This document shows, piece after piece, positions 1 through 51,051 of a stretch of 51,051 nt of DNA. How positions within the stretch are numbered: position 1 is the first letter of the stretch; every line of letters starts with the position of its first letter. A program made the position numbers and the translations under genes. The stretch comes from a virus (lineage: Duplodnaviria > Caudoviricetes): positions 1 to 51,051 of IMG/VR virus record IMGVR_UViG_3300047272_000461. The stretch is one strand, 5' to 3'. Below the pieces are notes generated by a model. That model was not told the origin of the DNA, did not search any database, and saw nothing but the letters and a program-made list of their open reading frames with translations.

Positions 1-370
1 CCTTGGCGGCGGCCTCTGCTGCTTTTCCCATCCGCTTGATGATGCCTTCGGCAATCTCAAAGGCATTCGTGAGTTGGCGATTGTCTTCCTTCAGGCGCTC
101 GACCTCGGCCTTGAGGCGGGCGTTCTCAAGGCGAGCAACATCACCTTGCAGACTTGCCAGACGATACCGCTCGGCGTCCTCCTTGAGGCGGGCGATTTCT
201 TCGCATTGTCCTCCCATTTGGTTGATGTCGTAGATGCGCTCCATCCGGAGCTTCGAGTAGTCCTCATAACTGACATACTCGCCCTTTGGGGCGGCGTGGC
301 CGGTCTGTGGGTTAAGGAAACGAGCGGTGTAGCCGTCGCTCACATACTCGTATTTCTTCGGGTCGCTCAT
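1..370 (-). CDS. Hypothetical coiled-coil protein, 3'-partial (MSDPKKYEY...GEYVSYEDY...ENARLKAEVERL); paralog of 576-1022 and 1168-1587
   Basis: Manually translated open frame from ATG at 370 running off the window edge; absent from the ORF track; start overlaps the stop of 367-579. Confidence 0.75.
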   Translation of the reverse strand, partial: MSDPKKYEYVSDGYTARFLNPQTGHAAPKGEYVSYEDYSKLRMERIYDINQMGGQCEEIARLKEDAERYRLASLQGDVARLENARLKAEVERLKEDNRQLTNAFEIAEGIIKRMGKAAEAAAK

Positions 371-579
371 CGGCTTACCTTTCGCTTGGACTTGGACTTC
401 TTCTTCGGCTTGCAGCCAGGAGTCATAAAGGTGCGAACCATCGGCTCCACGTTCTCATAAGCCACCGCAATGATGTTCATCGAGATGCCTCCGTTAGTAG
501 GGTAAAAGGTATGTTCGGCGACGACATACTGGCGTCCTCCGACGATTATCACACCCCCGCATGCAAAGGTGTCATTCAC
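367..579 (-). CDS. Hypothetical protein (70 aa)
   Basis: ORF tiles with 4-bp overlaps to both neighbours. Confidence 0.6.
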   Translation of the reverse strand: MNDTFACGGVIIVGGRQYVVAEHTFYPTNGGISMNIIAVAYENVEPMVRTFMTPGCKPKKKSKSKRKVSR

Positions 580-1022
580 GACTGCACCTCCTTGAGCTGG
601 GCTTCGACCTCTTCGTATCGCTTGGCGATTTCCGCAATCGTGATGACCCTCGGCGGCTCATAGAAGTCGTATGCCTCGACACAGTAGACGCCGGTGATTT
701 CCCGCTCAAGCGGGATGCGGATGCTTCCCCAGTCACGCATCGACCTGCCATAACTGATGATGGAGTCCAACGCCTTGGCGAACAGGTTGATGATTTCCAC
801 GCGCGACTTCAGAAGCCGGTTCTCCTCATAGGTCTTCTTGTGCCACACACGCTCCTGCTTCATGACGGCCTCAAGTATGCCAAGGTGCGTCTTGTAGTCC
901 TCATAGCGGACGTATTCCTGCTCTTCGGCTATCTCATCGTGCTTAAGGCAGTCATCAGATGGACGCATTTCAGACTCAAGCAACCTGTCAGTCACAAGGT
1001 GGTATCGCTTTGGTTCGCTCAC
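576..1022 (-). CDS. Hypothetical protein (EYVRYEDY family)
   Basis: 148-aa ORF; MSEPKRY...EYVRYEDY motif shared with neighbours. Confidence 0.7.
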   Translation of the reverse strand: MSEPKRYHLVTDRLLESEMRPSDDCLKHDEIAEEQEYVRYEDYKTHLGILEAVMKQERVWHKKTYEENRLLKSRVEIINLFAKALDSIISYGRSMRDWGSIRIPLEREITGVYCVEAYDFYEPPRVITIAEIAKRYEEVEAQLKEVQS

Positions 1023-1171
1023 GGGTTTTGTTCGTTGTCCTTCTTGGCTTTAGATTTGGCTACGAGCAATACTGTCCTGCAAACATTTCCAGCAACATTG
1101 TCCAACATGACCAGCAAGAAAAAGAAGCCGAAAAACGTCAGCCAAGGGTTCTCGCACATAAAGTCGCTCAC
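1019..1171 (-). CDS. Small membrane protein (50 aa, MSDFMCENPWLTFFGFFFLLVML...)
   Basis: Manually translated; GTG start overlaps the upstream stop and its stop overlaps the downstream start; one hydrophobic segment. Confidence 0.6.
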   Translation of the reverse strand: MSDFMCENPWLTFFGFFFLLVMLDNVAGNVCRTVLLVAKSKAKKDNEQNP

Positions 1172-1587
1172 GGATTGTATCCTCCCCGGTTGATGTCGTC
1201 CTCGGAGGGGACGAGCTTGCGGAGTCGCGCCACTTCGGTGATGAGTTGGTCGTAGTGCGCCTTCTTGAATTGGGCGGAAAGAAGCTCCACCTCTGCCTTG
1301 AGTTTCGCAAGGTCGCTAACGTTGCCGGCCAAGGCCTTCTTCTCGGCGTGTTCGGCTTCAGCCCAGGACTTCCACTTGGTCACCTCCGACTGGAGGCGAG
1401 CGTTCTCCTTTTGTAGGCTCTCATAGTCGATGTATCGCACCCAGTCACCCTTGTCAAAGACGTGCAAGGCCGCGTCGTATCCCGTCGCAAGGAAGCGCGT
1501 GCCTGCGGGATGGAGGTCGATGGGGTGCTTGACCGGCTGACGATAGACATCGTCGCCCCACTTCCACGGTTCGCTTGGTTCGCTCAT
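1168..1587 (-). CDS. Hypothetical coiled-coil protein (GDWVRYIDY family)
   Basis: 139-aa ORF in tiled operon. Confidence 0.7.
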   Translation of the reverse strand: MSEPSEPWKWGDDVYRQPVKHPIDLHPAGTRFLATGYDAALHVFDKGDWVRYIDYESLQKENARLQSEVTKWKSWAEAEHAEKKALAGNVSDLAKLKAEVELLSAQFKKAHYDQLITEVARLRKLVPSEDDINRGGYNP

Positions 1588-2132
1588 AGGTCGTTGATGG
1601 CATCCTCCAACGCCTTCGCAAGGACTTTCGTCTTTGCCGGATAGCCGTTCAGTTCGAGCCAGTTCGCCAACACCTTGGAGGCGAGAACCAGGTTCCTGAC
1701 CTTGTCGGAGATGCGGGTGGACTGCTTAAGGGCTTCAAACACTTCGTTCTCCGTGACGTCGGGTTCGGTCTTGTCCTCGAAGATGGGTTCGGGCTTCGGC
1801 TCCTGGACTGGTTCTTCCGCGCCGAACAGTTCCGCAGGGATGCGGAGGACATAGCGGCAGTAAGAGTAGCCCTCGGTGTTGATGTAGTAGTATGCTCCCT
1901 TGTGCTTCAGCACGAACCGCTGGGGCATACGGACATTCCCGCCATCGGGCGTCGGCTTGACCAAGTCCGCCATTGGCAGGTGGTCGTCCGCGCACGGATA
2001 GAGGTGCAGTCCCTTGAGGTAGACTCGCTGCGCCCCCGTGACCTTATTGACGAGGACGCAGTCCGACCAGTCTGACGGCTTGCGGGTCGTCAGAAGGTCG
2101 AGGGACTTCTCCGGTGTGATGCGTTCAGCCAT
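1584..2132 (-). CDS. Hypothetical protein
   Basis: 182-aa ORF; YYINTEGYSYCRY motif; tiled. Confidence 0.7.
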   Translation of the reverse strand: MAERITPEKSLDLLTTRKPSDWSDCVLVNKVTGAQRVYLKGLHLYPCADDHLPMADLVKPTPDGGNVRMPQRFVLKHKGAYYYINTEGYSYCRYVLRIPAELFGAEEPVQEPKPEPIFEDKTEPDVTENEVFEALKQSTRISDKVRNLVLASKVLANWLELNGYPAKTKVLAKALEDAINDL

Positions 2133-2602
2133 TAGCCGACGGTCTTGTAGTGGGGATACATCGCCTTCGCCGCGTCTTCGAGCGGGAGGGTGTTGTAGAT
2201 GACCACGACGGTGGGGTCGGCCTTGAGGGCGGCGACCTTGGCTTCGTAAGCGGGTTTGTTGCCCACGATGCCCTTGATGATGCGCATCTCGCCCGCCTTG
2301 GTGTCGGTGCGGCGGAACAGGAGGTTCTTGGACAGGTCACGCTTCACGGAGGCGAGGATGGCCTTGTCCTGCTTTTCGCAGACGAGCTTGTGGCACTCGG
2401 CATCGACCTTGCCTTCGAGGTCGTTCTCCTTGGTGTCGAGGTGGCGGAACGCTTCGTCGAGGCGGACGAAGGTGCAACCTCCGTGACCCTCGTTAGAGGC
2501 GATGCCGGCCTTCTTGCCGTCGATGTAGACGGTGGCCTCGAAGCAGTAAGTCTCCTGCGAGGCGAAGGCGGCGTGTTTGAAGTTCTTGAGCGTGATTTTC
2601 AT
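2132..2602 (-). CDS. Hypothetical phage protein (SQETYCFEATVYIDGK...NEGHGG)
   Basis: 156-aa ORF with phage-like codon usage; promoter at 2626-2654. Confidence 0.75.
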   Translation of the reverse strand: MKITLKNFKHAAFASQETYCFEATVYIDGKKAGIASNEGHGGCTFVRLDEAFRHLDTKENDLEGKVDAECHKLVCEKQDKAILASVKRDLSKNLLFRRTDTKAGEMRIIKGIVGNKPAYEAKVAALKADPTVVVIYNTLPLEDAAKAMYPHYKTVG

Positions 2603-2625
2603 GGTGGTTGTGGTGAGAGGATTGG

Positions 2626-2654
2626 AGTGGAACAGACAACCGCTTGCGTGTCAA
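2626..2654 (-). promoter_or_regulatory. Early sigma70-like promoter TTGACA-N17-TCCACT with CAAGCGGTTG palindrome in the spacer
   Basis: Exact 17-bp spacing; same architecture recurs at about ten other sites. Confidence 0.65.
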
Positions 2655-3868
2655 GCACCTTCCGACAAATCTTTTTCGTCCTTGCCGGCCATACGCACGA
2701 TGAGGGGCTGGAAGATGCCCTTGGTTCGCACCAGGTCCTCTTGGGCACGCATCACCGAATGGATGTCCTTGTAGGCCTGTGGCGACTCGTCCAAGCCCCC
2801 GCCAATCAAGTCCACCCCCGCACCCTTCAGGACGGCTTCACGGGCTTCCTGGGTGATGTTCTTGAACGCCTGCGAGCGAGACATCGCGCGACCCGAACCG
2901 TGCGAGGCAGACTGGAGGGAGTCTTCCGACCCAGTCCCTTCGACGATGAAGGCAGGCGTAGCCATAGAGGAGGGGATGATGCCCTCCACGCCCTTCCCTG
3001 CCGGCGTAGCGCCCTTACGATGGACATACAGCATCTTGCCGTCCACTTCCTCAAGCCAAGCGAAGTTGTGGTGGTTGCTGATGGAGCGAACCACTTCCCC
3101 TGTTAGGCCGGCCGCCTCAACGACGTTCTTATGGATGGCTCGATGGTTCGCGGCGGAGTAATCTCCGCACAGGTTCATCAGCGTCCAGTAATCCTGTCCT
3201 TCTTCCGTGTCCATAGACAGCCAGGACAGTTCGTTGAGCGGAGCGGGCAGAGGGTTAATCTTTGCCGCGAGCTTCGTGAAGTGGTTCGCCACCGTGTATC
3301 CGAATGAGCGAGAACCAGAGTGCGACAGGAGCGCCAGATGATGAAGCCCCGAAGACTCGCTGGACAGGTGCGAGTAGTATTCGCCCCACTCGACGAAGTG
3401 ATTGCCTCCGCCGGATGTGCCGAGCTGCCAATGTGCGCGGTCCTTCAGCGAACTGCCGTTTGGTAGGACGATGCCATACTTGTCCAACACCTTCCATCGA
3501 GGGTCGTCCATCAGCGGTTCTTCCGCACGCACCTTCGGGCAAGCGTAGCCACCGAAGTATGTGTTGTCCTTGAGGACGGTGCGATACTTCTGGTGCAGCT
3601 CATCGTCGAAGCCGTTCTTCAGCACGGTCAGGTGCATCCGGCAGCCGATGTCCACGCCGACGGCGTAAGGGATGACGGCGTTCTCCACCGCGCACACGCC
3701 ACCGATGGGCATGCCGTAGCCCTGGTGGGCGTCGGGCATCAATGCCCCTTTGACGACGCAGGGGATGGACATGACGTTGTCCATCTGCGTGAGCGCTCCC
3801 TGTTCGATGTTCTCTTTGCCGTAGATGCGGTATTCTTTCATAGGCAGTCCAAACTGCCCGTCGTTCAC
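2651..3868 (-). CDS. rtcB: RtcB family 3'-phosphate/5'-OH RNA ligase
   Basis: Motifs MPDAHQGYGMPIGG, GVDIGC, LGTSGGGNHF, HSGSR, HHNFA, HRKGAT, SHGSGR, DESPQAYK. Confidence 0.96.
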   Translation of the reverse strand: MNDGQFGLPMKEYRIYGKENIEQGALTQMDNVMSIPCVVKGALMPDAHQGYGMPIGGVCAVENAVIPYAVGVDIGCRMHLTVLKNGFDDELHQKYRTVLKDNTYFGGYACPKVRAEEPLMDDPRWKVLDKYGIVLPNGSSLKDRAHWQLGTSGGGNHFVEWGEYYSHLSSESSGLHHLALLSHSGSRSFGYTVANHFTKLAAKINPLPAPLNELSWLSMDTEEGQDYWTLMNLCGDYSAANHRAIHKNVVEAAGLTGEVVRSISNHHNFAWLEEVDGKMLYVHRKGATPAGKGVEGIIPSSMATPAFIVEGTGSEDSLQSASHGSGRAMSRSQAFKNITQEAREAVLKGAGVDLIGGGLDESPQAYKDIHSVMRAQEDLVRTKGIFQPLIVRMAGKDEKDLSEGA

Positions 3869-4185
3869 TTCCTGTCGACGTTATTCTCGCGGCGACGCAG
3901 TTCAATCTGCCACGCCGAAGTAATGAAGGACTTGGTCAGCTCCGTGCAGCCCTTGAAGAACACCCGCTTGCCCGGTGCGAAGTCCACGCACAGCGGACCG
4001 AAGAAGGCGTTGGCGAAGGAGTCGGTCATGTTCTCGATGCCCTGGCACTCGATGACCACCTCGCTTGCGCCGTCAGCCAGTAGCGGCATAACGACCTCCC
4101 TGCGGAGTCGTAGGCCAGTATCCCCATCGGCGACGAAGGGGGTGCGACCGGTCAGGTCGAACAGATTGATGGTGTGCTTGCTCAT
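3865..4185 (-). CDS. STAS-like (DUF4325-type) protein
   Basis: G..L...L....V.I.CQGIENMTDSFANAFFG pattern; ATG at 4185 follows promoter TTGCCA-N17-CATCGT. Confidence 0.7.
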   Translation of the reverse strand: MSKHTINLFDLTGRTPFVADGDTGLRLRREVVMPLLADGASEVVIECQGIENMTDSFANAFFGPLCVDFAPGKRVFFKGCTELTKSFITSAWQIELRRRENNVDRK

Positions 4186-4236
4186 ACCAAGGACGATGCT
4201 CAACCGATTGTGTTTTGGCAAGCAGATAATTAGTAT

Positions 4237-4265
4237 TTGACAATACCCATCCACTTGAGCAGACT
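4237..4265 (+). promoter_or_regulatory. Early promoter TTGACA-N17-CAGACT, divergent from the STAS/rtcB promoter
   Basis: Exact spacing; 18 nt upstream of ATG 4284. Confidence 0.6.
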
Positions 4266-4283
4266 GCCCTCCTCTCACCCGCT

Positions 4284-4523
4284 ATGTCCAACATCACCGC
4301 CATCATCATGCCCCAAGGCAAGGGCAGCTACACCCTTGAGTTCTACTCCGACCTCGGAGACTGGCTCTTCTGCCTCAACCAGGACGTCACCCAGTCCTTC
4401 GAGGAAAACTTCGACGCCCTCCTCGCCGATGGCGATACCTTCGATGGTCACAACCCGGAGGTCATCCGCGCCAAGTGCCGCGTCGCCACCCGCCAGCTCT
4501 TTCCCCACCTCTACACGAAATAA
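4284..4523 (+). CDS. Hypothetical protein
   Basis: 79-aa ORF after promoter. Confidence 0.7.
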   Translation: MSNITAIIMPQGKGSYTLEFYSDLGDWLFCLNQDVTQSFEENFDALLADGDTFDGHNPEVIRAKCRVATRQLFPHLYTK

Positions 4524-4526
4524 TAG

Positions 4527-4555
4527 TTGACAACCGATTGGGTATCTCTCAACCT
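4527..4555 (+). promoter_or_regulatory. Early promoter TTGACA-N17-CAACCT with overlapping CAACCGATTG palindrome
   Basis: Direct read. Confidence 0.65.
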
Positions 4556-4570
4556 CTCTTCCACACCACT

Positions 4571-4852
4571 ATGAGTCACCTCTCACAAGAAGACCTGGAC
4601 GCCATCAAGGACGGCTACCTCGAACACAAGGGCTACTTCAACGACGCCCTCGATGTCGCCGACAAGCTCGTCCCCGACATGCTCATCGCTCCTCGCACGC
4701 CCAAGGGTCTGCCCCAGAAGCTCGACTGCACGATGCACTCCGACGAATACTACGCCCTTGCCAAAGCCATCCTCGAAGTCGCCGACAGCCGCAAGTGGCT
4801 TGAGCGCGAGGAAGCTGAGATGAAGAAGGCCGGCCTCGGCGACCAACTCTAA
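4571..4852 (+). CDS. Hypothetical protein (MSHLSQEDL...)
   Basis: ATG at 4571 after promoter. Confidence 0.7.
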   Translation: MSHLSQEDLDAIKDGYLEHKGYFNDALDVADKLVPDMLIAPRTPKGLPQKLDCTMHSDEYYALAKAILEVADSRKWLEREEAEMKKAGLGDQL

Positions 4853-4878
4853 CCCTCTCTCACCACCACAACACTACT

Positions 4879-5304
4879 ATGGGACTCGACCAATACGCCA
4901 ACGTCATCACCAAGAAGGGGCAGAAGCTCCGCAAGAAGATGCTCACCCTCAAGACCGACGAGGAGCGTCGTGAGTTCGCCGAAGCGAACCGCCTCTCCAA
5001 CGAGGTCACCGAAATCCAGTATTGGCGTAAGCACGCCAACCTCAACGAGTGGATGACCCAGCTCGCCGTCCGCAAGGGCGTCGTCAAGGAGGCGTTCCAG
5101 TTCAACTGCACGGACCTGGTTCTCACGCCGGAGGACATCGACGCTCTCGACGAGTCCATCCGCACGGAGTCGCTCCCTCACGGAGCCGGCTTCTTCTGGG
5201 GTGCTTCCCACCCCGAAGACCGCATCTCGGACGAAAACTTCATCGCTCGCGCGCGGGAGGCGTTCGCCAAAGGCGAGCAGGTCATCTACTCCTGCTGGTG
5301 GTAA
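4879..5304 (+). CDS. Conserved hypothetical phage protein (MGLDQY...YWRKHANL...FNC...GFFWG...YSCWW)
   Basis: Motif pattern common in phage genomes. Confidence 0.75.
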   Translation: MGLDQYANVITKKGQKLRKKMLTLKTDEERREFAEANRLSNEVTEIQYWRKHANLNEWMTQLAVRKGVVKEAFQFNCTDLVLTPEDIDALDESIRTESLPHGAGFFWGASHPEDRISDENFIARAREAFAKGEQVIYSCWW

Positions 5305-5892
5305 TCACCGCAGGAAGGTGTCGTGGAAGTCCTTGGCGCAACGCTTGAGGGCTTCCTTGTCGCCAGGTGCCGCTACATAGCAGGCATCCGGAGTCGCCTT
5401 TGACTTTAGTAGGGCGATGCTCCCCTCCTCCTCGGCGTTAGCCGGCGGGTTGCCCTCCTTCACGATGTGAACCCACAGGAAGTTCCAGCCACGCTTCTCC
5501 GCCAGTGCCTTGAGGCACAGGTATTCGTTGTGGTAGCGAAGGTCAGTCACGATGGCCACCTGCATGTAAGCCAGCATCTCTTCCTCTATTAGGTCGGCAC
5601 ACACGTTCACGAACACGTCCTCGTCGTATGCGCGGGCATACTTGCCCAGCTCCACCATCAGGGGACGCAGCAACTTCTTCTCCTCCGGGAGTTCGGTCCA
5701 CGCCGAGCGTTCGATGCGGAGCGTGGCGAACGCCGCACCCACCGCCTCTCTTAGGCTCTCTGCCATCTTGTAGCGGCAAGAGTTCACGTCGTCCTGCAAC
5801 AGGGCTGTCAGGTCGTCGGCAAATGTGTCCTTACCCGCCTGGGCGTAGCCGGACATACCGACGATTGTCTTCTTCATCTTGCGCAGGGTCAT
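5305..5892 (-). CDS. Deoxynucleoside monophosphate kinase (T4 gp1-like)
   Basis: N-terminal P-loop GMSGYAQAGKDT and IVTDLRYHNE motif. Confidence 0.8.
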   Translation of the reverse strand: MTLRKMKKTIVGMSGYAQAGKDTFADDLTALLQDDVNSCRYKMAESLREAVGAAFATLRIERSAWTELPEEKKLLRPLMVELGKYARAYDEDVFVNVCADLIEEEMLAYMQVAIVTDLRYHNEYLCLKALAEKRGWNFLWVHIVKEGNPPANAEEEGSIALLKSKATPDACYVAAPGDKEALKRCAKDFHDTFLR

Positions 5893-6563
5893 CGCATGAT
5901 TTCCTCGTCTTCGTCCTCTTCGTCTTCCGGGTCACGCTTCGTGGTGGTGAAGCCAAACTTCTCGCCCATCAGCGTCTGCTTCTTCTTGTTCTTCACGACT
6001 TCCTTGCCGCCGTCTGCGAAGTCCCACAGGGTCGGCAGGCGGGTGCGTCCGGACTCGGCTGGGAACCAGGCCTCGCTGTATGCCCAGTTCTCGATGTCCT
6101 TGTGCTCGAAGACGTCGGACTTCATCAGGAGCTGCACCTCCTCGAAGGTGGCGCCTATGGCAACGGCGAGCTCGTCCATCGGATACTTGTGCTTCTCGAC
6201 CAGTTCCCGGACATACTCGCTCATGCGGAACGCCAGGTGCGTTCCCTTCGCGCGGTTGATGCGGACGGTGATGACCATCGCCTCTGCGTCGCTGACATCC
6301 AGGACGGCGCACGGAACCTTGCCGTGATACTTGTCACGCAGCTGCGAGGATAGGCGCGACAGCGTCCAACGGTGGAAGCCGTCGATGATGGTCCGGTTCG
6401 TGTTGATGAGGATGGGCTGTATCCAGCCGGTCTTCAGGATGGATTTCTCGATGAGGTTCATCTCGGCGTTCATCACTCGGTTAGGATTGTAATGGTTCGC
6501 CTTCAGCTCGTCGCACGAAATCCATTGGATGTTCTCCACTGGTTCGAGGGGTTTTTGGGTCAT
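5889..6563 (-). CDS. ParB/Srx-like nuclease domain protein, IbrB-like
   Basis: LKANHYNPN, GWIQPI, IIDGFHR, TVRINRAKGTH motifs. Confidence 0.85.
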   Translation of the reverse strand: MTQKPLEPVENIQWISCDELKANHYNPNRVMNAEMNLIEKSILKTGWIQPILINTNRTIIDGFHRWTLSRLSSQLRDKYHGKVPCAVLDVSDAEAMVITVRINRAKGTHLAFRMSEYVRELVEKHKYPMDELAVAIGATFEEVQLLMKSDVFEHKDIENWAYSEAWFPAESGRTRLPTLWDFADGGKEVVKNKKKQTLMGEKFGFTTTKRDPEDEEDEDEEIMR

Positions 6564-6620
6564 GGCATCTTACTTTTCGCCGCCTCTTAAAGAGGAGGCA
6601 AGCGAATACTGCTCACAAGT

Positions 6621-7136
6621 TCACTCCCCAAGGAGCGTCTTGAGGGCGCGCTCGTAGCGCTTCACCTGACCCGGATTGTCGTTGTCCTTCAGGTTGGAGC
6701 GGAGGTCGGAAATCTTCACCTCCCGTGCTATCCTGTTAGGCTTCACAATCTGCTCGATGTATTCCTGGTAAGTCATCTGCCGCTCTTCGGCTGGCGGGCG
6801 CGTCAGGGCGTTCACCGCCTCGATGACGTTCTCTGGGATGCCCTCTTCCCTCATCTCCTTCGCTGTGATGCCCCCGTCCTCCATCGTGTCGTGTAGGTAT
6901 GCAGCCAGTTTGGCTTCAGGGGACTTCACGCCGGCTACCACCTCACGCACATGGGTCATGTATGGCGAACCATCCCTTCGCTTCTGCGTGGCGTGCGCAA
7001 ACTCGGCGATGCTTTCGGCGGACTTCAGGATGGCCGCTTGGTCCCTCCCAGACTGGCGTAGGGACTCGTTCTCAAGCGAGAAGGGGTATCCCCTGCCCGA
7101 CTGCTCCGAAAGCGACCTGGACGCCCCACGGGCCAT
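6621..7136 (-). CDS. HD-domain hydrolase (SpoT-HD/Mesh1-like, putative (p)ppGpp hydrolase) with MARG leader
   Basis: AHATQKRRDGSPYMTH, AAYLHDTMED, VKISDLRSN motifs. Confidence 0.85.
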   Translation of the reverse strand: MARGASRSLSEQSGRGYPFSLENESLRQSGRDQAAILKSAESIAEFAHATQKRRDGSPYMTHVREVVAGVKSPEAKLAAYLHDTMEDGGITAKEMREEGIPENVIEAVNALTRPPAEERQMTYQEYIEQIVKPNRIAREVKISDLRSNLKDNDNPGQVKRYERALKTLLGE

Positions 7137-7798
7137 CAGTCGTTAATGTTCGGCTCGCCTCGCTTGTAGTATTCGTCCGGGATGACGTAGACCTTTGCGC
7201 CCAAGTCAATGTTGGCCGCCAGTCGGTCACCAAGGTCCTTCAGGGGTCTTGGCTCACCAAGCTCGGTGATTTTGACCTTGTTGCCTGCATTGTCCTTGAA
7301 GGTGAACTCGTCACGCGCACGAAGCTGGTCGCCGATGAATAGGAACGTCTGCTTGTCCGGACCCTTGCCAGCCGTAGCCATCGACACGTTCGTGTCGGCG
7401 TAGAAACGCATAAAGGACTCTGCGTCCTGTCTGCGGTATTCCACCGGCAGCTCGCCGAGAATACCAGTCCTGGCGCGGACTTCTGCCAGCTTCTGCTCCG
7501 ACTCAAGAACCATCTTGCCGACCTCCTTGGCGAAGTTGGCCCTGTCGCCGCTGTCCACCAACGCCTTTAGGCGGTCTGCCATACCCTTGTTGAAGGCGCT
7601 AATCTCTTCCTTCACGCCCAAAGCGACGGCGTAAGGAGACTTGGCTGCCTGACGACCAACCGACTCAAGCTTGGTCCCAATCTTGGAGTAGTTTGAGGAA
7701 GCCCTTTGGCTTGCCCGGTATTGGGCAATCTCGTCCGAGCCGCCTCCAAGTTGACGAAGGGTTCTTTCAGACTGCGCTCTCGATGTTCCTCTGGCCAT
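7136..7798 (-). CDS. Hypothetical protein with MARG N-terminus
   Basis: 220-aa ORF; N-terminus resembles that of the HD protein; preceded by late motif at 7807-7820. Confidence 0.75.
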   Translation of the reverse strand: MARGTSRAQSERTLRQLGGGSDEIAQYRASQRASSNYSKIGTKLESVGRQAAKSPYAVALGVKEEISAFNKGMADRLKALVDSGDRANFAKEVGKMVLESEQKLAEVRARTGILGELPVEYRRQDAESFMRFYADTNVSMATAGKGPDKQTFLFIGDQLRARDEFTFKDNAGNKVKITELGEPRPLKDLGDRLAANIDLGAKVYVIPDEYYKRGEPNIND

Positions 7799-7824
7799 GA
7801 TGCCTCTGGGGTGGTGTCCACCTA

Positions 7825-8910
7825 TCAGACCAACTTGGCCCAGGCCTTCTGGCCCTTGCGGAACGGAAGCAGGAGCTTCCAGACCTGTCCCCGGATGAAA
7901 TACTTGAGGACGTAGTCCAGCGGGTAGTTGTTCATGGCCTTGTTCCTATCGCTTTGCTGGAGCTTGTAGATTTGGTAGAGGCGGTTGAGCGCGAGGGTTC
8001 GCGGCTTCCCCTCGTCGTAATGCTCCTTGATGTATTCCTCGATGCCCTCGATGGACTGGGCATACTTGGCGATGAGCGCTTGGTCGTCTCGCTCGCCCGC
8101 ATACCGGTCGTGGATGACTTGCTCCGGGAAAATCTTCAGCAGCTGGTCGTAGAACATAGGGTCGATTTGCCGCAACTTCTTCAGGTGGCGCATCTTCTCC
8201 GGGTGCAGGAAGGGACTGGTTCGCAGCTCCATCTTGGCAAACAACTGCCAATCGTAGATTTGGCAGTAAGGCAGCTTGTTGTCGTAGAGATACTTCAGGA
8301 CATCGTTCTCCTCCCAGTCGTAGAGCGGCTTGCAGAGCGTTGCCGCCTTCCAGCCAAGGGGCTTGTTGATGTAGTTCTCGACGAGTTTGTTGACCGAACC
8401 GCGCCACCTAAAGCGGGACTCGGATGCGCGGATGCCGTTCAGCTGCGCGACCTTGCCCACGAAGAATTGGCACTGATACTCCTCGACGTCCTCAATCCAC
8501 CAGTCTCTGTCCCAATTCGCAGCGTCCGGGCGTATGGCATAGGACGGCATCGGCACCATCGTCTCACGCTTCTTGTCCCATTGGACGAACTCGACGCATC
8601 GGTCAAAGACCATGCGGAGGCCTGGCTCCGGGATGCAGATGTGGTGCATCCGCACCCAAGGGAACGCCGCGTAGTGGCGCACGAAGTCGATGGTGGGCTT
8701 GAGTGTGAACTCGTCGTGGCGGAACACGCAGTTGACGAACTCCAGCCCTCGCTCCTGGGCGACTTCCCACGCCAGGTGAAGCAGGACTTGCGAGTCCTTG
8801 CCCCCAGAGAATAGGACCACCGGCGTATCGTGGGTGTCGTAGATGTGGTGGAGGCGTTGGCGAGCTGCGTCCAGCACGCTGATGCCCATCTGTTCTTTGT
8901 AGCGACTCAT
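7825..8910 (-). CDS. PAPS-reductase family protein, IbrA/DUF3440-like
   Basis: SVLDAARQRL, PP-loop FSGGKDS, GIRASES..R, KPLYDW...DV motifs. Confidence 0.88.
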   Translation of the reverse strand: MSRYKEQMGISVLDAARQRLHHIYDTHDTPVVLFSGGKDSQVLLHLAWEVAQERGLEFVNCVFRHDEFTLKPTIDFVRHYAAFPWVRMHHICIPEPGLRMVFDRCVEFVQWDKKRETMVPMPSYAIRPDAANWDRDWWIEDVEEYQCQFFVGKVAQLNGIRASESRFRWRGSVNKLVENYINKPLGWKAATLCKPLYDWEENDVLKYLYDNKLPYCQIYDWQLFAKMELRTSPFLHPEKMRHLKKLRQIDPMFYDQLLKIFPEQVIHDRYAGERDDQALIAKYAQSIEGIEEYIKEHYDEGKPRTLALNRLYQIYKLQQSDRNKAMNNYPLDYVLKYFIRGQVWKLLLPFRKGQKAWAKLV

Positions 8911-9329
8911 TCGAGGGTTCGTTTAAGGGAGGTCAGTCTGGATTGTAGGTTCGTCATCAGCTTTTCAAGCTGTTTGTCCTTGTCCGTGACCAACCAGTCC
9001 GGGTTGGCCATAAGAGCGTTGTAGTCCTCGATGGACTCAATCGAGAGCTTGGTCCACTTGACCATCTCTTCCCTTGCGGTCAGGAGCTCCCTTGCCTTCT
9101 TGAGGGGCATAAGGACTTCGGCGTTCAGGATGTTCCGCTTCGATACGTTCGACTCCGCGCGAGCCGTCCGGTATCTTAGGATAGTCCACGGAGGCGATGG
9201 CAGCTCCTTCGCCGGCTTGGGCGTGATGAACCCAGGACGAGGTCCACGACGCTTGATGGGGTCACCCGGCTGGACTACCGCCACTATGGGCGAACCAGTC
9301 ATCACCTTGGCGGGCTTCTTGGTTCGCAT
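8907..9329 (-). CDS. Hypothetical protein (MRTKKPAK...)
   Basis: ATG at 9329 overlaps the LexA-like stop; stop overlaps the IbrA-like start. Confidence 0.65.
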   Translation of the reverse strand: MRTKKPAKVMTGSPIVAVVQPGDPIKRRGPRPGFITPKPAKELPSPPWTILRYRTARAESNVSKRNILNAEVLMPLKKARELLTAREEMVKWTKLSIESIEDYNALMANPDWLVTDKDKQLEKLMTNLQSRLTSLKRTLE

Positions 9330-9574
9330 CAGGCGGTCTGTGGGACGAGTTGGATGGAGCGGGCGATGGCAGGGTCGCGCTTGATGTATCCCTTGGCTTG
9401 GAGGGCGTTCAGGTGGCCGAAGACGGCGTTCGTGCTGATGCCCCCAAGGGCGTCGCTTATCTCCCGCATAGAGGGCGGGTAGCCATTGGAGCGTGAGATG
9501 CGCTCGATGGCCTTCAGACATTCCTTTTGTCGTTGTGTGAGTCCTTGCATGATAGGCACCACTTTGGTTGCCAT
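9329..9574 (-). CDS. LexA-type winged-HTH repressor, DNA-binding domain only
   Basis: LTQRQKECL..I......GYPPSMREISDALG..STNAVFGHLNALQAKGYIKRDP..ARSI; no peptidase domain. Confidence 0.88.
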   Translation of the reverse strand: MATKVVPIMQGLTQRQKECLKAIERISRSNGYPPSMREISDALGGISTNAVFGHLNALQAKGYIKRDPAIARSIQLVPQTA

Positions 9575-9603
9575 CTGTTCATCGTCAACACTTTTCCACT
9601 ATG

Positions 9604-9674
9604 CAGGTTCGCAGGGACTCGAACCCCGACTCTTGGTATCAAAAACCAGTATGCTGCCATTACATCACGAACCT
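9604..9674 (-). tRNA. tRNA-Gln(TTG)
   Basis: Acceptor AGGTTCG/CGAACCT, anticodon loop TTTTGAT, GTTCGAGTC T-loop; no encoded CCA. Confidence 0.85.
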
Positions 9675-9681
9675 GTGGAAG

Positions 9682-9755
9682 TGGTGGACCGTGGGAGAGT
9701 CGAACTCCCATCGCCCGGATGCAAACCGGGGGTTCTGCCATTGAACTAACAGCCC
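9682..9755 (-). tRNA. tRNA-Ala(TGC)
   Basis: Cloverleaf, CCCGG-TTTGCAT-CCGGG, ends ACCA. Confidence 0.92.
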
Positions 9756-9763
9756 TATGAGAT

Positions 9764-9837
9764 TGGGAGCGGGGGTGGGAGTCGAACCCACCATAACAAG
9801 CTTATGAGACTTGCCGCTCCACCGGGAGCTCCCCGCC
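9764..9837 (-). tRNA. tRNA-Met(CAT)
   Basis: CAAGT-CTCATAA-GCTTG, T-arm GTGGGTTCGACTCCCAC, CCA end. Confidence 0.82.
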
Positions 9838-9842
9838 ATAAA

Positions 9843-9918
9843 TGGAGGACATCCTTGGACTTCAACCAAGTAGAAGTTGCTTTGCAGGCAACGGCCTCGT
9901 GCCTTCGGCTTGATGTCC
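9843..9918 (-). tRNA. tRNA-Cys(GCA)
   Basis: GTTGC-CTGCAAA-GCAAC, ends TCCA; variant T-loop TTGAAGT. Confidence 0.82.
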
Positions 9919-9924
9919 TGAAAC

Positions 9925-9997
9925 TACGGCAAGCGGGGGTCGAACCCGCAACATCCAGTTTGGAAAACTGACACTCTGCCAATTGAGTTACTGCCGT
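9925..9997 (-). tRNA. tRNA-Gly(TCC)
   Basis: TCAGT-TTTCCAA-ACTGG; no encoded CCA. Confidence 0.88.
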
Positions 9998-10002
9998 GAA
10001 AG

Positions 10003-10075
10003 CACCAAGGGGTGGGGTCGAACCACCGACAGACGCATTAACAGTGCGTTGCTCTGCCAACTGAGCTACCTTGAT
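10003..10075 (-). tRNA. tRNA-Asn(GTT)
   Basis: ACGCA-CTGTTAA-TGCGT; canonical D and T arms. Confidence 0.9.
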
Positions 10076-10078
10076 AAA

Positions 10079-10153
10079 TGGTTGTCGAGGAAGGAGTCGA
10101 ACCTTCATCTGCCGGTTCGTAGCCGGCCATTCTGTCCGTTGAAATACCCGACA
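10079..10153 (-). tRNA. tRNA-Arg(ACG)
   Basis: GCCGG-CTACGAA-CCGGC, ACCA end. Confidence 0.9.
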
Positions 10154-10159
10154 ATAAAC

Positions 10160-10234
10160 TGGTCACCGAGACAGGACTTGAACCTGCAACCTCCTGGTCC
10201 CAAACCAGGCGCGATGCCATTACGCTACTCGATG
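10160..10234 (-). tRNA. tRNA-Pro(TGG)
   Basis: CCTGG-TTTGGGA-CCAGG, ACCA end. Confidence 0.92.
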
Positions 10235-10240
10235 TTAGGA

Positions 10241-10306
10241 TGACGCATAGAAGGAGTTTGAACCTTCTTCCCCCGATGGACGGGATGCAGCTTACACCAA
10301 TGCGTC
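10241..10306 (-). tRNA. Atypical short tRNA-like element (possible CCA anticodon)
   Basis: Acceptor GACGCAT/ATGCGTC, T-arm GAAGG-TTCAAACT-CCTTC, shrunken D arm, CCCG-TCCAT-CGGG anticodon arm. Confidence 0.55.
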
Positions 10307-10309
10307 AAG

Positions 10310-10399
10310 TGGTAGAGGGTGTCCGATTTGAACGGACGAGCGTTTTACCGCTATCTGTTTTCAAGACAGGTGCATTAAGCCGGACTCTGCCAACCCTCT
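10310..10399 (-). tRNA. tRNA-Ser(TGA)
   Basis: CTGT-CTTGAAA-ACAG, long variable arm AGCG-GTAAAA-CGCT, CCA end. Confidence 0.9.
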
Positions 10400-10405
10400 G
10401 TAAAA

Positions 10406-10480
10406 TGGTGACCCGAACAGGACTCGAACCTGTATTAGGTGGGTAGAAGCCACCGGTTCTGTCCATTGAACTATCGGGTC
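10406..10480 (-). tRNA. tRNA-Arg(TCT)
   Basis: GGTGG-CTTCTAC-CCACC, ACCA end. Confidence 0.92.
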
Positions 10481-10483
10481 AAA

Positions 10484-10557
10484 TGGCGGGGAGTGTCGGA
10501 GTCGAACCGACCCCAGTGGATTTGGAGACCACTGTGCTACCGAAACACTTACTCCCC
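10484..10557 (-). tRNA. tRNA-Trp(CCA)
   Basis: GTGGT-CTCCAAA-TCCAC, GCCA end. Confidence 0.88.
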
Positions 10558-10563
10558 AAATAC

Positions 10564-10635
10564 TGGGCGCGGATGGACTCGAACCAGCATTAGCCCGTTA
10601 TGAGCGGGTCGTTCTGACCTTTGAACTACACGCCC
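10564..10635 (-). tRNA. tRNA-Ile2/Met(CAT)
   Basis: CCCG-CTCATAA-CGGG; 5' GGGCGTG acceptor resembles Ile2 (lysidine) type. Confidence 0.85.
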
Positions 10636-10644
10636 AAGAAAGAT

Positions 10645-11022
10645 TTACCGGGTGGAAAACCATTGAGTCGAGTAGCTGCGCTCGCTCCCTCCCCGGCGGT
10701 ATCGTAAGTTTCTCTACGACCCAATTGTGCTTCCCACCTCACGGAGGGAGGACTTGGTTTCGCCCCACGCTACGCCCTTCACGGCCTTGGTGGTTAACCA
10801 GGAGCGCTCCAAGCGGTCACAGCGTGACGCTTCTGAACCCGTAGCAAGCCCCCTTAACACCTTGAGGCGAGGGAGGGTCCTGCATCGGAAAAACCAACCA
10901 CACGATTTGTCCGCCATGTTCCGGCGGGTCGCTCGGTGACTTTGCACCGAAAGAGCAGGCGTCATCTGACGATGAACTGACCCCCTTGGGGTCGTGCTGG
11001 TTCGCATACGCAAACCACACCC
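10645..11022 (-). ncRNA. ~380-nt structured RNA within the tRNA array, GOLLD-like
   Basis: Continuous hairpins (GACCCC-AAG-GGGGTC, TCGGTG/CACCGA, CCGCC/GGCGG, GNRA loops, terminal CCGGG/CCCGG), potential GCTAC/GTAGC pseudoknot; no credible ORF. Confidence 0.6.
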
Positions 11023-11027
11023 ACAAA

Positions 11028-11102
11028 TGGAGCATCGGGACGGACTTGAACCGACAACCCTCTGTTTACAAAACAGGAGCTCTGCCATTGAGCTACCAAT
11101 GC
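11028..11102 (-). tRNA. tRNA-Thr(TGT)
   Basis: CTGT-TTTGTAA-ACAG, TCCA end. Confidence 0.92.
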
Positions 11103-11114
11103 GTTAGCAATCGC

Positions 11115-11191
11115 TGGCAGGACCGTTGGGACTCGAACCCAAATTACCGGAATGAAAATCCGGAGTCCTGAACCAGTTAAACGACGACCCC
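11115..11191 (-). tRNA. tRNA-Glu(TTC)
   Basis: CCGGA-TTTTCAT-TCCGG, GCCA end. Confidence 0.9.
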
Positions 11192-11220
11192 AAGCGATTG
11201 CGTTGAAATACTGACAAAAG

Positions 11221-11270
11221 GAATGTCAAAGAGCCACTACTCTCTTCATTTGAGATTGGGAGAGTGTCAG
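11221..11270 (-). promoter_or_regulatory. tRNA-array leader: late motif CTGACA-N5-CCA followed by boxA-like GGCTCTTTGACATT
   Basis: Motif at 11257-11270; boxA-like at about 11222-11236 (compare E. coli rrn boxA TGCTCTTTAACA). Confidence 0.6.
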
Positions 11271-11590
11271 CTCCTGTCAGAGCGAGTCAATACAAAAAGT
11301 GCTGCGCCGGCCAAGATGGCCGCGCCGTAATACTTCAGGAACGCAGGCACGCCCGACTGGACGATGAACTTGGCGAACTCCGGCGTGGCGAGGTAGACGA
11401 TGACCGAGCCGACGAAGATGACCTTGCCGCGAGACATCTCGTGCGGAGTGTCCAACCAGTCCACCAGGTCGTCTAGCTTCGTAGGTCTGTTCTCGAACCG
11501 GACGATGGGTTCAGCCGACATGTATTCCTTGGAGTTGTTGAACTCCTTGTCGTAGCCGTGCTTCGCTTTCTTGTATTCTTCTTCCTTCAT
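11267..11590 (-). CDS. Hypothetical membrane protein
   Basis: 107-aa ORF, two C-terminal hydrophobic segments. Confidence 0.65.
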   Translation of the reverse strand: MKEEEYKKAKHGYDKEFNNSKEYMSAEPIVRFENRPTKLDDLVDWLDTPHEMSRGKVIFVGSVIVYLATPEFAKFIVQSGVPAFLKYYGAAILAGAALFVLTRSDRS

Positions 11591-11877
11591 TCCGTTGTCG
11601 GTTTGTCAATGTCCTTGGTCTTCCCCTTCGACGGCAGCTTGTCAAGGTAGGCGCCCCACTCCGGCGTGTTGATGACATGCTCGTTCAGGTAGCGGTCAAT
11701 CCGCCCGCCGATGGTTCGCACCTCCGGGTAGACCACCTTCAGCCCCTTGATGAAGCGGTAGAAGTCCTTCAGCTGCTTCTCGTCGTCGAAGACGATGTTG
11801 TATTGGACTACGGCCTTCCCGATGAAGCCGTGTTCGCCTCCCTCGGTAAAGGGGTCACGGTTGGCTGGGTCGCTCAT
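11587..11877 (-). CDS. Hypothetical protein
   Basis: 96-aa tiled ORF. Confidence 0.7.
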   Translation of the reverse strand: MSDPANRDPFTEGGEHGFIGKAVVQYNIVFDDEKQLKDFYRFIKGLKVVYPEVRTIGGRIDRYLNEHVINTPEWGAYLDKLPSKGKTKDIDKPTTE

Positions 11878-12092
11878 TGGAATAGGTCTTCAAGGTTCAC
11901 CTTCACCGCCTGCTTGTAGAGGCGTTGCACGACCTTCAGCTGCCGGTCGGTCATGTTCAGCTTCTTGCGGATGGCGCGGGGCTGTGCTCCGTTCTTGAGG
12001 AGAACCAGTGCCGCCTGTCGCTTGATGCTGTCCGGCGCCTTCGACACTTGGTCGATGACCGACTGTCCTTCGACGTGCTTCCAGGGTTTCAC
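11874..12092 (-). CDS. Hypothetical protein (possible HTH)
   Basis: 72-aa tiled ORF. Confidence 0.6.
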   Translation of the reverse strand: MKPWKHVEGQSVIDQVSKAPDSIKRQAALVLLKNGAQPRAIRKKLNMTDRQLKVVQRLYKQAVKVNLEDLFQ

Positions 12093-12505
12093 AGTTTGAT
12101 TTTGTTCGGGGACTCCTGGCGAACCATCGAGGGCGGTGCTTCCTTGAGGTCAGGAAGGTTGTTCTTCATGGCGTAGTAGCGGATGTCGCCCTTGCCCACG
12201 TGGAAGCCCTTGGCTTCGGCGTAGCGCTCTGCCCATCCCACAGTCTCACCCTTCTTCGCGGCGACCTCATAGGCCTCCTTGATGGCAAGCTGGCGGGGCG
12301 AACCCTTGCCGATGATGCGACCATCCGGGCGGGGTTTGCTATTGTTCAGGAGCCAGGCGCCCAGGTCCTTGCGGTTCGTCTTGAACTTCTTGCAAAGGTC
12401 ATCGACAAGGATGTGCGGGTTCTTTTCCCAGAAGGCATAGGCCTCTTGGAGTCGCTGCTCCTTGGGCACGAGCTCAACCGGCTTCTTCTTCATCGTCTTC
12501 GTCAT
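12089..12505 (-). CDS. Hypothetical protein (possible HTH)
   Basis: ORF; start taken at MTKTMKKK. Confidence 0.65.
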   Translation of the reverse strand: MTKTMKKKPVELVPKEQRLQEAYAFWEKNPHILVDDLCKKFKTNRKDLGAWLLNNSKPRPDGRIIGKGSPRQLAIKEAYEVAAKKGETVGWAERYAEAKGFHVGKGDIRYYAMKNNLPDLKEAPPSMVRQESPNKIKL

Positions 12506-12701
12506 CGAGTTGTTTTTTGGTTCGCTTGCGTTTATCGGCTTCGTCTCGCTGGAGGGCAAGCCATTTGCGCTTCGCCTCCCACAAAACGAGAGTCGAGCGC
12601 CAGGCCGTTATCAAGGAGTGTGCTCCAAAGTAAAAGCAGACAAGGAACACAAGTCCTCCTAGGACCGTGGCGATGCGTATCGCCCAGTTGAGCCAGTCCA
12701 T
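12474..12701 (-). CDS. Small membrane protein with acidic tail
   Basis: 75-aa ORF, N-terminal TM segment. Confidence 0.6.
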   Translation of the reverse strand: MDWLNWAIRIATVLGGLVFLVCFYFGAHSLITAWRSTLVLWEAKRKWLALQRDEADKRKRTKKQLDDEDDEEEAG

Positions 12702-12940
12702 CAGTCAGAGCGCTTCTTCGCGCGCGGGGCGACGGAGAGGATTTCCTTCTTCGCCTCCTTGCGGTATGCTTCCCAACGCTTGTTGACGGCGGCACGGCAG
12801 ACTTCGGACGGACGACGCTTGGCGTCGCCGGTGCCGGCCATACCACCGAGACGGCCGAGGATGCGGGCGGCATCTTTGACGGCTTGGCGGGCCTGGGCTA
12901 CTGCTTCATTCTTCTCTTGGTCGCGCAATTTGGTTTTCAT
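12701..12940 (-). CDS. Small basic protein (LGRLGG / KGG-like motif)
   Basis: 79-aa ORF after promoter TTGACA at 12969-12974. Confidence 0.7.
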   Translation of the reverse strand: MKTKLRDQEKNEAVAQARQAVKDAARILGRLGGMAGTGDAKRRPSEVCRAAVNKRWEAYRKEAKKEILSVAPRAKKRSD

Positions 12941-13035
12941 GTGTGGGTCTATGCAAGTGTTTGGGTTGTGTCAACCCAACCGCCGGCTTGTTAGGTCAGC
13001 GGAGGGCGTGACATCAACGACACCTGCGAGCGGTG

Positions 13036-13296
13036 TCAAGACTTGGTCGCTTCGATGGCGGCCTTGATGAGCGCTTCCTTGGCGAACGTGGCGAGGAGGC
13101 CACGACCCGACGAGCGGAGTTCGTGAATGAACTCGTTGGCGGCGGGGTGCATCTGGAGCTCACGGTCCAAGCGGAAGTTGAGCTGGAACGACTGGTGCTT
13201 ACGCGCGGCCTGAAGCTTGCGGAGGTAAGCAATCGCCGAACTCTGCGCCTTCGTAGGACGACCGGGTTTGCGTTTGGTGGTGGTGATGTTCTTCAT
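13036..13296 (-). CDS. Hypothetical basic protein (KRKPGRP, possibly DNA-binding)
   Basis: 86-aa ORF. Confidence 0.65.
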   Translation of the reverse strand: MKNITTTKRKPGRPTKAQSSAIAYLRKLQAARKHQSFQLNFRLDRELQMHPAANEFIHELRSSGRGLLATFAKEALIKAAIEATKS

Positions 13297-13335
13297 TGTG
13301 GTTTTTGGGTGTTGTAGACTCCTGTCGGAGAGGGG

Positions 13336-13623
13336 TTATTTCTGCTTGTCCGAGTCGCCGTAAGCGGACTCGATGGGCTTGTTCGTGTCGGCGCAACGGA
13401 GGTGCTGGTCCTCCCAATTGATGTCGCAGCCGATGACCTTCCAACCGCCGGTGGGGTCGTTGGACTGGATGGCTTCGAGGATGAGGGCCTGGTTCTTTCG
13501 AGCGGACTCAAAGGACAGGGCTTCGCCGTCGGCGGTGATGAAGAAGCGCGGGTATCCGCCAGGGAAGGCGTAAGGGCCGGCTGCGAGGTCTTTGTTGAAC
13601 TGTTCGGTTTTGTATCGGGGCAT
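13336..13623 (-). CDS. Conserved hypothetical phage protein (YAFPGGYP...DG..L...INWED...IESAY)
   Basis: 95-aa ORF with recognisable phage motif pattern. Confidence 0.75.
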   Translation of the reverse strand: MPRYKTEQFNKDLAAGPYAFPGGYPRFFITADGEALSFESARKNQALILEAIQSNDPTGGWKVIGCDINWEDQHLRCADTNKPIESAYGDSDKQK

Positions 13624-13680
13624 AAAGGTGTTAGTCGTTGAAGAAGAAGCAGACCACGATGACTGCGAGGCAGACGGCGG

Positions 13681-13998
13681 TCATACCTTGAGCATAGCGG
13701 TCTTGTCGCAGACCGAAAGGATGCGGTTGTAAGCGGCGATGTCCTCCTTGGCAGGAGGCACATACGACTTCTCGTCGCACGCAGGGCTGATGTAGACGGC
13801 GTGCAGCTCCGCCGCGCGTCGTAGGATGGCGTAGCGATGGGCTTTGTCCTCTACGGCAAGCTCGGCATACCGGAAGTGGTCCCTGACCATAGTCCGTCCC
13901 AAGCGGGCGAACTTCTTCACGTTGGCGTGGTTCGCCTCTGCGTGGGCAAGCAACGACTGGAGGGAGTCGAAGCGGGTGGTGTCGAAGTAGTCGCTCAT
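13681..13998 (-). CDS. Hypothetical protein
   Basis: 105-aa ORF. Confidence 0.65.
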   Translation of the reverse strand: MSDYFDTTRFDSLQSLLAHAEANHANVKKFARLGRTMVRDHFRYAELAVEDKAHRYAILRRAAELHAVYISPACDEKSYVPPAKEDIAAYNRILSVCDKTAMLKV

Positions 13999-14129
13999 TC
14001 GAGGTCGCGCTTCCAGGAGTTGCGGTCCTGCTTGGCCTTCTGCTTCTTAGGCACGAAGGCGGTGGACGGACGGCCGCCAGTCTTGCGGACCGAGGCGAGG
14101 ACTTGGGCGAAGGTGACTTTCGTTTTCAT
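13995..14129 (-). CDS. Small basic protein (44 aa, MKTKVTFAQV...)
   Basis: ATG 14129 directly after promoter TTGACA(14159-14164)-N17-TCCACT. Confidence 0.6.
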   Translation of the reverse strand: MKTKVTFAQVLASVRKTGGRPSTAFVPKKQKAKQDRNSWKRDLE

Positions 14130-14160
14130 GCGGGTAGTGGAACGCAACCTCTTGCGTTTG

Positions 14161-14733
14161 TCAAGCCGTGATTTTGAACTTCTTTTTGGCTTCACCGCAG
14201 GAGGAGGCGTTGAGCTTCGAGCCGCGGTATCCGGGCGAACCACCATTCGTGGCGGAGCAGAACAGGGCGCGGGCGATGAGCTCGGTGTGGGCAATCAGAG
14301 ACTTGCCGCTGTCGTTGGCCTGGACGCTGTTGTAGTAGTGGCCGGGAGTGCCGTCCCAATAGACAGGCGAGGAGGGGTTGTAAGGGTGCCAGATGTTCGT
14401 CTGCTCACGGTTGCCGTGGTTCTCCCACAGGATGAGGCGACGACCCTGCACGCCAGTCTTCTGGATGTGGACGCTCTTCTCGTTGGCGAGGAGGTCGAGG
14501 TTCACGGTCACAAGGACCGGTCCGTTGAAGGCGAGCGAGAGGGCGTGGTCGAGGATTTCCACGGAGAGGGTCACCGGGGAGCCCTCGGAGACGTGGATGA
14601 CCTCCTTGGTGGAGTCGTCCTCAATCGCCTTAATCCAGGCGACCTGTGCCTTCGTAGGGCGGTTCGTGATGCGGTCCGTCGGGGCCGCTTTGCGTTTCTG
14701 GGAAGCCATAGCCATCATCATCATTGGGTTCAT
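14161..14733 (-). CDS. Hypothetical protein
   Basis: ORF after promoter TTGACC-N17-CAACCT (14740-14768). Confidence 0.7.
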   Translation of the reverse strand: MNPMMMMAMASQKRKAAPTDRITNRPTKAQVAWIKAIEDDSTKEVIHVSEGSPVTLSVEILDHALSLAFNGPVLVTVNLDLLANEKSVHIQKTGVQGRRLILWENHGNREQTNIWHPYNPSSPVYWDGTPGHYYNSVQANDSGKSLIAHTELIARALFCSATNGGSPGYRGSKLNASSCGEAKKKFKITA

Positions 14734-14764
14734 GCGGACAGGTTGAACAAGCGGTTGCGAATGG

Positions 14765-15472
14765 TCAAGCACTTTCTTCAGCCGACTTCACATAGACCGC
14801 CGGCATCTCTGCCTTCGCCTTCTCGAACGCCTCTGCGTTGATAGGTCGCAGCTCCAAGGAGGCGGCCACGGACTCGGCGTTGCGAGCCACGCGCATAGCC
14901 ACGCTGTTGCCCTGCTTGAGAACCAGGGTGGCGTTCACCCAGTTGATGGCCTCGTAAGAAGCCCAACGACCACGCCCGTTGCGACGGGTGGACGAACGCC
15001 AGTAAGACTGGGTCGGGATGAGCGGAGTGCTGAACGCCGGGGAGCAAGGGCAGGAGCATCCCGCCTTCCACGCCCAACGCACGCCCTTCGCCTTCTCCAC
15101 ATCGGCCATCGTGTAGCCGTCGGGAAGGGTAGCCATGCCATTGGCGATGACTTGCTTCATCGTCGCGGCGAGGTGCTTGCGGTATTCTTCCATACGCTCG
15201 TCGCCCTCAAGCATCTCGCTGCCGCGGGTCATGAGGTTCTCGCCCACGTTGAACTTCTCGTCTTCGGTCTTCTGGATGCCGAACGAGATGCAGAGGTTGC
15301 TCCGCATGTCCGTGAGGGAGCACATCGAGAGGTTGGTGAGCTCGCACTTGGCGTTGGAGGCCGGCGCCAGGTCCTTGGAGACGGCGAGCTTCCAGTAGCG
15401 ACCAGTGTCGCTCTCCTTGGTAGGCACCAGCGTGGGCAGTCCGGTGTCGAGGTTGATTTCGAGTTGGGTCAT
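14765..15472 (-). CDS. Hypothetical protein (AGCSCPCSP motif, possibly metal-binding)
   Basis: 235-aa ORF. Confidence 0.7.
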   Translation of the reverse strand: MTQLEINLDTGLPTLVPTKESDTGRYWKLAVSKDLAPASNAKCELTNLSMCSLTDMRSNLCISFGIQKTEDEKFNVGENLMTRGSEMLEGDERMEEYRKHLAATMKQVIANGMATLPDGYTMADVEKAKGVRWAWKAGCSCPCSPAFSTPLIPTQSYWRSSTRRNGRGRWASYEAINWVNATLVLKQGNSVAMRVARNAESVAASLELRPINAEAFEKAKAEMPAVYVKSAEESA

Positions 15473-15493
15473 AGTCGTGTGTTGTGTGAGAGG

Positions 15494-15736
15494 TTAGACG
15501 ATGGTGGAGTCGTTGATGCCGTTGTCCGCCTTGATGGTGCGGATGGTGGCGAGGCCGGCTTCGATGAAGCGCTGGTTCTCCTTGAGGGCGAGGCGGAGGC
15601 CGACGACCATCTGCTGGGCTTCGGGCGACAGGCCGCCGGCTTCGAGCGTGAGGATGGCACGCTTGAGGCGGGTTTCGTTTTCGCCGCGGAAGGCGAGGTC
15701 CTTACGGATGGTCTGGATTTCTTCGATGGGAGTCAT
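15494..15736 (-). CDS. Hypothetical protein
   Basis: 80-aa ORF after promoter at 15751-15779. Confidence 0.65.
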   Translation of the reverse strand: MTPIEEIQTIRKDLAFRGENETRLKRAILTLEAGGLSPEAQQMVVGLRLALKENQRFIEAGLATIRTIKADNGINDSTIV

Positions 15737-15775
15737 GGTGAGAGGTGGTCGTTATGGAAGCGTTTGCGTAATCTG

Positions 15776-16144
15776 TCAAGCGACGATTTCAGGTCCGAGG
15801 CCAGGGGCCTTGATGAAGTTGCGGCCGAAGCGGACGAAGCACTGCGTCTTGTCGCGCACCTGTTCGAGCGTGAGGTCGGTGTCCACGGAGTCGCCGGTGT
15901 TGAGGTCCGTGCCGAGGATGACGGCGTTGCCCATCAGCACCTGCTTCATGCCTTCCCAGGCGAAGCCGACGTTAGTGCCGTTGATGAGTCCCTCGTCATC
16001 GACGAAGAGCGTGTTGCCCTTGGCGTCGACCTGGACGCAGGTGAAGAGGTTGAACTTGCCGAACTTCGAGATGTCCTCGAAGGAGTTGATGGTGATGAAC
16101 TGGACGGTGTTGTTGCGGGCGTCCAGGAGGATGGCTTTAGTCAT
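15776..16144 (-). CDS. DUF3846-like protein
   Basis: AILLD...TLFVDDEGL...GNAVILG pattern. Confidence 0.65.
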   Translation of the reverse strand: MTKAILLDARNNTVQFITINSFEDISKFGKFNLFTCVQVDAKGNTLFVDDEGLINGTNVGFAWEGMKQVLMGNAVILGTDLNTGDSVDTDLTLEQVRDKTQCFVRFGRNFIKAPGLGPEIVA

Positions 16145-16237
16145 GGTAGTGCGGTGAGAGTCCACACACCTTGAACAAGCGTTTGCGTATTGTCGAGAAC
16201 TATTTTCAGAAATCGTCCGGGCGACCTAACAGACCAG

Positions 16238-16420
16238 TCAGGCGGACTTCAGGCTATCCATCTCCGCCAGGATAGCCGCGAGCAGGAGCAGGTGCGCCTG
16301 GATGGTCGCAGGCGTGGCTTCAGAGCGACGCAGGCGAGCTCCAATCTCGTTCGCATAGATGAAGTCCTGTTCGAGCATTGTGAGGCGTGTGGAGGCAGGA
16401 GAAGGGGTGTCTTGAGACAT
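16238..16420 (-). CDS. Hypothetical protein
   Basis: 60-aa ORF; TTGACA at 16454-16459. Confidence 0.5.
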   Translation of the reverse strand: MSQDTPSPASTRLTMLEQDFIYANEIGARLRRSEATPATIQAHLLLLAAILAEMDSLKSA

Positions 16421-16506
16421 AAGGGAAGTCAGGTATCGGGAAGCGTTGCTGCCTGTCAATCTCTGCCCCCGGTTGTTAGGATAAGACAGGTCGCAAATCT
16501 TTTTTG

Positions 16507-16535
16507 TTGACTACCGCTTGCGAACCCATCAACCT
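16507..16535 (+). promoter_or_regulatory. Early promoter TTGACT-N17-CAACCT with CTACCGCTTG operator-like site
   Basis: Direct read; at the divergence point of the small-ORF region. Confidence 0.65.
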
Positions 16536-16560
16536 CCATCTCGTTCCAATCAACACCACT

Positions 16561-16824
16561 ATGCCCCGCCTCGCCAAACTCGCCAACATCATGCAGTCCG
16601 ACACCTCGGACCTGACCCGCCTCAAGCCGGAACAGATTGTCAAGCTCCTGCCCTTCGAGGGTCGGGACGCTGAAGTCTGGCCGGACGCCATCACCATGTA
16701 TGGCGAAATCTACGGCGAGCAGGCGTTCGAGATGCGTGCCAATGACATCAACCCCGGCACCTTCAAGCAGTGGCTCATCCGCCAGGTCGGCCGTCGCCGC
16801 TGGTCCGCTGCACGCAACGCCTAA
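16561..16824 (+). CDS. Hypothetical protein
   Basis: ATG 16561 after promoter. Confidence 0.7.
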   Translation: MPRLAKLANIMQSDTSDLTRLKPEQIVKLLPFEGRDAEVWPDAITMYGEIYGEQAFEMRANDINPGTFKQWLIRQVGRRRWSAARNA

Positions 16825-16833
16825 CACTTCTCT

Positions 16834-17055
16834 ATGCGTCCCGACATCGACCCCAGTCCGGTTAACCTCCTCCTCGTGTGCAAGGAGCTCCGCGCTCTTC
16901 GCCGCAACCCCGACGTCAACCCGCTCATCAAAATCGACGCCACCCAGTCCTTCAAGGACGCCCTGTGGAAGAAGCTCGGCTTCCCGCCGGCTGTCTCCAA
17001 GTGGGACGACGAGGCGGTGGAGATGTATCTGGAAATTATTATCTCCGTCGGCTAA
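16834..17055 (+). CDS. Hypothetical protein
   Basis: 73-aa ORF. Confidence 0.65.
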   Translation: MRPDIDPSPVNLLLVCKELRALRRNPDVNPLIKIDATQSFKDALWKKLGFPPAVSKWDDEAVEMYLEIIISVG

Positions 17056-17098
17056 ACAAACGCTTGACTATCTAACCGAGACGGACCAACCTACCAAC

Positions 17099-17299
17099 AT
17101 GCAGATGAAACTCTTTAATCCCATCAAGGTGGACCGACGCCAGGGCGCCAAGCTCTGGGTCACCACGACCAAGGGCGTCCTCGACCTCTATGAGTCCGCC
17201 GTCTCCACCTGCGTCATCGGCGACGCCCTGTTCATCACCTCGCTGCCCCGCTGGGCTTGCGTCCGGTTCGGCCTGTGGCACCTTGTGCGTCGGGCGTAA
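17099..17299 (+). CDS. Hypothetical protein (MQMKLFNP...)
   Basis: ATG 6 nt after promoter TTGACT-N17-CAACCT (17064-17092). Confidence 0.65.
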   Translation: MQMKLFNPIKVDRRQGAKLWVTTTKGVLDLYESAVSTCVIGDALFITSLPRWACVRFGLWHLVRRA

Positions 17300-17326
17300 T
17301 TGGGCATAACAAAATCCTAACACGAC

Positions 17327-17821
17327 ATGTCCAAGCACCCTCCCCAACAATACCGTCTGCTCAACAACCCTTCGTTTGTTGCGGACATGAAGAACCCAAG
17401 CATCACGCTTCGGGACATCGCCTTGAAGTATGGCGCGTCTTACCCGACGGTCTGGAAGGTCGGCCACAAATACAATCTTACGGCAGGCCGCGTCCCTGGT
17501 GGGACGGAACGCAAGTTGGACGAGGAAACCATCGAGAAAATCAAGAACCTCACACTGGAAGGCAAGGACGTCCAAAGCATCTGCAAGTTGCTCGACATCG
17601 CTCCGGCAACCGTGTCGCGCTTCCGCAGGGAGTTCGGCCTGACCAAGGCCTACAAGAAGAGGGGCTACAAGCGGGATTGGAACAATGCCGACGAGAAGTC
17701 CGTTCCTTGCTCCCGCATCGCCCTCATCCGGGCGAGCAACTTCGCCGCGGCTCACGGTAAGGACCTCAAGACCCTTGTGGACGCCGCCATCAACCAATAC
17801 ATCGACTCTCAAACCGTATGA
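17327..17821 (+). CDS. Double helix-turn-helix DNA-binding protein
   Basis: TLRDIALKYGASYPTV and DVQSICKLLDIAPATVSRF HTH patterns. Confidence 0.75.
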   Translation: MSKHPPQQYRLLNNPSFVADMKNPSITLRDIALKYGASYPTVWKVGHKYNLTAGRVPGGTERKLDEETIEKIKNLTLEGKDVQSICKLLDIAPATVSRFRREFGLTKAYKKRGYKRDWNNADEKSVPCSRIALIRASNFAAAHGKDLKTLVDAAINQYIDSQTV

Positions 17822-18147
17822 GCAAGCCCCTCATCTGCTACTCTCCGGCGGACGTGCCTAACACGCCGGTGGCGCTCCTCAACGAGGTCCGCTGCCTGTC
17901 GGGTCTGCACAACATCGTCGTGGCTATGAACGCCACGCGCGAGGCAGAGCCGTTGGTTCGCTTCCGCCAGTCTGACACTTGGGAGGTCGTGTGCGGGAAG
18001 CCCCGCTACTCCGTCCAAATCTACGACCTCGCCAAGGACCTGGAGACGCACGCTTACGACTGCAACACGGTGACGGAGGTCCGTGCGTTCCTGCTCGGCA
18101 TCCTCTCCCACCGGCGCTTCCGCAGAAACTTGAAAAGAGTCGCTTGA
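17818..18147 (+). CDS. Hypothetical protein
   Basis: 109-aa tiled ORF. Confidence 0.65.
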   Translation: MSKPLICYSPADVPNTPVALLNEVRCLSGLHNIVVAMNATREAEPLVRFRQSDTWEVVCGKPRYSVQIYDLAKDLETHAYDCNTVTEVRAFLLGILSHRRFRRNLKRVA

Positions 18148-18187
18148 CTTTTCGCAACCGCTCGCCCACACTACTCATCTCTCACCC

Positions 18188-18400
18188 ATGAACCGAAATA
18201 ACATCAGCCCGAAGAACGTCACCCGTGCCGAAGAAGACCTCCAGGTCGCCAAGCTCCGCCACGAGAACACCCGCACGCTCTCGACGCAGCTCGCCCTCCA
18301 CAAGGCCGAGAAGAAGCTCGAGCGCCTCTACAAGCAGGTGGACCCCATCGCCCTCGAAGCCCACCGCAAGGTGCAGGCGAAGATGGCGGGCAACGCCTAA
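18188..18400 (+). CDS. Hypothetical protein
   Basis: 70-aa ORF after promoter TTGACT-N17-CACACT (18144-18172). Confidence 0.7.
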   Translation: MNRNNISPKNVTRAEEDLQVAKLRHENTRTLSTQLALHKAEKKLERLYKQVDPIALEAHRKVQAKMAGNA

Positions 18401-18421
18401 CACTCTCACCCACCCAGAACA

Positions 18422-18679
18422 ATGACCAACATCCCTCCCTCCTCTCACGGCATGTCCGGCTGGCACAAGCGCCTCGCTGACCGCCGTGCCGCTCGCCTCG
18501 CCAAGGAAGCGGCCGCCGCCCAGTCCGTGCAGGACCGCCACGCCGGTGCCGCCGCCTTCCGCAAGGAAGTCGCCGAACACCGCGCGATGAAGATTGCCGG
18601 CACCCTGCCCCCCGCTACCAAGACCTCGCCCGAACACGGCGATGTCGGCGGCTACGACATGAACGGCAACCCTGTCTAA
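18422..18679 (+). CDS. Hypothetical protein
   Basis: 85-aa ORF. Confidence 0.65.
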   Translation: MTNIPPSSHGMSGWHKRLADRRAARLAKEAAAAQSVQDRHAGAAAFRKEVAEHRAMKIAGTLPPATKTSPEHGDVGGYDMNGNPV

Positions 18680-18684
18680 CACCT

Positions 18685-18939
18685 ATGAGCGAAGCCACCC
18701 TCAAAGCACAAGTCATCGACGCTCTCTTCGAGTCCGCTCTCGCCCTGCGCGAGAAGGCTCGTGAGACGAGCCATGAGAACCAGAACCTCGCCGACGCTAT
18801 GGAAGCCGGTGCGATGGCTCTCTGCGTCATCTGGGCCACCTGGAAGGACAAGCAGGAGGACGAGATGCTGGATTTCCAGCGTCGCGCCATCGACGCCTCC
18901 GTCCAGCGTATGAACCGCATCAACACCAAGAAGAACTAA
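18685..18939 (+). CDS. Hypothetical protein
   Basis: 84-aa ORF. Confidence 0.65.
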   Translation: MSEATLKAQVIDALFESALALREKARETSHENQNLADAMEAGAMALCVIWATWKDKQEDEMLDFQRRAIDASVQRMNRINTKKN

Positions 18940-18940
18940 C

Positions 18941-19162
18941 ATGGACGCTTGGGTCTATCATCGGATGCTGCTGGTTCGCTTCCAGCGTCGTTTGGACAAC
19001 GCCAAGGCCAACTACGCCAAGGCGAAGGCCGAAGGTCGCCACGGGGCTGCCAAGGTGTTCAAGGAGGAGGCGCGTGACCTCGACCGGGGACTCCAATACA
19101 TGGAGGCCTGGTCGCCTTGGTTCATCAAGGAGTTCGAGAAGCCGGAGGTGACCAATGGCTAA
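18941..19162 (+). CDS. Hypothetical protein
   Basis: 73-aa ORF. Confidence 0.65.
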   Translation: MDAWVYHRMLLVRFQRRLDNAKANYAKAKAEGRHGAAKVFKEEARDLDRGLQYMEAWSPWFIKEFEKPEVTNG

Positions 19163-19397
19163 CATCGCTGCCCTGCTCAAGCAGGCCGGCCCTCCGGTCG
19201 AAATCGACGGACGCATCTGCTTCGGCATCCACTACTTCGACACCGAGGAGAAGGCGGATGCTTACGGCAAGGCGGTTCGCCTCCGGGGGGACACCTACAA
19301 CGGCGGATACTCGCACGGCGCTTCGTGCGGCCGCGACAAGTCCTGGGACTACGTCCGCAAGGACGGCGTCAAACTCTATGGGGTCACCGTCGCATGA
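19155..19397 (+). CDS. Hypothetical protein (TYNGGY.HG..CGRD motif)
   Basis: 80-aa ORF. Confidence 0.65.
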   Translation: MANIAALLKQAGPPVEIDGRICFGIHYFDTEEKADAYGKAVRLRGDTYNGGYSHGASCGRDKSWDYVRKDGVKLYGVTVA

Positions 19398-19594
19398 GTG
19401 ACAAGGACTATGACCTTGGGCGGGCTGACCGCCTGTGGGTCGCCATCCGGTCGCTACGCCAAGACTTGGAGCTGAACCAGACCAAGACCGACGCTGGCAG
19501 GGAGCGCGCCCACTGGCTCATCGACAACTACGAGTCCGAGCTGTTTGAAATCCTCGCCCGGTATGACCTCAACCCGAAGGATTATGGTTATTAG
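19394..19594 (+). CDS. Hypothetical protein (MSDKDYDL...)
   Basis: ATGA overlap with upstream stop. Confidence 0.65.
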   Translation: MSDKDYDLGRADRLWVAIRSLRQDLELNQTKTDAGRERAHWLIDNYESELFEILARYDLNPKDYGY

Positions 19595-19633
19595 CGGTTG
19601 ACTATTACCCAAGGGTAAGAGTATCCCACATCT

Positions 19634-19954
19634 ATGAGCAGCAGACCCTCAACCCAGTCCATCCACGATGCGTTCATGGCTACTGCCACCGCCGTGGAAT
19701 ACCTAACAGTCGTGAAGCAGCACCTCGTCGCTCTCCACTACGCCTCCGACGAAGTCGATAACTCCGCCTTCCTTGTGGAGAACCACCATCGCTGGGCCGC
19801 CCCGGATGCAGATACCCACGATGTCCTGTTCGCCCGCCATGAGAAGGCGAAGGAAGCCCTATCATCCCGATACGCCGGCAACGAGCTCAACCTCCTCCGC
19901 GCTCAAATCGAGGAAGCCGAGCAGATGCTCCGCAAGGCGAAGGAACTCCTCTAA
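19634..19954 (+). CDS. Hypothetical protein
   Basis: 106-aa ORF after TTGACT at 19598. Confidence 0.65.
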   Translation: MSSRPSTQSIHDAFMATATAVEYLTVVKQHLVALHYASDEVDNSAFLVENHHRWAAPDADTHDVLFARHEKAKEALSSRYAGNELNLLRAQIEEAEQMLRKAKELL

Positions 19955-20085
19955 AGACAGAAGCCAGACTGTGACATCTGGCTTCCACGGCTTGCGCCGT
20001 TTGCGAGTAAGGGGTCACTCGCCTTTTACCACATGACCAAACAACAACAACGACGCCCTTTGAGAGGTGTCAACCGACTCACCCG

Positions 20086-20313
20086 ATGAACATGAATACG
20101 CCGCCTAACATCCGTTGTCCTTGGAAGTGCGACAAGGGATGGATTGGCGAACCAGAAATCACCATCGACGGCAAGACCTGGACGGCTGAAAGCCAGTGCG
20201 CCGGTTGCGGTGCTTACGCCATTTGGGACTTCAACCCTGACCGCCCGCTCGCCGAGCAGAAGCTTTGGGTCAAGGAGTCTTACGAGGGCTTCTGGGAAGG
20301 TCCCCAGTCTTAA
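20086..20313 (+). CDS. Small Zn-ribbon-like protein
   Basis: CPWKC...CAGC cysteine pairs. Confidence 0.6.
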   Translation: MNMNTPPNIRCPWKCDKGWIGEPEITIDGKTWTAESQCAGCGAYAIWDFNPDRPLAEQKLWVKESYEGFWEGPQS

Positions 20314-20675
20314 CCCCTCTGCGTGTAGCGACGCAGGAGCAGGGAGGCCGCGATGCCGGTCCCGCCGATGACGACTGCCAGGCCGATGTCCTTCAGGTAG
20401 CCGAGCGTCCTGGTTGCCGTTGTTAGGTTTGCCTCCAGCTTGGCATCATCACTCTTCAGACCAGCATCCGTGATGAGGAGGGCCATCGTGTTCGAGTCCT
20501 GGAAGGATGCAAGGACATAGTCGCAAGTCCACGCCGTGAACCCGGCGGCCAGTAGCGAGATGCTCAAGAGGCCGAGCAACGCCCACATCAAGTTGACCTC
20601 TCCAGCGCTCTTGGCGGGCGCGGCAGGAGGCTTACTTGCGCTTCTTGGCTTTGCCTTTGGCTTTGCCTTTGCCAC
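20310..20675 (-). CDS. Two-TM membrane protein in lysis block
   Basis: Two hydrophobic segments; start uncertain. Confidence 0.6.
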   Translation of the reverse strand: MAKAKPKAKPRSASKPPAAPAKSAGEVNLMWALLGLLSISLLAAGFTAWTCDYVLASFQDSNTMALLITDAGLKSDDAKLEANLTTATRTLGYLKDIGLAVVIGGTGIAASLLLRRYTQRG

Positions 20676-21030
20676 CGGTGACCTCCTTGAGTTTGGCCTC
20701 CCCCTTCGCTTTCACGTAGCGGAGGAAGTAGTCTGCCACTTCGGGAGCGGCGTATCCCGCACCGCCTACGCATGAGAGCCATAGTCCGGTGCTGTTGAAG
20801 TGGTCCTTGGTCGCCAGTCCGACAATGGCAGCCGTGATGGCTGCGGCCAGGAAGCGACGAAGCACGAAGCCAAAGGTGACCGGCTCCGTCGAGAGGAGGA
20901 TACGCGCCGTCATCGCAAACCCGCCGAGGATGGATGCGATGATGCTGTCCTTCACATAAGGCCCTATGTCTACGGCGGCGCGTCCTGCGTCGCCCGCAGC
21001 TCCAGGGTCAGGTGAAGGAGGGGTGGTCAT
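20632..21030 (-). CDS. Putative holin
   Basis: Three hydrophobic segments, basic C-terminus, located after tail genes. Confidence 0.65.
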   Translation of the reverse strand: MTTPPSPDPGAAGDAGRAAVDIGPYVKDSIIASILGGFAMTARILLSTEPVTFGFVLRRFLAAAITAAIVGLATKDHFNSTGLWLSCVGGAGYAAPEVADYFLRYVKAKGEAKLKEVTGGKGKAKGKAKKRK

Positions 21031-21827
21031 TCAGCGGGCTTATTGTCCGGCTGGTTCTCGAAAGACGTTGGCTTCTTTCTGAAGACCACACGTGCCACCC
21101 CAATCGCGCCGAGTAGGGCAAATGTTCCGACTATGTAAGGGAAATACGGAGTGCCCCAGATGAAGGGGAAGGAGGACAGGGCGAAGCCGGCGCCGAGAAG
21201 CTGAAGGCCAATGACTTTCGGGCCGAAGATGAAGCACGCCACCCCAGCAAGGCAAACAAGTCCCCCCAGGTATAGGAACTTGTCCTTCCGCGCTTCTTCA
21301 GCTTCCAAAACACGGAGTGCTTTCTCTTGCGCCAGTGCCTGCTCCCTCTCTTGGAGCTTCGCATCGAACTCCGCCTGCTTCTTCGCCTTCTCCGCTTCAT
21401 ACTTGGCGTCCGCTTCCTTGAGCTTGACCCGGAGCGCCACCGCTTCCGCTTGTTCCTTGCCATAAGCGTCAGCAATTGGTTGCCCGCCTAGAGCGGCTTG
21501 GGCGCGTTTCTGTGCCGCCTGCCAGTCCGCATCCTCCGCCTTGCCGACGAGCGTCTTGGCGAGCTTGATTTCGGACTTCAGGACCTCTTGGTTCTTCGAG
21601 GGCGGCTCTTTGTCGACGAGGACATTTGCCATGCCCACAGCGGCCGCAGCCTTCGATAGGCGCTCTGCCGTCGCCTTGTCCAACTCCTTCTCCGCGCCTG
21701 CAAGACCATTGGTCGTTGCGGGCTCCGGGAGAGGAGGCAGCTCCTTCTTGCCGTCGAACAGAGAGCATCCAGTCAGGAGAACCAGGGCTGTGAGCAACCC
21801 TGTGAATAGTGTGAACGGTCTGCCCAT
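21027..21827 (-). CDS. Lipoprotein with coiled coil and C-terminal TM segments (spanin-like)
   Basis: Lipobox LLTGC, long Ala/Glu/Lys coiled coil, three C-terminal hydrophobic stretches. Confidence 0.6.
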   Translation of the reverse strand: MGRPFTLFTGLLTALVLLTGCSLFDGKKELPPLPEPATTNGLAGAEKELDKATAERLSKAAAAVGMANVLVDKEPPSKNQEVLKSEIKLAKTLVGKAEDADWQAAQKRAQAALGGQPIADAYGKEQAEAVALRVKLKEADAKYEAEKAKKQAEFDAKLQEREQALAQEKALRVLEAEEARKDKFLYLGGLVCLAGVACFIFGPKVIGLQLLGAGFALSSFPFIWGTPYFPYIVGTFALLGAIGVARVVFRKKPTSFENQPDNKPAE

Positions 21828-21858
21828 ACAATGATGGACAATTTGTCCACCCCTTCCG

Positions 21859-22065
21859 TCAGGCGGTTGGGGGCGTGTAGTCGAGTTGCTCTTCCGTGAT
21901 GAGGGCTATTAGGTCTTCCTTCGACGCGGCCACGGTGAAGGCAAGACTAGTGAAGGCCTTTCCGCCCTTGGGAAAGTGCGTAATGCCTGCGACCTTTTTC
22001 GTAGTCGAGTCGTAGAAGGCAACCCAGCCCTCCGGGATGACGATGTTCTTTCTTGCGATGCTCAT
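21859..22065 (-). CDS. Small tail-fibre-associated protein
   Basis: 68-aa ORF at the end of the fibre operon. Confidence 0.6.
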   Translation of the reverse strand: MSIARKNIVIPEGWVAFYDSTTKKVAGITHFPKGGKAFTSLAFTVAASKEDLIALITEEQLDYTPPTA

Positions 22066-22068
22066 AGG

Positions 22069-23094
22069 TTATGGAGGTGAAGATGCGTTGAAGAAGTATC
22101 CGCCGTTGCCGTCGGCGTAAATGTAGCCGCCGTTGCCCGACCAATACTCGTAAAAGTAAGGCGACAGGACGGTGTAGTATGATGGGGTGACCGTGTAGAA
22201 GGTGGACCCGCCTGAACCATCAGACCCCGTGTAGCCATACGTCCAAGGGTAGACTGGGCTGTTATTGGAGTCATAGGCGCTCCACATCATGTCATAGTTG
22301 TTCGTGTTTACGCCGGTGGCGGTCAGCGCAAAGCCAGAGTATCCAGACAGGTAAAGCACCGTGCTCGTGTATGTGCCACCATACCCATCAGAGTATGTGT
22401 AAGTGTTTCCGGTCACGCCTTCCCAATAGACATTGTTTGCGTCATAAGCTCCGGAGAAATAACTCGGCAGCGACATCTGCACGCCATACGCAGGGTAAGG
22501 CGGGTTGTTGTCCCACGACCCTTGGTAAGTCCCACAAAAGCCGTCAGCGTAGTTCTGGTAGAGTCCAGCAAACTCGCCATCCACCCAGTATGGAGTCCCG
22601 ACCTTTTCCCCATACATCGGGCAAGTAGTCGAGTAGTTGTCCACATAGTAGTAGGGATACATCTGGGTATCGAGGACTATTCGGCAGTCCGTCCCATTGT
22701 CGTAAATGTAGTATCCGCTGGAGTAGTTCCAGCTGATGGAGTCGTTGGTTATCACGCCTCCTGCGCCGTCTGCCATCTGGGAATAGTTCTGCGTCCCTGC
22801 GTCGTAGAAGTAGCCGGTCGAAGAGCAACCCTCCCAGTAGATGGTCACTGGGTTATTGGAAATAGTTAGGTAGAAGCCATACGGGTAATGGCATGGCGAC
22901 TCACCGGTCGAGTTGACTATGTAAGAGCCACCCACGCCGTCGGCATAGTGGTTCTCCTTGTTGTAGTAGCCAGTAAAGCTATTACTCGCCGCATCCATGA
23001 TGGTCGTCTCGGTGCAAACCCCATACAGGAAAGTGCCGTATGGAGGGATACCGCCGCCTCCGCCTGCGATGATGCCGGGGAGTCCTACAATCAT
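22069..23094 (-). CDS. Tyr/Gly-rich repeat protein, putative receptor-binding tip
   Basis: Six (Y/M/G)-(A/S)-DG-x-(G/C)G repeats. Confidence 0.7.
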   Translation of the reverse strand: MIVGLPGIIAGGGGGIPPYGTFLYGVCTETTIMDAASNSFTGYYNKENHYADGVGGSYIVNSTGESPCHYPYGFYLTISNNPVTIYWEGCSSTGYFYDAGTQNYSQMADGAGGVITNDSISWNYSSGYYIYDNGTDCRIVLDTQMYPYYYVDNYSTTCPMYGEKVGTPYWVDGEFAGLYQNYADGFCGTYQGSWDNNPPYPAYGVQMSLPSYFSGAYDANNVYWEGVTGNTYTYSDGYGGTYTSTVLYLSGYSGFALTATGVNTNNYDMMWSAYDSNNSPVYPWTYGYTGSDGSGGSTFYTVTPSYYTVLSPYFYEYWSGNGGYIYADGNGGYFFNASSPP

Positions 23095-25031
23095 ACGAGG
23101 TCGCCAGACAGCACCCAGGTGTTGGGTGCAATCTTGATTGCCGTGGCAACGGCGTATTGACCATTCATCGTGAAGCGCGAACCACGACTGATAAGCGTCA
23201 CGCCCTGGCCGGAGGCAGCCTGGAAGTAAGCCGAATAGGTGTCCATCTGGACGAACACAATCTGCGAACCGACCGGTATCCCGCCGTCATCAATGTCTCC
23301 CCAGAAGGTGATGGTGTGGGAAGTGGCCATCTCCGTGTCGATGAGAATGACGGCGTTTTTGTGATTACTGTAAACGGGGTCGATGTCAGAAAACACCGTC
23401 ATCACGGTAGTTCCGACCAACGCGCTGTTCAAGCTTGCCGTCGGCGTGTAAGAGTTCAGCGACGTCGTGACATAGGAAGTCGTCGCATACGATGACAGGT
23501 TCGCCTTCACATACGCAGTCGTCGCTATCTGCGTCGTATTTGTCGCCGTCGCAGCGGTTGGCGCGGCTGGTGTGCCGGTGAACGTCGGACTAGCGAGGTT
23601 TGCTTTCAGGTTATCCGCAGTCGTGACGAAGGCCGTAGTTGCAAGCTGCGTGCTGTTTGCTCCCGCCGAAGCCGTAGGCGCCGTTGGCACGCCAGTAAAA
23701 GCTGGAGATGCAAGTTGAGCAAGTGTCTGCGTCGTCCCATTGATGCGGGCAAAGACACTTGCCGTAGTCGTCCAGATGTCCCCATTTACCGGGGATGTAG
23801 GTGCCGTGCCATGCGGGATGTTGAAGCCAGCGTTTGAGGTTGTCGTGGCAATCGTGCCGACCTTGCCGTTCTGGTCGATGAAGGAGTATGTCGTGTCCGA
23901 GGCAACGTCCTTGAACTGGATGATGTCGCCCGTGCCTTCCTGCGTGATAACCAAGGCAGGCGAGGTCGAGTTCGTTGCAATCGTGACATTTCCCGTGAGC
24001 GCCGGGGATGCTAGGTTGGCTTTAAGTCCGAGCGCCGTATTGAGGTCGGTCTGCGAGCTGAGCGTGCCGGTTATGCTGCCCCAGGTCCCGCCACCACCTC
24101 CAGCAAGAAGGTTGGTAGCCACGCCCGCTCCAGCCGCCGTAAGGTCAATGTATGCGCCACGCGCGTCACCGCCCTGCTCAAAGATGCGAAGCTTGTTCTG
24201 GTAGACGTCGATGGTGACCCCAGTCCCCGATAGGGTCGTATTGGTCTGTGGCTTGGCGAGGAGGATTTCGCCACCTTCGTCGCCGGAGCTGTTTGCCGAG
24301 ACAAGGTTCGTGCCAGCCGTCACATTACCCGTGAAAGTCGGGGATGCCAACGGAGCATAGGTTGCGGCAGCCGCCGCCGAGGTCTGAAGACCAAGGGCAG
24401 AGATGGTGCGGTTCTCATACAATCCGGTCGAGGAATTGTAGCTGATGATGTCCTTGTCCGCCACACTGGAGATGCTGACGTTGTGCAGCTCCTCGATTTC
24501 AAAGCCGTTGGCTATGCGAAGCTGGATTGCCCCTTGGGTTTGGTGGGCGTAAGTAATCGTCCCAAGAAACACCATGTGATTGGGCGCGGACGGCTTCGTG
24601 GTCGTCCACCCACCCGCAGTCGTAGGCGACAGGTAGACCTTATCTCCATCCGTGTAGCCCTGCGTGTTCAGCTTATTGATGAACCCAGCGATGACGATGG
24701 TGCCATTGTTGTTATTGGCTATGTCCGTTTGGACAAGGCCGTATGTGCCGGAGGAATTGGCTTCGCTGTTTGCTTGAGCAAGGACCGCAAGGGCCTTGTT
24801 GCCGCTCGCTCCGTTCAAGTAGACGACTTGCCCCTTGGTCAGGGTCGCGCCGGTTTCATTTCTGACCGTGGCGGTCAGCGACACAGCCGACGCACCAATC
24901 TGCACAACATCACCAGCGTCCGTCAATGTGTAGGCATTGCCGTTCGTGGTGTTGATGGCAACCTCGCCGGTCACCAGAGAGCCTGCCGTCGGTTCGACAG
25001 TCCCTCTCTTCAGTCTGATAGTATTAGCCAT
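23091..25031 (-). CDS. Tail fibre protein
   Basis: MANTIRLKRG...GEVAIN N-terminus, LASP(T/A)FTG repeats, WGSITGTLSSQTDL, C-terminal WVLSGDL. Confidence 0.85.
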   Translation of the reverse strand: MANTIRLKRGTVEPTAGSLVTGEVAINTTNGNAYTLTDAGDVVQIGASAVSLTATVRNETGATLTKGQVVYLNGASGNKALAVLAQANSEANSSGTYGLVQTDIANNNNGTIVIAGFINKLNTQGYTDGDKVYLSPTTAGGWTTTKPSAPNHMVFLGTITYAHQTQGAIQLRIANGFEIEELHNVSISSVADKDIISYNSSTGLYENRTISALGLQTSAAAAATYAPLASPTFTGNVTAGTNLVSANSSGDEGGEILLAKPQTNTTLSGTGVTIDVYQNKLRIFEQGGDARGAYIDLTAAGAGVATNLLAGGGGGTWGSITGTLSSQTDLNTALGLKANLASPALTGNVTIATNSTSPALVITQEGTGDIIQFKDVASDTTYSFIDQNGKVGTIATTTSNAGFNIPHGTAPTSPVNGDIWTTTASVFARINGTTQTLAQLASPAFTGVPTAPTASAGANSTQLATTAFVTTADNLKANLASPTFTGTPAAPTAATATNTTQIATTAYVKANLSSYATTSYVTTSLNSYTPTASLNSALVGTTVMTVFSDIDPVYSNHKNAVILIDTEMATSHTITFWGDIDDGGIPVGSQIVFVQMDTYSAYFQAASGQGVTLISRGSRFTMNGQYAVATAIKIAPNTWVLSGDLV

Positions 25032-25050
25032 CTGTGGTGGCTATCTGTCA

Positions 25051-25953
25051 TCAGAACGAACCGCCGTCAATAGTCACGCCGTCGATTGTGCCGCCGGTAA
25101 TGGCGACGTTCGAGGCGGCTTGGGTGGCGATGGTGCCAAGACCAAGGTTGGTTCGCGCCGTGGACACCGAAGCCAGACCCGATAGGTTGCCCGCCTTGGT
25201 CAGGTAGTCGGCTGCAGCTTCAACAGCCATCGTGCCCAAGCCGAGGTTCGTCCGGGCGGTAGCCGCAGAGGTCAGGTCAGACAGGTTGTTCGCCTTGACC
25301 AGCTTCTCACCGAGGGAGGTCGAGATGGTCGTGGCGAAGTTGGCGTCGTTGCCAAGGGCAGTCGCCAGTTCGTTCAGGGTGTCGAGCGCCGCGCCTGCAC
25401 CCGCAACCAAGTTGCTTACCGCCGTCGAGACGAAGGCCGTCGTGGCGATTTGGGTTGTATTAGTTCCCGCAGTTGCGGTGGGAGCGGCAGGCGTTCCAGT
25501 AAAGGTAGGATTAGCGAGAGTAGCGTAGCCAGAGATGGAAGCCCCAGCCGGGATTGTGACGGTTCCCGTGAACGTCGGCGATGCGAGCGGGGCATAAGTG
25601 GTGGCCGCCGTGGCTGTCGTGAGATACGACGACATACCAGAGATGGTCTGGTAAGTGGACGAGGCGGTAGACGAAAGCAGATAGCCCGAAATCGACGCGC
25701 CCGCCGGAATGGTCACCGTGCCAGTAAAGGTCGGACTGGCCAGGGGTGCATAGGTCGATGCAGCAGTCGAAAGGTCGAGGAAAGCACCAGTGCCGCCGAT
25801 AGCGACGATGGAGGTCGCAGAACCACCCGCTCCACCGGTGCCCACGCCGATGTAGAGCTTGTTGCTAGCTTCGGAGTATGCGAGCTCAGCGTTTTGTAGG
25901 GTGGTCGGTGCGCTCGAAGACGTGGAGCGCTTGATGCGGAGGATGTTGCTCAT
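25051..25953 (-). CDS. Tail fibre protein
   Basis: LRIKRS...ELAY N-terminus, YAPLASPTFTG repeats, LDTLNELATALGND, ARTNLGLG, ends IDGGSF. Confidence 0.85.
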   Translation of the reverse strand: MSNILRIKRSTSSSAPTTLQNAELAYSEASNKLYIGVGTGGAGGSATSIVAIGGTGAFLDLSTAASTYAPLASPTFTGTVTIPAGASISGYLLSSTASSTYQTISGMSSYLTTATAATTYAPLASPTFTGTVTIPAGASISGYATLANPTFTGTPAAPTATAGTNTTQIATTAFVSTAVSNLVAGAGAALDTLNELATALGNDANFATTISTSLGEKLVKANNLSDLTSAATARTNLGLGTMAVEAAADYLTKAGNLSGLASVSTARTNLGLGTIATQAASNVAITGGTIDGVTIDGGSF

Positions 25954-25974
25954 TGAGGGGTATTACAATTTGGA

Positions 25975-26265
25975 TTAAAAATTACCACCGTCGGTGATGT
26001 TCTCGATGGGGAGGTTTCGGAACTTGGTGGCAGAGTAGACGATGGCGTCTCCGTCTTGGAGATTTGACAACTCCACGTCGGCGAGCTGACCTATGCTCGA
26101 AGCGGTGACATCGCCCGGAGGACCTGCTGGGCCTCTTGGACCTGGGATGCCCAAGTTGAAGGCCACATTCGCTACGGAGCCCACGCTGATGGTGATGGCA
26201 GGCGGCCAAGCGTCCTGCATACGGACGGTGAGCGAACCAATGCTGTTCAGGCGGGCGGTAATCAT
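25975..26265 (-). CDS. Short collagen-like fibre adaptor
   Basis: GPRGPAGPPG, LADV motif, ends DGGNF. Confidence 0.7.
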   Translation of the reverse strand: MITARLNSIGSLTVRMQDAWPPAITISVGSVANVAFNLGIPGPRGPAGPPGDVTASSIGQLADVELSNLQDGDAIVYSATKFRNLPIENITDGGNF

Positions 26266-26579
26266 GCGGGGGTGGCGGGCTTCACGATGTTCAACTCGAT
26301 GGTGTCCGAGTAGAATACGACGCCCTCACGGATGAACTTGATGTCCCAGATGGCTGGGCCAAGGTTCCAGGTCTTCGTGTTGTCGCCCCGGAGGGAGAAG
26401 ACCAAGCCGTTCTCGCTTGGGATGGTCACCTGAAGGGCGTATGTCAGGGCGCGGGAGTCTTGGACTGAAGACTGGATGGCTACGCCCACCAAATTGGTTA
26501 GGCTTCCCGACGGCGTGATGGTTATCTCCGCCGAGAAAGTGCCGCCACGCTTGAACTTTACTTGATTGGAAATGCTCAT
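26262..26579 (-). CDS. Baseplate/fibre adaptor (BppU N-terminal-like)
   Basis: KRGGTF...WDIKF...YSDT beta-rich pattern. Confidence 0.6.
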   Translation of the reverse strand: MSISNQVKFKRGGTFSAEITITPSGSLTNLVGVAIQSSVQDSRALTYALQVTIPSENGLVFSLRGDNTKTWNLGPAIWDIKFIREGVVFYSDTIELNIVKPATPA

Positions 26580-27863
26580 TTAGTATGTCCCTCCGTCAAT
26601 GTCGGCGCTCCAGGCGCCGTCTTTTCTCAAGTATGGAGTTCCGTCAACAGGGGCTTCGGGGATGCCAATGTTGTCCTCTGGAAGGAACGCTTCCCACTCG
26701 CCATCCTTGCGAGCGTAGAGCTGCCCGTCTTCGGGAGCTTCCGGTATGCCGTCCTGACCGAACGATAGGGGCGAAAAGTTGGTCTGGTCAATCAGGTCGT
26801 TCTTGATTGTGCAGTTCGTCTGCAAGACCGTCCACTTGTTGCCGTCCTCGTCCTCGATTTCCACCTCGAAGGAGGTCGTCGCCTGCGGCGCTCCGTCCAA
26901 CAGGTATTCAATCTCGGCGGTATTGAAGTCAACATACGCCTTCTTGCCCTGATACCCCACCAAGCCGTCGCCGACAGCCAAGAAAGGCATCGTGTAGCCG
27001 ACTGGAGGCGTGCCGCCGAACGACTTCAAGCTGAAGTCCCAGATGTGGTTATCGACCTTGGTGACCGAGTATTGGTATTGCGCGAAGTTTGCGTCCGTAT
27101 CCGGGGCGTTGATGCTGAACCGGCTTGAGTAGGTTTCGTCCCACCAGTTCGGGTCAAGCACATACCCATTGTTCACATACTTCGTGTAGATGTCCGCCGT
27201 GCCGGTCAGAGCCCAAGTGCCCGACTTCGGCTCTGGGGAGATGCTCACACGCTTCGCCTGGTTCGCCGTAAGCGTCGTGACCGTGAGGGTCGGCTGCTCG
27301 ATGTCCGTCCAAGTTCCCTGGAAGGCAACCGGCGACTGCTTCAGCTTGATTAGGAACGACCCAGCGACGGTCAGGCTGCCAGTCTTGAGGGTGATGACCT
27401 TAACCGCTGTCGGGGGCGACAGGAGGTCGCCGTCCACGGACAACGTTGCGTTCGCCCCTGCGGTATTGAAGTCTATCTTTATTAGGGCATTGGATGTCTT
27501 GCTGACCAAGACGCCTCCGGCGGCAACCACGCTCGGCATAGCGTTCATCGCAGTCTGTATCTGCGTCGCCGTGGCGTTGAAGGACAAGGTGATGGTATCC
27601 GCGCCGTATGTCAGGGTGTATGTCCCCGAAGTCGGTGCGGTGGAAACCTTGCCCACGGCCAGTCTGATGGTGCAGTTCGCTGGGAAAGCCACCTCTTCCA
27701 TGAGCCTATTGAGGCCGGAGGAGAGGCGAACCAAGTGCAGCTCCATGTCCAAAGCGTCGCCCTGGAGGAATACGAGAGGTTGCGCGGGCGTATTAGACCC
27801 GAATGTCTCGTAGAGTATGCCGGTTTCGGCGTTAATCCAAAGCTTTATTCTGCTCTTTGCCAT
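26580..27863 (-). CDS. Tail/baseplate protein, paralog of 27863-29647
   Basis: Shared N-terminal region; two GIPEAP.DG..Y.RKDG.W repeats; ends IDGGTY. Confidence 0.75.
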   Translation of the reverse strand: MAKSRIKLWINAETGILYETFGSNTPAQPLVFLQGDALDMELHLVRLSSGLNRLMEEVAFPANCTIRLAVGKVSTAPTSGTYTLTYGADTITLSFNATATQIQTAMNAMPSVVAAGGVLVSKTSNALIKIDFNTAGANATLSVDGDLLSPPTAVKVITLKTGSLTVAGSFLIKLKQSPVAFQGTWTDIEQPTLTVTTLTANQAKRVSISPEPKSGTWALTGTADIYTKYVNNGYVLDPNWWDETYSSRFSINAPDTDANFAQYQYSVTKVDNHIWDFSLKSFGGTPPVGYTMPFLAVGDGLVGYQGKKAYVDFNTAEIEYLLDGAPQATTSFEVEIEDEDGNKWTVLQTNCTIKNDLIDQTNFSPLSFGQDGIPEAPEDGQLYARKDGEWEAFLPEDNIGIPEAPVDGTPYLRKDGAWSADIDGGTY

Positions 27864-29647
27864 TAGATGCGTGCCGGAATGTAGTAGGTCGTCCCATTAA
27901 CAACCAACTGGATTTCGTAAGGGTAGTTCGTGTTGTTGTATGTGCCTGTCACCCCGCTGACCGTCACCGTCGGGTTGTTTGTCATCGTGTTTTCTCCGAC
28001 CCAGTCTTGCGTCGCAAAAGGGTTTGCTGCCGACGGCAAGCTCGCATAGGTCAGCGCATCTGCCACGTCGCCCGACGGAAGTCCTGGGTGCGTGTGGGTG
28101 CTTTCTGCCTTCGAGTCCAGTGCGGTCTGAAGTCCCGAAACATCCGTAATGGCGTGCGTATGGACTCCGTCTGCCTTGGTCGCCAAGTCGTCGAGGGTAT
28201 CCTGAAGTCCTGTCGTGTCGGCGATGATGTGAGCGTGGCTCGCATCCGCCTTCCCTGCTAGGCTCGACGCCAAGTCCGTGACATCCGTGATGGCATGAGT
28301 GTGCGTGGTGTTCGCCTTGCCAGCCAAGTCGTCCATCGTGGCGAAGACGTTGGTGGCAGAAGGGGCGTTCGCCCCGGCGATAGCCGCTTGGTCATCCGTC
28401 GATGGGCTTATCGACTCAAGGGATGCGATACGCGCCTCAAGCTCGTTGTCCTTCGTGGTGTAGGCCGTCAGCGACGCAGCCGCAATCGCGCCGATGTTCG
28501 TTCTCGCCTGGCTCTGCTGACCCGATGTCAGGGACTGGGCGGTGTCATAGCGAACCACGGAGTCCGCCGGTATCACGTCACCCCACTCCTGAAGGGTGTA
28601 AGAGTCGGTGTCTATTAGGTCATTGTAGACCGTGACAGAGTTCTGCACCAAGGTCTGCCTCTTGCCGTCCAACTCCACCTCGATTTCAAGCACGGCAGCG
28701 CCAGAGGCGGCGCCACCCAAAAGCAGCTCCACGTCCAAGGAGTTCATCGACAACTGCCCATACTTCGAGGAGTAGCCGATAAGCCCGGCGCCATCCGCGC
28801 CCATCAGCGACACGTTAACCGTAGGGTCTGGTTGCAGCTGCGGCTGGCTGATTTCAAACTCGAAGTCGTCTACCGCCGTGACGGTCAAGCCGGTCGCAAC
28901 AGCAATCGTGTTAGCCGTGATGCCTTCCACCGGGATGGGAGCCGTCCAGTATGTCGAGCCATTGATGACCTTCGACAGGCGGAACGTGCCCGACTTCGGG
29001 TTCGGCGAGATTAGGACTCTCCAGATGCGGTAGTCCCCGCTGTATGCGGGTGCGTGCGTCTCCGTGACCGTGATGGACGGCGGGTCTTGCGTCACCCAAG
29101 AGGTGCAGACGGCGACTGGGGCCTGCTTGATGTGCAGCTGCGTGATTTGGGCGATAGTAGATGTTCCGGTTCGCGCAGTTCCGATGCCAATCGACGACGT
29201 CGGCGTCAGGTCATTCTGGTAAAGCGTGATGCTGTGCGCCGGCACGCCAGGCGTATTCCAAGTGATGCGGTATGTCGTGGCGGTCTTGGCGACCGTGACC
29301 CCGCCTTCAGCCGTAATGGTCGGCAGGGCGTTCAAAGCGGTTTGTAGAGCCGCCGCAGACACATTGTAGGCCACCTCCGCTGTGTATTCCGTTCCGTATC
29401 CAAGCTGAAATACGCCGGATGTCGGCTGGGTGTCGATACGTCCGATTGCGAGCGTAATGTTGGCAGCCGCAGGCCAGATGACTTCGCGCATCAGGCGGCC
29501 ATAACCTTGCTCGACCCAGTGCAGCTCGATGCCTATAGTGTCTCCTTGGCGGAGCTTGAGCGTGCCGAGGTTTGAGTTGACCTGCCAACCGGCGACAAGC
29601 TCGCTTTTGTTGGAGTCGGCCCAAAGGGTGAGCGCTGGAAGAGGCAT
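27863..29647 (-). CDS. Tail/baseplate fibre protein
   Basis: QSLTSGQQSQARTNIGA and four H(T/A)H repeats (HTHAITDV type). Confidence 0.8.
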   Translation of the reverse strand: MPLPALTLWADSNKSELVAGWQVNSNLGTLKLRQGDTIGIELHWVEQGYGRLMREVIWPAAANITLAIGRIDTQPTSGVFQLGYGTEYTAEVAYNVSAAALQTALNALPTITAEGGVTVAKTATTYRITWNTPGVPAHSITLYQNDLTPTSSIGIGTARTGTSTIAQITQLHIKQAPVAVCTSWVTQDPPSITVTETHAPAYSGDYRIWRVLISPNPKSGTFRLSKVINGSTYWTAPIPVEGITANTIAVATGLTVTAVDDFEFEISQPQLQPDPTVNVSLMGADGAGLIGYSSKYGQLSMNSLDVELLLGGAASGAAVLEIEVELDGKRQTLVQNSVTVYNDLIDTDSYTLQEWGDVIPADSVVRYDTAQSLTSGQQSQARTNIGAIAAASLTAYTTKDNELEARIASLESISPSTDDQAAIAGANAPSATNVFATMDDLAGKANTTHTHAITDVTDLASSLAGKADASHAHIIADTTGLQDTLDDLATKADGVHTHAITDVSGLQTALDSKAESTHTHPGLPSGDVADALTYASLPSAANPFATQDWVGENTMTNNPTVTVSGVTGTYNNTNYPYEIQLVVNGTTYYIPARI

Positions 29648-29665
29648 TGTAAGAGTGGCCTAATG

Positions 29666-31213
29666 TCAATCGTCAGCCCACTTGCCTTCCCAGGAGTAGA
29701 GATTGGTGTCTAAATCCATGTAAGAAAGCTCCGTCTCTGCGTTGACGCTCGTCACCACAAACGAGCCAAGTTGGTTGGCCTGATTTTCCCAAGGGTTTTT
29801 TCCGTCCTTGTCGGTGCCGGGGTAAGTCAACTGGTTCTCCCCCATCTGGACCGACCTGACCTCATAACTGTTCGACCAAGTGATGTTGTCCAAGACTTTT
29901 ATTCTCGACGGCGGGTTGCTAGGCGTAGCTTCAGGCGGATAATACCATCTGTAAGAGATGGTATACTTTTCCGTCCCAAGATAGTATTCCTTCTTGCGGG
30001 TGAGAACCAGGGGGTGATTGGTGTCGCCGTAGACTCCCATCGTTGCCGAAGCCTTGTATGTGTAGTTCGGCGGCACTCCAGATTGCGAGCTCGTGTATGA
30101 ACCTGGCTTTTGCGAATAATAGACCTGACCCGCGCCGGAGCCCCAGAAAAACCAATTACTCTGCGAGTAGTCAAAGCCAAAGCCGGAACCTGGCTGAAGG
30201 TCAACGAGGTGAACCTTGTTTTCACTGGCAAGTGAGTTTTCTACGCTGTCGGCATAGCGTGTTTCTATGGAGATGTTGACTCCAGCCGGTTGAGCGGCGG
30301 TTGTATTCTTGACCTGATACTGCCTGAAAATGACCTTCTGATACCAAAGGTTAACCGAGATGCCGTAGTTTATCATCGCTCCGGGCTGACTGCCTGAATA
30401 CCGCACGTATGGCGAACCACAGGCGATGTCCTTCGTCGGCATAGCGCCAGTAGCGTAGTCCCAGAAGACTGGCTCTTGGACATCCTTTGTGCCCGTGAAG
30501 GGCTTTACCCTCGTGCTGCCGTCCTTGCTGTTTTCTGGGTCAATGACAAACTCACGACCTGTAAGCATGTTTGGAAAGTATTGCTCGGAGTAGTAGCCAA
30601 CGGCATCGCCCCCAATCTTGTTAGGGTCGTAGATGGTTTCGTTCAAGAATACGGGCGCAAAATCGTGCGCACGCTCGCCGGTTTCTGCGTTGTAGTTGTA
30701 TGAGCCAAAGGCCGTATTCCAGCCGTTGTTCTCTTCCAACGTGCCAAGGCACTGCCAGACCCTTATGGGATGCGACTGGTTCTTGACCCTTGTCTTTGGC
30801 GTCGCCATCTGACCGCCATCGAGGTCTTTGTTGATGTAGTCGCCTACTTGAGCTTCGGCGGTAGACGGCGGCTTGCCGGTCTGGGCAGACGACAGCCAAA
30901 AGGTCGGCTCGTAGTAGAGGTTGTTGTGTATCACGCGCCAAACCCCCCACGGCTTTATCGACTGATTGGAGTAGTCGATGTTGGGCTTCCACTCTGGCCA
31001 ATAGTATTCGGCCTCCTGACCCTCTATGGGAGTGGTCAAAACAGTCTCCTGCTGACCATTGTATTGGTTCGTGATTTGGTAAGAGGTGCAGGTCCAATTC
31101 TGGAGCAGGCGGACATAAGGCCAGTCCCAGGATGCCGTCTTACCCAGTCCGATGAGAGCGCCCTTCTGGTAGTTCCCAGCTGCCAGCGGCGTAGGCGGCG
31201 CTTGTTGCGTCAT
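29666..31213 (-). CDS. Putative tail tip protein
   Basis: 515-aa aromatic-rich ORF in tail operon. Confidence 0.65.
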   Translation of the reverse strand: MTQQAPPTPLAAGNYQKGALIGLGKTASWDWPYVRLLQNWTCTSYQITNQYNGQQETVLTTPIEGQEAEYYWPEWKPNIDYSNQSIKPWGVWRVIHNNLYYEPTFWLSSAQTGKPPSTAEAQVGDYINKDLDGGQMATPKTRVKNQSHPIRVWQCLGTLEENNGWNTAFGSYNYNAETGERAHDFAPVFLNETIYDPNKIGGDAVGYYSEQYFPNMLTGREFVIDPENSKDGSTRVKPFTGTKDVQEPVFWDYATGAMPTKDIACGSPYVRYSGSQPGAMINYGISVNLWYQKVIFRQYQVKNTTAAQPAGVNISIETRYADSVENSLASENKVHLVDLQPGSGFGFDYSQSNWFFWGSGAGQVYYSQKPGSYTSSQSGVPPNYTYKASATMGVYGDTNHPLVLTRKKEYYLGTEKYTISYRWYYPPEATPSNPPSRIKVLDNITWSNSYEVRSVQMGENQLTYPGTDKDGKNPWENQANQLGSFVVTSVNAETELSYMDLDTNLYSWEGKWADD

Positions 31214-32412
31214 TGTGACCAGCTCCAGTATGCACCCGTCGCCCCCATCTTGAAGCGGTTCACGAGCTTGTTTCCTGTCGAGAGCTGCGTCAGTTGCGGC
31301 ACGCCGTTGACCACAGCGACAGAAGCAATCTGGAAGTAGCCGTTCGTCTCTGTGTCCTCCGGGACGTTCTGACCAGCGTTGAAGACGATTTCCGTGTTCC
31401 TTGGGAAGAACTTGCGCGACTCATACGTCGCCTTGATTAGGATACGCCCAGGACCCGAGATGGCCAACTCTGGGGCCGGCAGTTCATCCAAGTATTTGGA
31501 GCCAATCTTCGGCACAATCTGGTTAACCAGTCCCGGAAAGATGCTCGCCTTCGTAGCCCCATCCGACCTGAACAGGTTCACCTCGAACGGCTTTGTCGGC
31601 ACAGCCACATGGAAGATGTCCGAGCTGATGCCCTGAAACAGGTGCCAGTTGTTCGTGACCGTGGCGATGGGGTAGACGAACTGCTTGATGTCATACATGC
31701 CCGGATACTGGACGCCATTAAGCGTCGCTGGTTCAGGCGGCGCCCACTTGAAGATAGGCACTATCTTACCCTTCATCTGCTTGCTGTATTCGTTGAAGGC
31801 GGCGGCGGCAAGGTTCGCCCCGTTCATCTGCTGCGACGAGCCGGGCTGGGGGTATGGCGGCGACATCTGTCTGCCATTCCAGGCCCCCATCTCAATGTAG
31901 AACAGCCCCTTTTTGCGCTTCGTGCGCAAGCCGTCAGTCGAAACGTAGAGCTGCTTATTCGAGATGGCGTTGCAGTCCGGGTCTTCAAAGAAGATTTCCG
32001 CTCCCCCCATGTAGAATAGGTCGTTTGCCTTCGAGTCGTTCCAGGTCGGACCCGACGGCTCATAGCACTGGAAGAGCCAAGCGTTGCGGCTGTTGCCGAG
32101 CTTGGAGCTCATCGTGGTGACCAAGTTCGCGCCACCGGCAAGCGGTCTGTTGACGAAGAAGTGGCCTAGTTCAATGTGTATTTGAGTGCCATTGAAGGAC
32201 ATCTTCCAAGGATGCCCAGGAACTGGACGCTTGCTGACCGTGGAAAACGAGCCGGATGGCGTGACCTGTTGGTTCGCCCCTGCGCCCTGCACAGGAGTAA
32301 GGGTCGAAAGGTAGTCCGCAATCTTGTTCAGATGCGACGCTTGTAGGCGGTCCCCAGGGCCGACCTTCGGCAGCCCCAAGTTGTTCTTGCCCGGTGCTTT
32401 TGCGTTGCCCAT
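31210..32412 (-). CDS. Putative baseplate/tail protein
   Basis: 400-aa ORF; GDRLQASHLNKI motif; synteny. Confidence 0.65.
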   Translation of the reverse strand: MGNAKAPGKNNLGLPKVGPGDRLQASHLNKIADYLSTLTPVQGAGANQQVTPSGSFSTVSKRPVPGHPWKMSFNGTQIHIELGHFFVNRPLAGGANLVTTMSSKLGNSRNAWLFQCYEPSGPTWNDSKANDLFYMGGAEIFFEDPDCNAISNKQLYVSTDGLRTKRKKGLFYIEMGAWNGRQMSPPYPQPGSSQQMNGANLAAAAFNEYSKQMKGKIVPIFKWAPPEPATLNGVQYPGMYDIKQFVYPIATVTNNWHLFQGISSDIFHVAVPTKPFEVNLFRSDGATKASIFPGLVNQIVPKIGSKYLDELPAPELAISGPGRILIKATYESRKFFPRNTEIVFNAGQNVPEDTETNGYFQIASVAVVNGVPQLTQLSTGNKLVNRFKMGATGAYWSWSQ

Positions 32413-33252
32413 TTAGAACGTCCAAGATGCCTTGATGGAGTAGTCGCCGCCAATCGTGTATTGGGGCACTTTCTTGCCGCCGGAACCGAACGGACGGTAA
32501 AGCTTGTCGGTCCAAGTGTGACCCTGTTCCGACATCATCCACTCCGAGGAGATTTTGTAGATAGTCCCATAGGTCGTCACCGACGCATTGGTCATCAGGA
32601 AGTTGCCCCCCTTTGGGATTGGCCCATTGGCAAGGTAAGGCACATCGGCGATTGTGCCGATGTTCGACAGCATCTTCTCCGCAGTTCCCAGCGAGGCGGT
32701 GTAGAAGCTCACCCGGACGGTCGCACGCGGCGCGTAGTAAGACTCCACCCCACGAAGCCCCTCCGGGGCCTTGACCGCATCGAAGCGTTCAAAGTTCAAG
32801 CCGTCCTCGTTCTGTGTGCGGACAAAGGGATAGTATTGGAAGTTCTCGCCGTTGGCATCAGGCTGGACGGCCATAGCGATGACCTTGAAGTTCGGGTGCA
32901 GGGGCATCGGGTTGCCGGACGTCGTGCCCGATGTCTCCGTCTCTGCGTATGTAGGGTCTTGCTTCAGGCCGATGTATGATGCCTGGACGACAATGGAGCC
33001 GTTCGAGCTCATCGAGGCGCTCGACTTGTAGCACTTCAGGCGGCTGTCAAACGGGTGGGTAGAACCACGACTGGGGAAGTCGGGCGTGCGAGGACTGAAG
33101 GGGTTTGCCTGCGTGTAGCGGATGCTCAAGTCCCCCTCAAGTAGGCCTCTCGTATCTTCGCTCACTTGCCAGCTCGGCTGGATGACGTTGTCCGTCTGCC
33201 CGATGTCAACGAAAGTCGGGCTACCGCCGACCGGTAGAGGAGGATTGCTCAT
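32413..33252 (-). CDS. Putative distal tail/hub protein
   Basis: Directly after tape measure; G..HP...L and P..LHPNF motifs. Confidence 0.65.
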   Translation of the reverse strand: MSNPPLPVGGSPTFVDIGQTDNVIQPSWQVSEDTRGLLEGDLSIRYTQANPFSPRTPDFPSRGSTHPFDSRLKCYKSSASMSSNGSIVVQASYIGLKQDPTYAETETSGTTSGNPMPLHPNFKVIAMAVQPDANGENFQYYPFVRTQNEDGLNFERFDAVKAPEGLRGVESYYAPRATVRVSFYTASLGTAEKMLSNIGTIADVPYLANGPIPKGGNFLMTNASVTTYGTIYKISSEWMMSEQGHTWTDKLYRPFGSGGKKVPQYTIGGDYSIKASWTF

Positions 33253-33283
33253 TTGTTATGGACTTGTGTCCACTTGGGGAGGC

Positions 33284-35977
33284 CTACATCGGGACATCTT
33301 CACCGAACAGGCCCGACTCCATCTCTTTGTAAGCTTTCTCTGCCTTCGTCTCAAACTTCTGGACCTCCTTGATGGCCTTGGAGGAGGTGTTCTTTTCGAT
33401 GGCCTTGAGGAAGCTGTTCGACTTGCGGATTTCGTCCACCGGGTTGTTGCCGAACTGGACGGCCGCGCCACCACCCATCTTGCCCAACTCGCTAACCACC
33501 GCCTTCGGCTTGATGCTGTCCATCGCATAGAGGGCATCCTCAAGACCCTTTCGCCCGGAGTCCTGCTTCTCACGTGCCGCCTTAAGTTGAGCGGTTTCCT
33601 CGTCGGTTGCCTTGCCCGCTTCGTATGGATTGGCCTCGCCAGCCATAAACGCTTCTTCGACTCGCTTTGCTTGCTTGGCAGCAATCTCTTCCTCTAGGCT
33701 CTCACGCTCTTGGGCCGCCTCGGTGTAGTGAGCCAACTCGTCGTTGTATCGCTCCTTCATAATGTCGAGCTGCGACGCACCCTCGAGCTTCATGTTCTTG
33801 TATTTCAAGCCCTGCATTTCGCGCTCATACGCCTTCTTGTCGTCGGCGATGTCCTTCGCCGCCTTCTTTTCCTTCGCCCAGTCTGCCTCCTTCGCCTTCT
33901 TTAGGGCCTCGATAGCCGCCATCTCCTTGGCCTTCTCGCCGTTGAGTTTGGTCTGAAGTTCGACCTTTTCGCCCTGGGTCTGTTTAAGGATTTTTTCGTC
34001 GCCCTTGATTTGGCCGTTCAACTGACCAATCTTTTCGAGCTCATCTGCCGACAGCTTGTAGGCATTCGTTGTTCGCTTGACCTCGTCTTCCGTAAGGTCA
34101 CCCAGTCCGGCGTCCTTGGCCTTCTGGCGCATGTCTGCCAACGCCTTTGCGCCCTCGGCTTCAAGCTTCTGCCTCTTCTCTTCGAGGGCGATAAGTTGTT
34201 CCTTGTTCGTCTTGATGCGAACAGCGGCGTCGGCCTCTTCCTCGGACTTCTCGGCGATGTCTTCTTGAATAGGTTCCATGTCGCTTTGGATGTCTCGGAT
34301 GGCCTCCTCTGCCTTCTGCACCGGAGTAAGGTTCTCTTCGTTCAGGCGACGCTCTGACTTCGCAAGGGCTCTGCCCTGTGCCTTCTCCTTCTTTTCGGCC
34401 GCGCGACGCGCCTTGGCGTCCTGGAAGCCGCCTATTTTACCAGACAGCTTGTCGGCGTTTCTGGCCTGCATAAGTCGTGCGTATTCCTCCGGGGTGTAAT
34501 TCCTGTCCGTCTCTGGGTCGTATTCATAACCAGCAAGACGACTAGCCGAACGCTTGGCATTGACCGCATACGCCTTGGCTTCGCCAAGAGCCGCAGCTTC
34601 CTCGTCCTGACCTTCCGTTAGGTATCTCTTACCAAGGGTAGAAAGCTCACCGCCCCCTGAAGCCAATGTCGCAAGCTGCATCGCTCTGTCCATCTCCTTC
34701 CATTGGGCGTCGCTGACGGATGCGGCCGCGCCGGAGTCGACGGTTGCCTTGAGTCTTGGGGAAAGACCTTCGGAGCTTCCACCGGGAGTAAGGAACTCTG
34801 ACGTGTTTCGGGCGGCATCTATGACAGTTTCTTTTCCGTAATCAACCAGCCCTTTGAGGCCTATTCTGTTCATGATTGCGATGCCTGGAACGTAATCCAT
34901 CTTGTCAGTCACCCATTCGGCCGTCTTTTTTCCAGTCTTACCAGCCAATCCAGCCGTAGAAAGCTGCGCATACTGGTTCTTGAAATAGGCATCCACGCCA
35001 CCGGCCTTGTCCATCTCCTCCATTTCGGTAAGGTCTTCCGGGGACAGACCGCTGACGTCGCCAGACTCCTTCGCCTTCTTGTATCGCTCGGAGCGTTGCT
35101 TCATAGCGTCATACTCCGCAGACAGGTTGTATGCCACCTTGCCTGCGTTCTGCTTATCCTTCGCATCCTTAAGCTTGCCCTGGTTCGAGATGAGCTTCTC
35201 CTGCGCCATCAGTGCGTTCATCATGTAGTTGGCGAAGTTCATCACCCAGTTGAGAGCCGGGGTGCCGGCCGCCACAAACTTGTCCCAAGAGTCGGACATC
35301 TGCGACTGGATGCGAGCAGCTTCCTTGTTCAGGGCAATCTGCTCGTTCGTCATCGCATTGGCGTTGGACAGGAAGTCCACACGCGCCTGCTCATCGTGCC
35401 CCAGCTTCTCAAGTAGGGGCGCAATCTGCTGATACTGGCGTCCAAAAAGGAAAGCACCCGCCGCAGCCCGCTCGTTTTCATCAGCGATGCTTGCCAAAGC
35501 TACCGCCGCCTCCGGCAGGAACTTCATAGGTTTCGATTGGATTTGAGCCAACTTCTCCGACTCGATGCCAAGCTGCTTCATGTTCTCCGCAGCCGCCTTT
35601 GAAGACAAGGACTCTCCAGCAACCTTGCCAAACTGCTTGGAAGCCATCATCAGCGAGCGGATGGACACGCCTGCGTCGTCCGCCGCAATCTTCATCGAAT
35701 GGACCGCAGACGGGTCTACGTTAAACTTGATGGCTAGGGACGACACTTGCTTCGCCGTAGCCATGTTCTTGCCGATGGACTGCTCGAGCTTCTGGAAGGC
35801 CATCGTGCCGATGGCAACCGCACCGAACATCTTGCCCAACTTGCCAGCCAGTTCCGAGCCGAACTTCTCACCGGCACGGCCGATGACGTTCATCTGCTGG
35901 AGGACGTTGTCCGTTCCGAAGAAGGACGCCTGGACGTTAACGCTACCCCCCGCCCCGCCGCCGGCTGCTGGGGGCAT
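33284..35977 (-). CDS. Tape measure protein
   Basis: 897 aa, Ala/Lys/Glu-rich helical; follows tail tube and chaperone. Confidence 0.85.
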   Translation of the reverse strand: MPPAAGGGAGGSVNVQASFFGTDNVLQQMNVIGRAGEKFGSELAGKLGKMFGAVAIGTMAFQKLEQSIGKNMATAKQVSSLAIKFNVDPSAVHSMKIAADDAGVSIRSLMMASKQFGKVAGESLSSKAAAENMKQLGIESEKLAQIQSKPMKFLPEAAVALASIADENERAAAGAFLFGRQYQQIAPLLEKLGHDEQARVDFLSNANAMTNEQIALNKEAARIQSQMSDSWDKFVAAGTPALNWVMNFANYMMNALMAQEKLISNQGKLKDAKDKQNAGKVAYNLSAEYDAMKQRSERYKKAKESGDVSGLSPEDLTEMEEMDKAGGVDAYFKNQYAQLSTAGLAGKTGKKTAEWVTDKMDYVPGIAIMNRIGLKGLVDYGKETVIDAARNTSEFLTPGGSSEGLSPRLKATVDSGAAASVSDAQWKEMDRAMQLATLASGGGELSTLGKRYLTEGQDEEAAALGEAKAYAVNAKRSASRLAGYEYDPETDRNYTPEEYARLMQARNADKLSGKIGGFQDAKARRAAEKKEKAQGRALAKSERRLNEENLTPVQKAEEAIRDIQSDMEPIQEDIAEKSEEEADAAVRIKTNKEQLIALEEKRQKLEAEGAKALADMRQKAKDAGLGDLTEDEVKRTTNAYKLSADELEKIGQLNGQIKGDEKILKQTQGEKVELQTKLNGEKAKEMAAIEALKKAKEADWAKEKKAAKDIADDKKAYEREMQGLKYKNMKLEGASQLDIMKERYNDELAHYTEAAQERESLEEEIAAKQAKRVEEAFMAGEANPYEAGKATDEETAQLKAAREKQDSGRKGLEDALYAMDSIKPKAVVSELGKMGGGAAVQFGNNPVDEIRKSNSFLKAIEKNTSSKAIKEVQKFETKAEKAYKEMESGLFGEDVPM

Positions 35978-36588
35978 TAGCCAACCCTCGCTTTCTTCAG
36001 GCGCTCACGGGCGCTGTTCTGCATCTTGATGAGCATCTCGCGCTCATCGTTCATCTTGGCTTCGGCTTGGGTGCTGATAATCTTCACGTCGGCGCCTTCG
36101 GCGATGGCATACGCAGTCAGATACCAGACTGCTTGGCCTACGGTGGTGTCCCATGCTTGGTCCCTGGTGAAGTTGAGCTTGGACATGAGGGAGGTAGCCA
36201 GACCGAGAACCACCGGCAGATTGTCGCCCTTCTTCTCTTCCTTATCCTCCTTGGCGTAAGTCGATGGCATCGTGTTGCATGTCTTGATGTATTCGTTGAT
36301 GGCCATCAACTGGTCAAAGTAGTAGTAGGTATTTATTTCCATCCGGGCCTGACACCACCTGTCCCAGATGGACGGCTTGCTCAAGGCGACGAAGGCGTTC
36401 TCCGACGAGCACACGCGCAGGAAGATGATGATGTCTTCCGGCTTAACACGCGGCATGTCCCCAGCCACAATAGGCGACCCCAGCGCCGTAAGAGTCATGG
36501 TGTGCCTCAAGCTGAATGGCTTGAGTTTGTAGCCCATAATCTCCCACTTTTCGGGCAGGATAAAGGCCGTTAGAAAACGACCATCCAT
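35977..36588 (-). CDS. Putative tail assembly chaperone
   Basis: Synteny between tail tube and tape measure. Confidence 0.6.
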   Translation of the reverse strand: MDGRFLTAFILPEKWEIMGYKLKPFSLRHTMTLTALGSPIVAGDMPRVKPEDIIIFLRVCSSENAFVALSKPSIWDRWCQARMEINTYYYFDQLMAINEYIKTCNTMPSTYAKEDKEEKKGDNLPVVLGLATSLMSKLNFTRDQAWDTTVGQAVWYLTAYAIAEGADVKIISTQAEAKMNDEREMLIKMQNSARERLKKARVG

Positions 36589-36594
36589 GTCCGG

Positions 36595-37020
36595 TTAAAT
36601 GGTCGAGGGAGTCGTAATGCCCTTCGGAGCGAGCTCGGCGATGCCAGAGTAAGCGGTGCCAGAAATGGAGAGGGAGTGGAAACCCTTCGCCTGACCAGAG
36701 TAGGACACGCTGTTGATGACGATTTTGTCGCCATTGATTTCCAGCACGTCGCCGACCTTGACCGTGTAATCAACGCCACCGGATGCGTTCTCGATGACGC
36801 GGCCGTCAACGGAGACGTTGGCGCGGAAGTCCGTCATACGGATACCAACCGTGATGCCAGCCTGGTTCTGCACTTCCTGCGTGTCCGCATACTGCTGGTC
36901 ACGCTTGTAGGAGTCGATAAGGATACCGGTCACCTCAAGGTCCGGAAGACCGAAGTGGATAATCGTGCCGTAAGTAATCGGAGACGCCGTCGGGTCGAGG
37001 GGAAGCGGAGGGTTTGGCAT
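36595..37020 (-). CDS. Putative major tail (tube) protein
   Basis: 141-aa beta-rich ORF, strong codon bias, own late motif. Confidence 0.6.
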   Translation of the reverse strand: MPNPPLPLDPTASPITYGTIIHFGLPDLEVTGILIDSYKRDQQYADTQEVQNQAGITVGIRMTDFRANVSVDGRVIENASGGVDYTVKVGDVLEINGDKIVINSVSYSGQAKGFHSLSISGTAYSGIAELAPKGITTPSTI

Positions 37021-37068
37021 AGCGGTCTGTTATTGTTGGTGGGTAGTTGTCAACTTTGACTCTAGCCC

Positions 37069-37515
37069 TCAAGCAATAGGCGTTTCTGGCATGTAATTCA
37101 CGATGGCATCGAAGTTCATCACGGTCACCATGCGGCGACCCTGGTTCTCCTGACCGATGCTTCCGGCGACAATGTCGTAGAAAATAAGCCCTTGGATTTT
37201 GGACACGCGCCTGTGCGTCGGGGACTGGAGAAGCCTACTGACTTGGTGGGAAAGCTCCGAGTGCTTGTCTACCGTCGTGTCGTCGATGGAAGACATGACC
37301 ACGACTGTCACCGGAATGTTGTAGTTCCCGAATGAGTCTACCAGATTGCCGAAGGCAGGACTGGCTGCGCCGGCCATCACGACGACCCCAGGCATCGGGC
37401 GGTCTTCAAGCCGCAAGGACTCCACGACCACATGCGTCCACCCATTCGTAGGATTGGGGACATAAGGGTCTATGACCCTTTTGATGTGTGCTTCGACTGC
37501 TCTTCTGATGCTCAT
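37069..37515 (-). CDS. Putative tail terminator
   Basis: 148 aa; synteny. Confidence 0.55.
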   Translation of the reverse strand: MSIRRAVEAHIKRVIDPYVPNPTNGWTHVVVESLRLEDRPMPGVVVMAGAASPAFGNLVDSFGNYNIPVTVVVMSSIDDTTVDKHSELSHQVSRLLQSPTHRRVSKIQGLIFYDIVAGSIGQENQGRRMVTVMNFDAIVNYMPETPIA

Positions 37516-38451
37516 TTAAGGTCTTCTTGGTAGAGGTGGGGGTAGCGGAGGAGGTAGTGCCGGAGGTCTTGCCACCGAGTTCGGCGTAATGGCGGTGACC
37601 CGCTTTATGAGGTTTTGGAAAAGGGTGTTCATCTTTAGCTGCTCTTCAGCCATCACCTTGGTCAAGACCTGGCTCTTGGTTATCATCCCATTAGGGTCGC
37701 CGTGGGCGTTATCCAGCGAGTATGTGATACTGCCGTTCGACCGGTCGATTTTTACGGAGCCAGACCCTTTACCGGGAAGTGCTTGGCTCACCTGACTGCC
37801 CAGCTTCCTGATGCAGTCCACCCAGCCGTTGGCAGACTTACCGATGTCGCGCATCTTCTTGGCGATGAATTGGGTGATGACCTCCCTGTTCTTGACGGCG
37901 TAGCGCGTCTTCTTATCCCAACGACCGTTAACCATAGCCCTCTTGTGCAGCTCCTCATTGGGTATGCCCACATAGTTGACCTTGTTCGCCTGAACCTCGT
38001 TGAACATCGTGTTCTCAAGGTTGAGCCAGTCATTCTCACCCGTGTAGGTGCCCAAGCTCTGGAACGACATGAACAAGGTATCCATGTCCTGATTGGCCCA
38101 AGCCCGGGCCAGACTTTCGTCTCGCCATTGTATCGGGTTATCCAACTGGAATACGGCTGGGTTTCGCATCCCCACAAGCTCTTTTACCGAGTGATTGGAA
38201 AGTGGGTAGAACATGTTGTTGATGTCCTTTCTTAGGTTGTATTCCCCCTGCTCCTTGGCTGCGGCAGAGTTGCCATTACCACTCCAAGGTTCGTTGCCGA
38301 CAGCCGGAAAAGAGTGCCTCAAAAGACTATGGGCGGTGGAGATTGCCACCGTCCGCATCAACTCCTCATAGCCATGCTTGAAGGCGTCTTGCTGCGCCTT
38401 CATCTGGAATTGTAGGGGCGCTCCGTTGCCCGTCAGTTGGACACCAATCAT
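37516..38451 (-). CDS. Putative neck/tail completion protein
   Basis: 311 aa; synteny; Pro-rich C-terminus. Confidence 0.55.
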   Translation of the reverse strand: MIGVQLTGNGAPLQFQMKAQQDAFKHGYEELMRTVAISTAHSLLRHSFPAVGNEPWSGNGNSAAAKEQGEYNLRKDINNMFYPLSNHSVKELVGMRNPAVFQLDNPIQWRDESLARAWANQDMDTLFMSFQSLGTYTGENDWLNLENTMFNEVQANKVNYVGIPNEELHKRAMVNGRWDKKTRYAVKNREVITQFIAKKMRDIGKSANGWVDCIRKLGSQVSQALPGKGSGSVKIDRSNGSITYSLDNAHGDPNGMITKSQVLTKVMAEEQLKMNTLFQNLIKRVTAITPNSVARPPALPPPLPPPLPRRP

Positions 38452-38774
38452 ACCGTGGCGGCCGGGCCGACCAGGACGTCAATCCAAGGGTCAGGAGGGC
38501 GGTTCGTGACATTGAGGACTGTGCATACCTTCCCGAACACAGTAATGCGTTCTCCGTGAGCCGGGGGTGTGTTTGCGAGGGTGCTGCCTGTCGGGGCAAG
38601 GAAGCGAAGCGTCCACGAAGCGTTGTATGTAAAGCCACCATCCGTGAGCATCTGGTCGATGGGAGCTCGGCTGATGAGAACCGACCAAGTGGCATTACGG
38701 AACGTGACTGGGCGGCCGAAAGTCTCTTGGAACTCCGGACCATCCGCAGCCATCTCTTCCCAAAGCGAACCCAT
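38448..38774 (-). CDS. Head-tail joining protein (gpFII-like)
   Basis: MGSLWEEM start after late motif; FG..VTF and GERITV.G pattern. Confidence 0.65.
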   Translation of the reverse strand: MGSLWEEMAADGPEFQETFGRPVTFRNATWSVLISRAPIDQMLTDGGFTYNASWTLRFLAPTGSTLANTPPAHGERITVFGKVCTVLNVTNRPPDPWIDVLVGPAATV

Positions 38775-38802
38775 TTGAGATTGGGCGGGTGTCCACCTAA
38801 CA

Positions 38803-38831
38803 ACAAAAAAGGGCATCCGTTAAGATGCCCC
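38803..38831 (-). terminator. Rho-independent terminator
   Basis: GGGCATC-TTAACG-GATGCCC followed by a T-run on the minus strand. Confidence 0.85.
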
Positions 38832-38856
38832 TGTGGGAAGAGAACCAGTCCTCCGT

Positions 38857-39069
38857 TTACTCGATTTCGTTCGAGATGATGTAAGCCAGGGCGGCCTGCT
38901 CGTAGAGGAAGTCCGAGAAGGTGGTGTTAGCCATCACTTCGGGACGCTCCTTGAGCTCCTGCGCGTAGACTTTCTTCGCCTGGGCAAGCTCGTTGGCGGC
39001 GTAGCCGGCCTTGAGCAGATTGCCTGCGTCATCACCTTCGACCGGAATGTTCGGGTCTTTCTTGGCCAT
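38857..39069 (-). CDS. Hypothetical virion-region protein
   Basis: 70-aa ORF. Confidence 0.65.
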   Translation of the reverse strand: MAKKDPNIPVEGDDAGNLLKAGYAANELAQAKKVYAQELKERPEVMANTTFSDFLYEQAALAYIISNEIE

Positions 39070-39078
39070 AGTAGGTGC

Positions 39079-39207
39079 TTACTTCTTGAGCTTCGCGGCT
39101 TCTTCCTTGGCCTTCTGAACGAGGGCTTCGGCCTTGGCGGCGTTGTTGCGGAAGACGAGAGCGCCGGCGACGAAGCCGACGACCAGTCCGATGAGGAACG
39201 TAATCAT
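39079..39207 (-). CDS. 42-aa single-TM protein (MITFLIGLVVGFVAGALVFRNNAAKAEALVQKAKEEAAKLKK)
   Basis: Manually translated; fills the gap; strong codon bias. Confidence 0.75.
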   Translation of the reverse strand: MITFLIGLVVGFVAGALVFRNNAAKAEALVQKAKEEAAKLKK

Positions 39208-39233
39208 TGTGCGTTATGGGTTGGGGGTTGAAA

Positions 39234-39608
39234 TTACATGTCGATGGCTTGAGGGCCATCGGCGTCGATGTTCAGCGACACGCCTTCCACTTGGTTGCCC
39301 TTACGCTTCTTCGGCGCGGGCATCGGGATTTCGTTCGCCTTGTGGTTCGGGATGGGGGCCTTCTTCTCTTCGGGCGGAGCGACGACATGTCCTTCCGCAT
39401 CACGCTCGCCGAGCGTAGCGGCGACCTGTTCGGCCGACTTGCTACGACGGTCTGCGACCGGATGCTGGAAGAAGTATGCCTCCTTACCCGACTCACGGAG
39501 ACGAACGAAATGCTCGTTCGCCTTGTTCGCTTCTGCTTTGATGTAGCCGGTCGTGATGGGCTTGCCATCCTTTCCGACTTCGATGACGATAGAAAACTTC
39601 TGGCTCAT
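39234..39608 (-). CDS. Hypothetical protein
   Basis: 124-aa ORF. Confidence 0.7.
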   Translation of the reverse strand: MSQKFSIVIEVGKDGKPITTGYIKAEANKANEHFVRLRESGKEAYFFQHPVADRRSKSAEQVAATLGERDAEGHVVAPPEEKKAPIPNHKANEIPMPAPKKRKGNQVEGVSLNIDADGPQAIDM

Positions 39609-39652
39609 AGAGCAGCGAGCGTGTCTCGACTTCCTGTCAGGTCAACAGGAAA

Positions 39653-39904
39653 TTAGTCGAGGACGCCAGTCGGAACGACACGGACATCGCCGTAAGCGTC
39701 GGTCCAGGTGCCTTCGGCCTTGCTAGGCACAACCGAGCGAGACGGAGCAGCTTCGAGGTAGAGGTGCTTGATGGCGAGGTCGGCATTAGCCAGAGCGGTG
39801 GCGTAAGCAGCCTTGGCGAGGGCAGTAGTAGCGTAAGCGGTGATGACGACAGCGCCGTCAGAAACTGCGGTTGTCAGGACGAAGGAATACTTGGGGTAAG
39901 CCAT
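39653..39904 (-). CDS. Putative capsid decoration/virion protein
   Basis: 83 aa, Ala-rich, follows capsid, own late motif. Confidence 0.55.
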   Translation of the reverse strand: MAYPKYSFVLTTAVSDGAVVITAYATTALAKAAYATALANADLAIKHLYLEAAPSRSVVPSKAEGTWTDAYGDVRVVPTGVLD

Positions 39905-39949
39905 GATGGTTCAGGGAGATTTGTATCTGTGGACGCTTGTCAACTGGCA

Positions 39950-39981
39950 CAAAAAAAGACCCCATCCGAAGATGAGGTCTT
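39950..39981 (-). terminator. Rho-independent terminator after capsid gene
   Basis: AGACCTCATC-TTCG-GATGGGGTCT plus T-run. Confidence 0.88.
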
Positions 39982-40004
39982 GTTTGGTCCGATGACCGCC
40001 TCGG

Positions 40005-40907
40005 TTAGGAGGCGATAATCTTGGCGAGGCAGGCCGGGTTACCGACAGACACGCCGTAGAGGATGGACATCGAGAGCTTCTGCTCACCGGCGTCACCATC
40101 ATACCACTCACGGACCTGGATGGACAGGCCGGACTCGGCGTCGGTAGCGACGGCGACATTACCATACCAGTTGGTCGGGGTGGCCGGCAGACGAGCCGCG
40201 ATGAGGATGGCTTCCGGCGAAACAGCGATACCCTTGAGGTTCGTGATGGTCGCAGGGAGGGCAGTGTACTGGTTCACCTCGAAGCCGTGGATACGGGGGA
40301 GGAGGTTTTCAGTCAGCGGGGCGTTGGTGCCCGAAGCATACTGCGCCTGGATGCTGTTATCCTTGGCGAGGGAGGTGTAGAGGGCAGGGCGAACGATGAG
40401 CGTGCGACCAGCCATAGGCACGTTAGCGTCGGTCAGAGCCTGCGAGATGTCGGCGACTGCGTCGGCATCGAAAGCGGCAACCGTGCCATTGTAGCCCGTA
40501 GAGGGGAAGTTGGTGCCATCGACGAGGCCGAAGACATCGTCCATGACCGCCTTGACGACAGCGTGAGCGGCCGGGCGGATGAAGGTGCGACGGAGGACGT
40601 CGTAGCCACCCTTGGCGACTTCGCCGTCAGAGAAGCCCATCACGAAACCCTTATGCTTGTTAAGGGTGACGGTCTTGGCGTTCGACTTGACGTCGGAGCG
40701 GGAGTAGCCGTTCGCGCCGATGTCGGTCGCAGCCACACCATCAGCGATACGAGTCGTGACAGACTCACCGCGCTGGAGGATGTCGCCACCGAAGTCGGTA
40801 GTGAACTTGTTGACGAGGGGGAACTGGGCAAGAAGCGTTGTGAGCGAGTCCTGCGCGATGACTTGGAGGTTGATGCCTCCGAGATTACCTGGGGTATTGC
40901 CTGGCAT
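40005..40907 (-). CDS. Major capsid protein (HK97 fold, P22-coat-like)
   Basis: 300 aa; GESVT.R, VTLNKHK, L.DANVP..GR.L, ILYGV motifs; followed by terminator. Confidence 0.85.
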   Translation of the reverse strand: MPGNTPGNLGGINLQVIAQDSLTTLLAQFPLVNKFTTDFGGDILQRGESVTTRIADGVAATDIGANGYSRSDVKSNAKTVTLNKHKGFVMGFSDGEVAKGGYDVLRRTFIRPAAHAVVKAVMDDVFGLVDGTNFPSTGYNGTVAAFDADAVADISQALTDANVPMAGRTLIVRPALYTSLAKDNSIQAQYASGTNAPLTENLLPRIHGFEVNQYTALPATITNLKGIAVSPEAILIAARLPATPTNWYGNVAVATDAESGLSIQVREWYDGDAGEQKLSMSILYGVSVGNPACLAKIIAS

Positions 40908-40951
40908 AGTATTTTAGGGGTTAAGGGGTTTCGGGTTGGAAAGTTGTCAAC

Positions 40952-41716
40952 TCAAGCGTTCTCCTTGGGCTTACGCTCAAGGCCTGCGGCGGTGCGACCA
41001 GCGGCGTCGTCGCCAGCTCGGTAGACCGTGCCGGTTTCGGCAAACGCTTCGTTGACCTTCTGAATTGTGGAGCGGCCGTAGCCGGCCTTCGACATGTCTC
41101 CTTCGAGACGCTTGGCGAGGGGCGAACCAGCCGGGATACGGAGGACGCCATCCTTGCCCATCAGACGATAGGCAGCAGCGCGGATTTCCTTGTTCGGAAT
41201 GGCCTTCGGGTTGATGGACCAGCCGTTCACGTTGCCCGCCTTATCGAAGCGAGCGCCACGGAGGGACGGAGGAAGGGTGACGCTAACCACGCCATCCTTT
41301 TGGTTCTTGGTCACGTCCACACGAGTGCGGGCGATGACATAGTTAAGCTTGCCAATCTGGACGGACTGGACACCGGAAGGGCTGACGGAAACCGTAGCGT
41401 TCGGGGCAGTAGTCGTCTCACCATTAGGCTTGATGACCGAGACGCCCTCACCACCAAAACGGCTGTTCTGGACGATGATAGAGCCGTCTTCGGCTTGAGC
41501 AACGCCACGAGGGGTGTTGCCAAGGACAGCATCGAGCTTCTCGCCCGAAACCTTGATGTCGCCACCGCCAGCGTTCTGCACGCGGCCAAGGGCTTCAGTC
41601 ACGTCGCCACCCGAACCGACGGCGCGGTTCGCGGCTGTGACTTCGGCATCACGGCGGACTCCACCGGAGCCGCCTGCGTAGCCTGTTGCGTAAGTTCCAA
41701 TTCCGCCTCTTGCCAT
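40952..41716 (-). CDS. Hypothetical MARG-leader protein, putative internal virion protein
   Basis: 254 aa, Gly-rich, between scaffold and capsid. Confidence 0.7.
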   Translation of the reverse strand: MARGGIGTYATGYAGGSGGVRRDAEVTAANRAVGSGGDVTEALGRVQNAGGGDIKVSGEKLDAVLGNTPRGVAQAEDGSIIVQNSRFGGEGVSVIKPNGETTTAPNATVSVSPSGVQSVQIGKLNYVIARTRVDVTKNQKDGVVSVTLPPSLRGARFDKAGNVNGWSINPKAIPNKEIRAAAYRLMGKDGVLRIPAGSPLAKRLEGDMSKAGYGRSTIQKVNEAFAETGTVYRAGDDAAGRTAAGLERKPKENA

Positions 41717-41746
41717 GTTTGTGTGTGTGTTGGGTTAGTGGTAAGA

Positions 41747-43420
41747 TTAGGAGCGGGCGCGAGCCTTCAGGTTCGCTTGGGCGGCACGGCTGATGGCAGC
41801 GGCGTGGGCCTTGAAGAAGCGGTTCTGCTCACGCTTGTCGGCGATGGCCTCGAACTGGGCGAGGAAGTCAGCGTCGGTCTTCGGAGCGTCACCCATGATT
41901 TCAGCGGCGACCGGCTCGGAGGCGGAGGCGGCGACAATCTTCGCAGCCTTGGCTTCGAGGGCGTTATCCGCGGCTTGGGCCTGGGAGAGCTTGGTCATCA
42001 TCGCCTCGAACTTGGCTTGGAGCTGGGCGACAGCGGTCATCGCTTCGTCCTTGGCCTTGGTTTCGGCGGCGAGGGTTTCACCCTGCTTGACGAGCTTCTC
42101 TTCGACTTCCTGCTTGGCCTTGGCGACCTTGGCGAGGCGTTCGACGGCGACATCCACGACGGAGTCGAGGGAGTCCTTGGCGAGGGGGGCGAGGTCACCG
42201 ACCGGAGTGGTGTTGCCCTTGGTCGGGGCGCAACCGTCTTCGTGAACCTTGGTTTCGTCAGAGGCGCACTCATTCTTCATGCACTTCTCGATGGACTCGT
42301 TCTTAGGAGCGATTTCCGCCTTCTTGCCTTCCTTCTTCTTGAGGAAAGACTCTTCTTCGTCCTGGTCGGGCTGACCAGTGACATCCTTCTTGTTCACGCC
42401 GGGGAGAACGTTTTCGGCGTTCTTGCCCTTCTTCTTTTCCTGCTCAACGAGCTCCTTCAGGTATTCCATCAGGGCAGGCGGGATTTCGTCAGAGGTGGCG
42501 GTCTTGGCGGCGACGGGTTCGAGGGCGGCTTCTTCGGCCTTCTTCGCGCCCTTGCCGGGCTTCGAGAGGGTCACTTCGTGCTCATGGTCGCCTTCGCCGA
42601 CTTCCTTCTGCTTGTCGGGGGACTCCATGATTTCTTCCACGTCGGTTTCACCCTTCTTGGTGGCCTTCGCAGCCTTCTTCGACAGCGTAGGCGAGGTCGT
42701 GTTGTCCTCGTTCACGTTGTTCTTCTCCGGGTCAAGACCCGGCTGGGGGATAATCTTACCAAAGTCCTTGGACTCTTCCTTGGAAGGGTTCTTGAGGGTA
42801 GAGTCGGCCTTCTTCGCCTTGGCCTTCGAGGCCTGGCGGTATTCCTTGAGCATCTCGAGCTCGTCTTCAGAGAGGTTGCCGTAGTCTTCTTCGTCCTCAT
42901 AGGACGCCTTGGCGGCCTTCTTGCCCTTCTTGCCCTTGTAGTCGCAAGCTTCGTCTTCGGACTCTTCCTTCTCCTCAATCTTGTCCTTGATGAAGGCGGG
43001 CATCTCGCCCTTCTTCTTGCCAGAGTCGTTAATCTTCTCGGCAGGGGTGTTGCCTTCTTCGCCTTCTTCGCGCTTCTGCTTCACGTATTCGTTGAGGTCG
43101 GCCTTCTTGGCGGCTTCCTTTTCGAGGCGGGCGGCAAGAGCGAGGGCCTGGGCGGTCTGTTCGGACAGGGCCTTCATCGCCTTGGCGGTCTGCTCGCGCT
43201 CGGCGAGGAGCTCACCCAGCTTGGCGATAACCAGCGGGTCAACGGCAACCGGGGCTTCTGCCTTCGGGGCCGAGAGGGAAGTTTCGATTTCGGCGAGGCG
43301 CTTGGAGAGTGTTTCCTTCTCCTGGGCGAGGGATGTGACCTGCTCGGAAAGAGCGAGGGTCTGCTTCGAGGCCTCAATCGCCTCCTTGAGCTGCTGTTCG
43401 ACGGACTTGGTATTGCTCAT
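41747..43420 (-). CDS. Putative capsid scaffolding protein
   Basis: 557 aa Glu/Lys/Ala-rich coiled coil between protease and capsid. Confidence 0.7.
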   Translation of the reverse strand: MSNTKSVEQQLKEAIEASKQTLALSEQVTSLAQEKETLSKRLAEIETSLSAPKAEAPVAVDPLVIAKLGELLAEREQTAKAMKALSEQTAQALALAARLEKEAAKKADLNEYVKQKREEGEEGNTPAEKINDSGKKKGEMPAFIKDKIEEKEESEDEACDYKGKKGKKAAKASYEDEEDYGNLSEDELEMLKEYRQASKAKAKKADSTLKNPSKEESKDFGKIIPQPGLDPEKNNVNEDNTTSPTLSKKAAKATKKGETDVEEIMESPDKQKEVGEGDHEHEVTLSKPGKGAKKAEEAALEPVAAKTATSDEIPPALMEYLKELVEQEKKKGKNAENVLPGVNKKDVTGQPDQDEEESFLKKKEGKKAEIAPKNESIEKCMKNECASDETKVHEDGCAPTKGNTTPVGDLAPLAKDSLDSVVDVAVERLAKVAKAKQEVEEKLVKQGETLAAETKAKDEAMTAVAQLQAKFEAMMTKLSQAQAADNALEAKAAKIVAASASEPVAAEIMGDAPKTDADFLAQFEAIADKREQNRFFKAHAAAISRAAQANLKARARS

Positions 43421-43449
43421 AATGCTGGGATGTTAGTGTTTATGAAATG

Positions 43450-44451
43450 TCAACCAATGTAGCTCCCGCCCTCAAACGACATAGGCGTCGCCGGCTGGGA
43501 ATACATTTGGGGAAGGGTGGTTCGCTGCGCGTGACGACGCATCGACTTGATGTCTTCGATGAGCGCCTCGAACGAGTCGATGACTCCGGTCGTAAGACCA
43601 CGGGCGGCAGCCTTGTCGCCGTAGAACGACTGCCCTTGTAGGTCTGTCAGTTGGGCGTAGAGGCGAACCGACTGGACGTCCCGGATGAACCGGTTGTGGA
43701 GCTCGTCCACTTCGTCTTGCAGGGAATTGATTTGGTCGGGGGTAAGCGAGGTGCCTTCGACACCAGCCGCCTTGTATTTTCCCGACTTGATGACGACAAC
43801 TTCCTTACCCTCTTTCTCGAACTTCTTACGCTCGTCGGTCATCGTGATGTAGACACCGCAAGCCCCGACGGAGGCAGAGGGGGTAGCGACGAAACGCTTG
43901 CACTGGGACGCCATCCAGAAGGCGGCAGAACCGCAATCGGAGTCCGTAAAGGAGATGGTCGGCTTTTCGTATGTGCGGATTTGCTTGGCAAGCTCCTCAA
44001 GACCAGTCGTCGAGCCACCGCCGGAGTCCACACGCAGTAGGACCTCAAACACCGTGTCATCTTCAGCCCAGCTCTTCAGGGTGTCCGAAATCACGTCGAT
44101 GTCGGCGCAACCGAGCATCGCTTCGAGGGGGGAGAGGCACTTTCCGATGACTCCCTTGACCGGAATGATACCGATGCCATCACGCACATAAGGGCGTGAG
44201 GCGGTAGCGATACCCGCCGCCATCGCTTGTAGGTCCATGTCCTCGTCGTCCGCCTGCGGGACGAAACGCTTCGCCTTCGGGCCGACTTCCGGCTTCTCCA
44301 CCTTCGGCATCATGTATGCCGAAAGCTGGTATGCGATTTCAGGATTAGACAGGATGGTGTCCGCGCCTTTCAGGAACGCCTGAACCTTGAGGGGGTCAAT
44401 CAGGAGGGGTCGTCCCGCCTTCAGTGCGTAAGTTAGGTCGCTTCTAATCAT
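43450..44451 (-). CDS. S49 (SppA/lambda gpC-type) prohead protease
   Basis: IPVKGVI, VDSGGG, CGSAAFWMAS, VGACGV, SGKYKAAG motifs. Confidence 0.92.
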   Translation of the reverse strand: MIRSDLTYALKAGRPLLIDPLKVQAFLKGADTILSNPEIAYQLSAYMMPKVEKPEVGPKAKRFVPQADDEDMDLQAMAAGIATASRPYVRDGIGIIPVKGVIGKCLSPLEAMLGCADIDVISDTLKSWAEDDTVFEVLLRVDSGGGSTTGLEELAKQIRTYEKPTISFTDSDCGSAAFWMASQCKRFVATPSASVGACGVYITMTDERKKFEKEGKEVVVIKSGKYKAAGVEGTSLTPDQINSLQDEVDELHNRFIRDVQSVRLYAQLTDLQGQSFYGDKAAARGLTTGVIDSFEALIEDIKSMRRHAQRTTLPQMYSQPATPMSFEGGSYIG

Positions 44452-46175
44452 CGAGAGAATGGCTGTTCCCTGTTGCGGGAAAGCCCTGGATTTTGTTTTG
44501 GCAGGGTGTCAACAGAAGTTTCCATCTGCGTCGCCGGTTCGGCTGCAGGACTCTTCTGCGGAGGAGCGAGCTCTGGTTCGCTGTTCGTGAGCGCGTCTCC
44601 CGGCATCTGGTCTGCGGGCTGTCCCATGATTTGGTCGATGGGGACGATTTGGGGCGAACCATCTGGACCTGGCATAACCACGCCCAACGCACCTTCGGGG
44701 ATAGTGTTCGCGGCAGGGGCTCCGCCGCCTCCGCCTTGACCGCCTGCGGGCGACTTGCGCCAAAGCTTGTCCTCCGGCACGCCAGTCTCCTTCGACACAC
44801 GCTGAATGTAGGCAAAGTCTCTCGCCGATTTTCTGATGGTCTTCTCGAAGCCATAGCCACGAGCTCCAAAGTCATCCGACGGCGGGATACGACCCATGTC
44901 CAAGTCGGCGCGTTCGTTCGCACCCTCACGGCCTGCGTCCACGGTCACGCTCTTGCAACACACCCACTCCGTCTTCCACCAGTTGCGAGCATTAGGCAGC
45001 TCCTTGCGGTCAATCTTGATGCCACACCAGAACTGGAAGTAGTCCTGGAGGAAGCGATTGATGAGCACCGTCTGGCGATGCGAGAAAAATCTCCCCGCCT
45101 TCGCTACCACGAGGCGAACGGAAGCACCTCCAGCGCGAGTCGGGTCCGCCACGAACTCGTAAGGAAGCCCGCCCATGATAGAGTCGCGGCGTAGATGGTC
45201 GATAAACCCGGCAAAAGCAGCTGAAGGGCGTGCAGACTGGTAAGAGACGAGGGACTCATTGTTTCCAAGAACTGCGGTCACACCACCAAGGACACGGTTC
45301 AGCGCGTCGGGGTCGGTGTTGGCGGTGGCGGAGTTGCCTTCGCCCAAGGGCTGACCAAGACCCAGGTCACCGGAGTCCATCCGGGTGTCTTCCACCTTCA
45401 GGATGCGACTGGTGCGGCTGTTGTCCTTAACAGCGACCTTCTCCATAGCGAGGAGGTCCATCTCATCACGCATGTGATTGATGGCGTGCTGGTGCGGCGG
45501 GAAGGCTCGGCTCTGCGAGGCGTATTCCACGTCGTAGATGTGCATCATCGACGCCGCCTTAATAGGCTCGTATTTGCCGTCGCCTTGCTTGACGTAGTAG
45601 AAGGTCGGACGACCCAGCTTGTCGAAGCGGATGCCGTCAAAGATGTCCGGCAGGGACATCGCATCGGGCGGAGTCTCGACTCTGTGGGCCTCGATGATTT
45701 GGAACTTCGGGTTGCCCTTCTTATCCTTGCACTTGATGACGAAGATTTCCCCGTCCCGGTCCAAGGCTTCGCAAATGATGTAGAGCGACTCCAGCATCGA
45801 GAAGCGCCCGCTGATTTCTGGGCGGATGCACTCCTGCTCCCATTCGGCTTCCACCAGGTTCTGCCAGTCGTAGTCCCCACCCAAAGCTTGCAGACCGATA
45901 CCCTCGCCCACCGAGTAGATGGCCGTGTCCTTAATCATCTGCTTGTATAGGCCGTTATTCTTCTCCAACCAGCGGGAAAGGCGAACCATCTCACGACGAG
46001 TCGCCCCCGTCATCTCCATGCGGAAGTCCGTCGGCTGCGGCGCGTCAATGCGCGTGCGGTGGACGGAGTAGCGGGTAGACTCGAAAGCCCCCTGATACGC
46101 CTTCGGCTTCAGGAGGTTGGACAGGGACATGCGGACCCGGTCAACAAGTCCTGGCTTCTTCGGTTCGAGTGGCAT
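44448..46175 (-). CDS. Portal protein, lambda family
   Basis: SR.LEKNN, SVGEG, DGEIF, GIRFDKLGRP.FY, GLPYE motifs. Confidence 0.92.
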   Translation of the reverse strand: MPLEPKKPGLVDRVRMSLSNLLKPKAYQGAFESTRYSVHRTRIDAPQPTDFRMEMTGATRREMVRLSRWLEKNNGLYKQMIKDTAIYSVGEGIGLQALGGDYDWQNLVEAEWEQECIRPEISGRFSMLESLYIICEALDRDGEIFVIKCKDKKGNPKFQIIEAHRVETPPDAMSLPDIFDGIRFDKLGRPTFYYVKQGDGKYEPIKAASMMHIYDVEYASQSRAFPPHQHAINHMRDEMDLLAMEKVAVKDNSRTSRILKVEDTRMDSGDLGLGQPLGEGNSATANTDPDALNRVLGGVTAVLGNNESLVSYQSARPSAAFAGFIDHLRRDSIMGGLPYEFVADPTRAGGASVRLVVAKAGRFFSHRQTVLINRFLQDYFQFWCGIKIDRKELPNARNWWKTEWVCCKSVTVDAGREGANERADLDMGRIPPSDDFGARGYGFEKTIRKSARDFAYIQRVSKETGVPEDKLWRKSPAGGQGGGGGAPAANTIPEGALGVVMPGPDGSPQIVPIDQIMGQPADQMPGDALTNSEPELAPPQKSPAAEPATQMETSVDTLPKQNPGLSRNREQPFSR

Positions 46176-46420
46176 CAGCGGTCAACCAGACGGTTGTAGT
46201 TCGTGTAAAGGGCACGCACCCTCCCATCCAGTCTCTGAAGGGCGTAGTTCGCCTCCTGGAGCATCTGCTGTGGTGGTAGGGCAAACTGCTTGCTGGCGTT
46301 CGTAGCGCCATCGCCGTAGCTCATGATGGTCTTGCCCTCCAGTATGAGCTGGACGGCCTTATCACGGATTGCCTCGACTGTTTCACGAGGGAGTCCGACA
46401 AATAGTCCGTTGGCTGGCAT
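46175..46420 (-). CDS. Head-tail joining protein (gpW-like)
   Basis: 81 aa directly before portal; LEGKTIMSYG pattern. Confidence 0.7.
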   Translation of the reverse strand: MPANGLFVGLPRETVEAIRDKAVQLILEGKTIMSYGDGATNASKQFALPPQQMLQEANYALQRLDGRVRALYTNYNRLVDR

Positions 46421-46444
46421 CGTGCTTTTGGCACGCTGTCAACG

Positions 46445-46810
46445 GGCTATCGGTATTTCGTTCACAAAAGGGATGGTTCGCTGTATGACCCCTTGAACCC
46501 CATTGAGATGACCCCGTAGAGCCGTTTCCCATGATGCTGCCGCTCGTCTCCGAAGCGGTCTTTCATCAGCCGAACCAAAGTAAAGGAGCACCAAGACTTT
46601 TGTAGGCGGGAACCTTTCGGTCTATGCCCCGCCCACGCTGTCTGTCTTGGCATCTTGGCTCGCTTGTTTCCGATGGAGGTCGCCCTCCGGAGTGGAACCG
46701 CCGCCCCGCATCTCCCCCGGTTTGGACCCAGGTAATTGCTGAAGCGACGTGTTAGTAGCGAGTCGCAGCACCACCCTGCTTACGCAGGACCGCCGGTTTC
46801 CCGACGGCAA
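46445..46810 (-). ncRNA. ~360-nt GNRA-rich structured RNA (unknown family)
   Basis: GCCGTCGG-GAAA-CCGGCGGT, CCTGC-GTAA-GCAGG, GGAGG-GCGA-CCTCC, CC-GAAA-GG, long CCAAGAC/GTCTTGG helix; no credible ORF. Confidence 0.6.
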
Positions 46811-46858
46811 AGTTTTAAAGAACTGAAGGTAGTCTTACCCTCGTAGGCAGTTTGTCAA
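46811..46858 (-). promoter_or_regulatory. Late-type motif, hairpin and boxA-like GTTCTTTAAAACT
   Basis: TTGACA-AACTG-CCT, then AGGGTA-AGAC-TACCTT, then CAGTTCTTTAAAACT. Confidence 0.6.
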
Positions 46859-46873
46859 CTGTATTTTTTAGAG

Positions 46874-46987
46874 TCGCCGTGGAGGAGTCGAACCTCCGTC
46901 CACGAGTCCTTTCAAGAGGCCTGGGTCTTGCGAACCAGTGCCACCGCCAATCAAGGCGGCTTCCAAGGACAGCACCACGCTACGGCG
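46874..46987 (-). ncRNA. tRNA-like RNA A (acceptor + T-arm, branched central arm)
   Basis: CGCCGT/ACGGCG, GGAGG-TTCGACT-CCTCC. Confidence 0.7.
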
Positions 46988-46994
46988 TAAAGTG

Positions 46995-47270
46995 TATTCA
47001 GCAACCGACAGCACTCCCTTGTCTCCCCCGCGGCTTATTGCGGTTTCTATCCGGGTGCTCCGTGTCAGAGCTGTGGACCTTTCGGCTACCCACGCCTGTT
47101 GCCCGCCAACTGCCGGCCGTCCCACGAAAGAGGTGGGCTGTCTCCGGTGCAAGAATACCCCCTGCGTAGACAGGGCTTGTCCAGTTCGCTTGCGGCACTT
47201 TTCAGATGCCGACGGGTGATAGGCCGTCCCTCCTTGCGGAGCTGTGCGAGTGGTTTGCGTGGCGTTGAAA
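46995..47270 (-). ncRNA. ~275-nt structured RNA (unknown family)
   Basis: Closing TTCAAC/GCTGAA, CTCC-GCAA-GGAG, CC-GAAA-GG, GGCA/TGCC and CCCTG/CAGGG hairpins. Confidence 0.5.
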
Positions 47271-47290
47271 TGTCAGAAGAACAGAAAGAG

Positions 47291-47443
47291 TGGCGGGTGG
47301 TGGGACTTGAACCCACAATCTTCAAGGTGACGTTTTAAACCGCCGCAGGGGACTAACCCTGCGCTACCTTGCCTCTGCGTTGCCCTTGGCCGTAGTTACT
47401 TCGGCCCCCAGGACTTCTTACTCCCTGGGACGCTACACCCCCC
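47291..47443 (-). ncRNA. tRNA-like RNA B (expanded D and anticodon arms, GCCA end)
   Basis: GGGTG/CACCC, GTGGG-TTCAAGT-CCCAC, GCGT/ACGC D stem. Confidence 0.72.
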
Positions 47444-47471
47444 ATAAAGTTTTCAAGTTTCGATTACGGGC

Positions 47472-47554
47472 CTGATTTTCTCTCCCCCCTTTCGGGGGGT
47501 TGTAGGCGTGCTTGCTAACGCCTCGTTGTTCGAGCTTTCGCTCTACAAAATCAG
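47472..47554 (-). ncRNA. Multibranch RNA module
   Basis: Closing CTGATTTT/AAAATCAG with GAGC-GAAA-GCTC, AGGCGT/ACGCCT, CCCCCC-GAAA-GGGGGG. Confidence 0.65.
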
Positions 47555-47555
47555 T

Positions 47556-47708
47556 AGACCCCGGCTGGACTTGAACCAGCAACTGAAATTACTCGTGACT
47601 TATCCCTCGACGCAGACGTCTACGTCGGGGGCATCCATCGCTTTCATTCACCCATCATCGCGCGTTAACACGCTTCGGGCCAACTCGGACCAATCGAGTA
47701 GCGGGGTC
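47556..47708 (-). ncRNA. tRNA-like RNA C (about 80-nt expansion after D arm)
   Basis: GACCCCG/CGGGGTC, ACTCG-ATTGGTC-CGAGT, GCTGG-TTCAAGT-CCAGC. Confidence 0.72.
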
Positions 47709-47719
47709 GTAAGTGACTC

Positions 47720-47770
47720 TCCTGGTTGGCGACGCTCTTATCGCAGAGCGGGCGTTGGTCGGCGCCAGGA
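47720..47770 (-). ncRNA. Long hairpin module
   Basis: TCCTGG/CCAGGA closing, inner CGCTCT/AGAGCG. Confidence 0.5.
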
Positions 47771-47808
47771 TGGTCTGAAACTTGAATGTCAAAAGAACTG
47801 AAAGGGGA

Positions 47809-47880
47809 GCTGGTTGGTGGGACTCTACACGGTTTGGATGCGTGTGAGTGGTATGTTGCGACTTCGCATCCCACGCCAGC
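47809..47880 (-). ncRNA. Three-way junction module
   Basis: GCTGG..TGGGA / TCCCA..CCAGC closing; 3' TCCC. Confidence 0.55.
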
Positions 47881-47884
47881 AAGG

Positions 47885-47958
47885 TGGAGTCGGCGTTGCC
47901 GTTTTTACGGCACTCCCTCCGCAGAGGGATTTCGCAGCTCGGTCATTCGAGCGCCGAC
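47885..47958 (-). ncRNA. tRNA-sized cloverleaf without anticodon or T loops, 3' UCCA
   Basis: GTCGGC/GCCGAC+TCCA; GCTCG/CGAGC; TCCCTC-TGCG-GAGGGA; TGCCGT-AAAA-ACGGCA. Confidence 0.65.
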
Positions 47959-47968
47959 ATAAAGGGGA

Positions 47969-48043
47969 CTGGCGGTCCATTCATCAAGAGGCATACGGTG
48001 CGTGCTTTGAGGTGAAGGGGTTTGTTCCAACCCCACCCGCCAG
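47969..48043 (-). ncRNA. Three-way junction module
   Basis: CTGGCGG/CCGCCAG closing, GGGGTT/AACCCC hairpin; 3' TCCC. Confidence 0.55.
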
Positions 48044-48052
48044 AAATGTAGA

Positions 48053-48161
48053 GAGTCGCCTTTGGTCTTTTCGCTCACTCCCCAGTCGTTGTTGCGGCTT
48101 GGTCGTGGTTCACAGCCCCTGCTTGTTGCAGAGGACTTACGGTAGATTTTTCAGGCGACTC
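48053..48161 (-). ncRNA. Multibranch RNA module (first in array)
   Basis: 9-bp closing helix GAGTCGCCT/AGGCGACTC. Confidence 0.55.
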
Positions 48162-48250
48162 AAAGAACAGAGGGTAGTTAACCCTGATGAGAGAAGACAA
48201 TCAGATACCCAAGGGCTTGACAAGCGCAAAGTGAAAAAAAGTGAAAATAG
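48160..48250 (-). promoter_or_regulatory. ncRNA-array promoter/leader: T-tract UP-like element, TTGTCA-N17-TTGTCT, hairpin AGGGT-TAACT-ACCCT, boxA-like CTGTTCTTTGA
   Basis: Direct read; leader nearly duplicated at 46811-46842. Confidence 0.55.
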
Positions 48251-48313
48251 TTCAGACCCCCCATTTTCATTGGGGTTTTCAGGGTATTCCAAACTACTGC
48301 GCGTCCAGACCTA

Positions 48314-50152
48314 TCAGGCTGGAGGGGCTTCGGCAGGCTGGTCGGCGGGCTTCTCCTCCGGGGGAGGGGGAGGCGGCGGGGCGAGGAAACCGAACGCCAG
48401 GGCCGGCACGAACTGCATCACTTCGCAGTCCCAAAGGTGGTTCGCTCGCTTGCCGATGCGCTTCCATTCGGGCTTGCCTGCCAGGTTCTTCGTGCGGACT
48501 TCCGACTCCATCTGGTCGAGGTAGTCCTGGCCGCAGTCCGTCGCCGTCGTGTGCTTGCCCACCTTACGCATGCGGGAGAGCTGGTCTTTGAGAGCCAAGT
48601 TGGAGAAGTGATGGACTCGCACGGGTCCTGTGCCGACGTTCACCATACGCGCGGGCGCGTAGACCTTGCCCACCGGCTTGCGTCCCTTCGGCGTATCCAC
48701 CATCCAGGTGAACTCATAGCGTTGGTCGCCTCGTAGTGCCGTCCACTTGTTGATACCGCATTGGCGGATGACGTCGTCGAACTGGTCACCGCAGTCAACG
48801 TATGTCAGGGCGGGGTGGACTTCCAACGCCTTGCCCATCGCAATCACGTCTTCCCAAGTCTGCACATACCGCCACTTGATGAGGCGCGAGTCGCCTCCTT
48901 CCGCCCAGCCGCGAACCAGCACGAAGAAGCCCTCACGCTGGACGTCGACGGACATGAAACGAGCTCGTATCTGCTTCTCCCGCTTGTGGTCGGAATGTAT
49001 CTTGCGGGTCGCAGGGTCGATGCGGGCTTCCTTGTCCCACTCATCCCCCATCTTGTAGTCCCCAATGGTTTGTAGGCTTCCAAAGTCATCCGGGGCATCC
49101 GACCAGAACTGGGCCTTCTGCTTCTGGGTGAAAATCTGCATCGGCTTCGAGTCGCCGTTCGTGTCCAAGGCGAGCTTCGCCCGGACATACATCTCCGCCA
49201 TACCGCCCCAGGAACGGGCCGCCAAGCCACTCCAAGTGTAGCCGTGGTTCGCAGGGTCGGCCGACGGGTTTGTGATGGCATAGAACCCCCTTGCGTTGAA
49301 ATCGTCTCGGTTCGAGCGGGTGTCGTTGAACTGCTTCTTGCACCCCTCGCACTCATACTTCGTCTCCCGCTTGATGAGGCCATAGTCAAAGTCCCCATCC
49401 CTCTGCATCGCATCGGGTATCCTCACCTGGTCCCAGCTCCACGGCTGACGATGCCCGCAATCCGGGCATGCGAACGACCACACCCTCATGTCCGTCGTCT
49501 TCCACACCGCCTCGGTGTCGTCCCCAACGAACGACCCCTGCGACATGAAGATACGCTTACCCAACCAACCGAAAGAGGTCACACGCGCGGACGCTTCCGC
49601 AAGGTGGCCCTGCGGCCACAGCCAAGTCTCGTCACCCACCAGCCATCGGATAGAACGCCGTTGTAGGTTCTTCTCATTGAACGCCCCCAGACACCAGAAA
49701 GTCATGTCCTCCGTCTGCACCGTCCCTGACTTCTTCCCCGTCTCGTCCTTCGACAGCTTCGCAATCACCGGGGGCACGTTCTCCCACAGCACTCGTAGGC
49801 GGCTCTGCATCCAGTCCGCCGCGTTCGAGTCTTGGTCGTTCAGGTAAAGCGTCGGGGCAGGCTGGCGGGCTATGATGAAGCACGACAGCATCTCCGCCAT
49901 CAGGGACTTGCCCGACTGAATGGGCGCGATGGTCACCACCAAGCGAACCTCCGGGTCGGCGCACGCCCGAAGCGGCTCCGCCAACCAAGGCGTCTCCTGA
50001 ACCCGGAAACCCGACGGCATCGGCGAGAAAGGTATCTGCCTGATGTTCTCCTCCAACCAAGTCACGATGTCCCCACCCTCGTCAGGGCGGAACACCTTCC
50101 TGATGCGGGCTTCCAACTGGTCGGCTATCGCCTCCTTCTGGGCAGGGGTCAT
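48314..50152 (-). CDS. Terminase large subunit, lambda GpA family
   Basis: ETPWL.EP, Walker A APIQSGKS, Walker B LVGDE, CPDCG/CEGC Zn motif, MSVDVQ and NHLWDCEV nuclease motifs. Confidence 0.95.
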   Translation of the reverse strand: MTPAQKEAIADQLEARIRKVFRPDEGGDIVTWLEENIRQIPFSPMPSGFRVQETPWLAEPLRACADPEVRLVVTIAPIQSGKSLMAEMLSCFIIARQPAPTLYLNDQDSNAADWMQSRLRVLWENVPPVIAKLSKDETGKKSGTVQTEDMTFWCLGAFNEKNLQRRSIRWLVGDETWLWPQGHLAEASARVTSFGWLGKRIFMSQGSFVGDDTEAVWKTTDMRVWSFACPDCGHRQPWSWDQVRIPDAMQRDGDFDYGLIKRETKYECEGCKKQFNDTRSNRDDFNARGFYAITNPSADPANHGYTWSGLAARSWGGMAEMYVRAKLALDTNGDSKPMQIFTQKQKAQFWSDAPDDFGSLQTIGDYKMGDEWDKEARIDPATRKIHSDHKREKQIRARFMSVDVQREGFFVLVRGWAEGGDSRLIKWRYVQTWEDVIAMGKALEVHPALTYVDCGDQFDDVIRQCGINKWTALRGDQRYEFTWMVDTPKGRKPVGKVYAPARMVNVGTGPVRVHHFSNLALKDQLSRMRKVGKHTTATDCGQDYLDQMESEVRTKNLAGKPEWKRIGKRANHLWDCEVMQFVPALAFGFLAPPPPPPPEEKPADQPAEAPPA

Positions 50153-50928
50153 TCGTCGCCCTCCAGCTCGTCAAGAGCGTCATCCGTGAAGTCCTCAAGC
50201 GAACCACCCGCCTTCGGGGTGTCGTCGTCTTCCAGGTCCTTGACCGCTCCAAAGAACGCCGCGTTCGCCGGCTTCGACGGCTGGATGCCAATCACGTCGT
50301 CCCCAATGGCGGGACTCCTGTCCCGAACCTCCGGGCTGTATTCCGAAATCTTGCGGAACAGGTCATCCCGGAAATCTCTAAACGCCTTCAATGCTTTCGG
50401 GGGGTTATCAGGATTTGCCTTGGGGGCCACCGTCAACTCCGCCCGCTCTATTAGGTTTCTCAACTGACCCATCACCTTCGCAAAGCGAGCCGCCGCCACC
50501 TCCGCATCAATCAACTTACCCTCCTCTTGGATACGGATGAACCGCTCCTTCTCCAACCGCAGTAGGGTAGCCACCGCGCGGTCATAGTTCGCATAAAGCT
50601 TCCCCTGCGCCGGGTCGCCCGACTGGAGCGCCTGCATAAAGACCTGTCTCGTCAGCGAGCACAACTCCGTCTGCTCCCTCACGCGCGTGTCCATCTCCGT
50701 ATCCCCAGTCTCCCCTGTCACCGACTTCAGGATGCTGTCCAAGTCCCCAAGGTTCAACGGCTGCACCGGCTGACTGATGTGACCCTTCCCCTGCATCTCC
50801 AACTTCCGACGGTCACGCCACGCCCTCGCCTCCTCTATCGAGTCGCCAGGCATCCCCTCCTTTACGAGCTGAGATACCCGACCCTTGGTGAGCCCAAGTG
50901 CCGCCGCTATTTCACTTTGTGATGCCAT
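50149..50928 (-). CDS. Terminase small subunit (Nu1-like)
   Basis: N-terminal wHTH SQSEIAAALGLTKGRVSQLVKEGMP...W, GKLI motif; directly upstream of TerL. Confidence 0.85.
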   Translation of the reverse strand: MASQSEIAAALGLTKGRVSQLVKEGMPGDSIEEARAWRDRRKLEMQGKGHISQPVQPLNLGDLDSILKSVTGETGDTEMDTRVREQTELCSLTRQVFMQALQSGDPAQGKLYANYDRAVATLLRLEKERFIRIQEEGKLIDAEVAAARFAKVMGQLRNLIERAELTVAPKANPDNPPKALKAFRDFRDDLFRKISEYSPEVRDRSPAIGDDVIGIQPSKPANAAFFGAVKDLEDDDTPKAGGSLEDFTDDALDELEGDE

Positions 50929-51051
50929 TTATCTTTATGAGTGTTTTCTGCCAAATCTAAACCCGCTGGGTCATTGTGCGGTGTCATAAGACCCCGTGTC
51001 CCCCCCTTTTTTAATAATAGATTTCTTACCCCGGGGGAGGGGGGTATGGGG

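What the first reader, a model, noticed from the sequence alone, without database searches (positions are those of the whole stretch)
46445..48190. Polycistronic array of ~11 structured ncRNAs / tRNA mimics between terminase and gpW-portal
Seen: TerL ends at 48314 and gpW starts at 46420, and the gap has no ORF with phage-like codon usage. On the minus strand it resolves into consecutive self-closed modules: 48053-48161, 47969-48043, 47885-47958, 47809-47880, 47720-47770, 47556-47708, 47472-47554, 47291-47443, 46995-47270, 46874-46987 and 46445-46810. They are separated by short pyrimidine-rich linkers, and several closing helices carry acceptor-like 3' tails (TCCA, TCCC, TCCC, GCCA, GCCC). 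GNRA loops read on the minus strand. Established: in lambdoid phages TerL, gpW and portal are normally contiguous. Inference: this is a dedicated RNA operon, cut into units by tRNA-processing enzymes (RNase P, 3' trimming, CCA addition). The units could be decoys or aptamers against host defence or translation factors, or packaging-associated RNAs. I know of no described system with this organisation.
Basis: partly seen in the sequence, partly recalled or inferred. Interest (0 to 1): 0.93.

Follow-up and report, generated by a model that had tools for sequence, protein, structure and literature searches.

The report
Phage island of tRNA-like RNA genes
A freshwater phage carries, between its DNA-packaging gene and its portal gene, a 1.9-kb string of about a dozen small folded RNA genes, some built on a tRNA frame; related phages keep their shapes, but what they do is unknown.

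Summary
The 1,893-nt TerL-gpW gap (46421-48313) is non-coding by the phage's own codon usage. On the minus (TerL-sense) strand it resolves into about 13 self-closed units.

There the units are gained, lost and reordered one by one. Seven units were tested with controls or counted in the fold tool, and all show compensatory base-pair changes.

Nothing in the gap reaches an Rfam gathering score. Three units (M6, M8, M10) keep a tRNA acceptor stem and T-arm. M6 is a 153-224-nt "giant tRNA" whose anticodon arm is replaced by a multi-hairpin domain. M3 is a cloverleaf with a free UCCA end. In relatives, true tRNAs sit inside the same island.

Transcription, processing by tRNA enzymes and function are not shown. 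The best reading is a lineage-specific accessory island of stable RNAs, some tRNA-scaffolded, matured like a tRNA array. It is a new variant of known phage tRNA-island RNAs (T4 RNA C/D, GOLLD/ROOL).

The parts
48314..50152 (-). Large terminase (TerL, gpA type), upstream border of the island
   Evidence: Pfam GpA_ATPase 2e-30 and GpA_nuclease 5.3e-18. Relatives align to about residue 590; the Pro-rich tail is not conserved.
48162..48313 (-). M0: conserved leader after the TerL stop. Holds a TTGTCA box (48218-48223) and a short hairpin followed by CUGUUCUUU just before M1.
   Evidence: Homologues in 9 loci at 74-84% identity. 0 of 15 predicted pairs show compensatory change, so it is probably a DNA or transcription signal, not a folded RNA. 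The hairpin was flagged as terminator-like.
48053..48161 (-). M1: 109-nt RNA with a 9-bp closing helix and a three-way junction whose junction strands are invariant
   Evidence: z -3.4. 11 sequences: 16 of 25 pairs have double changes, 0 of 500 shuffles reach this, slid controls give at most 5. A motif scan of IMG/VR found it only in the same clade.
47969..48043 (-). M2: 75-nt closed RNA with an invariant GGGGUUGGAAYAAACCCC hairpin
   Evidence: 9 sequences, 6 of 14 pairs compensatory. Placed before M1 in L006.
47885..47958 (-). M3: 74-nt cloverleaf with a 7-bp acceptor-like stem, three hairpins capped by short loops, and a free UCCA 3' end. It has no anticodon loop and no T-loop.
   Evidence: z -5.9. 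4 sequences, 3 of 23 pairs compensatory, none broken, UCCA in 4 of 4. No tRNA hit at E up to 10.
47809..47880 (-). M4: 72-nt closed RNA
   Evidence: z -4.1. Only one homologue (L006, 97% identical, full length), so covariation cannot be tested.
47785..47808 (-). Recurrent linker motif C(U/A)GUUCUUU(UGACAUU). Other copies lie at 48162-48178, 47269-47298 and 46817-46833, in front of M1, M5, M9a and M11a.
   Evidence: Repeat families D1 and D2. Kept between M8 and M9a in L006. Role unknown.
47716..47774 (-).
   Evidence: 4 sequences, 7 of 17 pairs compensatory; the closing helix differs completely in L007 and L009.
47556..47708 (-). M6: giant tRNA-like RNA. It has a 7-bp acceptor stem, a D-arm with a GG loop and a T-arm (UUCAAGU loop). 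The anticodon arm is replaced by a 92-nt multi-hairpin domain (up to about 150 nt in relatives).
   Evidence: 8 sequences of 153-222 nt. In the tRNA core, 8 of 17 pairs have double changes (6 of 7 in the acceptor), 0 of 500 shuffles reach this, slid controls give at most 2. L002 and L004 have a canonical-scoring tRNA at the same slot (57.7 bits).
47472..47554 (-). M7: 83-nt four-way-junction RNA with two GAAA-capped hairpins
   Evidence: z -5.9. 7 sequences, 7 of 24 pairs compensatory.
47291..47443 (-). M8: 153-nt tRNA-shaped RNA. It has an 8-bp closing helix with an internal mismatch, branched D-like and anticodon-like arms, and a T-arm.
   Evidence: 9 sequences: 16 of 44 pairs have double changes, 0 of 500 shuffles reach this, slid controls give at most 5. 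Weak Rfam tRNA-Sec hit, 20.1 bits against a cut-off of 47. The 3' part of the L006 copy gives a weak tmRNA-ends hit, 21.8 bits against 47.
47113..47270 (-). M9a: 158-nt multi-helix RNA with GCAA and GAAA loops and an invariant GGCAUCUGAAAAGUGCC hairpin
   Evidence: 9 sequences: 19 of 44 pairs have double changes, 0 of 500 shuffles reach this, slid controls give at most 2. An IMG/VR motif scan found it only in the same clade.
46995..47114 (-). M9b: 120-nt unit with strongly conserved sequence. It is independent of M9a.
   Evidence: 13 sequences. Order swapped relative to M9a in L013 and L096; present without M9a in L030, L039, L019 and L121. Structure poorly resolved: 2 of 20 pairs compensatory.
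46874..46987 (-). M10: 114-nt tRNA-like RNA with a short acceptor helix, a canonical T-arm (GGAGG-UUCGACU-CCUCC), a highly conserved core and one variable covarying hairpin
   Evidence: 11 sequences: 9 of 35 pairs have double changes, 0 of 500 shuffles reach this, slid controls give at most 4. ARAGORN calls its 3' 77 nt a tRNA in relatives, but Rfam tRNA does not reach its cut-off there. tRNA-Sec 24.6 bits against a cut-off of 47.
46583..46810 (-).
   Evidence: 8 sequences, 23 of 45 pairs compensatory.
46445..46582 (-).
   Evidence: 9 sequences, 10 of 21 pairs compensatory. Found apart from M11a in L039, L019 and L013.
46175..46420 (-). gpW-like 81-aa ORF, downstream border. The lambda-type portal follows at 44448-46175.
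   Evidence: Codon score +0.375. Conserved at 73-96% in relatives next to the portal. No Pfam or PHROG family. Portal: Pfam Phage_portal_2 2.7e-32.
9603..11191 (-). Second RNA island of the same phage. It holds 13 canonical tRNAs and three non-tRNA structured spacers (10637-11027, 391 nt; 9838-9924; 10235-10309, tRNA-like with a T-arm).
   Evidence: ARAGORN and Rfam. The tRNA-Thr, the 391-nt spacer and the tRNA-Met/Trp have homologues inside the TerL-gpW islands of L039, L019, L121, L030 and L013.

Best explanation
The TerL-gpW gap is a lineage-specific accessory island of about 12 separate small structured RNA genes, read in the same direction as the late structural genes.

Some units derive from tRNAs and still carry the parts that tRNA-maturation enzymes recognise: an acceptor stem stacked on a T-arm, a D-loop/T-loop elbow and, in one case, a free N-CCA end. 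They have lost the anticodon arm. In M6 and M8 that arm is replaced by large branched domains, a natural counterpart of the engineered 'tRNA scaffold'. The other units are unrelated compact folds with GNRA loops and invariant junctions.

**Shown:** the gap is non-coding, it is modular, structure is conserved with covariation, the strand is the minus strand, some units keep a tRNA-like core, and real tRNAs are mixed into relatives' islands.

**Inferred:**
- The island is transcribed as one or a few precursors.
- Host RNase P, RNase E/Z and exonucleases release the units at the short U-rich spacers, as in a tRNA operon.
- The products are stable RNAs.

**Most likely role (inference, about 1 in 4):** they bind and titrate host or phage proteins that act on tRNA-shaped RNA. 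Examples are defence enzymes that attack tRNA acceptor ends or the tRNA body. This would make them decoys or sponges, not decoders.
For: **Non-coding.** Every stop-free stretch scores negative on the codon model, against about +0.37 for the flanking genes. Relatives' alignments carry 1-2-nt indels.

**Independent units.** Module-length homology blocks are present, absent or reordered among 23 of 40 non-redundant relatives' gaps.

**Covariation, with controls** (pairs with changes on both sides; 0 of 500 shuffles reach the observed value in every case; slid registers give at most 5):

| Unit | Pairs |
|---|---|
| M1 | 16 of 25 |
| M8 | 16 of 44 |
| M10 | 9 of 35 |
| M9a | 19 of 44 |
| M6 core | 8 of 17 |

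**Covariation, no shuffle control:** M7 7 of 24, M2 6 of 14, M11a 23 of 45, M11b 10 of 21, M5 7 of 17.

**Strand.** G-U pairs make the helices fit the minus strand better: M10 95.6% paired against 83.1% on the plus strand, M8 95.8% against 86.9%. GNRA hairpins number 8 against 1.

**tRNA link.**
- The M6 slot holds a 57.7-bit tRNA in L002 and L004.
- Rfam-grade tRNAs lie inside the islands of L015, L039 and L121.
- A block of the window's real tRNA array is homologous to part of relatives' TerL-gpW islands.
- Spacers before the modules resemble those before the real tRNAs, 9 of 13 of which encode CCA.

**Not decoding.** Two near-complete relatives (97% and 100% by CheckV) have no Rfam-grade tRNA yet keep a 2.5-kb island.

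**Weak expression hint.** Assemblies of two RNA libraries from two studies hold contigs 85-95% alike that span M7 to M9 or M9 to M11. Their depth is 14-28, against 2-14 for TerL contigs in the same runs.
Against: - No transcript, RNA end or processing site was observed. The RNA-library data are contigs, can include DNA, and their depth cannot rank genes.
- The sigma-70 scan found 0 promoters. The terminator-like sites (4) are no more than chance gives (3.2 expected).
- Only 4 of about 13 units have any tRNA feature. Only M3 has a free CCA tail.
- M4 has a single, near-identical homologue. M9b shows almost no covariation (2 of 20). M0 shows none.
- Alignments are small (4-13 sequences) and include close relatives, which inflates the shuffle tests. 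Structures were predicted on the same alignments that were then counted.
- The phage's RtcB ligase is not co-conserved with the island: it is absent from 5 of 5 relatives' records, two of them at least 97% complete.
- Nothing links the RNAs to any defence system, and the host is unknown.
Confidence: 0.6

Rival explanations
1. The structures serve the late mRNA in cis. They would act as processing punctuation, stabilisers, attenuators or terminators that uncouple terS-terL expression from gpW-portal-head expression. The released RNAs would have no function of their own.
For: The island sits inside the late structural operon in the sense orientation. tRNA-like elements can direct RNase P cuts. 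A recurrent hairpin plus CUGUUCUUU motif precedes four units. M0 is conserved without covariation.
Against: One or two elements would suffice, yet 1.9-4.8 kb with a dozen distinct, individually conserved folds is maintained. Units are exchanged with a tRNA array located elsewhere in the genome, outside the late operon. More distant relatives manage with TerL and gpW contiguous.
Confidence: 0.12
2. The units are selfish or neutral cassettes. The TerL-gpW junction would be a recombination hot spot that collects tRNA genes, their derivatives and other mobile small RNA genes. Structure would be conserved only because it is needed for their own spread or stability.
For: Content is mosaic and the order is shuffled. 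The same junction holds unrelated protein-coding morons in other clade members: a family of 272-532-aa proteins with no known domain, and a pentapeptide-repeat protein. Shared linker motifs could mediate exchange.
Against: Junction strands and loops are strongly conserved (for example 40 invariant columns in M1; the M10 core). Compensatory changes indicate selection on the folded RNA. No transposase, integrase, reverse transcriptase or homing nuclease was seen in the island.
Confidence: 0.1
3. The whole gap is one giant multi-domain RNA. It would be either a GOLLD/ROOL-like self-assembling particle or a phi29 pRNA-like packaging RNA acting with the neighbouring terminase and portal.
For: The location is between terminase and portal. 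There are many GNRA loops that could dock into receptors. GOLLD and ROOL lie near phage tRNA islands, and GOLLD can carry tRNAs in a linker (PMC12286853, passages read). RNA-library contigs span several units.
Against: Units are lost, gained and reordered independently, and each closes on itself. No Rfam match to GOLLD, ROOL or pRNA even at E up to 10. Clade members with entirely different gap content still package DNA.
Confidence: 0.07
4. It is a decaying tRNA array, made of pseudogenes and junk spacer without function.
For: ARAGORN and Rfam find no tRNA in the window's gap, whereas relatives have tRNAs there. M6, M8 and M10 look like damaged tRNAs.
Against: Helices are kept by compensatory changes in every unit with enough data. 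The insertions in M6 and M8 are themselves conserved and structured. Most units are not tRNA-like at all.
Confidence: 0.04
5. The gap encodes small proteins that were missed.
For: Several ORFs of 60-105 aa exist in the gap.
Against: All 24 stop-free stretches of at least 50 codons score negative on the codon model. Indels are not multiples of three. Real ORFs from relatives' gaps leave no trace in the window's gap: the best hit has E = 0.001, apart from one spurious ORF (L011, 171 aa) that overlaps M9b and M10.
Confidence: 0.02

Closest known systems
T4 RNA C and RNA D (species 1 and 2 stable RNAs of the T4 tRNA gene cluster)
   Same: Small stable phage RNAs of unknown function, encoded among tRNA genes and made late in infection (PMC9697503, passages read). 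That they are processed with the tRNAs and have tRNA-like ends is recalled, not read here.
   Different: T4 has two such RNAs beside eight real tRNAs. Here about a dozen distinct RNAs form the island, with no real tRNA in this copy and none at all in two near-complete relatives. No sequence comparison with T4 was made.
GOLLD and ROOL large RNAs of phages and prophages
   Same: Structured non-coding phage RNAs of unknown function, often next to tRNA islands. GOLLD sometimes has tRNAs in a linker (PMC12286853, passages read). They are rich in tertiary-contact motifs.
   Different: Those are single RNAs of 580-800+ nt with a fixed architecture. Here there are many small, independently assorting units. 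No Rfam hit to either, even at E up to 10.
tmRNA, and engineered tRNA scaffolds (an RNA of interest inserted in a tRNA anticodon stem)
   Same: M6, M8 and M10 keep an acceptor stem plus T-arm (and a D-arm in M6) while a large foreign domain occupies the anticodon-arm position. tmRNA and laboratory tRNA scaffolds have the same layout. The scaffold comparison is recalled knowledge.
   Different: ARAGORN finds no tag reading frame and no tmRNA. Rfam tmRNA gives only a 21.8-bit ends-only hit in one relative, against a cut-off of 47. No G3-U70 alanine identity pair was seen. Sizes are 114-224 nt, not about 360 nt.
Bacterial Y RNA-like YrlA
   Same: A non-decoding RNA with a tRNA-like module, and some phages encode them (recalled). 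This phage has RtcB, which accompanies rsr-yrlA operons in some bacteria (recalled).
   Different: YrlA scores 16.6 bits against a cut-off of 69. In YrlA the RNA termini lie at the anticodon-side stem, whereas here they lie at the acceptor stem. No Ro/TROVE protein was found among the 30 window ORFs scanned. RtcB is not co-conserved with the island.
Candidate structured RNAs (csRNAs) predicted from IMG/VR
   Same: A large-scale covariation screen of the same database reported 8,495 DNA-virus csRNAs, including 'tRNA or tRNA-like' ones (PMC10690425, abstract and passages read). Some of the units here may already be in that catalogue.
   Different: That catalogue lists single motifs and does not describe an island with this organisation.
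phi29 pRNA
   Same: A phage-encoded structured RNA that works with the packaging ATPase and portal. The island lies between those two genes.
   Different: No Rfam pRNA hit. The island's content varies among phages that share nearly identical TerL and portal, which does not fit an essential motor part.

Membership tests
tRNA (Rfam RF00005 / ARAGORN) | Reaches the family score or is called by a tRNA finder | tested here: not met
   No tRNA in 46421-48313 by ARAGORN or Rfam at gathering score. At E up to 10 there are only tRNA-Sec-like hits: 24.6 bits (M10) and 20.1 bits (M8) against a cut-off of 47. Relaxed ARAGORN intron modes gave implausible calls.
tRNA (Rfam RF00005 / ARAGORN) | 7-bp acceptor stem stacked on a 5-bp T-stem with a 7-nt T-loop | tested here: met
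   Met for M6 (acceptor 6 of 7 pairs covary; T-arm GCUGG-UUCAAGU-CCAGC). Met for M8 (T-arm covaries; 8-bp closing helix with a mismatch). Met for M10 (T-arm GGAGG-UUCGACU-CCUCC; acceptor only 5-6 bp). Not present in the other units.
tRNA (Rfam RF00005 / ARAGORN) | Anticodon arm: 5-bp stem and 7-nt loop | tested here: not met
   In M6 it is replaced by a domain of 92 to about 150 nt. In M8 it is a branched arm. In M3 a 6-bp stem carries a 4-nt loop.
tRNA (Rfam RF00005 / ARAGORN) | Free discriminator plus CCA 3' end (encoded in 9 of 13 real tRNAs of this phage) | tested here: inconclusive
   M3 has a free UCCA, conserved in 4 of 4. In M8 the CC is paired. M6 and M10 have no CCA. Post-transcriptional addition cannot be tested here.
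tmRNA (RF00023) | tRNA-like domain plus an internal tag reading frame and pseudoknots, about 300-400 nt | tested here: not met
   ARAGORN -m finds none. No Rfam hit in the window. One ends-only hit of 21.8 bits against a cut-off of 47 in L006.
YrlA / bacterial Y RNA (RF02553) | Family score, and a Ro (TROVE) protein partner encoded nearby | tested here: not met
   16.6 bits against a cut-off of 69. No TROVE domain in the 30 window ORFs scanned with Pfam. Not every ORF of the window was scanned.
GOLLD / ROOL / raiA / OLE large RNAs | Match to the Rfam covariance model | tested here: not met
   No match at gathering score or at E up to 10 in 46300-48400. None in 12 relatives' loci at gathering score.
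Self-splicing introns / self-cleaving ribozymes | Match to the Rfam group I, group II or small-ribozyme models | tested here: not met
   Only a 21-bit partial group-II-D1D4-4 hit against a cut-off of 49. The CUGAUGA...GAAA in M11b is part of a plain helix.
Stable non-tRNA RNAs of phage tRNA clusters (T4 RNA C/D type) | Encoded among tRNA genes, in the same orientation, separated by short spacers | tested here: met
   Relatives' islands mix the same units with Rfam-grade tRNAs. The window's own 13-tRNA array holds three further non-tRNA structured spacers. The spacers are alike.
Stable non-tRNA RNAs of phage tRNA clusters (T4 RNA C/D type) | Co-transcribed with tRNAs and released by RNase P and other tRNA-processing enzymes as stable species | not testable with these tools
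   Only assembled contigs from RNA libraries were available. No RNA ends could be mapped.

The most novel reading that the evidence does not exclude
This phage lineage has turned tRNA genes into a display platform. The island would be an RNA-only counter-defence or host-takeover cassette. tRNA-scaffolded domains (M6, M8, M10), an anticodon-less cloverleaf with a CCA end (M3) and about eight further compact folds would each be matured by the host's tRNA machinery. Each would then act as a decoy or aptamer for a different host factor, for example toxins that modify or cut tRNA acceptor ends or bodies. The unit-by-unit turnover among relatives would be the footprint of an arms race fought with RNAs instead of proteins.
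Probability: 0.2. Interest if true: 0.85.

Novelty: new variant of a known kind. Interest (0 to 1): 0.62.

Why it matters
If the units are stable RNAs, this 1.9-kb stretch adds about a dozen new covariation-supported RNA families, none of them in Rfam.

- **A new kind of accessory locus.** An accessory island in a phage's late operon can consist entirely of RNA genes. It can persist in relatives that encode no real tRNA.
- **A natural tRNA scaffold.** The giant tRNA-like members are a natural version of a trick used in the laboratory to make foreign RNAs stable and correctly processed.
- **A route to an old question.** What the non-tRNA RNAs of phage tRNA clusters do has been open since T4 RNA C/D. 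These units are small, modular and present or absent in near-isogenic phages, so they suit deletion, pull-down and structure work.
- **Annotation.** Large "empty" gaps in phage structural operons should be screened for RNA genes.

Tried and rejected
**Protein coding.** Rejected.

**Pseudogene remains of the protein genes found at the same junction in relatives.** Rejected. tblastn of 12 such ORFs against the window's gap gave nothing better than E = 0.001, apart from one spurious ORF (L011, 171 aa) that overlaps M9b and M10.

**Known RNA families.** Nothing in the gap at Rfam gathering score. At E up to 10 there were 8 weak hits, all far below their cut-offs. Relatives gave only tRNAs at gathering score (12 loci), and tRNAs plus weak YrlA, tmRNA and snoRNA-like hits at E up to 1 (5 loci).

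**ARAGORN with introns and lowered thresholds.** The 2 to 6 calls had introns of 46-681 nt and were judged spurious.

**Intron-containing tRNA spliced with the phage's RtcB.** Not supported. There is no group I hit, the insert sizes are wrong for group I, and RtcB is absent from 5 of 5 relatives' records.

**Antisense regulation of phage genes.** For 8 conserved single-stranded or loop motifs, the window holds no complementary site beyond the motif's own opposite strand at up to 2 mismatches. The few 2-mismatch hits to 12-13-nt motifs are what chance gives.

**Promoters and terminators.** 0 promoter-like sites. 4 terminator-like sites against 3.2 expected. Uninformative, because the host's promoter type is unknown.

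**Wider distribution.**
- Exact-motif scans of IMG/VR for M1, M9a and M10 returned only contigs of the same clade or short fragments of it.
- A T-arm motif scan mostly hit ordinary tRNAs of other phages.
- blastn against the 50,697 GenBank phage records found no match.

**Host.** The genome-contig scan found only two TerL relatives at 41-42% identity. They lie in MAG contigs labelled Verrucomicrobiota and Phycisphaerales. This is too distant to name a host.

**Expression.** Seven runs held 6-15% of the sampled words. Four were laid. Only contigs were available, so parts without cover and depth differences are not evidence. No starts or ends were found.

**Closed or unused tools.**
- The supplementary tables of PMC10690425, which may list some of these units, are closed.
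- No structure prediction, protein-complex job or covariance-model build was run. The questions were about RNA alignments that the alignment and pair-count tools answered.

**Papers.**
- PMC10690425: abstract and passages.
- PMC12286853: passages.
- PMC9697503: passages.
- PMC11662646: passages (not relevant in the end).
- All other titles: search listings only.
- The statement that no paper describes this organisation rests on those six searches only.

Full report
**Context.** The window is a complete IMG/VR virus record of 51,051 bp (CheckV 100%). Nearly all genes lie on the minus strand. In order they are:
- a small terminase (PHROG 57);
- TerL of the lambda gpA type at 48314-50152;
- the gap;
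- an 81-aa ORF at 46175-46420, gpW-like by position only, with no Pfam or PHROG hit;
- a lambda-family portal;
- an S49 protease.

Elsewhere the phage has 13 canonical tRNAs at 9603-11191 and an RtcB RNA ligase at 2651-3868.

**The gap is non-coding.** The longest ORF wholly inside 46421-48313 is 105 aa. A 236-aa plus-strand ORF (47814-48524) runs antisense into TerL. I trained a codon log-odds model on 11 other genes of the window.
- Held-out TerL scores +0.36, the portal +0.38 and the gpW-like ORF +0.375.
- All 24 stop-free stretches of at least 50 codons in the gap score between -0.04 and -0.55.
- The best-frame sliding score is at or below about zero from about 48,350 to 46,700.
- ARAGORN and Rfam at gathering score find nothing in the gap.
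- At E up to 10 there are only far-sub-threshold hits, the best being tRNA-Sec-like matches to two T-arm-bearing units.

**The modules are real evolutionary units.** Searching with TerL gave 151 related loci. This set has many duplicates between the viral and metagenome collections.
- Where TerL is at least 64% identical and gpW was found (52 loci), the distance from the end of the TerL alignment to gpW is 1,221-4,805 nt.
- Where TerL is 37-58% identical (50 loci), the distance is 99-263 nt in 49 and 837 nt in one.

So the insertion is specific to one clade. That clade gives 40 non-redundant gaps, 25 of them complete. Of these 40, 23 contain at least one unit of the window. The blocks are present, absent or reordered independently. 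Examples are M2 before M1 in L006, M9b before M9a in L013 and L096, and M8 after M9 in L007.

- 46995-47270 is M9a plus M9b.
- 46445-46810 is M11a plus M11b.

The other 17 gaps have lower G+C. Many carry a protein of 272-532 aa from one family without any Pfam domain, or other ORFs. The junction is therefore a general hot spot for accessory genes.

**Structure is conserved.** Pair counts with both controls give the following. In every case 0 of 500 shuffles reach the observed value for pairs changed on both sides, and registers slid by 1-3 columns give at most 5.

| Unit | Pairs changed on both sides | Cells paired |
|---|---|---|
| M1 | 16 of 25 | 93% |
| M8 | 16 of 44 | 96% |
| M10 | 9 of 35 | 96% |
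| M9a | 19 of 44 | 97.5% |
| M6 tRNA-like core | 8 of 17 | 96% |

Without shuffle controls:
- M7 shows 7 of 24.
- M2 shows 6 of 14.
- M11a shows 23 of 45.
- M11b shows 10 of 21 and M5 shows 7 of 17.
- M3 shows 3 of 23 with none broken, in 4 sequences.

Weak or untestable cases:
- M9b has 2 of 20 pairs compensatory, although its sequence is strongly conserved in 13 homologues.
- M4 has a single homologue.
- M0, the 152-nt leader, has 0 of 15.

Caveats: the alignments are small, some rows are close relatives, and the structures were predicted on the alignments that were then counted.

The transcribed strand is the minus strand. G-U pairs make M10 95.6% paired on the minus strand against 83.1% on the plus strand, and M8 95.8% against 86.9%. 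GNRA-capped hairpins number 8 on the minus strand and 1 on the plus strand, with a shuffle mean of 1.17.

**What the units are.** Four have tRNA features.
- **M6 (153 nt; 175-222 nt in seven relatives).** It has a covarying 7-bp acceptor stem, a D-arm with a GG loop and a T-arm with a UUCAAGU loop. In place of the 17-nt anticodon arm sits a multi-hairpin domain of 92 to about 150 nt. At the same slot L002 and L004 carry a 74-nt tRNA that scores 57.7 bits in Rfam.
- **M8.** It has a tRNA-shaped four-way junction in which both the D-like and the anticodon-like arms are branched, plus a T-arm.
- **M10.** It has a canonical T-arm, a 5-6-bp acceptor helix and a very conserved core. ARAGORN calls its 3' 77 nt a tRNA in several relatives, but Rfam does not.
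- **M3.** It is a 74-nt cloverleaf with a 7-bp acceptor-like stem and a free UCCA tail in 4 of 4 sequences. It has short loops instead of anticodon and T loops.

The remaining units (M1, M2, M4, M5, M7, M9a, M9b, M11a, M11b) are compact multi-helix folds with invariant junction strands and GNRA loops. They resemble nothing in Rfam.

**Links to real tRNA arrays.**
- Rfam-grade tRNAs lie inside the islands of L002/L004, L015, L039 and L121.
- A block of the window's own tRNA array is homologous to part of the TerL-gpW islands of L039, L019, L121, L030 and L013. The block comprises tRNA-Thr, a 391-nt structured spacer and tRNA-Met/Trp.
- That array also holds two further tRNA-sized closed non-tRNA units.
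- The 3-10-nt U-rich spacers before M2, M3, M6, M8 and M10 resemble those before the real tRNAs. Of those real tRNAs, 9 of 13 encode CCA.

The island is nevertheless not an appendage of decoding tRNAs. Two relatives judged 97% and 100% complete have no Rfam-grade tRNA anywhere, yet keep 2.5-kb islands. RtcB is absent from all five relatives' records searched, so it is not tied to the island.

**Distribution.** Exact-motif scans of IMG/VR for M1, M9a and M10 hit only this clade. The GenBank phage collection has no match to the gap. A T-arm motif scan incidentally found other non-canonical tRNA-like RNAs in unrelated phage contigs, at L172, L177 and L178. tRNA-derived non-decoding RNAs may therefore be more widespread.

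**Expression.** Only assembled contigs were available. Two RNA libraries from two studies contain contigs 85-95% alike that span M7-(variant M8)-M9 or M9-M10-M11. Their depths are 14-28, against 2-14 for TerL contigs in the same runs. This is a weak hint. DNA carry-over cannot be excluded, and no ends were mapped.

**Interpretation.**
- *Shown:* a clade-specific, sense-oriented island of independent, structurally constrained RNA genes, part of them tRNA-derived.
- *Inferred:* transcription as one or a few precursors, release of the units by the host's tRNA and RNA-processing nucleases at the spacers, and accumulation as stable RNAs.
- *Function not addressed by any result.* I favour decoys or sponges for proteins that recognise tRNA-shaped RNA. 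The tRNA-like members keep exactly the acceptor/T-arm/elbow surfaces and have discarded the anticodon. The unit-by-unit turnover also resembles that of counter-defence genes.

Rivals are cis roles in late-mRNA processing, selfish cassettes at a recombination hot spot, a single giant RNA or packaging RNA, a decaying tRNA array, and missed small proteins. The last two are contradicted by covariation and by the codon statistics.

**Comparison and novelty.** The nearest precedents are the T4 tRNA-cluster RNAs C and D, still of unknown function (PMC9697503), and GOLLD/ROOL next to phage tRNA islands (PMC12286853). tmRNA and laboratory tRNA scaffolds are the nearest architectural analogues of M6 and M8. 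A catalogue of IMG/VR structured-RNA candidates exists (PMC10690425), but its tables could not be opened.

The individual RNAs are new families as far as Rfam 15 shows. The organisation is about a dozen different structured RNAs filling the terminase-portal junction, in some phages without any real tRNA. I rate it a new variant of a known kind, not a new category.

Noticed in passing
window 9603-11191 (-): The 13-tRNA array contains three non-tRNA structured spacers. One is 10637-11027 (391 nt, MFE -157 kcal/mol), conserved at about 70% in L039, L019 and L013. The others are 9838-9924 (87 nt, closed) and 10235-10309 (75 nt), which has an 8-bp closing helix and a T-arm-like hairpin but is not called a tRNA.
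   Followed up: partly
window 2651-3868 (-): RtcB RNA ligase (Pfam 4.5e-75). It is absent from five relatives' records, two of them at least 97% complete, so it is an accessory gene of this phage alone among those checked.
   Followed up: yes
window 7825-8910 (-): PAPS-reductase / PP-loop ATPase-like protein (phrog_2302 1.2e-81; Pfam PAPS_reduct, weak ATP_bind_3) just upstream of the tRNA array. HD-domain, ParB_N and nucleotide-kinase-like ORFs lie nearby (6621-7136, 5889-6563, 5305-5892).
   Followed up: no
window 48162-48178, 47785-47814, 47269-47298, 46817-46833 (-): A recurrent motif C(U/A)GUUCUUU, twice extended to ...UGACAUU, stands in front of M1, M5, M9a and M11a. In two cases a short hairpin comes directly before it. 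It is kept between M8 and M9a in L006. It could be a processing site, a weak terminator or part of a promoter.
   Followed up: partly
window 48218-48223, 46853-46858, 46437-46442 (-): TTGTCA/TTGACA boxes, resembling -35 elements, are conserved in the M0 leader, before M11a and directly before the gpW-like start. No matching -10 was found at a standard spacing.
   Followed up: no
window 48314-48382 (-), TerL residues about 591-612: TerL ends in a proline-rich low-complexity tail that lies beyond the part conserved in relatives, whose alignments stop near residue 590.
   Followed up: no
L036:3853-4704, L127:6959-7777, L032:4352-5263, L009:6354-7460, L019:5759-7282 and 7490-8884, L121:9697-11295: A family of 272-532-aa proteins without any Pfam domain recurs at the same TerL-gpW junction in clade members. 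They are mutually related (blastp 1e-8 to 1e-54). No homologue exists in the window.
   Followed up: partly
L020:2623-3504: A pentapeptide-repeat protein (Pfam 1e-44) sits in a low-G+C (39%) 4.8-kb insert at the same junction.
   Followed up: no
L002:8445-8518 and L004:8452-8525: The canonical-scoring tRNA at the M6 slot has an anticodon loop UGAAAAU (G at position 33). ARAGORN calls it tRNA-Phe(AAA).
   Followed up: no
L172 (match 4177-4198), L177 (5179-5200, -), L178 (2742-2763): Unrelated phage contigs carry other non-canonical tRNA-like RNAs (69, 114 and 102 nt). They have an acceptor stem and T-arm but aberrant or expanded D and anticodon arms, and ARAGORN does not call them.
   Followed up: partly
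L166, L167: The only TerL relatives in species-representative genomes (41-42% identity) lie on MAG contigs labelled Verrucomicrobiota and Phycisphaerales. This is a faint hint at a PVC-group host.
   Followed up: no

What the first reader, a model, noticed from the sequence alone, without database searches (positions are those of the whole stretch)
47291..47443. 153-nt tRNA-like RNA with hairpins grafted into both D-loop and anticodon arm
Seen: GGGTG/CACCC acceptor, 3' GCCA, TA linker and a GCGT/ACGC D-stem enclosing two extra hairpins (CCCAGG/CCTGGG, GGCCG/CGGCC). The CAAGGT/ACCTTG anticodon stem encloses CGCAGGG/CCCTGCG plus a small hairpin. The T-arm is canonical (GTGGG-TTCAAGT-CCCAC). Inference: a natural 'tRNA scaffold' that displays inserted domains while keeping the elbow and acceptor recognised by RNase P, CCA-adding enzyme or EF-Tu.
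Basis: partly seen in the sequence, partly recalled or inferred. Interest (0 to 1): 0.78.

Follow-up and report, generated by a model that had tools for sequence, protein, structure and literature searches.

The report
Phage tRNA-His-like RNA with inserted hairpins
A freshwater phage carries, between its terminase and portal genes, a conserved 152-base RNA built on a transfer-RNA frame with extra hairpins in the D loop and in place of the anticodon arm, so it keeps the tRNA shape but cannot read codons.

Summary
All eight helices are kept in relatives by compensatory changes: 14 distinct sequences, 96.9% of cells paired against 40-50% when partners are slid, and 29 of 43 pairs changed on both sides.

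The D-loop remnant co-varies with the T loop (GG with UUCAA, AG with UGCAA; 14 of 14), so the tRNA elbow is kept. ARAGORN and Rfam do not call it.

It is one member of a family I call class C. Its core is most like tRNA-His, with G-1 and C73. It has two hairpins between nucleotides 13 and 14 and a three-way junction instead of an anticodon stem-loop.

It sits in a 1.9-kb RNA-only island between TerL and gpW/portal, with at least two more tRNA-like RNAs and other structured blocks. The tRNA-like units swap as cassettes among related phages.

Most likely it is a non-decoding, tRNA-derived RNA that host tRNA enzymes cut out and that displays its inserts. The partner and role are unknown. Splicing to a normal tRNA is unlikely. 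It is a new variant of a known kind (tRNA-like RNAs) and is absent from Rfam 15.

The parts
47292..47443 (-). Class C tRNA-like RNA (the finding), from G-1 (47443) to C73 (47292); A at 47291 follows
   Evidence: Sequence, fold, model R1 135 bits E 3.6e-40, covariation
47436..47442 (-). Acceptor 5' strand GGGGGUG; it pairs with 47293-47299 (CACCCGC), with a G.G mismatch at 2:71
   Evidence: acceptor pairs co-vary across class C (helix 1)
47430..47433 (-). D-stem 5' strand GCGU; its partner is ACGC at 47377-47380
   Evidence: GCGU/ACGC becomes GCAU/AUGC in L011 and L005b
47407..47429 (-). Inserted hairpin H1 (CCCAGGG-AGUAAGAAG-UCCUGGG), directly after D-stem nucleotide 13
   Evidence: 7 of its 8 pairs change on both sides in relatives (helix 3)
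47388..47406 (-). Inserted hairpin H2 (GGCCG-AAGUAACUA-CGGCC)
   Evidence: 5 of its 8 pairs change on both sides (helix 4)
47381..47387 (-). D-loop remnant AAGGGCA (A14 .. G18 G19 C20 A21)
   Evidence: GG here goes with a UUCAA T loop and AG with a UGCAA T loop, in 14 of 14 sequences
47323..47371 (-). Three-way junction in place of the anticodon arm: stem CAAGGU/ACCUUG, hairpin Ha GCAGGG-UUAGUC-CCCUGC, hairpin Hb GGCG-GUUUAAAA-CGUC
   Evidence: helices 5-7 co-vary; no hairpin has a 5-bp stem with a 7-nt anticodon loop (read by eye)
47300..47316 (-). T arm GUGGG-UUCAAGU-CCCAC
   Evidence: 3 of its 5 pairs change on both sides (helix 8)
47444..47555 (-). Conserved spacer block S1 with three hairpins; it ends in the leader ACUUUAU that abuts the finding
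   Evidence: 74-87% identical in relatives; the hairpin GAGCGAAAGCUC changes to GACCGCAAGGUC; fold
47556..47708 (-). Class B tRNA-like RNA: acceptor GACCCCG/CGGGGUC, 6-bp D stem ACUCGA/UCGAGU region, about 100 nt between D arm and T arm, T arm GCUGG-UUCAAGU-CCAGC
   Evidence: in 8 relatives 20 of 44 pairs change on both sides. The window's inner part is unlike theirs
46989..47290 (-). Block X: a conserved structured RNA of about 300 nt. It starts with GTTCTTCTGACAT and holds an invariant hairpin CGGCAU-CUGAAAA-GUGCCG
   Evidence: The alignment shows many compensatory changes; the motif is exact only twice in the window
46873..46988 (-). Element A: a third tRNA-like RNA (ACGCCGU/ACGGCGA, T arm GGAGG-UUCGACU-CCUCC)
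   Evidence: Weak tRNA-Sec match at E 0.19; ARAGORN calls it only with introns allowed; 80-93% identical in relatives
46421..48313 (-). The whole RNA-only island between the TerL stop and the gpW-like start
   Evidence: 0 of 10 ORFs in it hit PHROGs or Pfam. The 63-aa ORF is 45-55% identical as protein over most of its length in L002 and L004 (77% over a 22-residue stretch in L005) where the DNA is 85-89% identical. Distant TerL relatives have the portal about 400 nt after TerL
48314..50152 (-). Terminase large subunit (the flank)
   Evidence: Pfam GpA_ATPase 2e-30 and GpA_nuclease 5e-18
44448..46420 (-). An 81-aa gene in the gpW position (no family hit; named by position) and the portal (the flank)
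   Evidence: Pfam Phage_portal_2 2.7e-32; gene order as in lambda (recalled)
2651..3868 (-). RtcB RNA ligase elsewhere in the phage; its link to the island is possible but unproven
   Evidence: Pfam RtcB 4.5e-75

Best explanation
The element is a real phage gene for a stable RNA derived from a tRNA, most likely tRNA-His, that no longer decodes. Shown: it keeps a 7-bp acceptor helix (plus G-1:C73), a 4-bp D stem, the G18-G19/T-loop elbow contact and a standard T arm. Also shown: two hairpins are inserted between nucleotides 13 and 14, and the anticodon stem-loop is replaced by a stem bearing a three-way junction. All of these are conserved by covariation. It is one exchangeable cassette in a 1.9-kb island of structured RNAs that lies in the late (packaging/head) gene string on the same strand. 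Inferred: the island is transcribed as one or a few precursors. Host RNase E/P/Z-type tRNA processing would cut each tRNA-like unit out at its ..UUUAY leader and after position 73. The L-shaped frame would give stability and a handle for tRNA-binding proteins, and the conserved inserts would bind a partner. More speculative: the partner belongs to a tRNA-centred conflict with the host, for example a decoy or sponge for a tRNA-His-binding enzyme or a tRNA-cutting defence nuclease.
For: Structure: (8 helices; 29 of 43 pairs changed on both sides in 14 distinct sequences; 0 of 500 shuffles). Elbow: GG/UUCAA against AG/UGCAA in 14 of 14, Fisher p 0.0005, not corrected for kinship. Both states occur among close C1 relatives (L016a against L009; the window against L007), so there were at least two joint switches. 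Not a decoder: no hairpin has a 5-bp stem and 7-nt loop, and the tRNA finders fail. tRNA-His likeness: model R1's best cell-genome hits are tRNA-His in 8 of 8 Verrucomicrobiota genomes where I looked at the hit (7 ARAGORN-typed; the eighth, G033, by a like length and score only), and in 1 of 3 genomes of other phyla. G-1 and C73 are present in 8 of 8 C1 members. The class C2 acceptor GGGGAUG/CAUCCCC differs from the cell tRNA-His GUGGAUG/CAUCCAC by one pair. Processing: all 29 tRNA-like elements listed are preceded directly by ..TTAY, and like leaders stand before the phage's real tRNAs. Cassette behaviour: the flanks are conserved while the element is swapped. Metatranscriptome contigs of two studies (X16, X19) join 47442 to 47290 with 125 other letters in place of these 151. 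Accessory slot: TerL relatives at 44% identity or less have no island. In L050 and L051 the accessory region downstream of TerL holds RtcB, and in L015, L019 and L055 ordinary tRNAs lie there.
Against: No RNA ends, no processing and no partner are shown. The RNA contigs come from relatives, may include DNA carry-over, and cannot show ends. No CCA is encoded after a 7-bp acceptor. The acceptor has a conserved mismatch at 2:71 (and at 3:70 in most C1), which could weaken recognition by RNase P or a synthetase. tRNA-His is not the best hit in 2 of 3 genomes outside Verrucomicrobiota. The family is small (14 distinct sequences, one phage clade), so the covariation counts include inherited changes. 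The decoy idea rests only on cassette turnover and on RtcB or tRNAs sharing the slot. RtcB is absent from 4 of 5 relatives' records searched, including two that are 97-100% complete and carry class C.
Confidence: 0.55

Rival explanations
1. It is an interrupted true tRNA (His). The D-loop hairpins and the extra anticodon-arm parts would be intervening sequences, cut out by an endonuclease and rejoined by RtcB to give a working tRNA.
For: The phage encodes RtcB. Taking out H1+H2 leaves a textbook D arm, GCGU-AAGGGCA-ACGC. G-1:C73 is kept. The phage's 13 tRNAs include no tRNA-His.
Against: No removal of a contiguous piece restores a 5-bp stem with a 7-nt GUG loop (by eye). H1 and H2 are separate hairpins, and I see no bulge-helix-bulge across the would-be splice sites (by eye). 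The phage has no tRNA-intron endonuclease gene. RtcB is missing from the L005 and L007 records (97% and 100% complete), which carry class C. Insert helices and loop sequences are conserved. The 125-letter replacement in RNA contigs is far longer than a spliced tRNA (weak evidence).
Confidence: 0.08
2. The tRNA-like units are only cis processing signals, like plant mitochondrial t-elements. RNase P/Z cuts at them would release or stabilise the neighbouring blocks (S1, X, Z) or the late mRNAs, and the inserts would have no role of their own.
For: The units sit at the joints between constant blocks, each behind a ..UUUAY leader. The island lies inside the late operon on the coding strand.
Against: A processing handle needs no insert, yet H1, H2 and the junction helices are kept by many compensatory changes, and similar loop sequences recur among C1 members. 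Several different elaborate classes (B, C, D, E) are maintained.
Confidence: 0.17
3. The element is a domain of one very large ornate RNA spanning much of the island, in the manner of GOLLD or ROOL, and not an RNA of its own.
For: The whole 1.9 kb is non-coding and structured. RNA contigs of 438-632 nt bridge neighbouring blocks. That GOLLD lies near tRNAs and in prophages is recalled, not tested.
Against: No Rfam large-RNA family matches, even at E up to 10. Units are swapped, moved (class C lies before X in the window and after X in L007) and duplicated independently, which fits separate modules better than one fold.
Confidence: 0.1
4. It is a decaying pseudo-tRNA or a chance fold.
For: tRNA finders fail. 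There is an acceptor mismatch and no CCA.
Against: Covariation in all variable helices, the elbow co-variation, and 0 of 500 and 0 of 200 shuffles.
Confidence: 0.03

Closest known systems
Bacterial and phage YrlA (Y RNA-like) RNAs
   Same: A non-decoding RNA with a tRNA-like module (D arm, T arm, acceptor-like stem, elbow contacts) joined to another functional module. YrlA genes lie near RtcB in some bacteria. One YrlA is cut by RNase P and receives CCA (PMC4201824, passages read; the rsr-yrl-rtcBA operon in PMC7790460 was seen only as a search listing and abstract start).
   Different: In YrlA the order is T arm, closed 'acceptor' stem-loop, D arm, with the RNA ends in the Ro-binding stem. 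Here the order and ends are those of a tRNA. The phage has no Ro60/TROVE gene and there is no Rfam match.
tRNA-His
   Same: G-1 opposite C73, a similar acceptor sequence, UA at 8-9, the G18G19-Y-A21 end of the D loop, and the T arm. It is the best cell-genome match of the class C model in Verrucomicrobiota.
   Different: There is no GUG anticodon loop, 42 extra nucleotides lie between 13 and 14, the anticodon arm is lengthened and branched, 2:71 is mismatched, and the Rfam tRNA model does not reach its threshold.
tmRNA tRNA-like domain
   Same: A tRNA acceptor/T-arm frame carries a large non-tRNA body.
   Different: ARAGORN makes no tmRNA call at default settings. The window's element has no G3.U70 and no tag reading frame, and here a full D stem is present. 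Only weak sub-threshold tmRNA matches appear, to class D units of relatives (18 bits against 47).
Engineered 'tRNA scaffold' for expressing RNAs in E. coli
   Different: That one is man-made. This one is natural, is conserved by selection, and also has a D-loop insertion.
Phage T4 RNAC and RNAD
   Same: Small stable phage RNAs of unknown function, made late (PMC9697503, passages read). That they lie in the T4 tRNA cluster is recalled.
   Different: No sequence or structure comparison was made here. Whether they share this architecture is not known to me.
Archaeal tRNAs with several introns; plant mitochondrial t-elements
   Same: Extra sequence at odd tRNA positions (recalled). tRNA-like structures used as processing signals (PMC1920247, abstract start only).
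   Different: I see no bulge-helix-bulge motif, there is no splicing endonuclease gene, and the nearest cellular terminase relatives are bacterial MAGs. The inserts here are conserved structures, unlike simple t-elements.

Membership tests
Canonical tRNA (Rfam RF00005 / ARAGORN) | Detected by tRNA models at their thresholds | tested here: not met
   No RF00005 match at gathering score. ARAGORN finds none by default or with introns allowed. There is only a partial tRNA-Sec match at E 2.8.
Canonical tRNA (Rfam RF00005 / ARAGORN) | 7-bp acceptor, 5-bp T stem with a 7-nt UUCRANY loop, and the D-loop GG contact with the T loop | tested here: met
   6 of 7 acceptor pairs plus G-1:C73. T arm. GG/T-loop co-variation in 14 of 14.
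Canonical tRNA (Rfam RF00005 / ARAGORN) | D loop of 7-11 nt and an anticodon arm of 5 bp with a 7-nt loop | tested here: not met
   49 nt lie inside the D stem, 42 of them in two hairpins. The anticodon position holds a 6-bp stem with a three-way junction.
tRNA-His | G-1 paired with C73 | tested here: met
   G at 47443 and C at 47292. Present in 8 of 8 C1 members; class C2 members have A or U at 73.
tRNA-His | GUG anticodon in a 7-nt loop; charged by HisRS | tested here: not met
   No such loop exists. The Ha loops read UUAGUC, CUGUCA or CUUUGUCA. Charging cannot be tested here.
Intron-bearing tRNA (protein-spliced) | Removing the inserts gives a canonical cloverleaf; bulge-helix-bulge at the splice sites; endonuclease and ligase available | tested here: not met
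   The D arm becomes canonical but the anticodon arm does not. I saw no bulge-helix-bulge (by eye, no tool). PF01974 is absent. RtcB is present in the window but in only 1 of 5 relatives' records.
Group I intron in a tRNA | An intron of 200 nt or more with the group I core | tested here: not met
   The inserts are 42 nt and about 40 nt. No intron family matched the element in Rfam; the only intron match in the island is a sub-threshold group-II-D1D4-4 hit at 47459-47582 in spacer S1 (21 bits against 49, E 0.18).
tmRNA | tRNA-like ends, G3.U70, a tag reading frame and pseudoknots | tested here: not met
   ARAGORN finds no tmRNA by default. A 'permuted tmRNA' guess appears elsewhere in the island only at a lowered threshold. 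The window's element has G3-C70.
YrlA / Y RNA | Permuted order (T, closed acceptor stem, D) with the ends in a Ro60-binding stem; a Ro60 gene nearby | tested here: not met
   The order is that of a tRNA. There is no TROVE match in the phage and no Rfam match.
GOLLD / ROOL large phage RNAs | A match to the Rfam models | tested here: not met
   None at E up to 10 in 44000-51051, nor at E up to 0.5 in six relatives' loci.

The most novel reading that the evidence does not exclude
The island is an exchangeable arsenal of tRNA mimics. Each cassette would copy the identity end of one host tRNA while carrying insert domains that make it useless to the ribosome. Class C1, including this element, copies tRNA-His with its G-1:C73 pair. 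The mimics would capture, or be charged by, a specific tRNA-binding protein such as HisRS or a tRNA-cutting defence nuclease. This would be an RNA-based counter-defence or host-takeover device.
Probability: 0.15. Interest if true: 0.85.

Novelty: new variant of a known kind. Interest (0 to 1): 0.68.

Why it matters
tRNA-shaped RNAs that do something other than decode are few: tmRNA, YrlA, viral 3' tRNA-like ends and mascRNA. This would be a new natural family in which a complete tRNA frame carries two conserved insert domains, one at a D-loop position where ordinary tRNAs carry no insert (recalled). It comes in several classes that phages exchange as cassettes. It shows that tRNA finders and Rfam miss such genes, so phage 'non-coding gaps' may hide more of them. 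If the units prove to be mimics of particular host tRNAs, they would open a testable RNA-based side of the phage-host conflict over tRNAs. They would also offer ready-made natural scaffolds for RNA engineering.

Tried and rejected
1. Exact 26-mer scan of IMG/VR for the T arm plus 3' end: 0 hits.

2. Gapped pattern scan of IMG/VR: 9 stretches. 4 were contigs already held and 5 were chance matches with no tRNA-like fold.

3. blastn of the island against 50,697 deposited phages found no match. The nearest cultured phages by TerL are under 25% identical.

4. Genome scan by TerL gave only distant relatives (up to 46% identity over a short piece), the best from Verrucomicrobiota MAGs. The host stays unproven.

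5. Model R1 on 165 cell genomes returned only ordinary tRNAs of 75-79 nt. One 151-nt hit was a tRNA-Trp plus its flank.

6. The tmRNA idea for element A plus the downstream block is rejected. ARAGORN calls it only at a lowered threshold, and there is no CCA and no G3.U70.

7. ARAGORN's 752-nt 'tRNA-Val with a 681-nt intron' at threshold 80 pairs 48033-48040 with the finding's 3' end. I treat it as a low-threshold artefact.

8. YTGAAAA loops (tRNA-Phe-like anticodon loops) are not enriched in the window as a whole: 10 found against 11.6 expected. 4 of the 10 lie in the island, but I noticed this after the fact, so it is only recorded.

9. No sigma-70-type promoter was found in the island: 0 found. 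Its 4 terminator-like sites are no more than expected.

10. RNA runs. The window's own phage was not found in RNA libraries and only relatives' conserved blocks were. No joint inside a tRNA-like unit was seen. Parts without cover prove nothing.

12. Literature searches and passages read turned up no description of this architecture. The supplementary tables of PMC10690425 list about 8,500 candidate structured RNAs from IMG/VR. I could not see them, and they may include these elements.

Full report
**Where it lies.** The window is a complete 51,051-bp virus record of a tailed phage. It has a lambda-type packaging and head module on the minus strand: small terminase 50149-50928, large terminase 48314-50152, an 81-aa gene at 46175-46420 in the gpW position, portal 44448-46175 and an S49 protease. 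Thirteen ordinary tRNA genes lie at 9603-11191. The finding lies on the minus strand in a 1.9-kb stretch (46421-48313) between the terminase and the gpW-like gene.

That stretch has no credible gene. None of 10 ORFs there hits PHROGs or Pfam. The 63-aa ORF is 45-55% identical as protein over most of its length in L002 and L004 (77% over a 22-residue stretch in L005), where the DNA is 85-89% identical.

**The observation.** Read on the minus strand, the element has these parts in order:
- G-1 at 47443;
- acceptor GGGGGUG;
- UA at positions 8-9;
- D stem GCGU;
- hairpin H1, CCCAGGG-AGUAAGAAG-UCCUGGG;
- hairpin H2, GGCCG-AAGUAACUA-CGGCC;
- AAGGGCA, then ACGC closing the D stem;
- AGAGG;
- stem CAAGGU, enclosing AGC, hairpin Ha (GCAGGG-UUAGUC-CCCUGC) and hairpin Hb (GGCG-GUUUAAAA-CGUC), closed by ACCUUG;
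- AAGAUU;
- T arm GUGGG-UUCAAGU-CCCAC;
- CACCCGC, then C73 at 47292.

The minimum-energy fold reproduces this. It is -65.9 kcal/mol with z -2.91, and none of 200 shuffles folds as well. ARAGORN finds nothing there, by default or with introns allowed. Rfam 15 gives no match at threshold and only a partial tRNA-Sec match at E 2.8.

**Relatives and conservation.** Nineteen IMG/VR loci and 80 metagenome loci were fetched through the terminase.

The island is mosaic. Its blocks are 70-93% identical between phages, and the tRNA-like units between them are replaced. A motif search and then a covariance model (R1, built from 7 sequences) found 19 matches with E below 1e-6 in 96 sources searched. I left out L003, L008, L014 and L044 as duplicates, and L021-L036 as chance or genome loci. 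The 19 matches make 14 distinct sequences, all in loci whose terminase is about 70% identical or more. Ordinary tRNAs score only 12-18 bits.

On the MAFFT alignment of 7 sequences, the RNAalifold structure has 43 pairs in 8 helices. 95.1% of cells pair, against 36-54% when partners are slid. 16 pairs change on both sides, against 2-4 slid, and 0 of 500 shuffles reach this.

On all 14 sequences aligned to the model, the figures are 96.9% against 40-50%, and 29 pairs against 5-13. That alignment leans towards the model, and 7 of its rows were not in the seed. Both inserted hairpins co-vary strongly, at 7 of 8 and 5 of 8 pairs. Related sequences inflate such counts, so I read them as strong but not as probabilities.

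**The elbow.** The single-stranded piece before the 3' strand of the D stem ends in GG-Y-A, as G18 G19 Y20 A21 do in tRNA. This holds in the 9 sequences whose T loop begins UUCAA. It reads AG-Y-A in the 5 whose T loop begins UGCAA (14 of 14; Fisher p 0.0005, kinship not corrected).

Both states occur within the closest C1 relatives (L016a against L009; the window against L007). This is what a kept 18:55 / 19:56 contact predicts. Taking H1 and H2 away leaves GCGU-AAGGGCA-ACGC, a normal D arm. The 42-nt insert therefore sits between nucleotides 13 and 14.

**Which tRNA.** Model R1 was run on cell genomes and hit only RNAs of 75-79 nt. I inspected the hit in eight Verrucomicrobiota genomes: 6 of 151 sampled that reached E 1e-6 or better, plus two reached by handle. 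Seven were fetched and ARAGORN types each as tRNA-His. The eighth (G033) was not fetched, and its hit has a like length and score. In three genomes of other phyla the best hit was tRNA-His once and tRNA-Thr twice.

The cell tRNA-His genes read G-1 GUGGAUG ... CAUCCAC C CCA. Class C2 acceptors read GGGGAUG/CAUCCCC. All 8 C1 members, the window's included, have an extra G after the leader and C at 73. That G-1:C73 is the main histidine identity mark in bacteria is recalled knowledge.

No member has a GUG loop or any 7-nt anticodon loop. Ha looks like the relic of the anticodon arm, now a branch about 11 bp from the core (by eye). The RNA cannot decode.

**The neighbourhood.** The island holds at least two more tRNA-like units.

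Class B lies at 47556-47708. It has a perfect 7-bp acceptor, a 6-bp D stem and about 100 nt between the D arm and the T arm. In 8 relatives its helices show 20 of 44 pairs changed on both sides.

Element A lies at 46873-46988.

Relatives carry further classes that end in ACCA: class D of about 130 nt and class E of 149 nt.

Between the units lie constant structured blocks. S1 is at 47444-47555. X is at 46989-47290 and shows many compensatory changes.

Every one of the 29 units listed is preceded directly by ..TTAY. The phage's real tRNAs have like leaders. The motif GTTCTTYTGACAT occurs exactly twice in the window, both times in the island.

Terminase relatives at 44% identity or less have the portal about 400 nt downstream and no island. 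In two closer relatives the accessory region downstream of TerL holds an RtcB gene (L050, L051). In L015, L019 and L055 ordinary tRNAs lie there.

**RNA evidence.** Four runs were laid. Two metatranscriptome runs of different studies (X16, X19) hold contigs of 458 and 438 nt from relatives. These join 47442 to 47290 with 125 other letters in place of the 151 of this element. A third run (X18) covers 46431-46781.

This shows a clean cassette swap at the element's borders and is a weak hint of transcription. Contigs cannot show ends, DNA carry-over is possible, and no silent stretch was laid as a control. No joint inside a unit was seen.

**Splicing and partners.** The phage has RtcB at 2651-3868 (Pfam 4.5e-75). 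It has no tRNA-intron endonuclease, no Ro60/TROVE protein and no CCA-adding enzyme.

RtcB was found in only 1 of 5 relatives' records. It is absent from the L005 and L007 records (97% and 100% complete), which carry class C. Together with the lack of a restorable anticodon arm, this makes RtcB-dependent splicing unlikely.

**Reading.** I take the element as a non-decoding, tRNA-His-derived structured RNA. It would be cut out by the host's tRNA-processing enzymes and would display conserved insert domains (confidence 0.55 for this statement). That it is a real conserved structured RNA I hold at about 0.9. A decoy or sponge role in a conflict over tRNAs is a guess, at about 0.15.

**Comparison with what is known.** It works most like YrlA or an engineered tRNA scaffold, but it is a member of neither. 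YrlA has a permuted order and a Ro60 partner, and both features fail here. Four literature searches and the passages read gave no prior description. The supplementary lists of PMC10690425, which catalogue candidate structured RNAs from IMG/VR, could not be seen and may include it.

Noticed in passing
window 47556-47708 (-): A second long tRNA-like RNA (class B): acceptor GACCCCG/CGGGGUC, a 6-bp D stem with a 4-5-nt loop (a tRNA-Sec-like trait), and inner hairpins with palindromic loops (GUUAAC, AGACGUCU). Relatives' class B units share a different, strongly conserved insert with a GGUUGCAACC hairpin.
   Followed up: partly
window 46989-47290 (-): Block X, a conserved RNA of about 300 nt with many compensatory changes. 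It holds an invariant hairpin CGGCAU-CUGAAAA-GUGCCG that looks like a tRNA-Phe(GAA) anticodon stem-loop. 4 of the window's 10 YTGAAAA sites lie in the island.
   Followed up: partly
window 46873-46988 (-) and 46421-46872 (-): Element A (tRNA-like, weak tRNA-Sec match at E 0.19) and a 450-nt downstream block Z that folds well (z about -4 against mononucleotide shuffles). ARAGORN guesses a permuted tmRNA there only at a lowered threshold.
   Followed up: partly
window 47270-47282 and 47786-47798 (-): GTTCTTYTGACAT occurs exactly twice in the window, both times in the island, each after a structured unit. It contains TTGACA but no -10 box follows. It could be a promoter, a terminator tail or a recombination joint.
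   Followed up: partly
window 2651-3868 (-); L050 2532-3797; L051 5399-6286: The phage encodes an RtcB RNA ligase. In two related phages RtcB lies in the accessory region downstream of TerL, where this phage has its RNA island.
   Followed up: partly
L002 7445-7518 (= L004 7452-7525): At the place of the window's class B unit, close relatives have a normal-length tRNA (Rfam 57.7 bits). Its anticodon loop reads UGAAAAU, with G where U33 is expected.
   Followed up: no
L002 7626-7759, L004 8156-8285, L011 7837-7966, L013 8238-8367, L017 8134-8262: Class D: tRNA-like RNAs of about 130 nt with a 7-bp acceptor and an encoded ACCA, and a conserved inner hairpin with the loop UAUCGUG. They give weak sub-threshold tmRNA matches. 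The window has none.
   Followed up: partly
window 6621-7136 (-), 7825-8910 (-): An HD-domain protein and a PAPS-reductase/PP-loop protein lie next to the ordinary tRNA cluster.
   Followed up: no
L009 6354-7460: One relative has a 368-aa ORF with no Pfam family inserted at the 3' end of its island.
   Followed up: no
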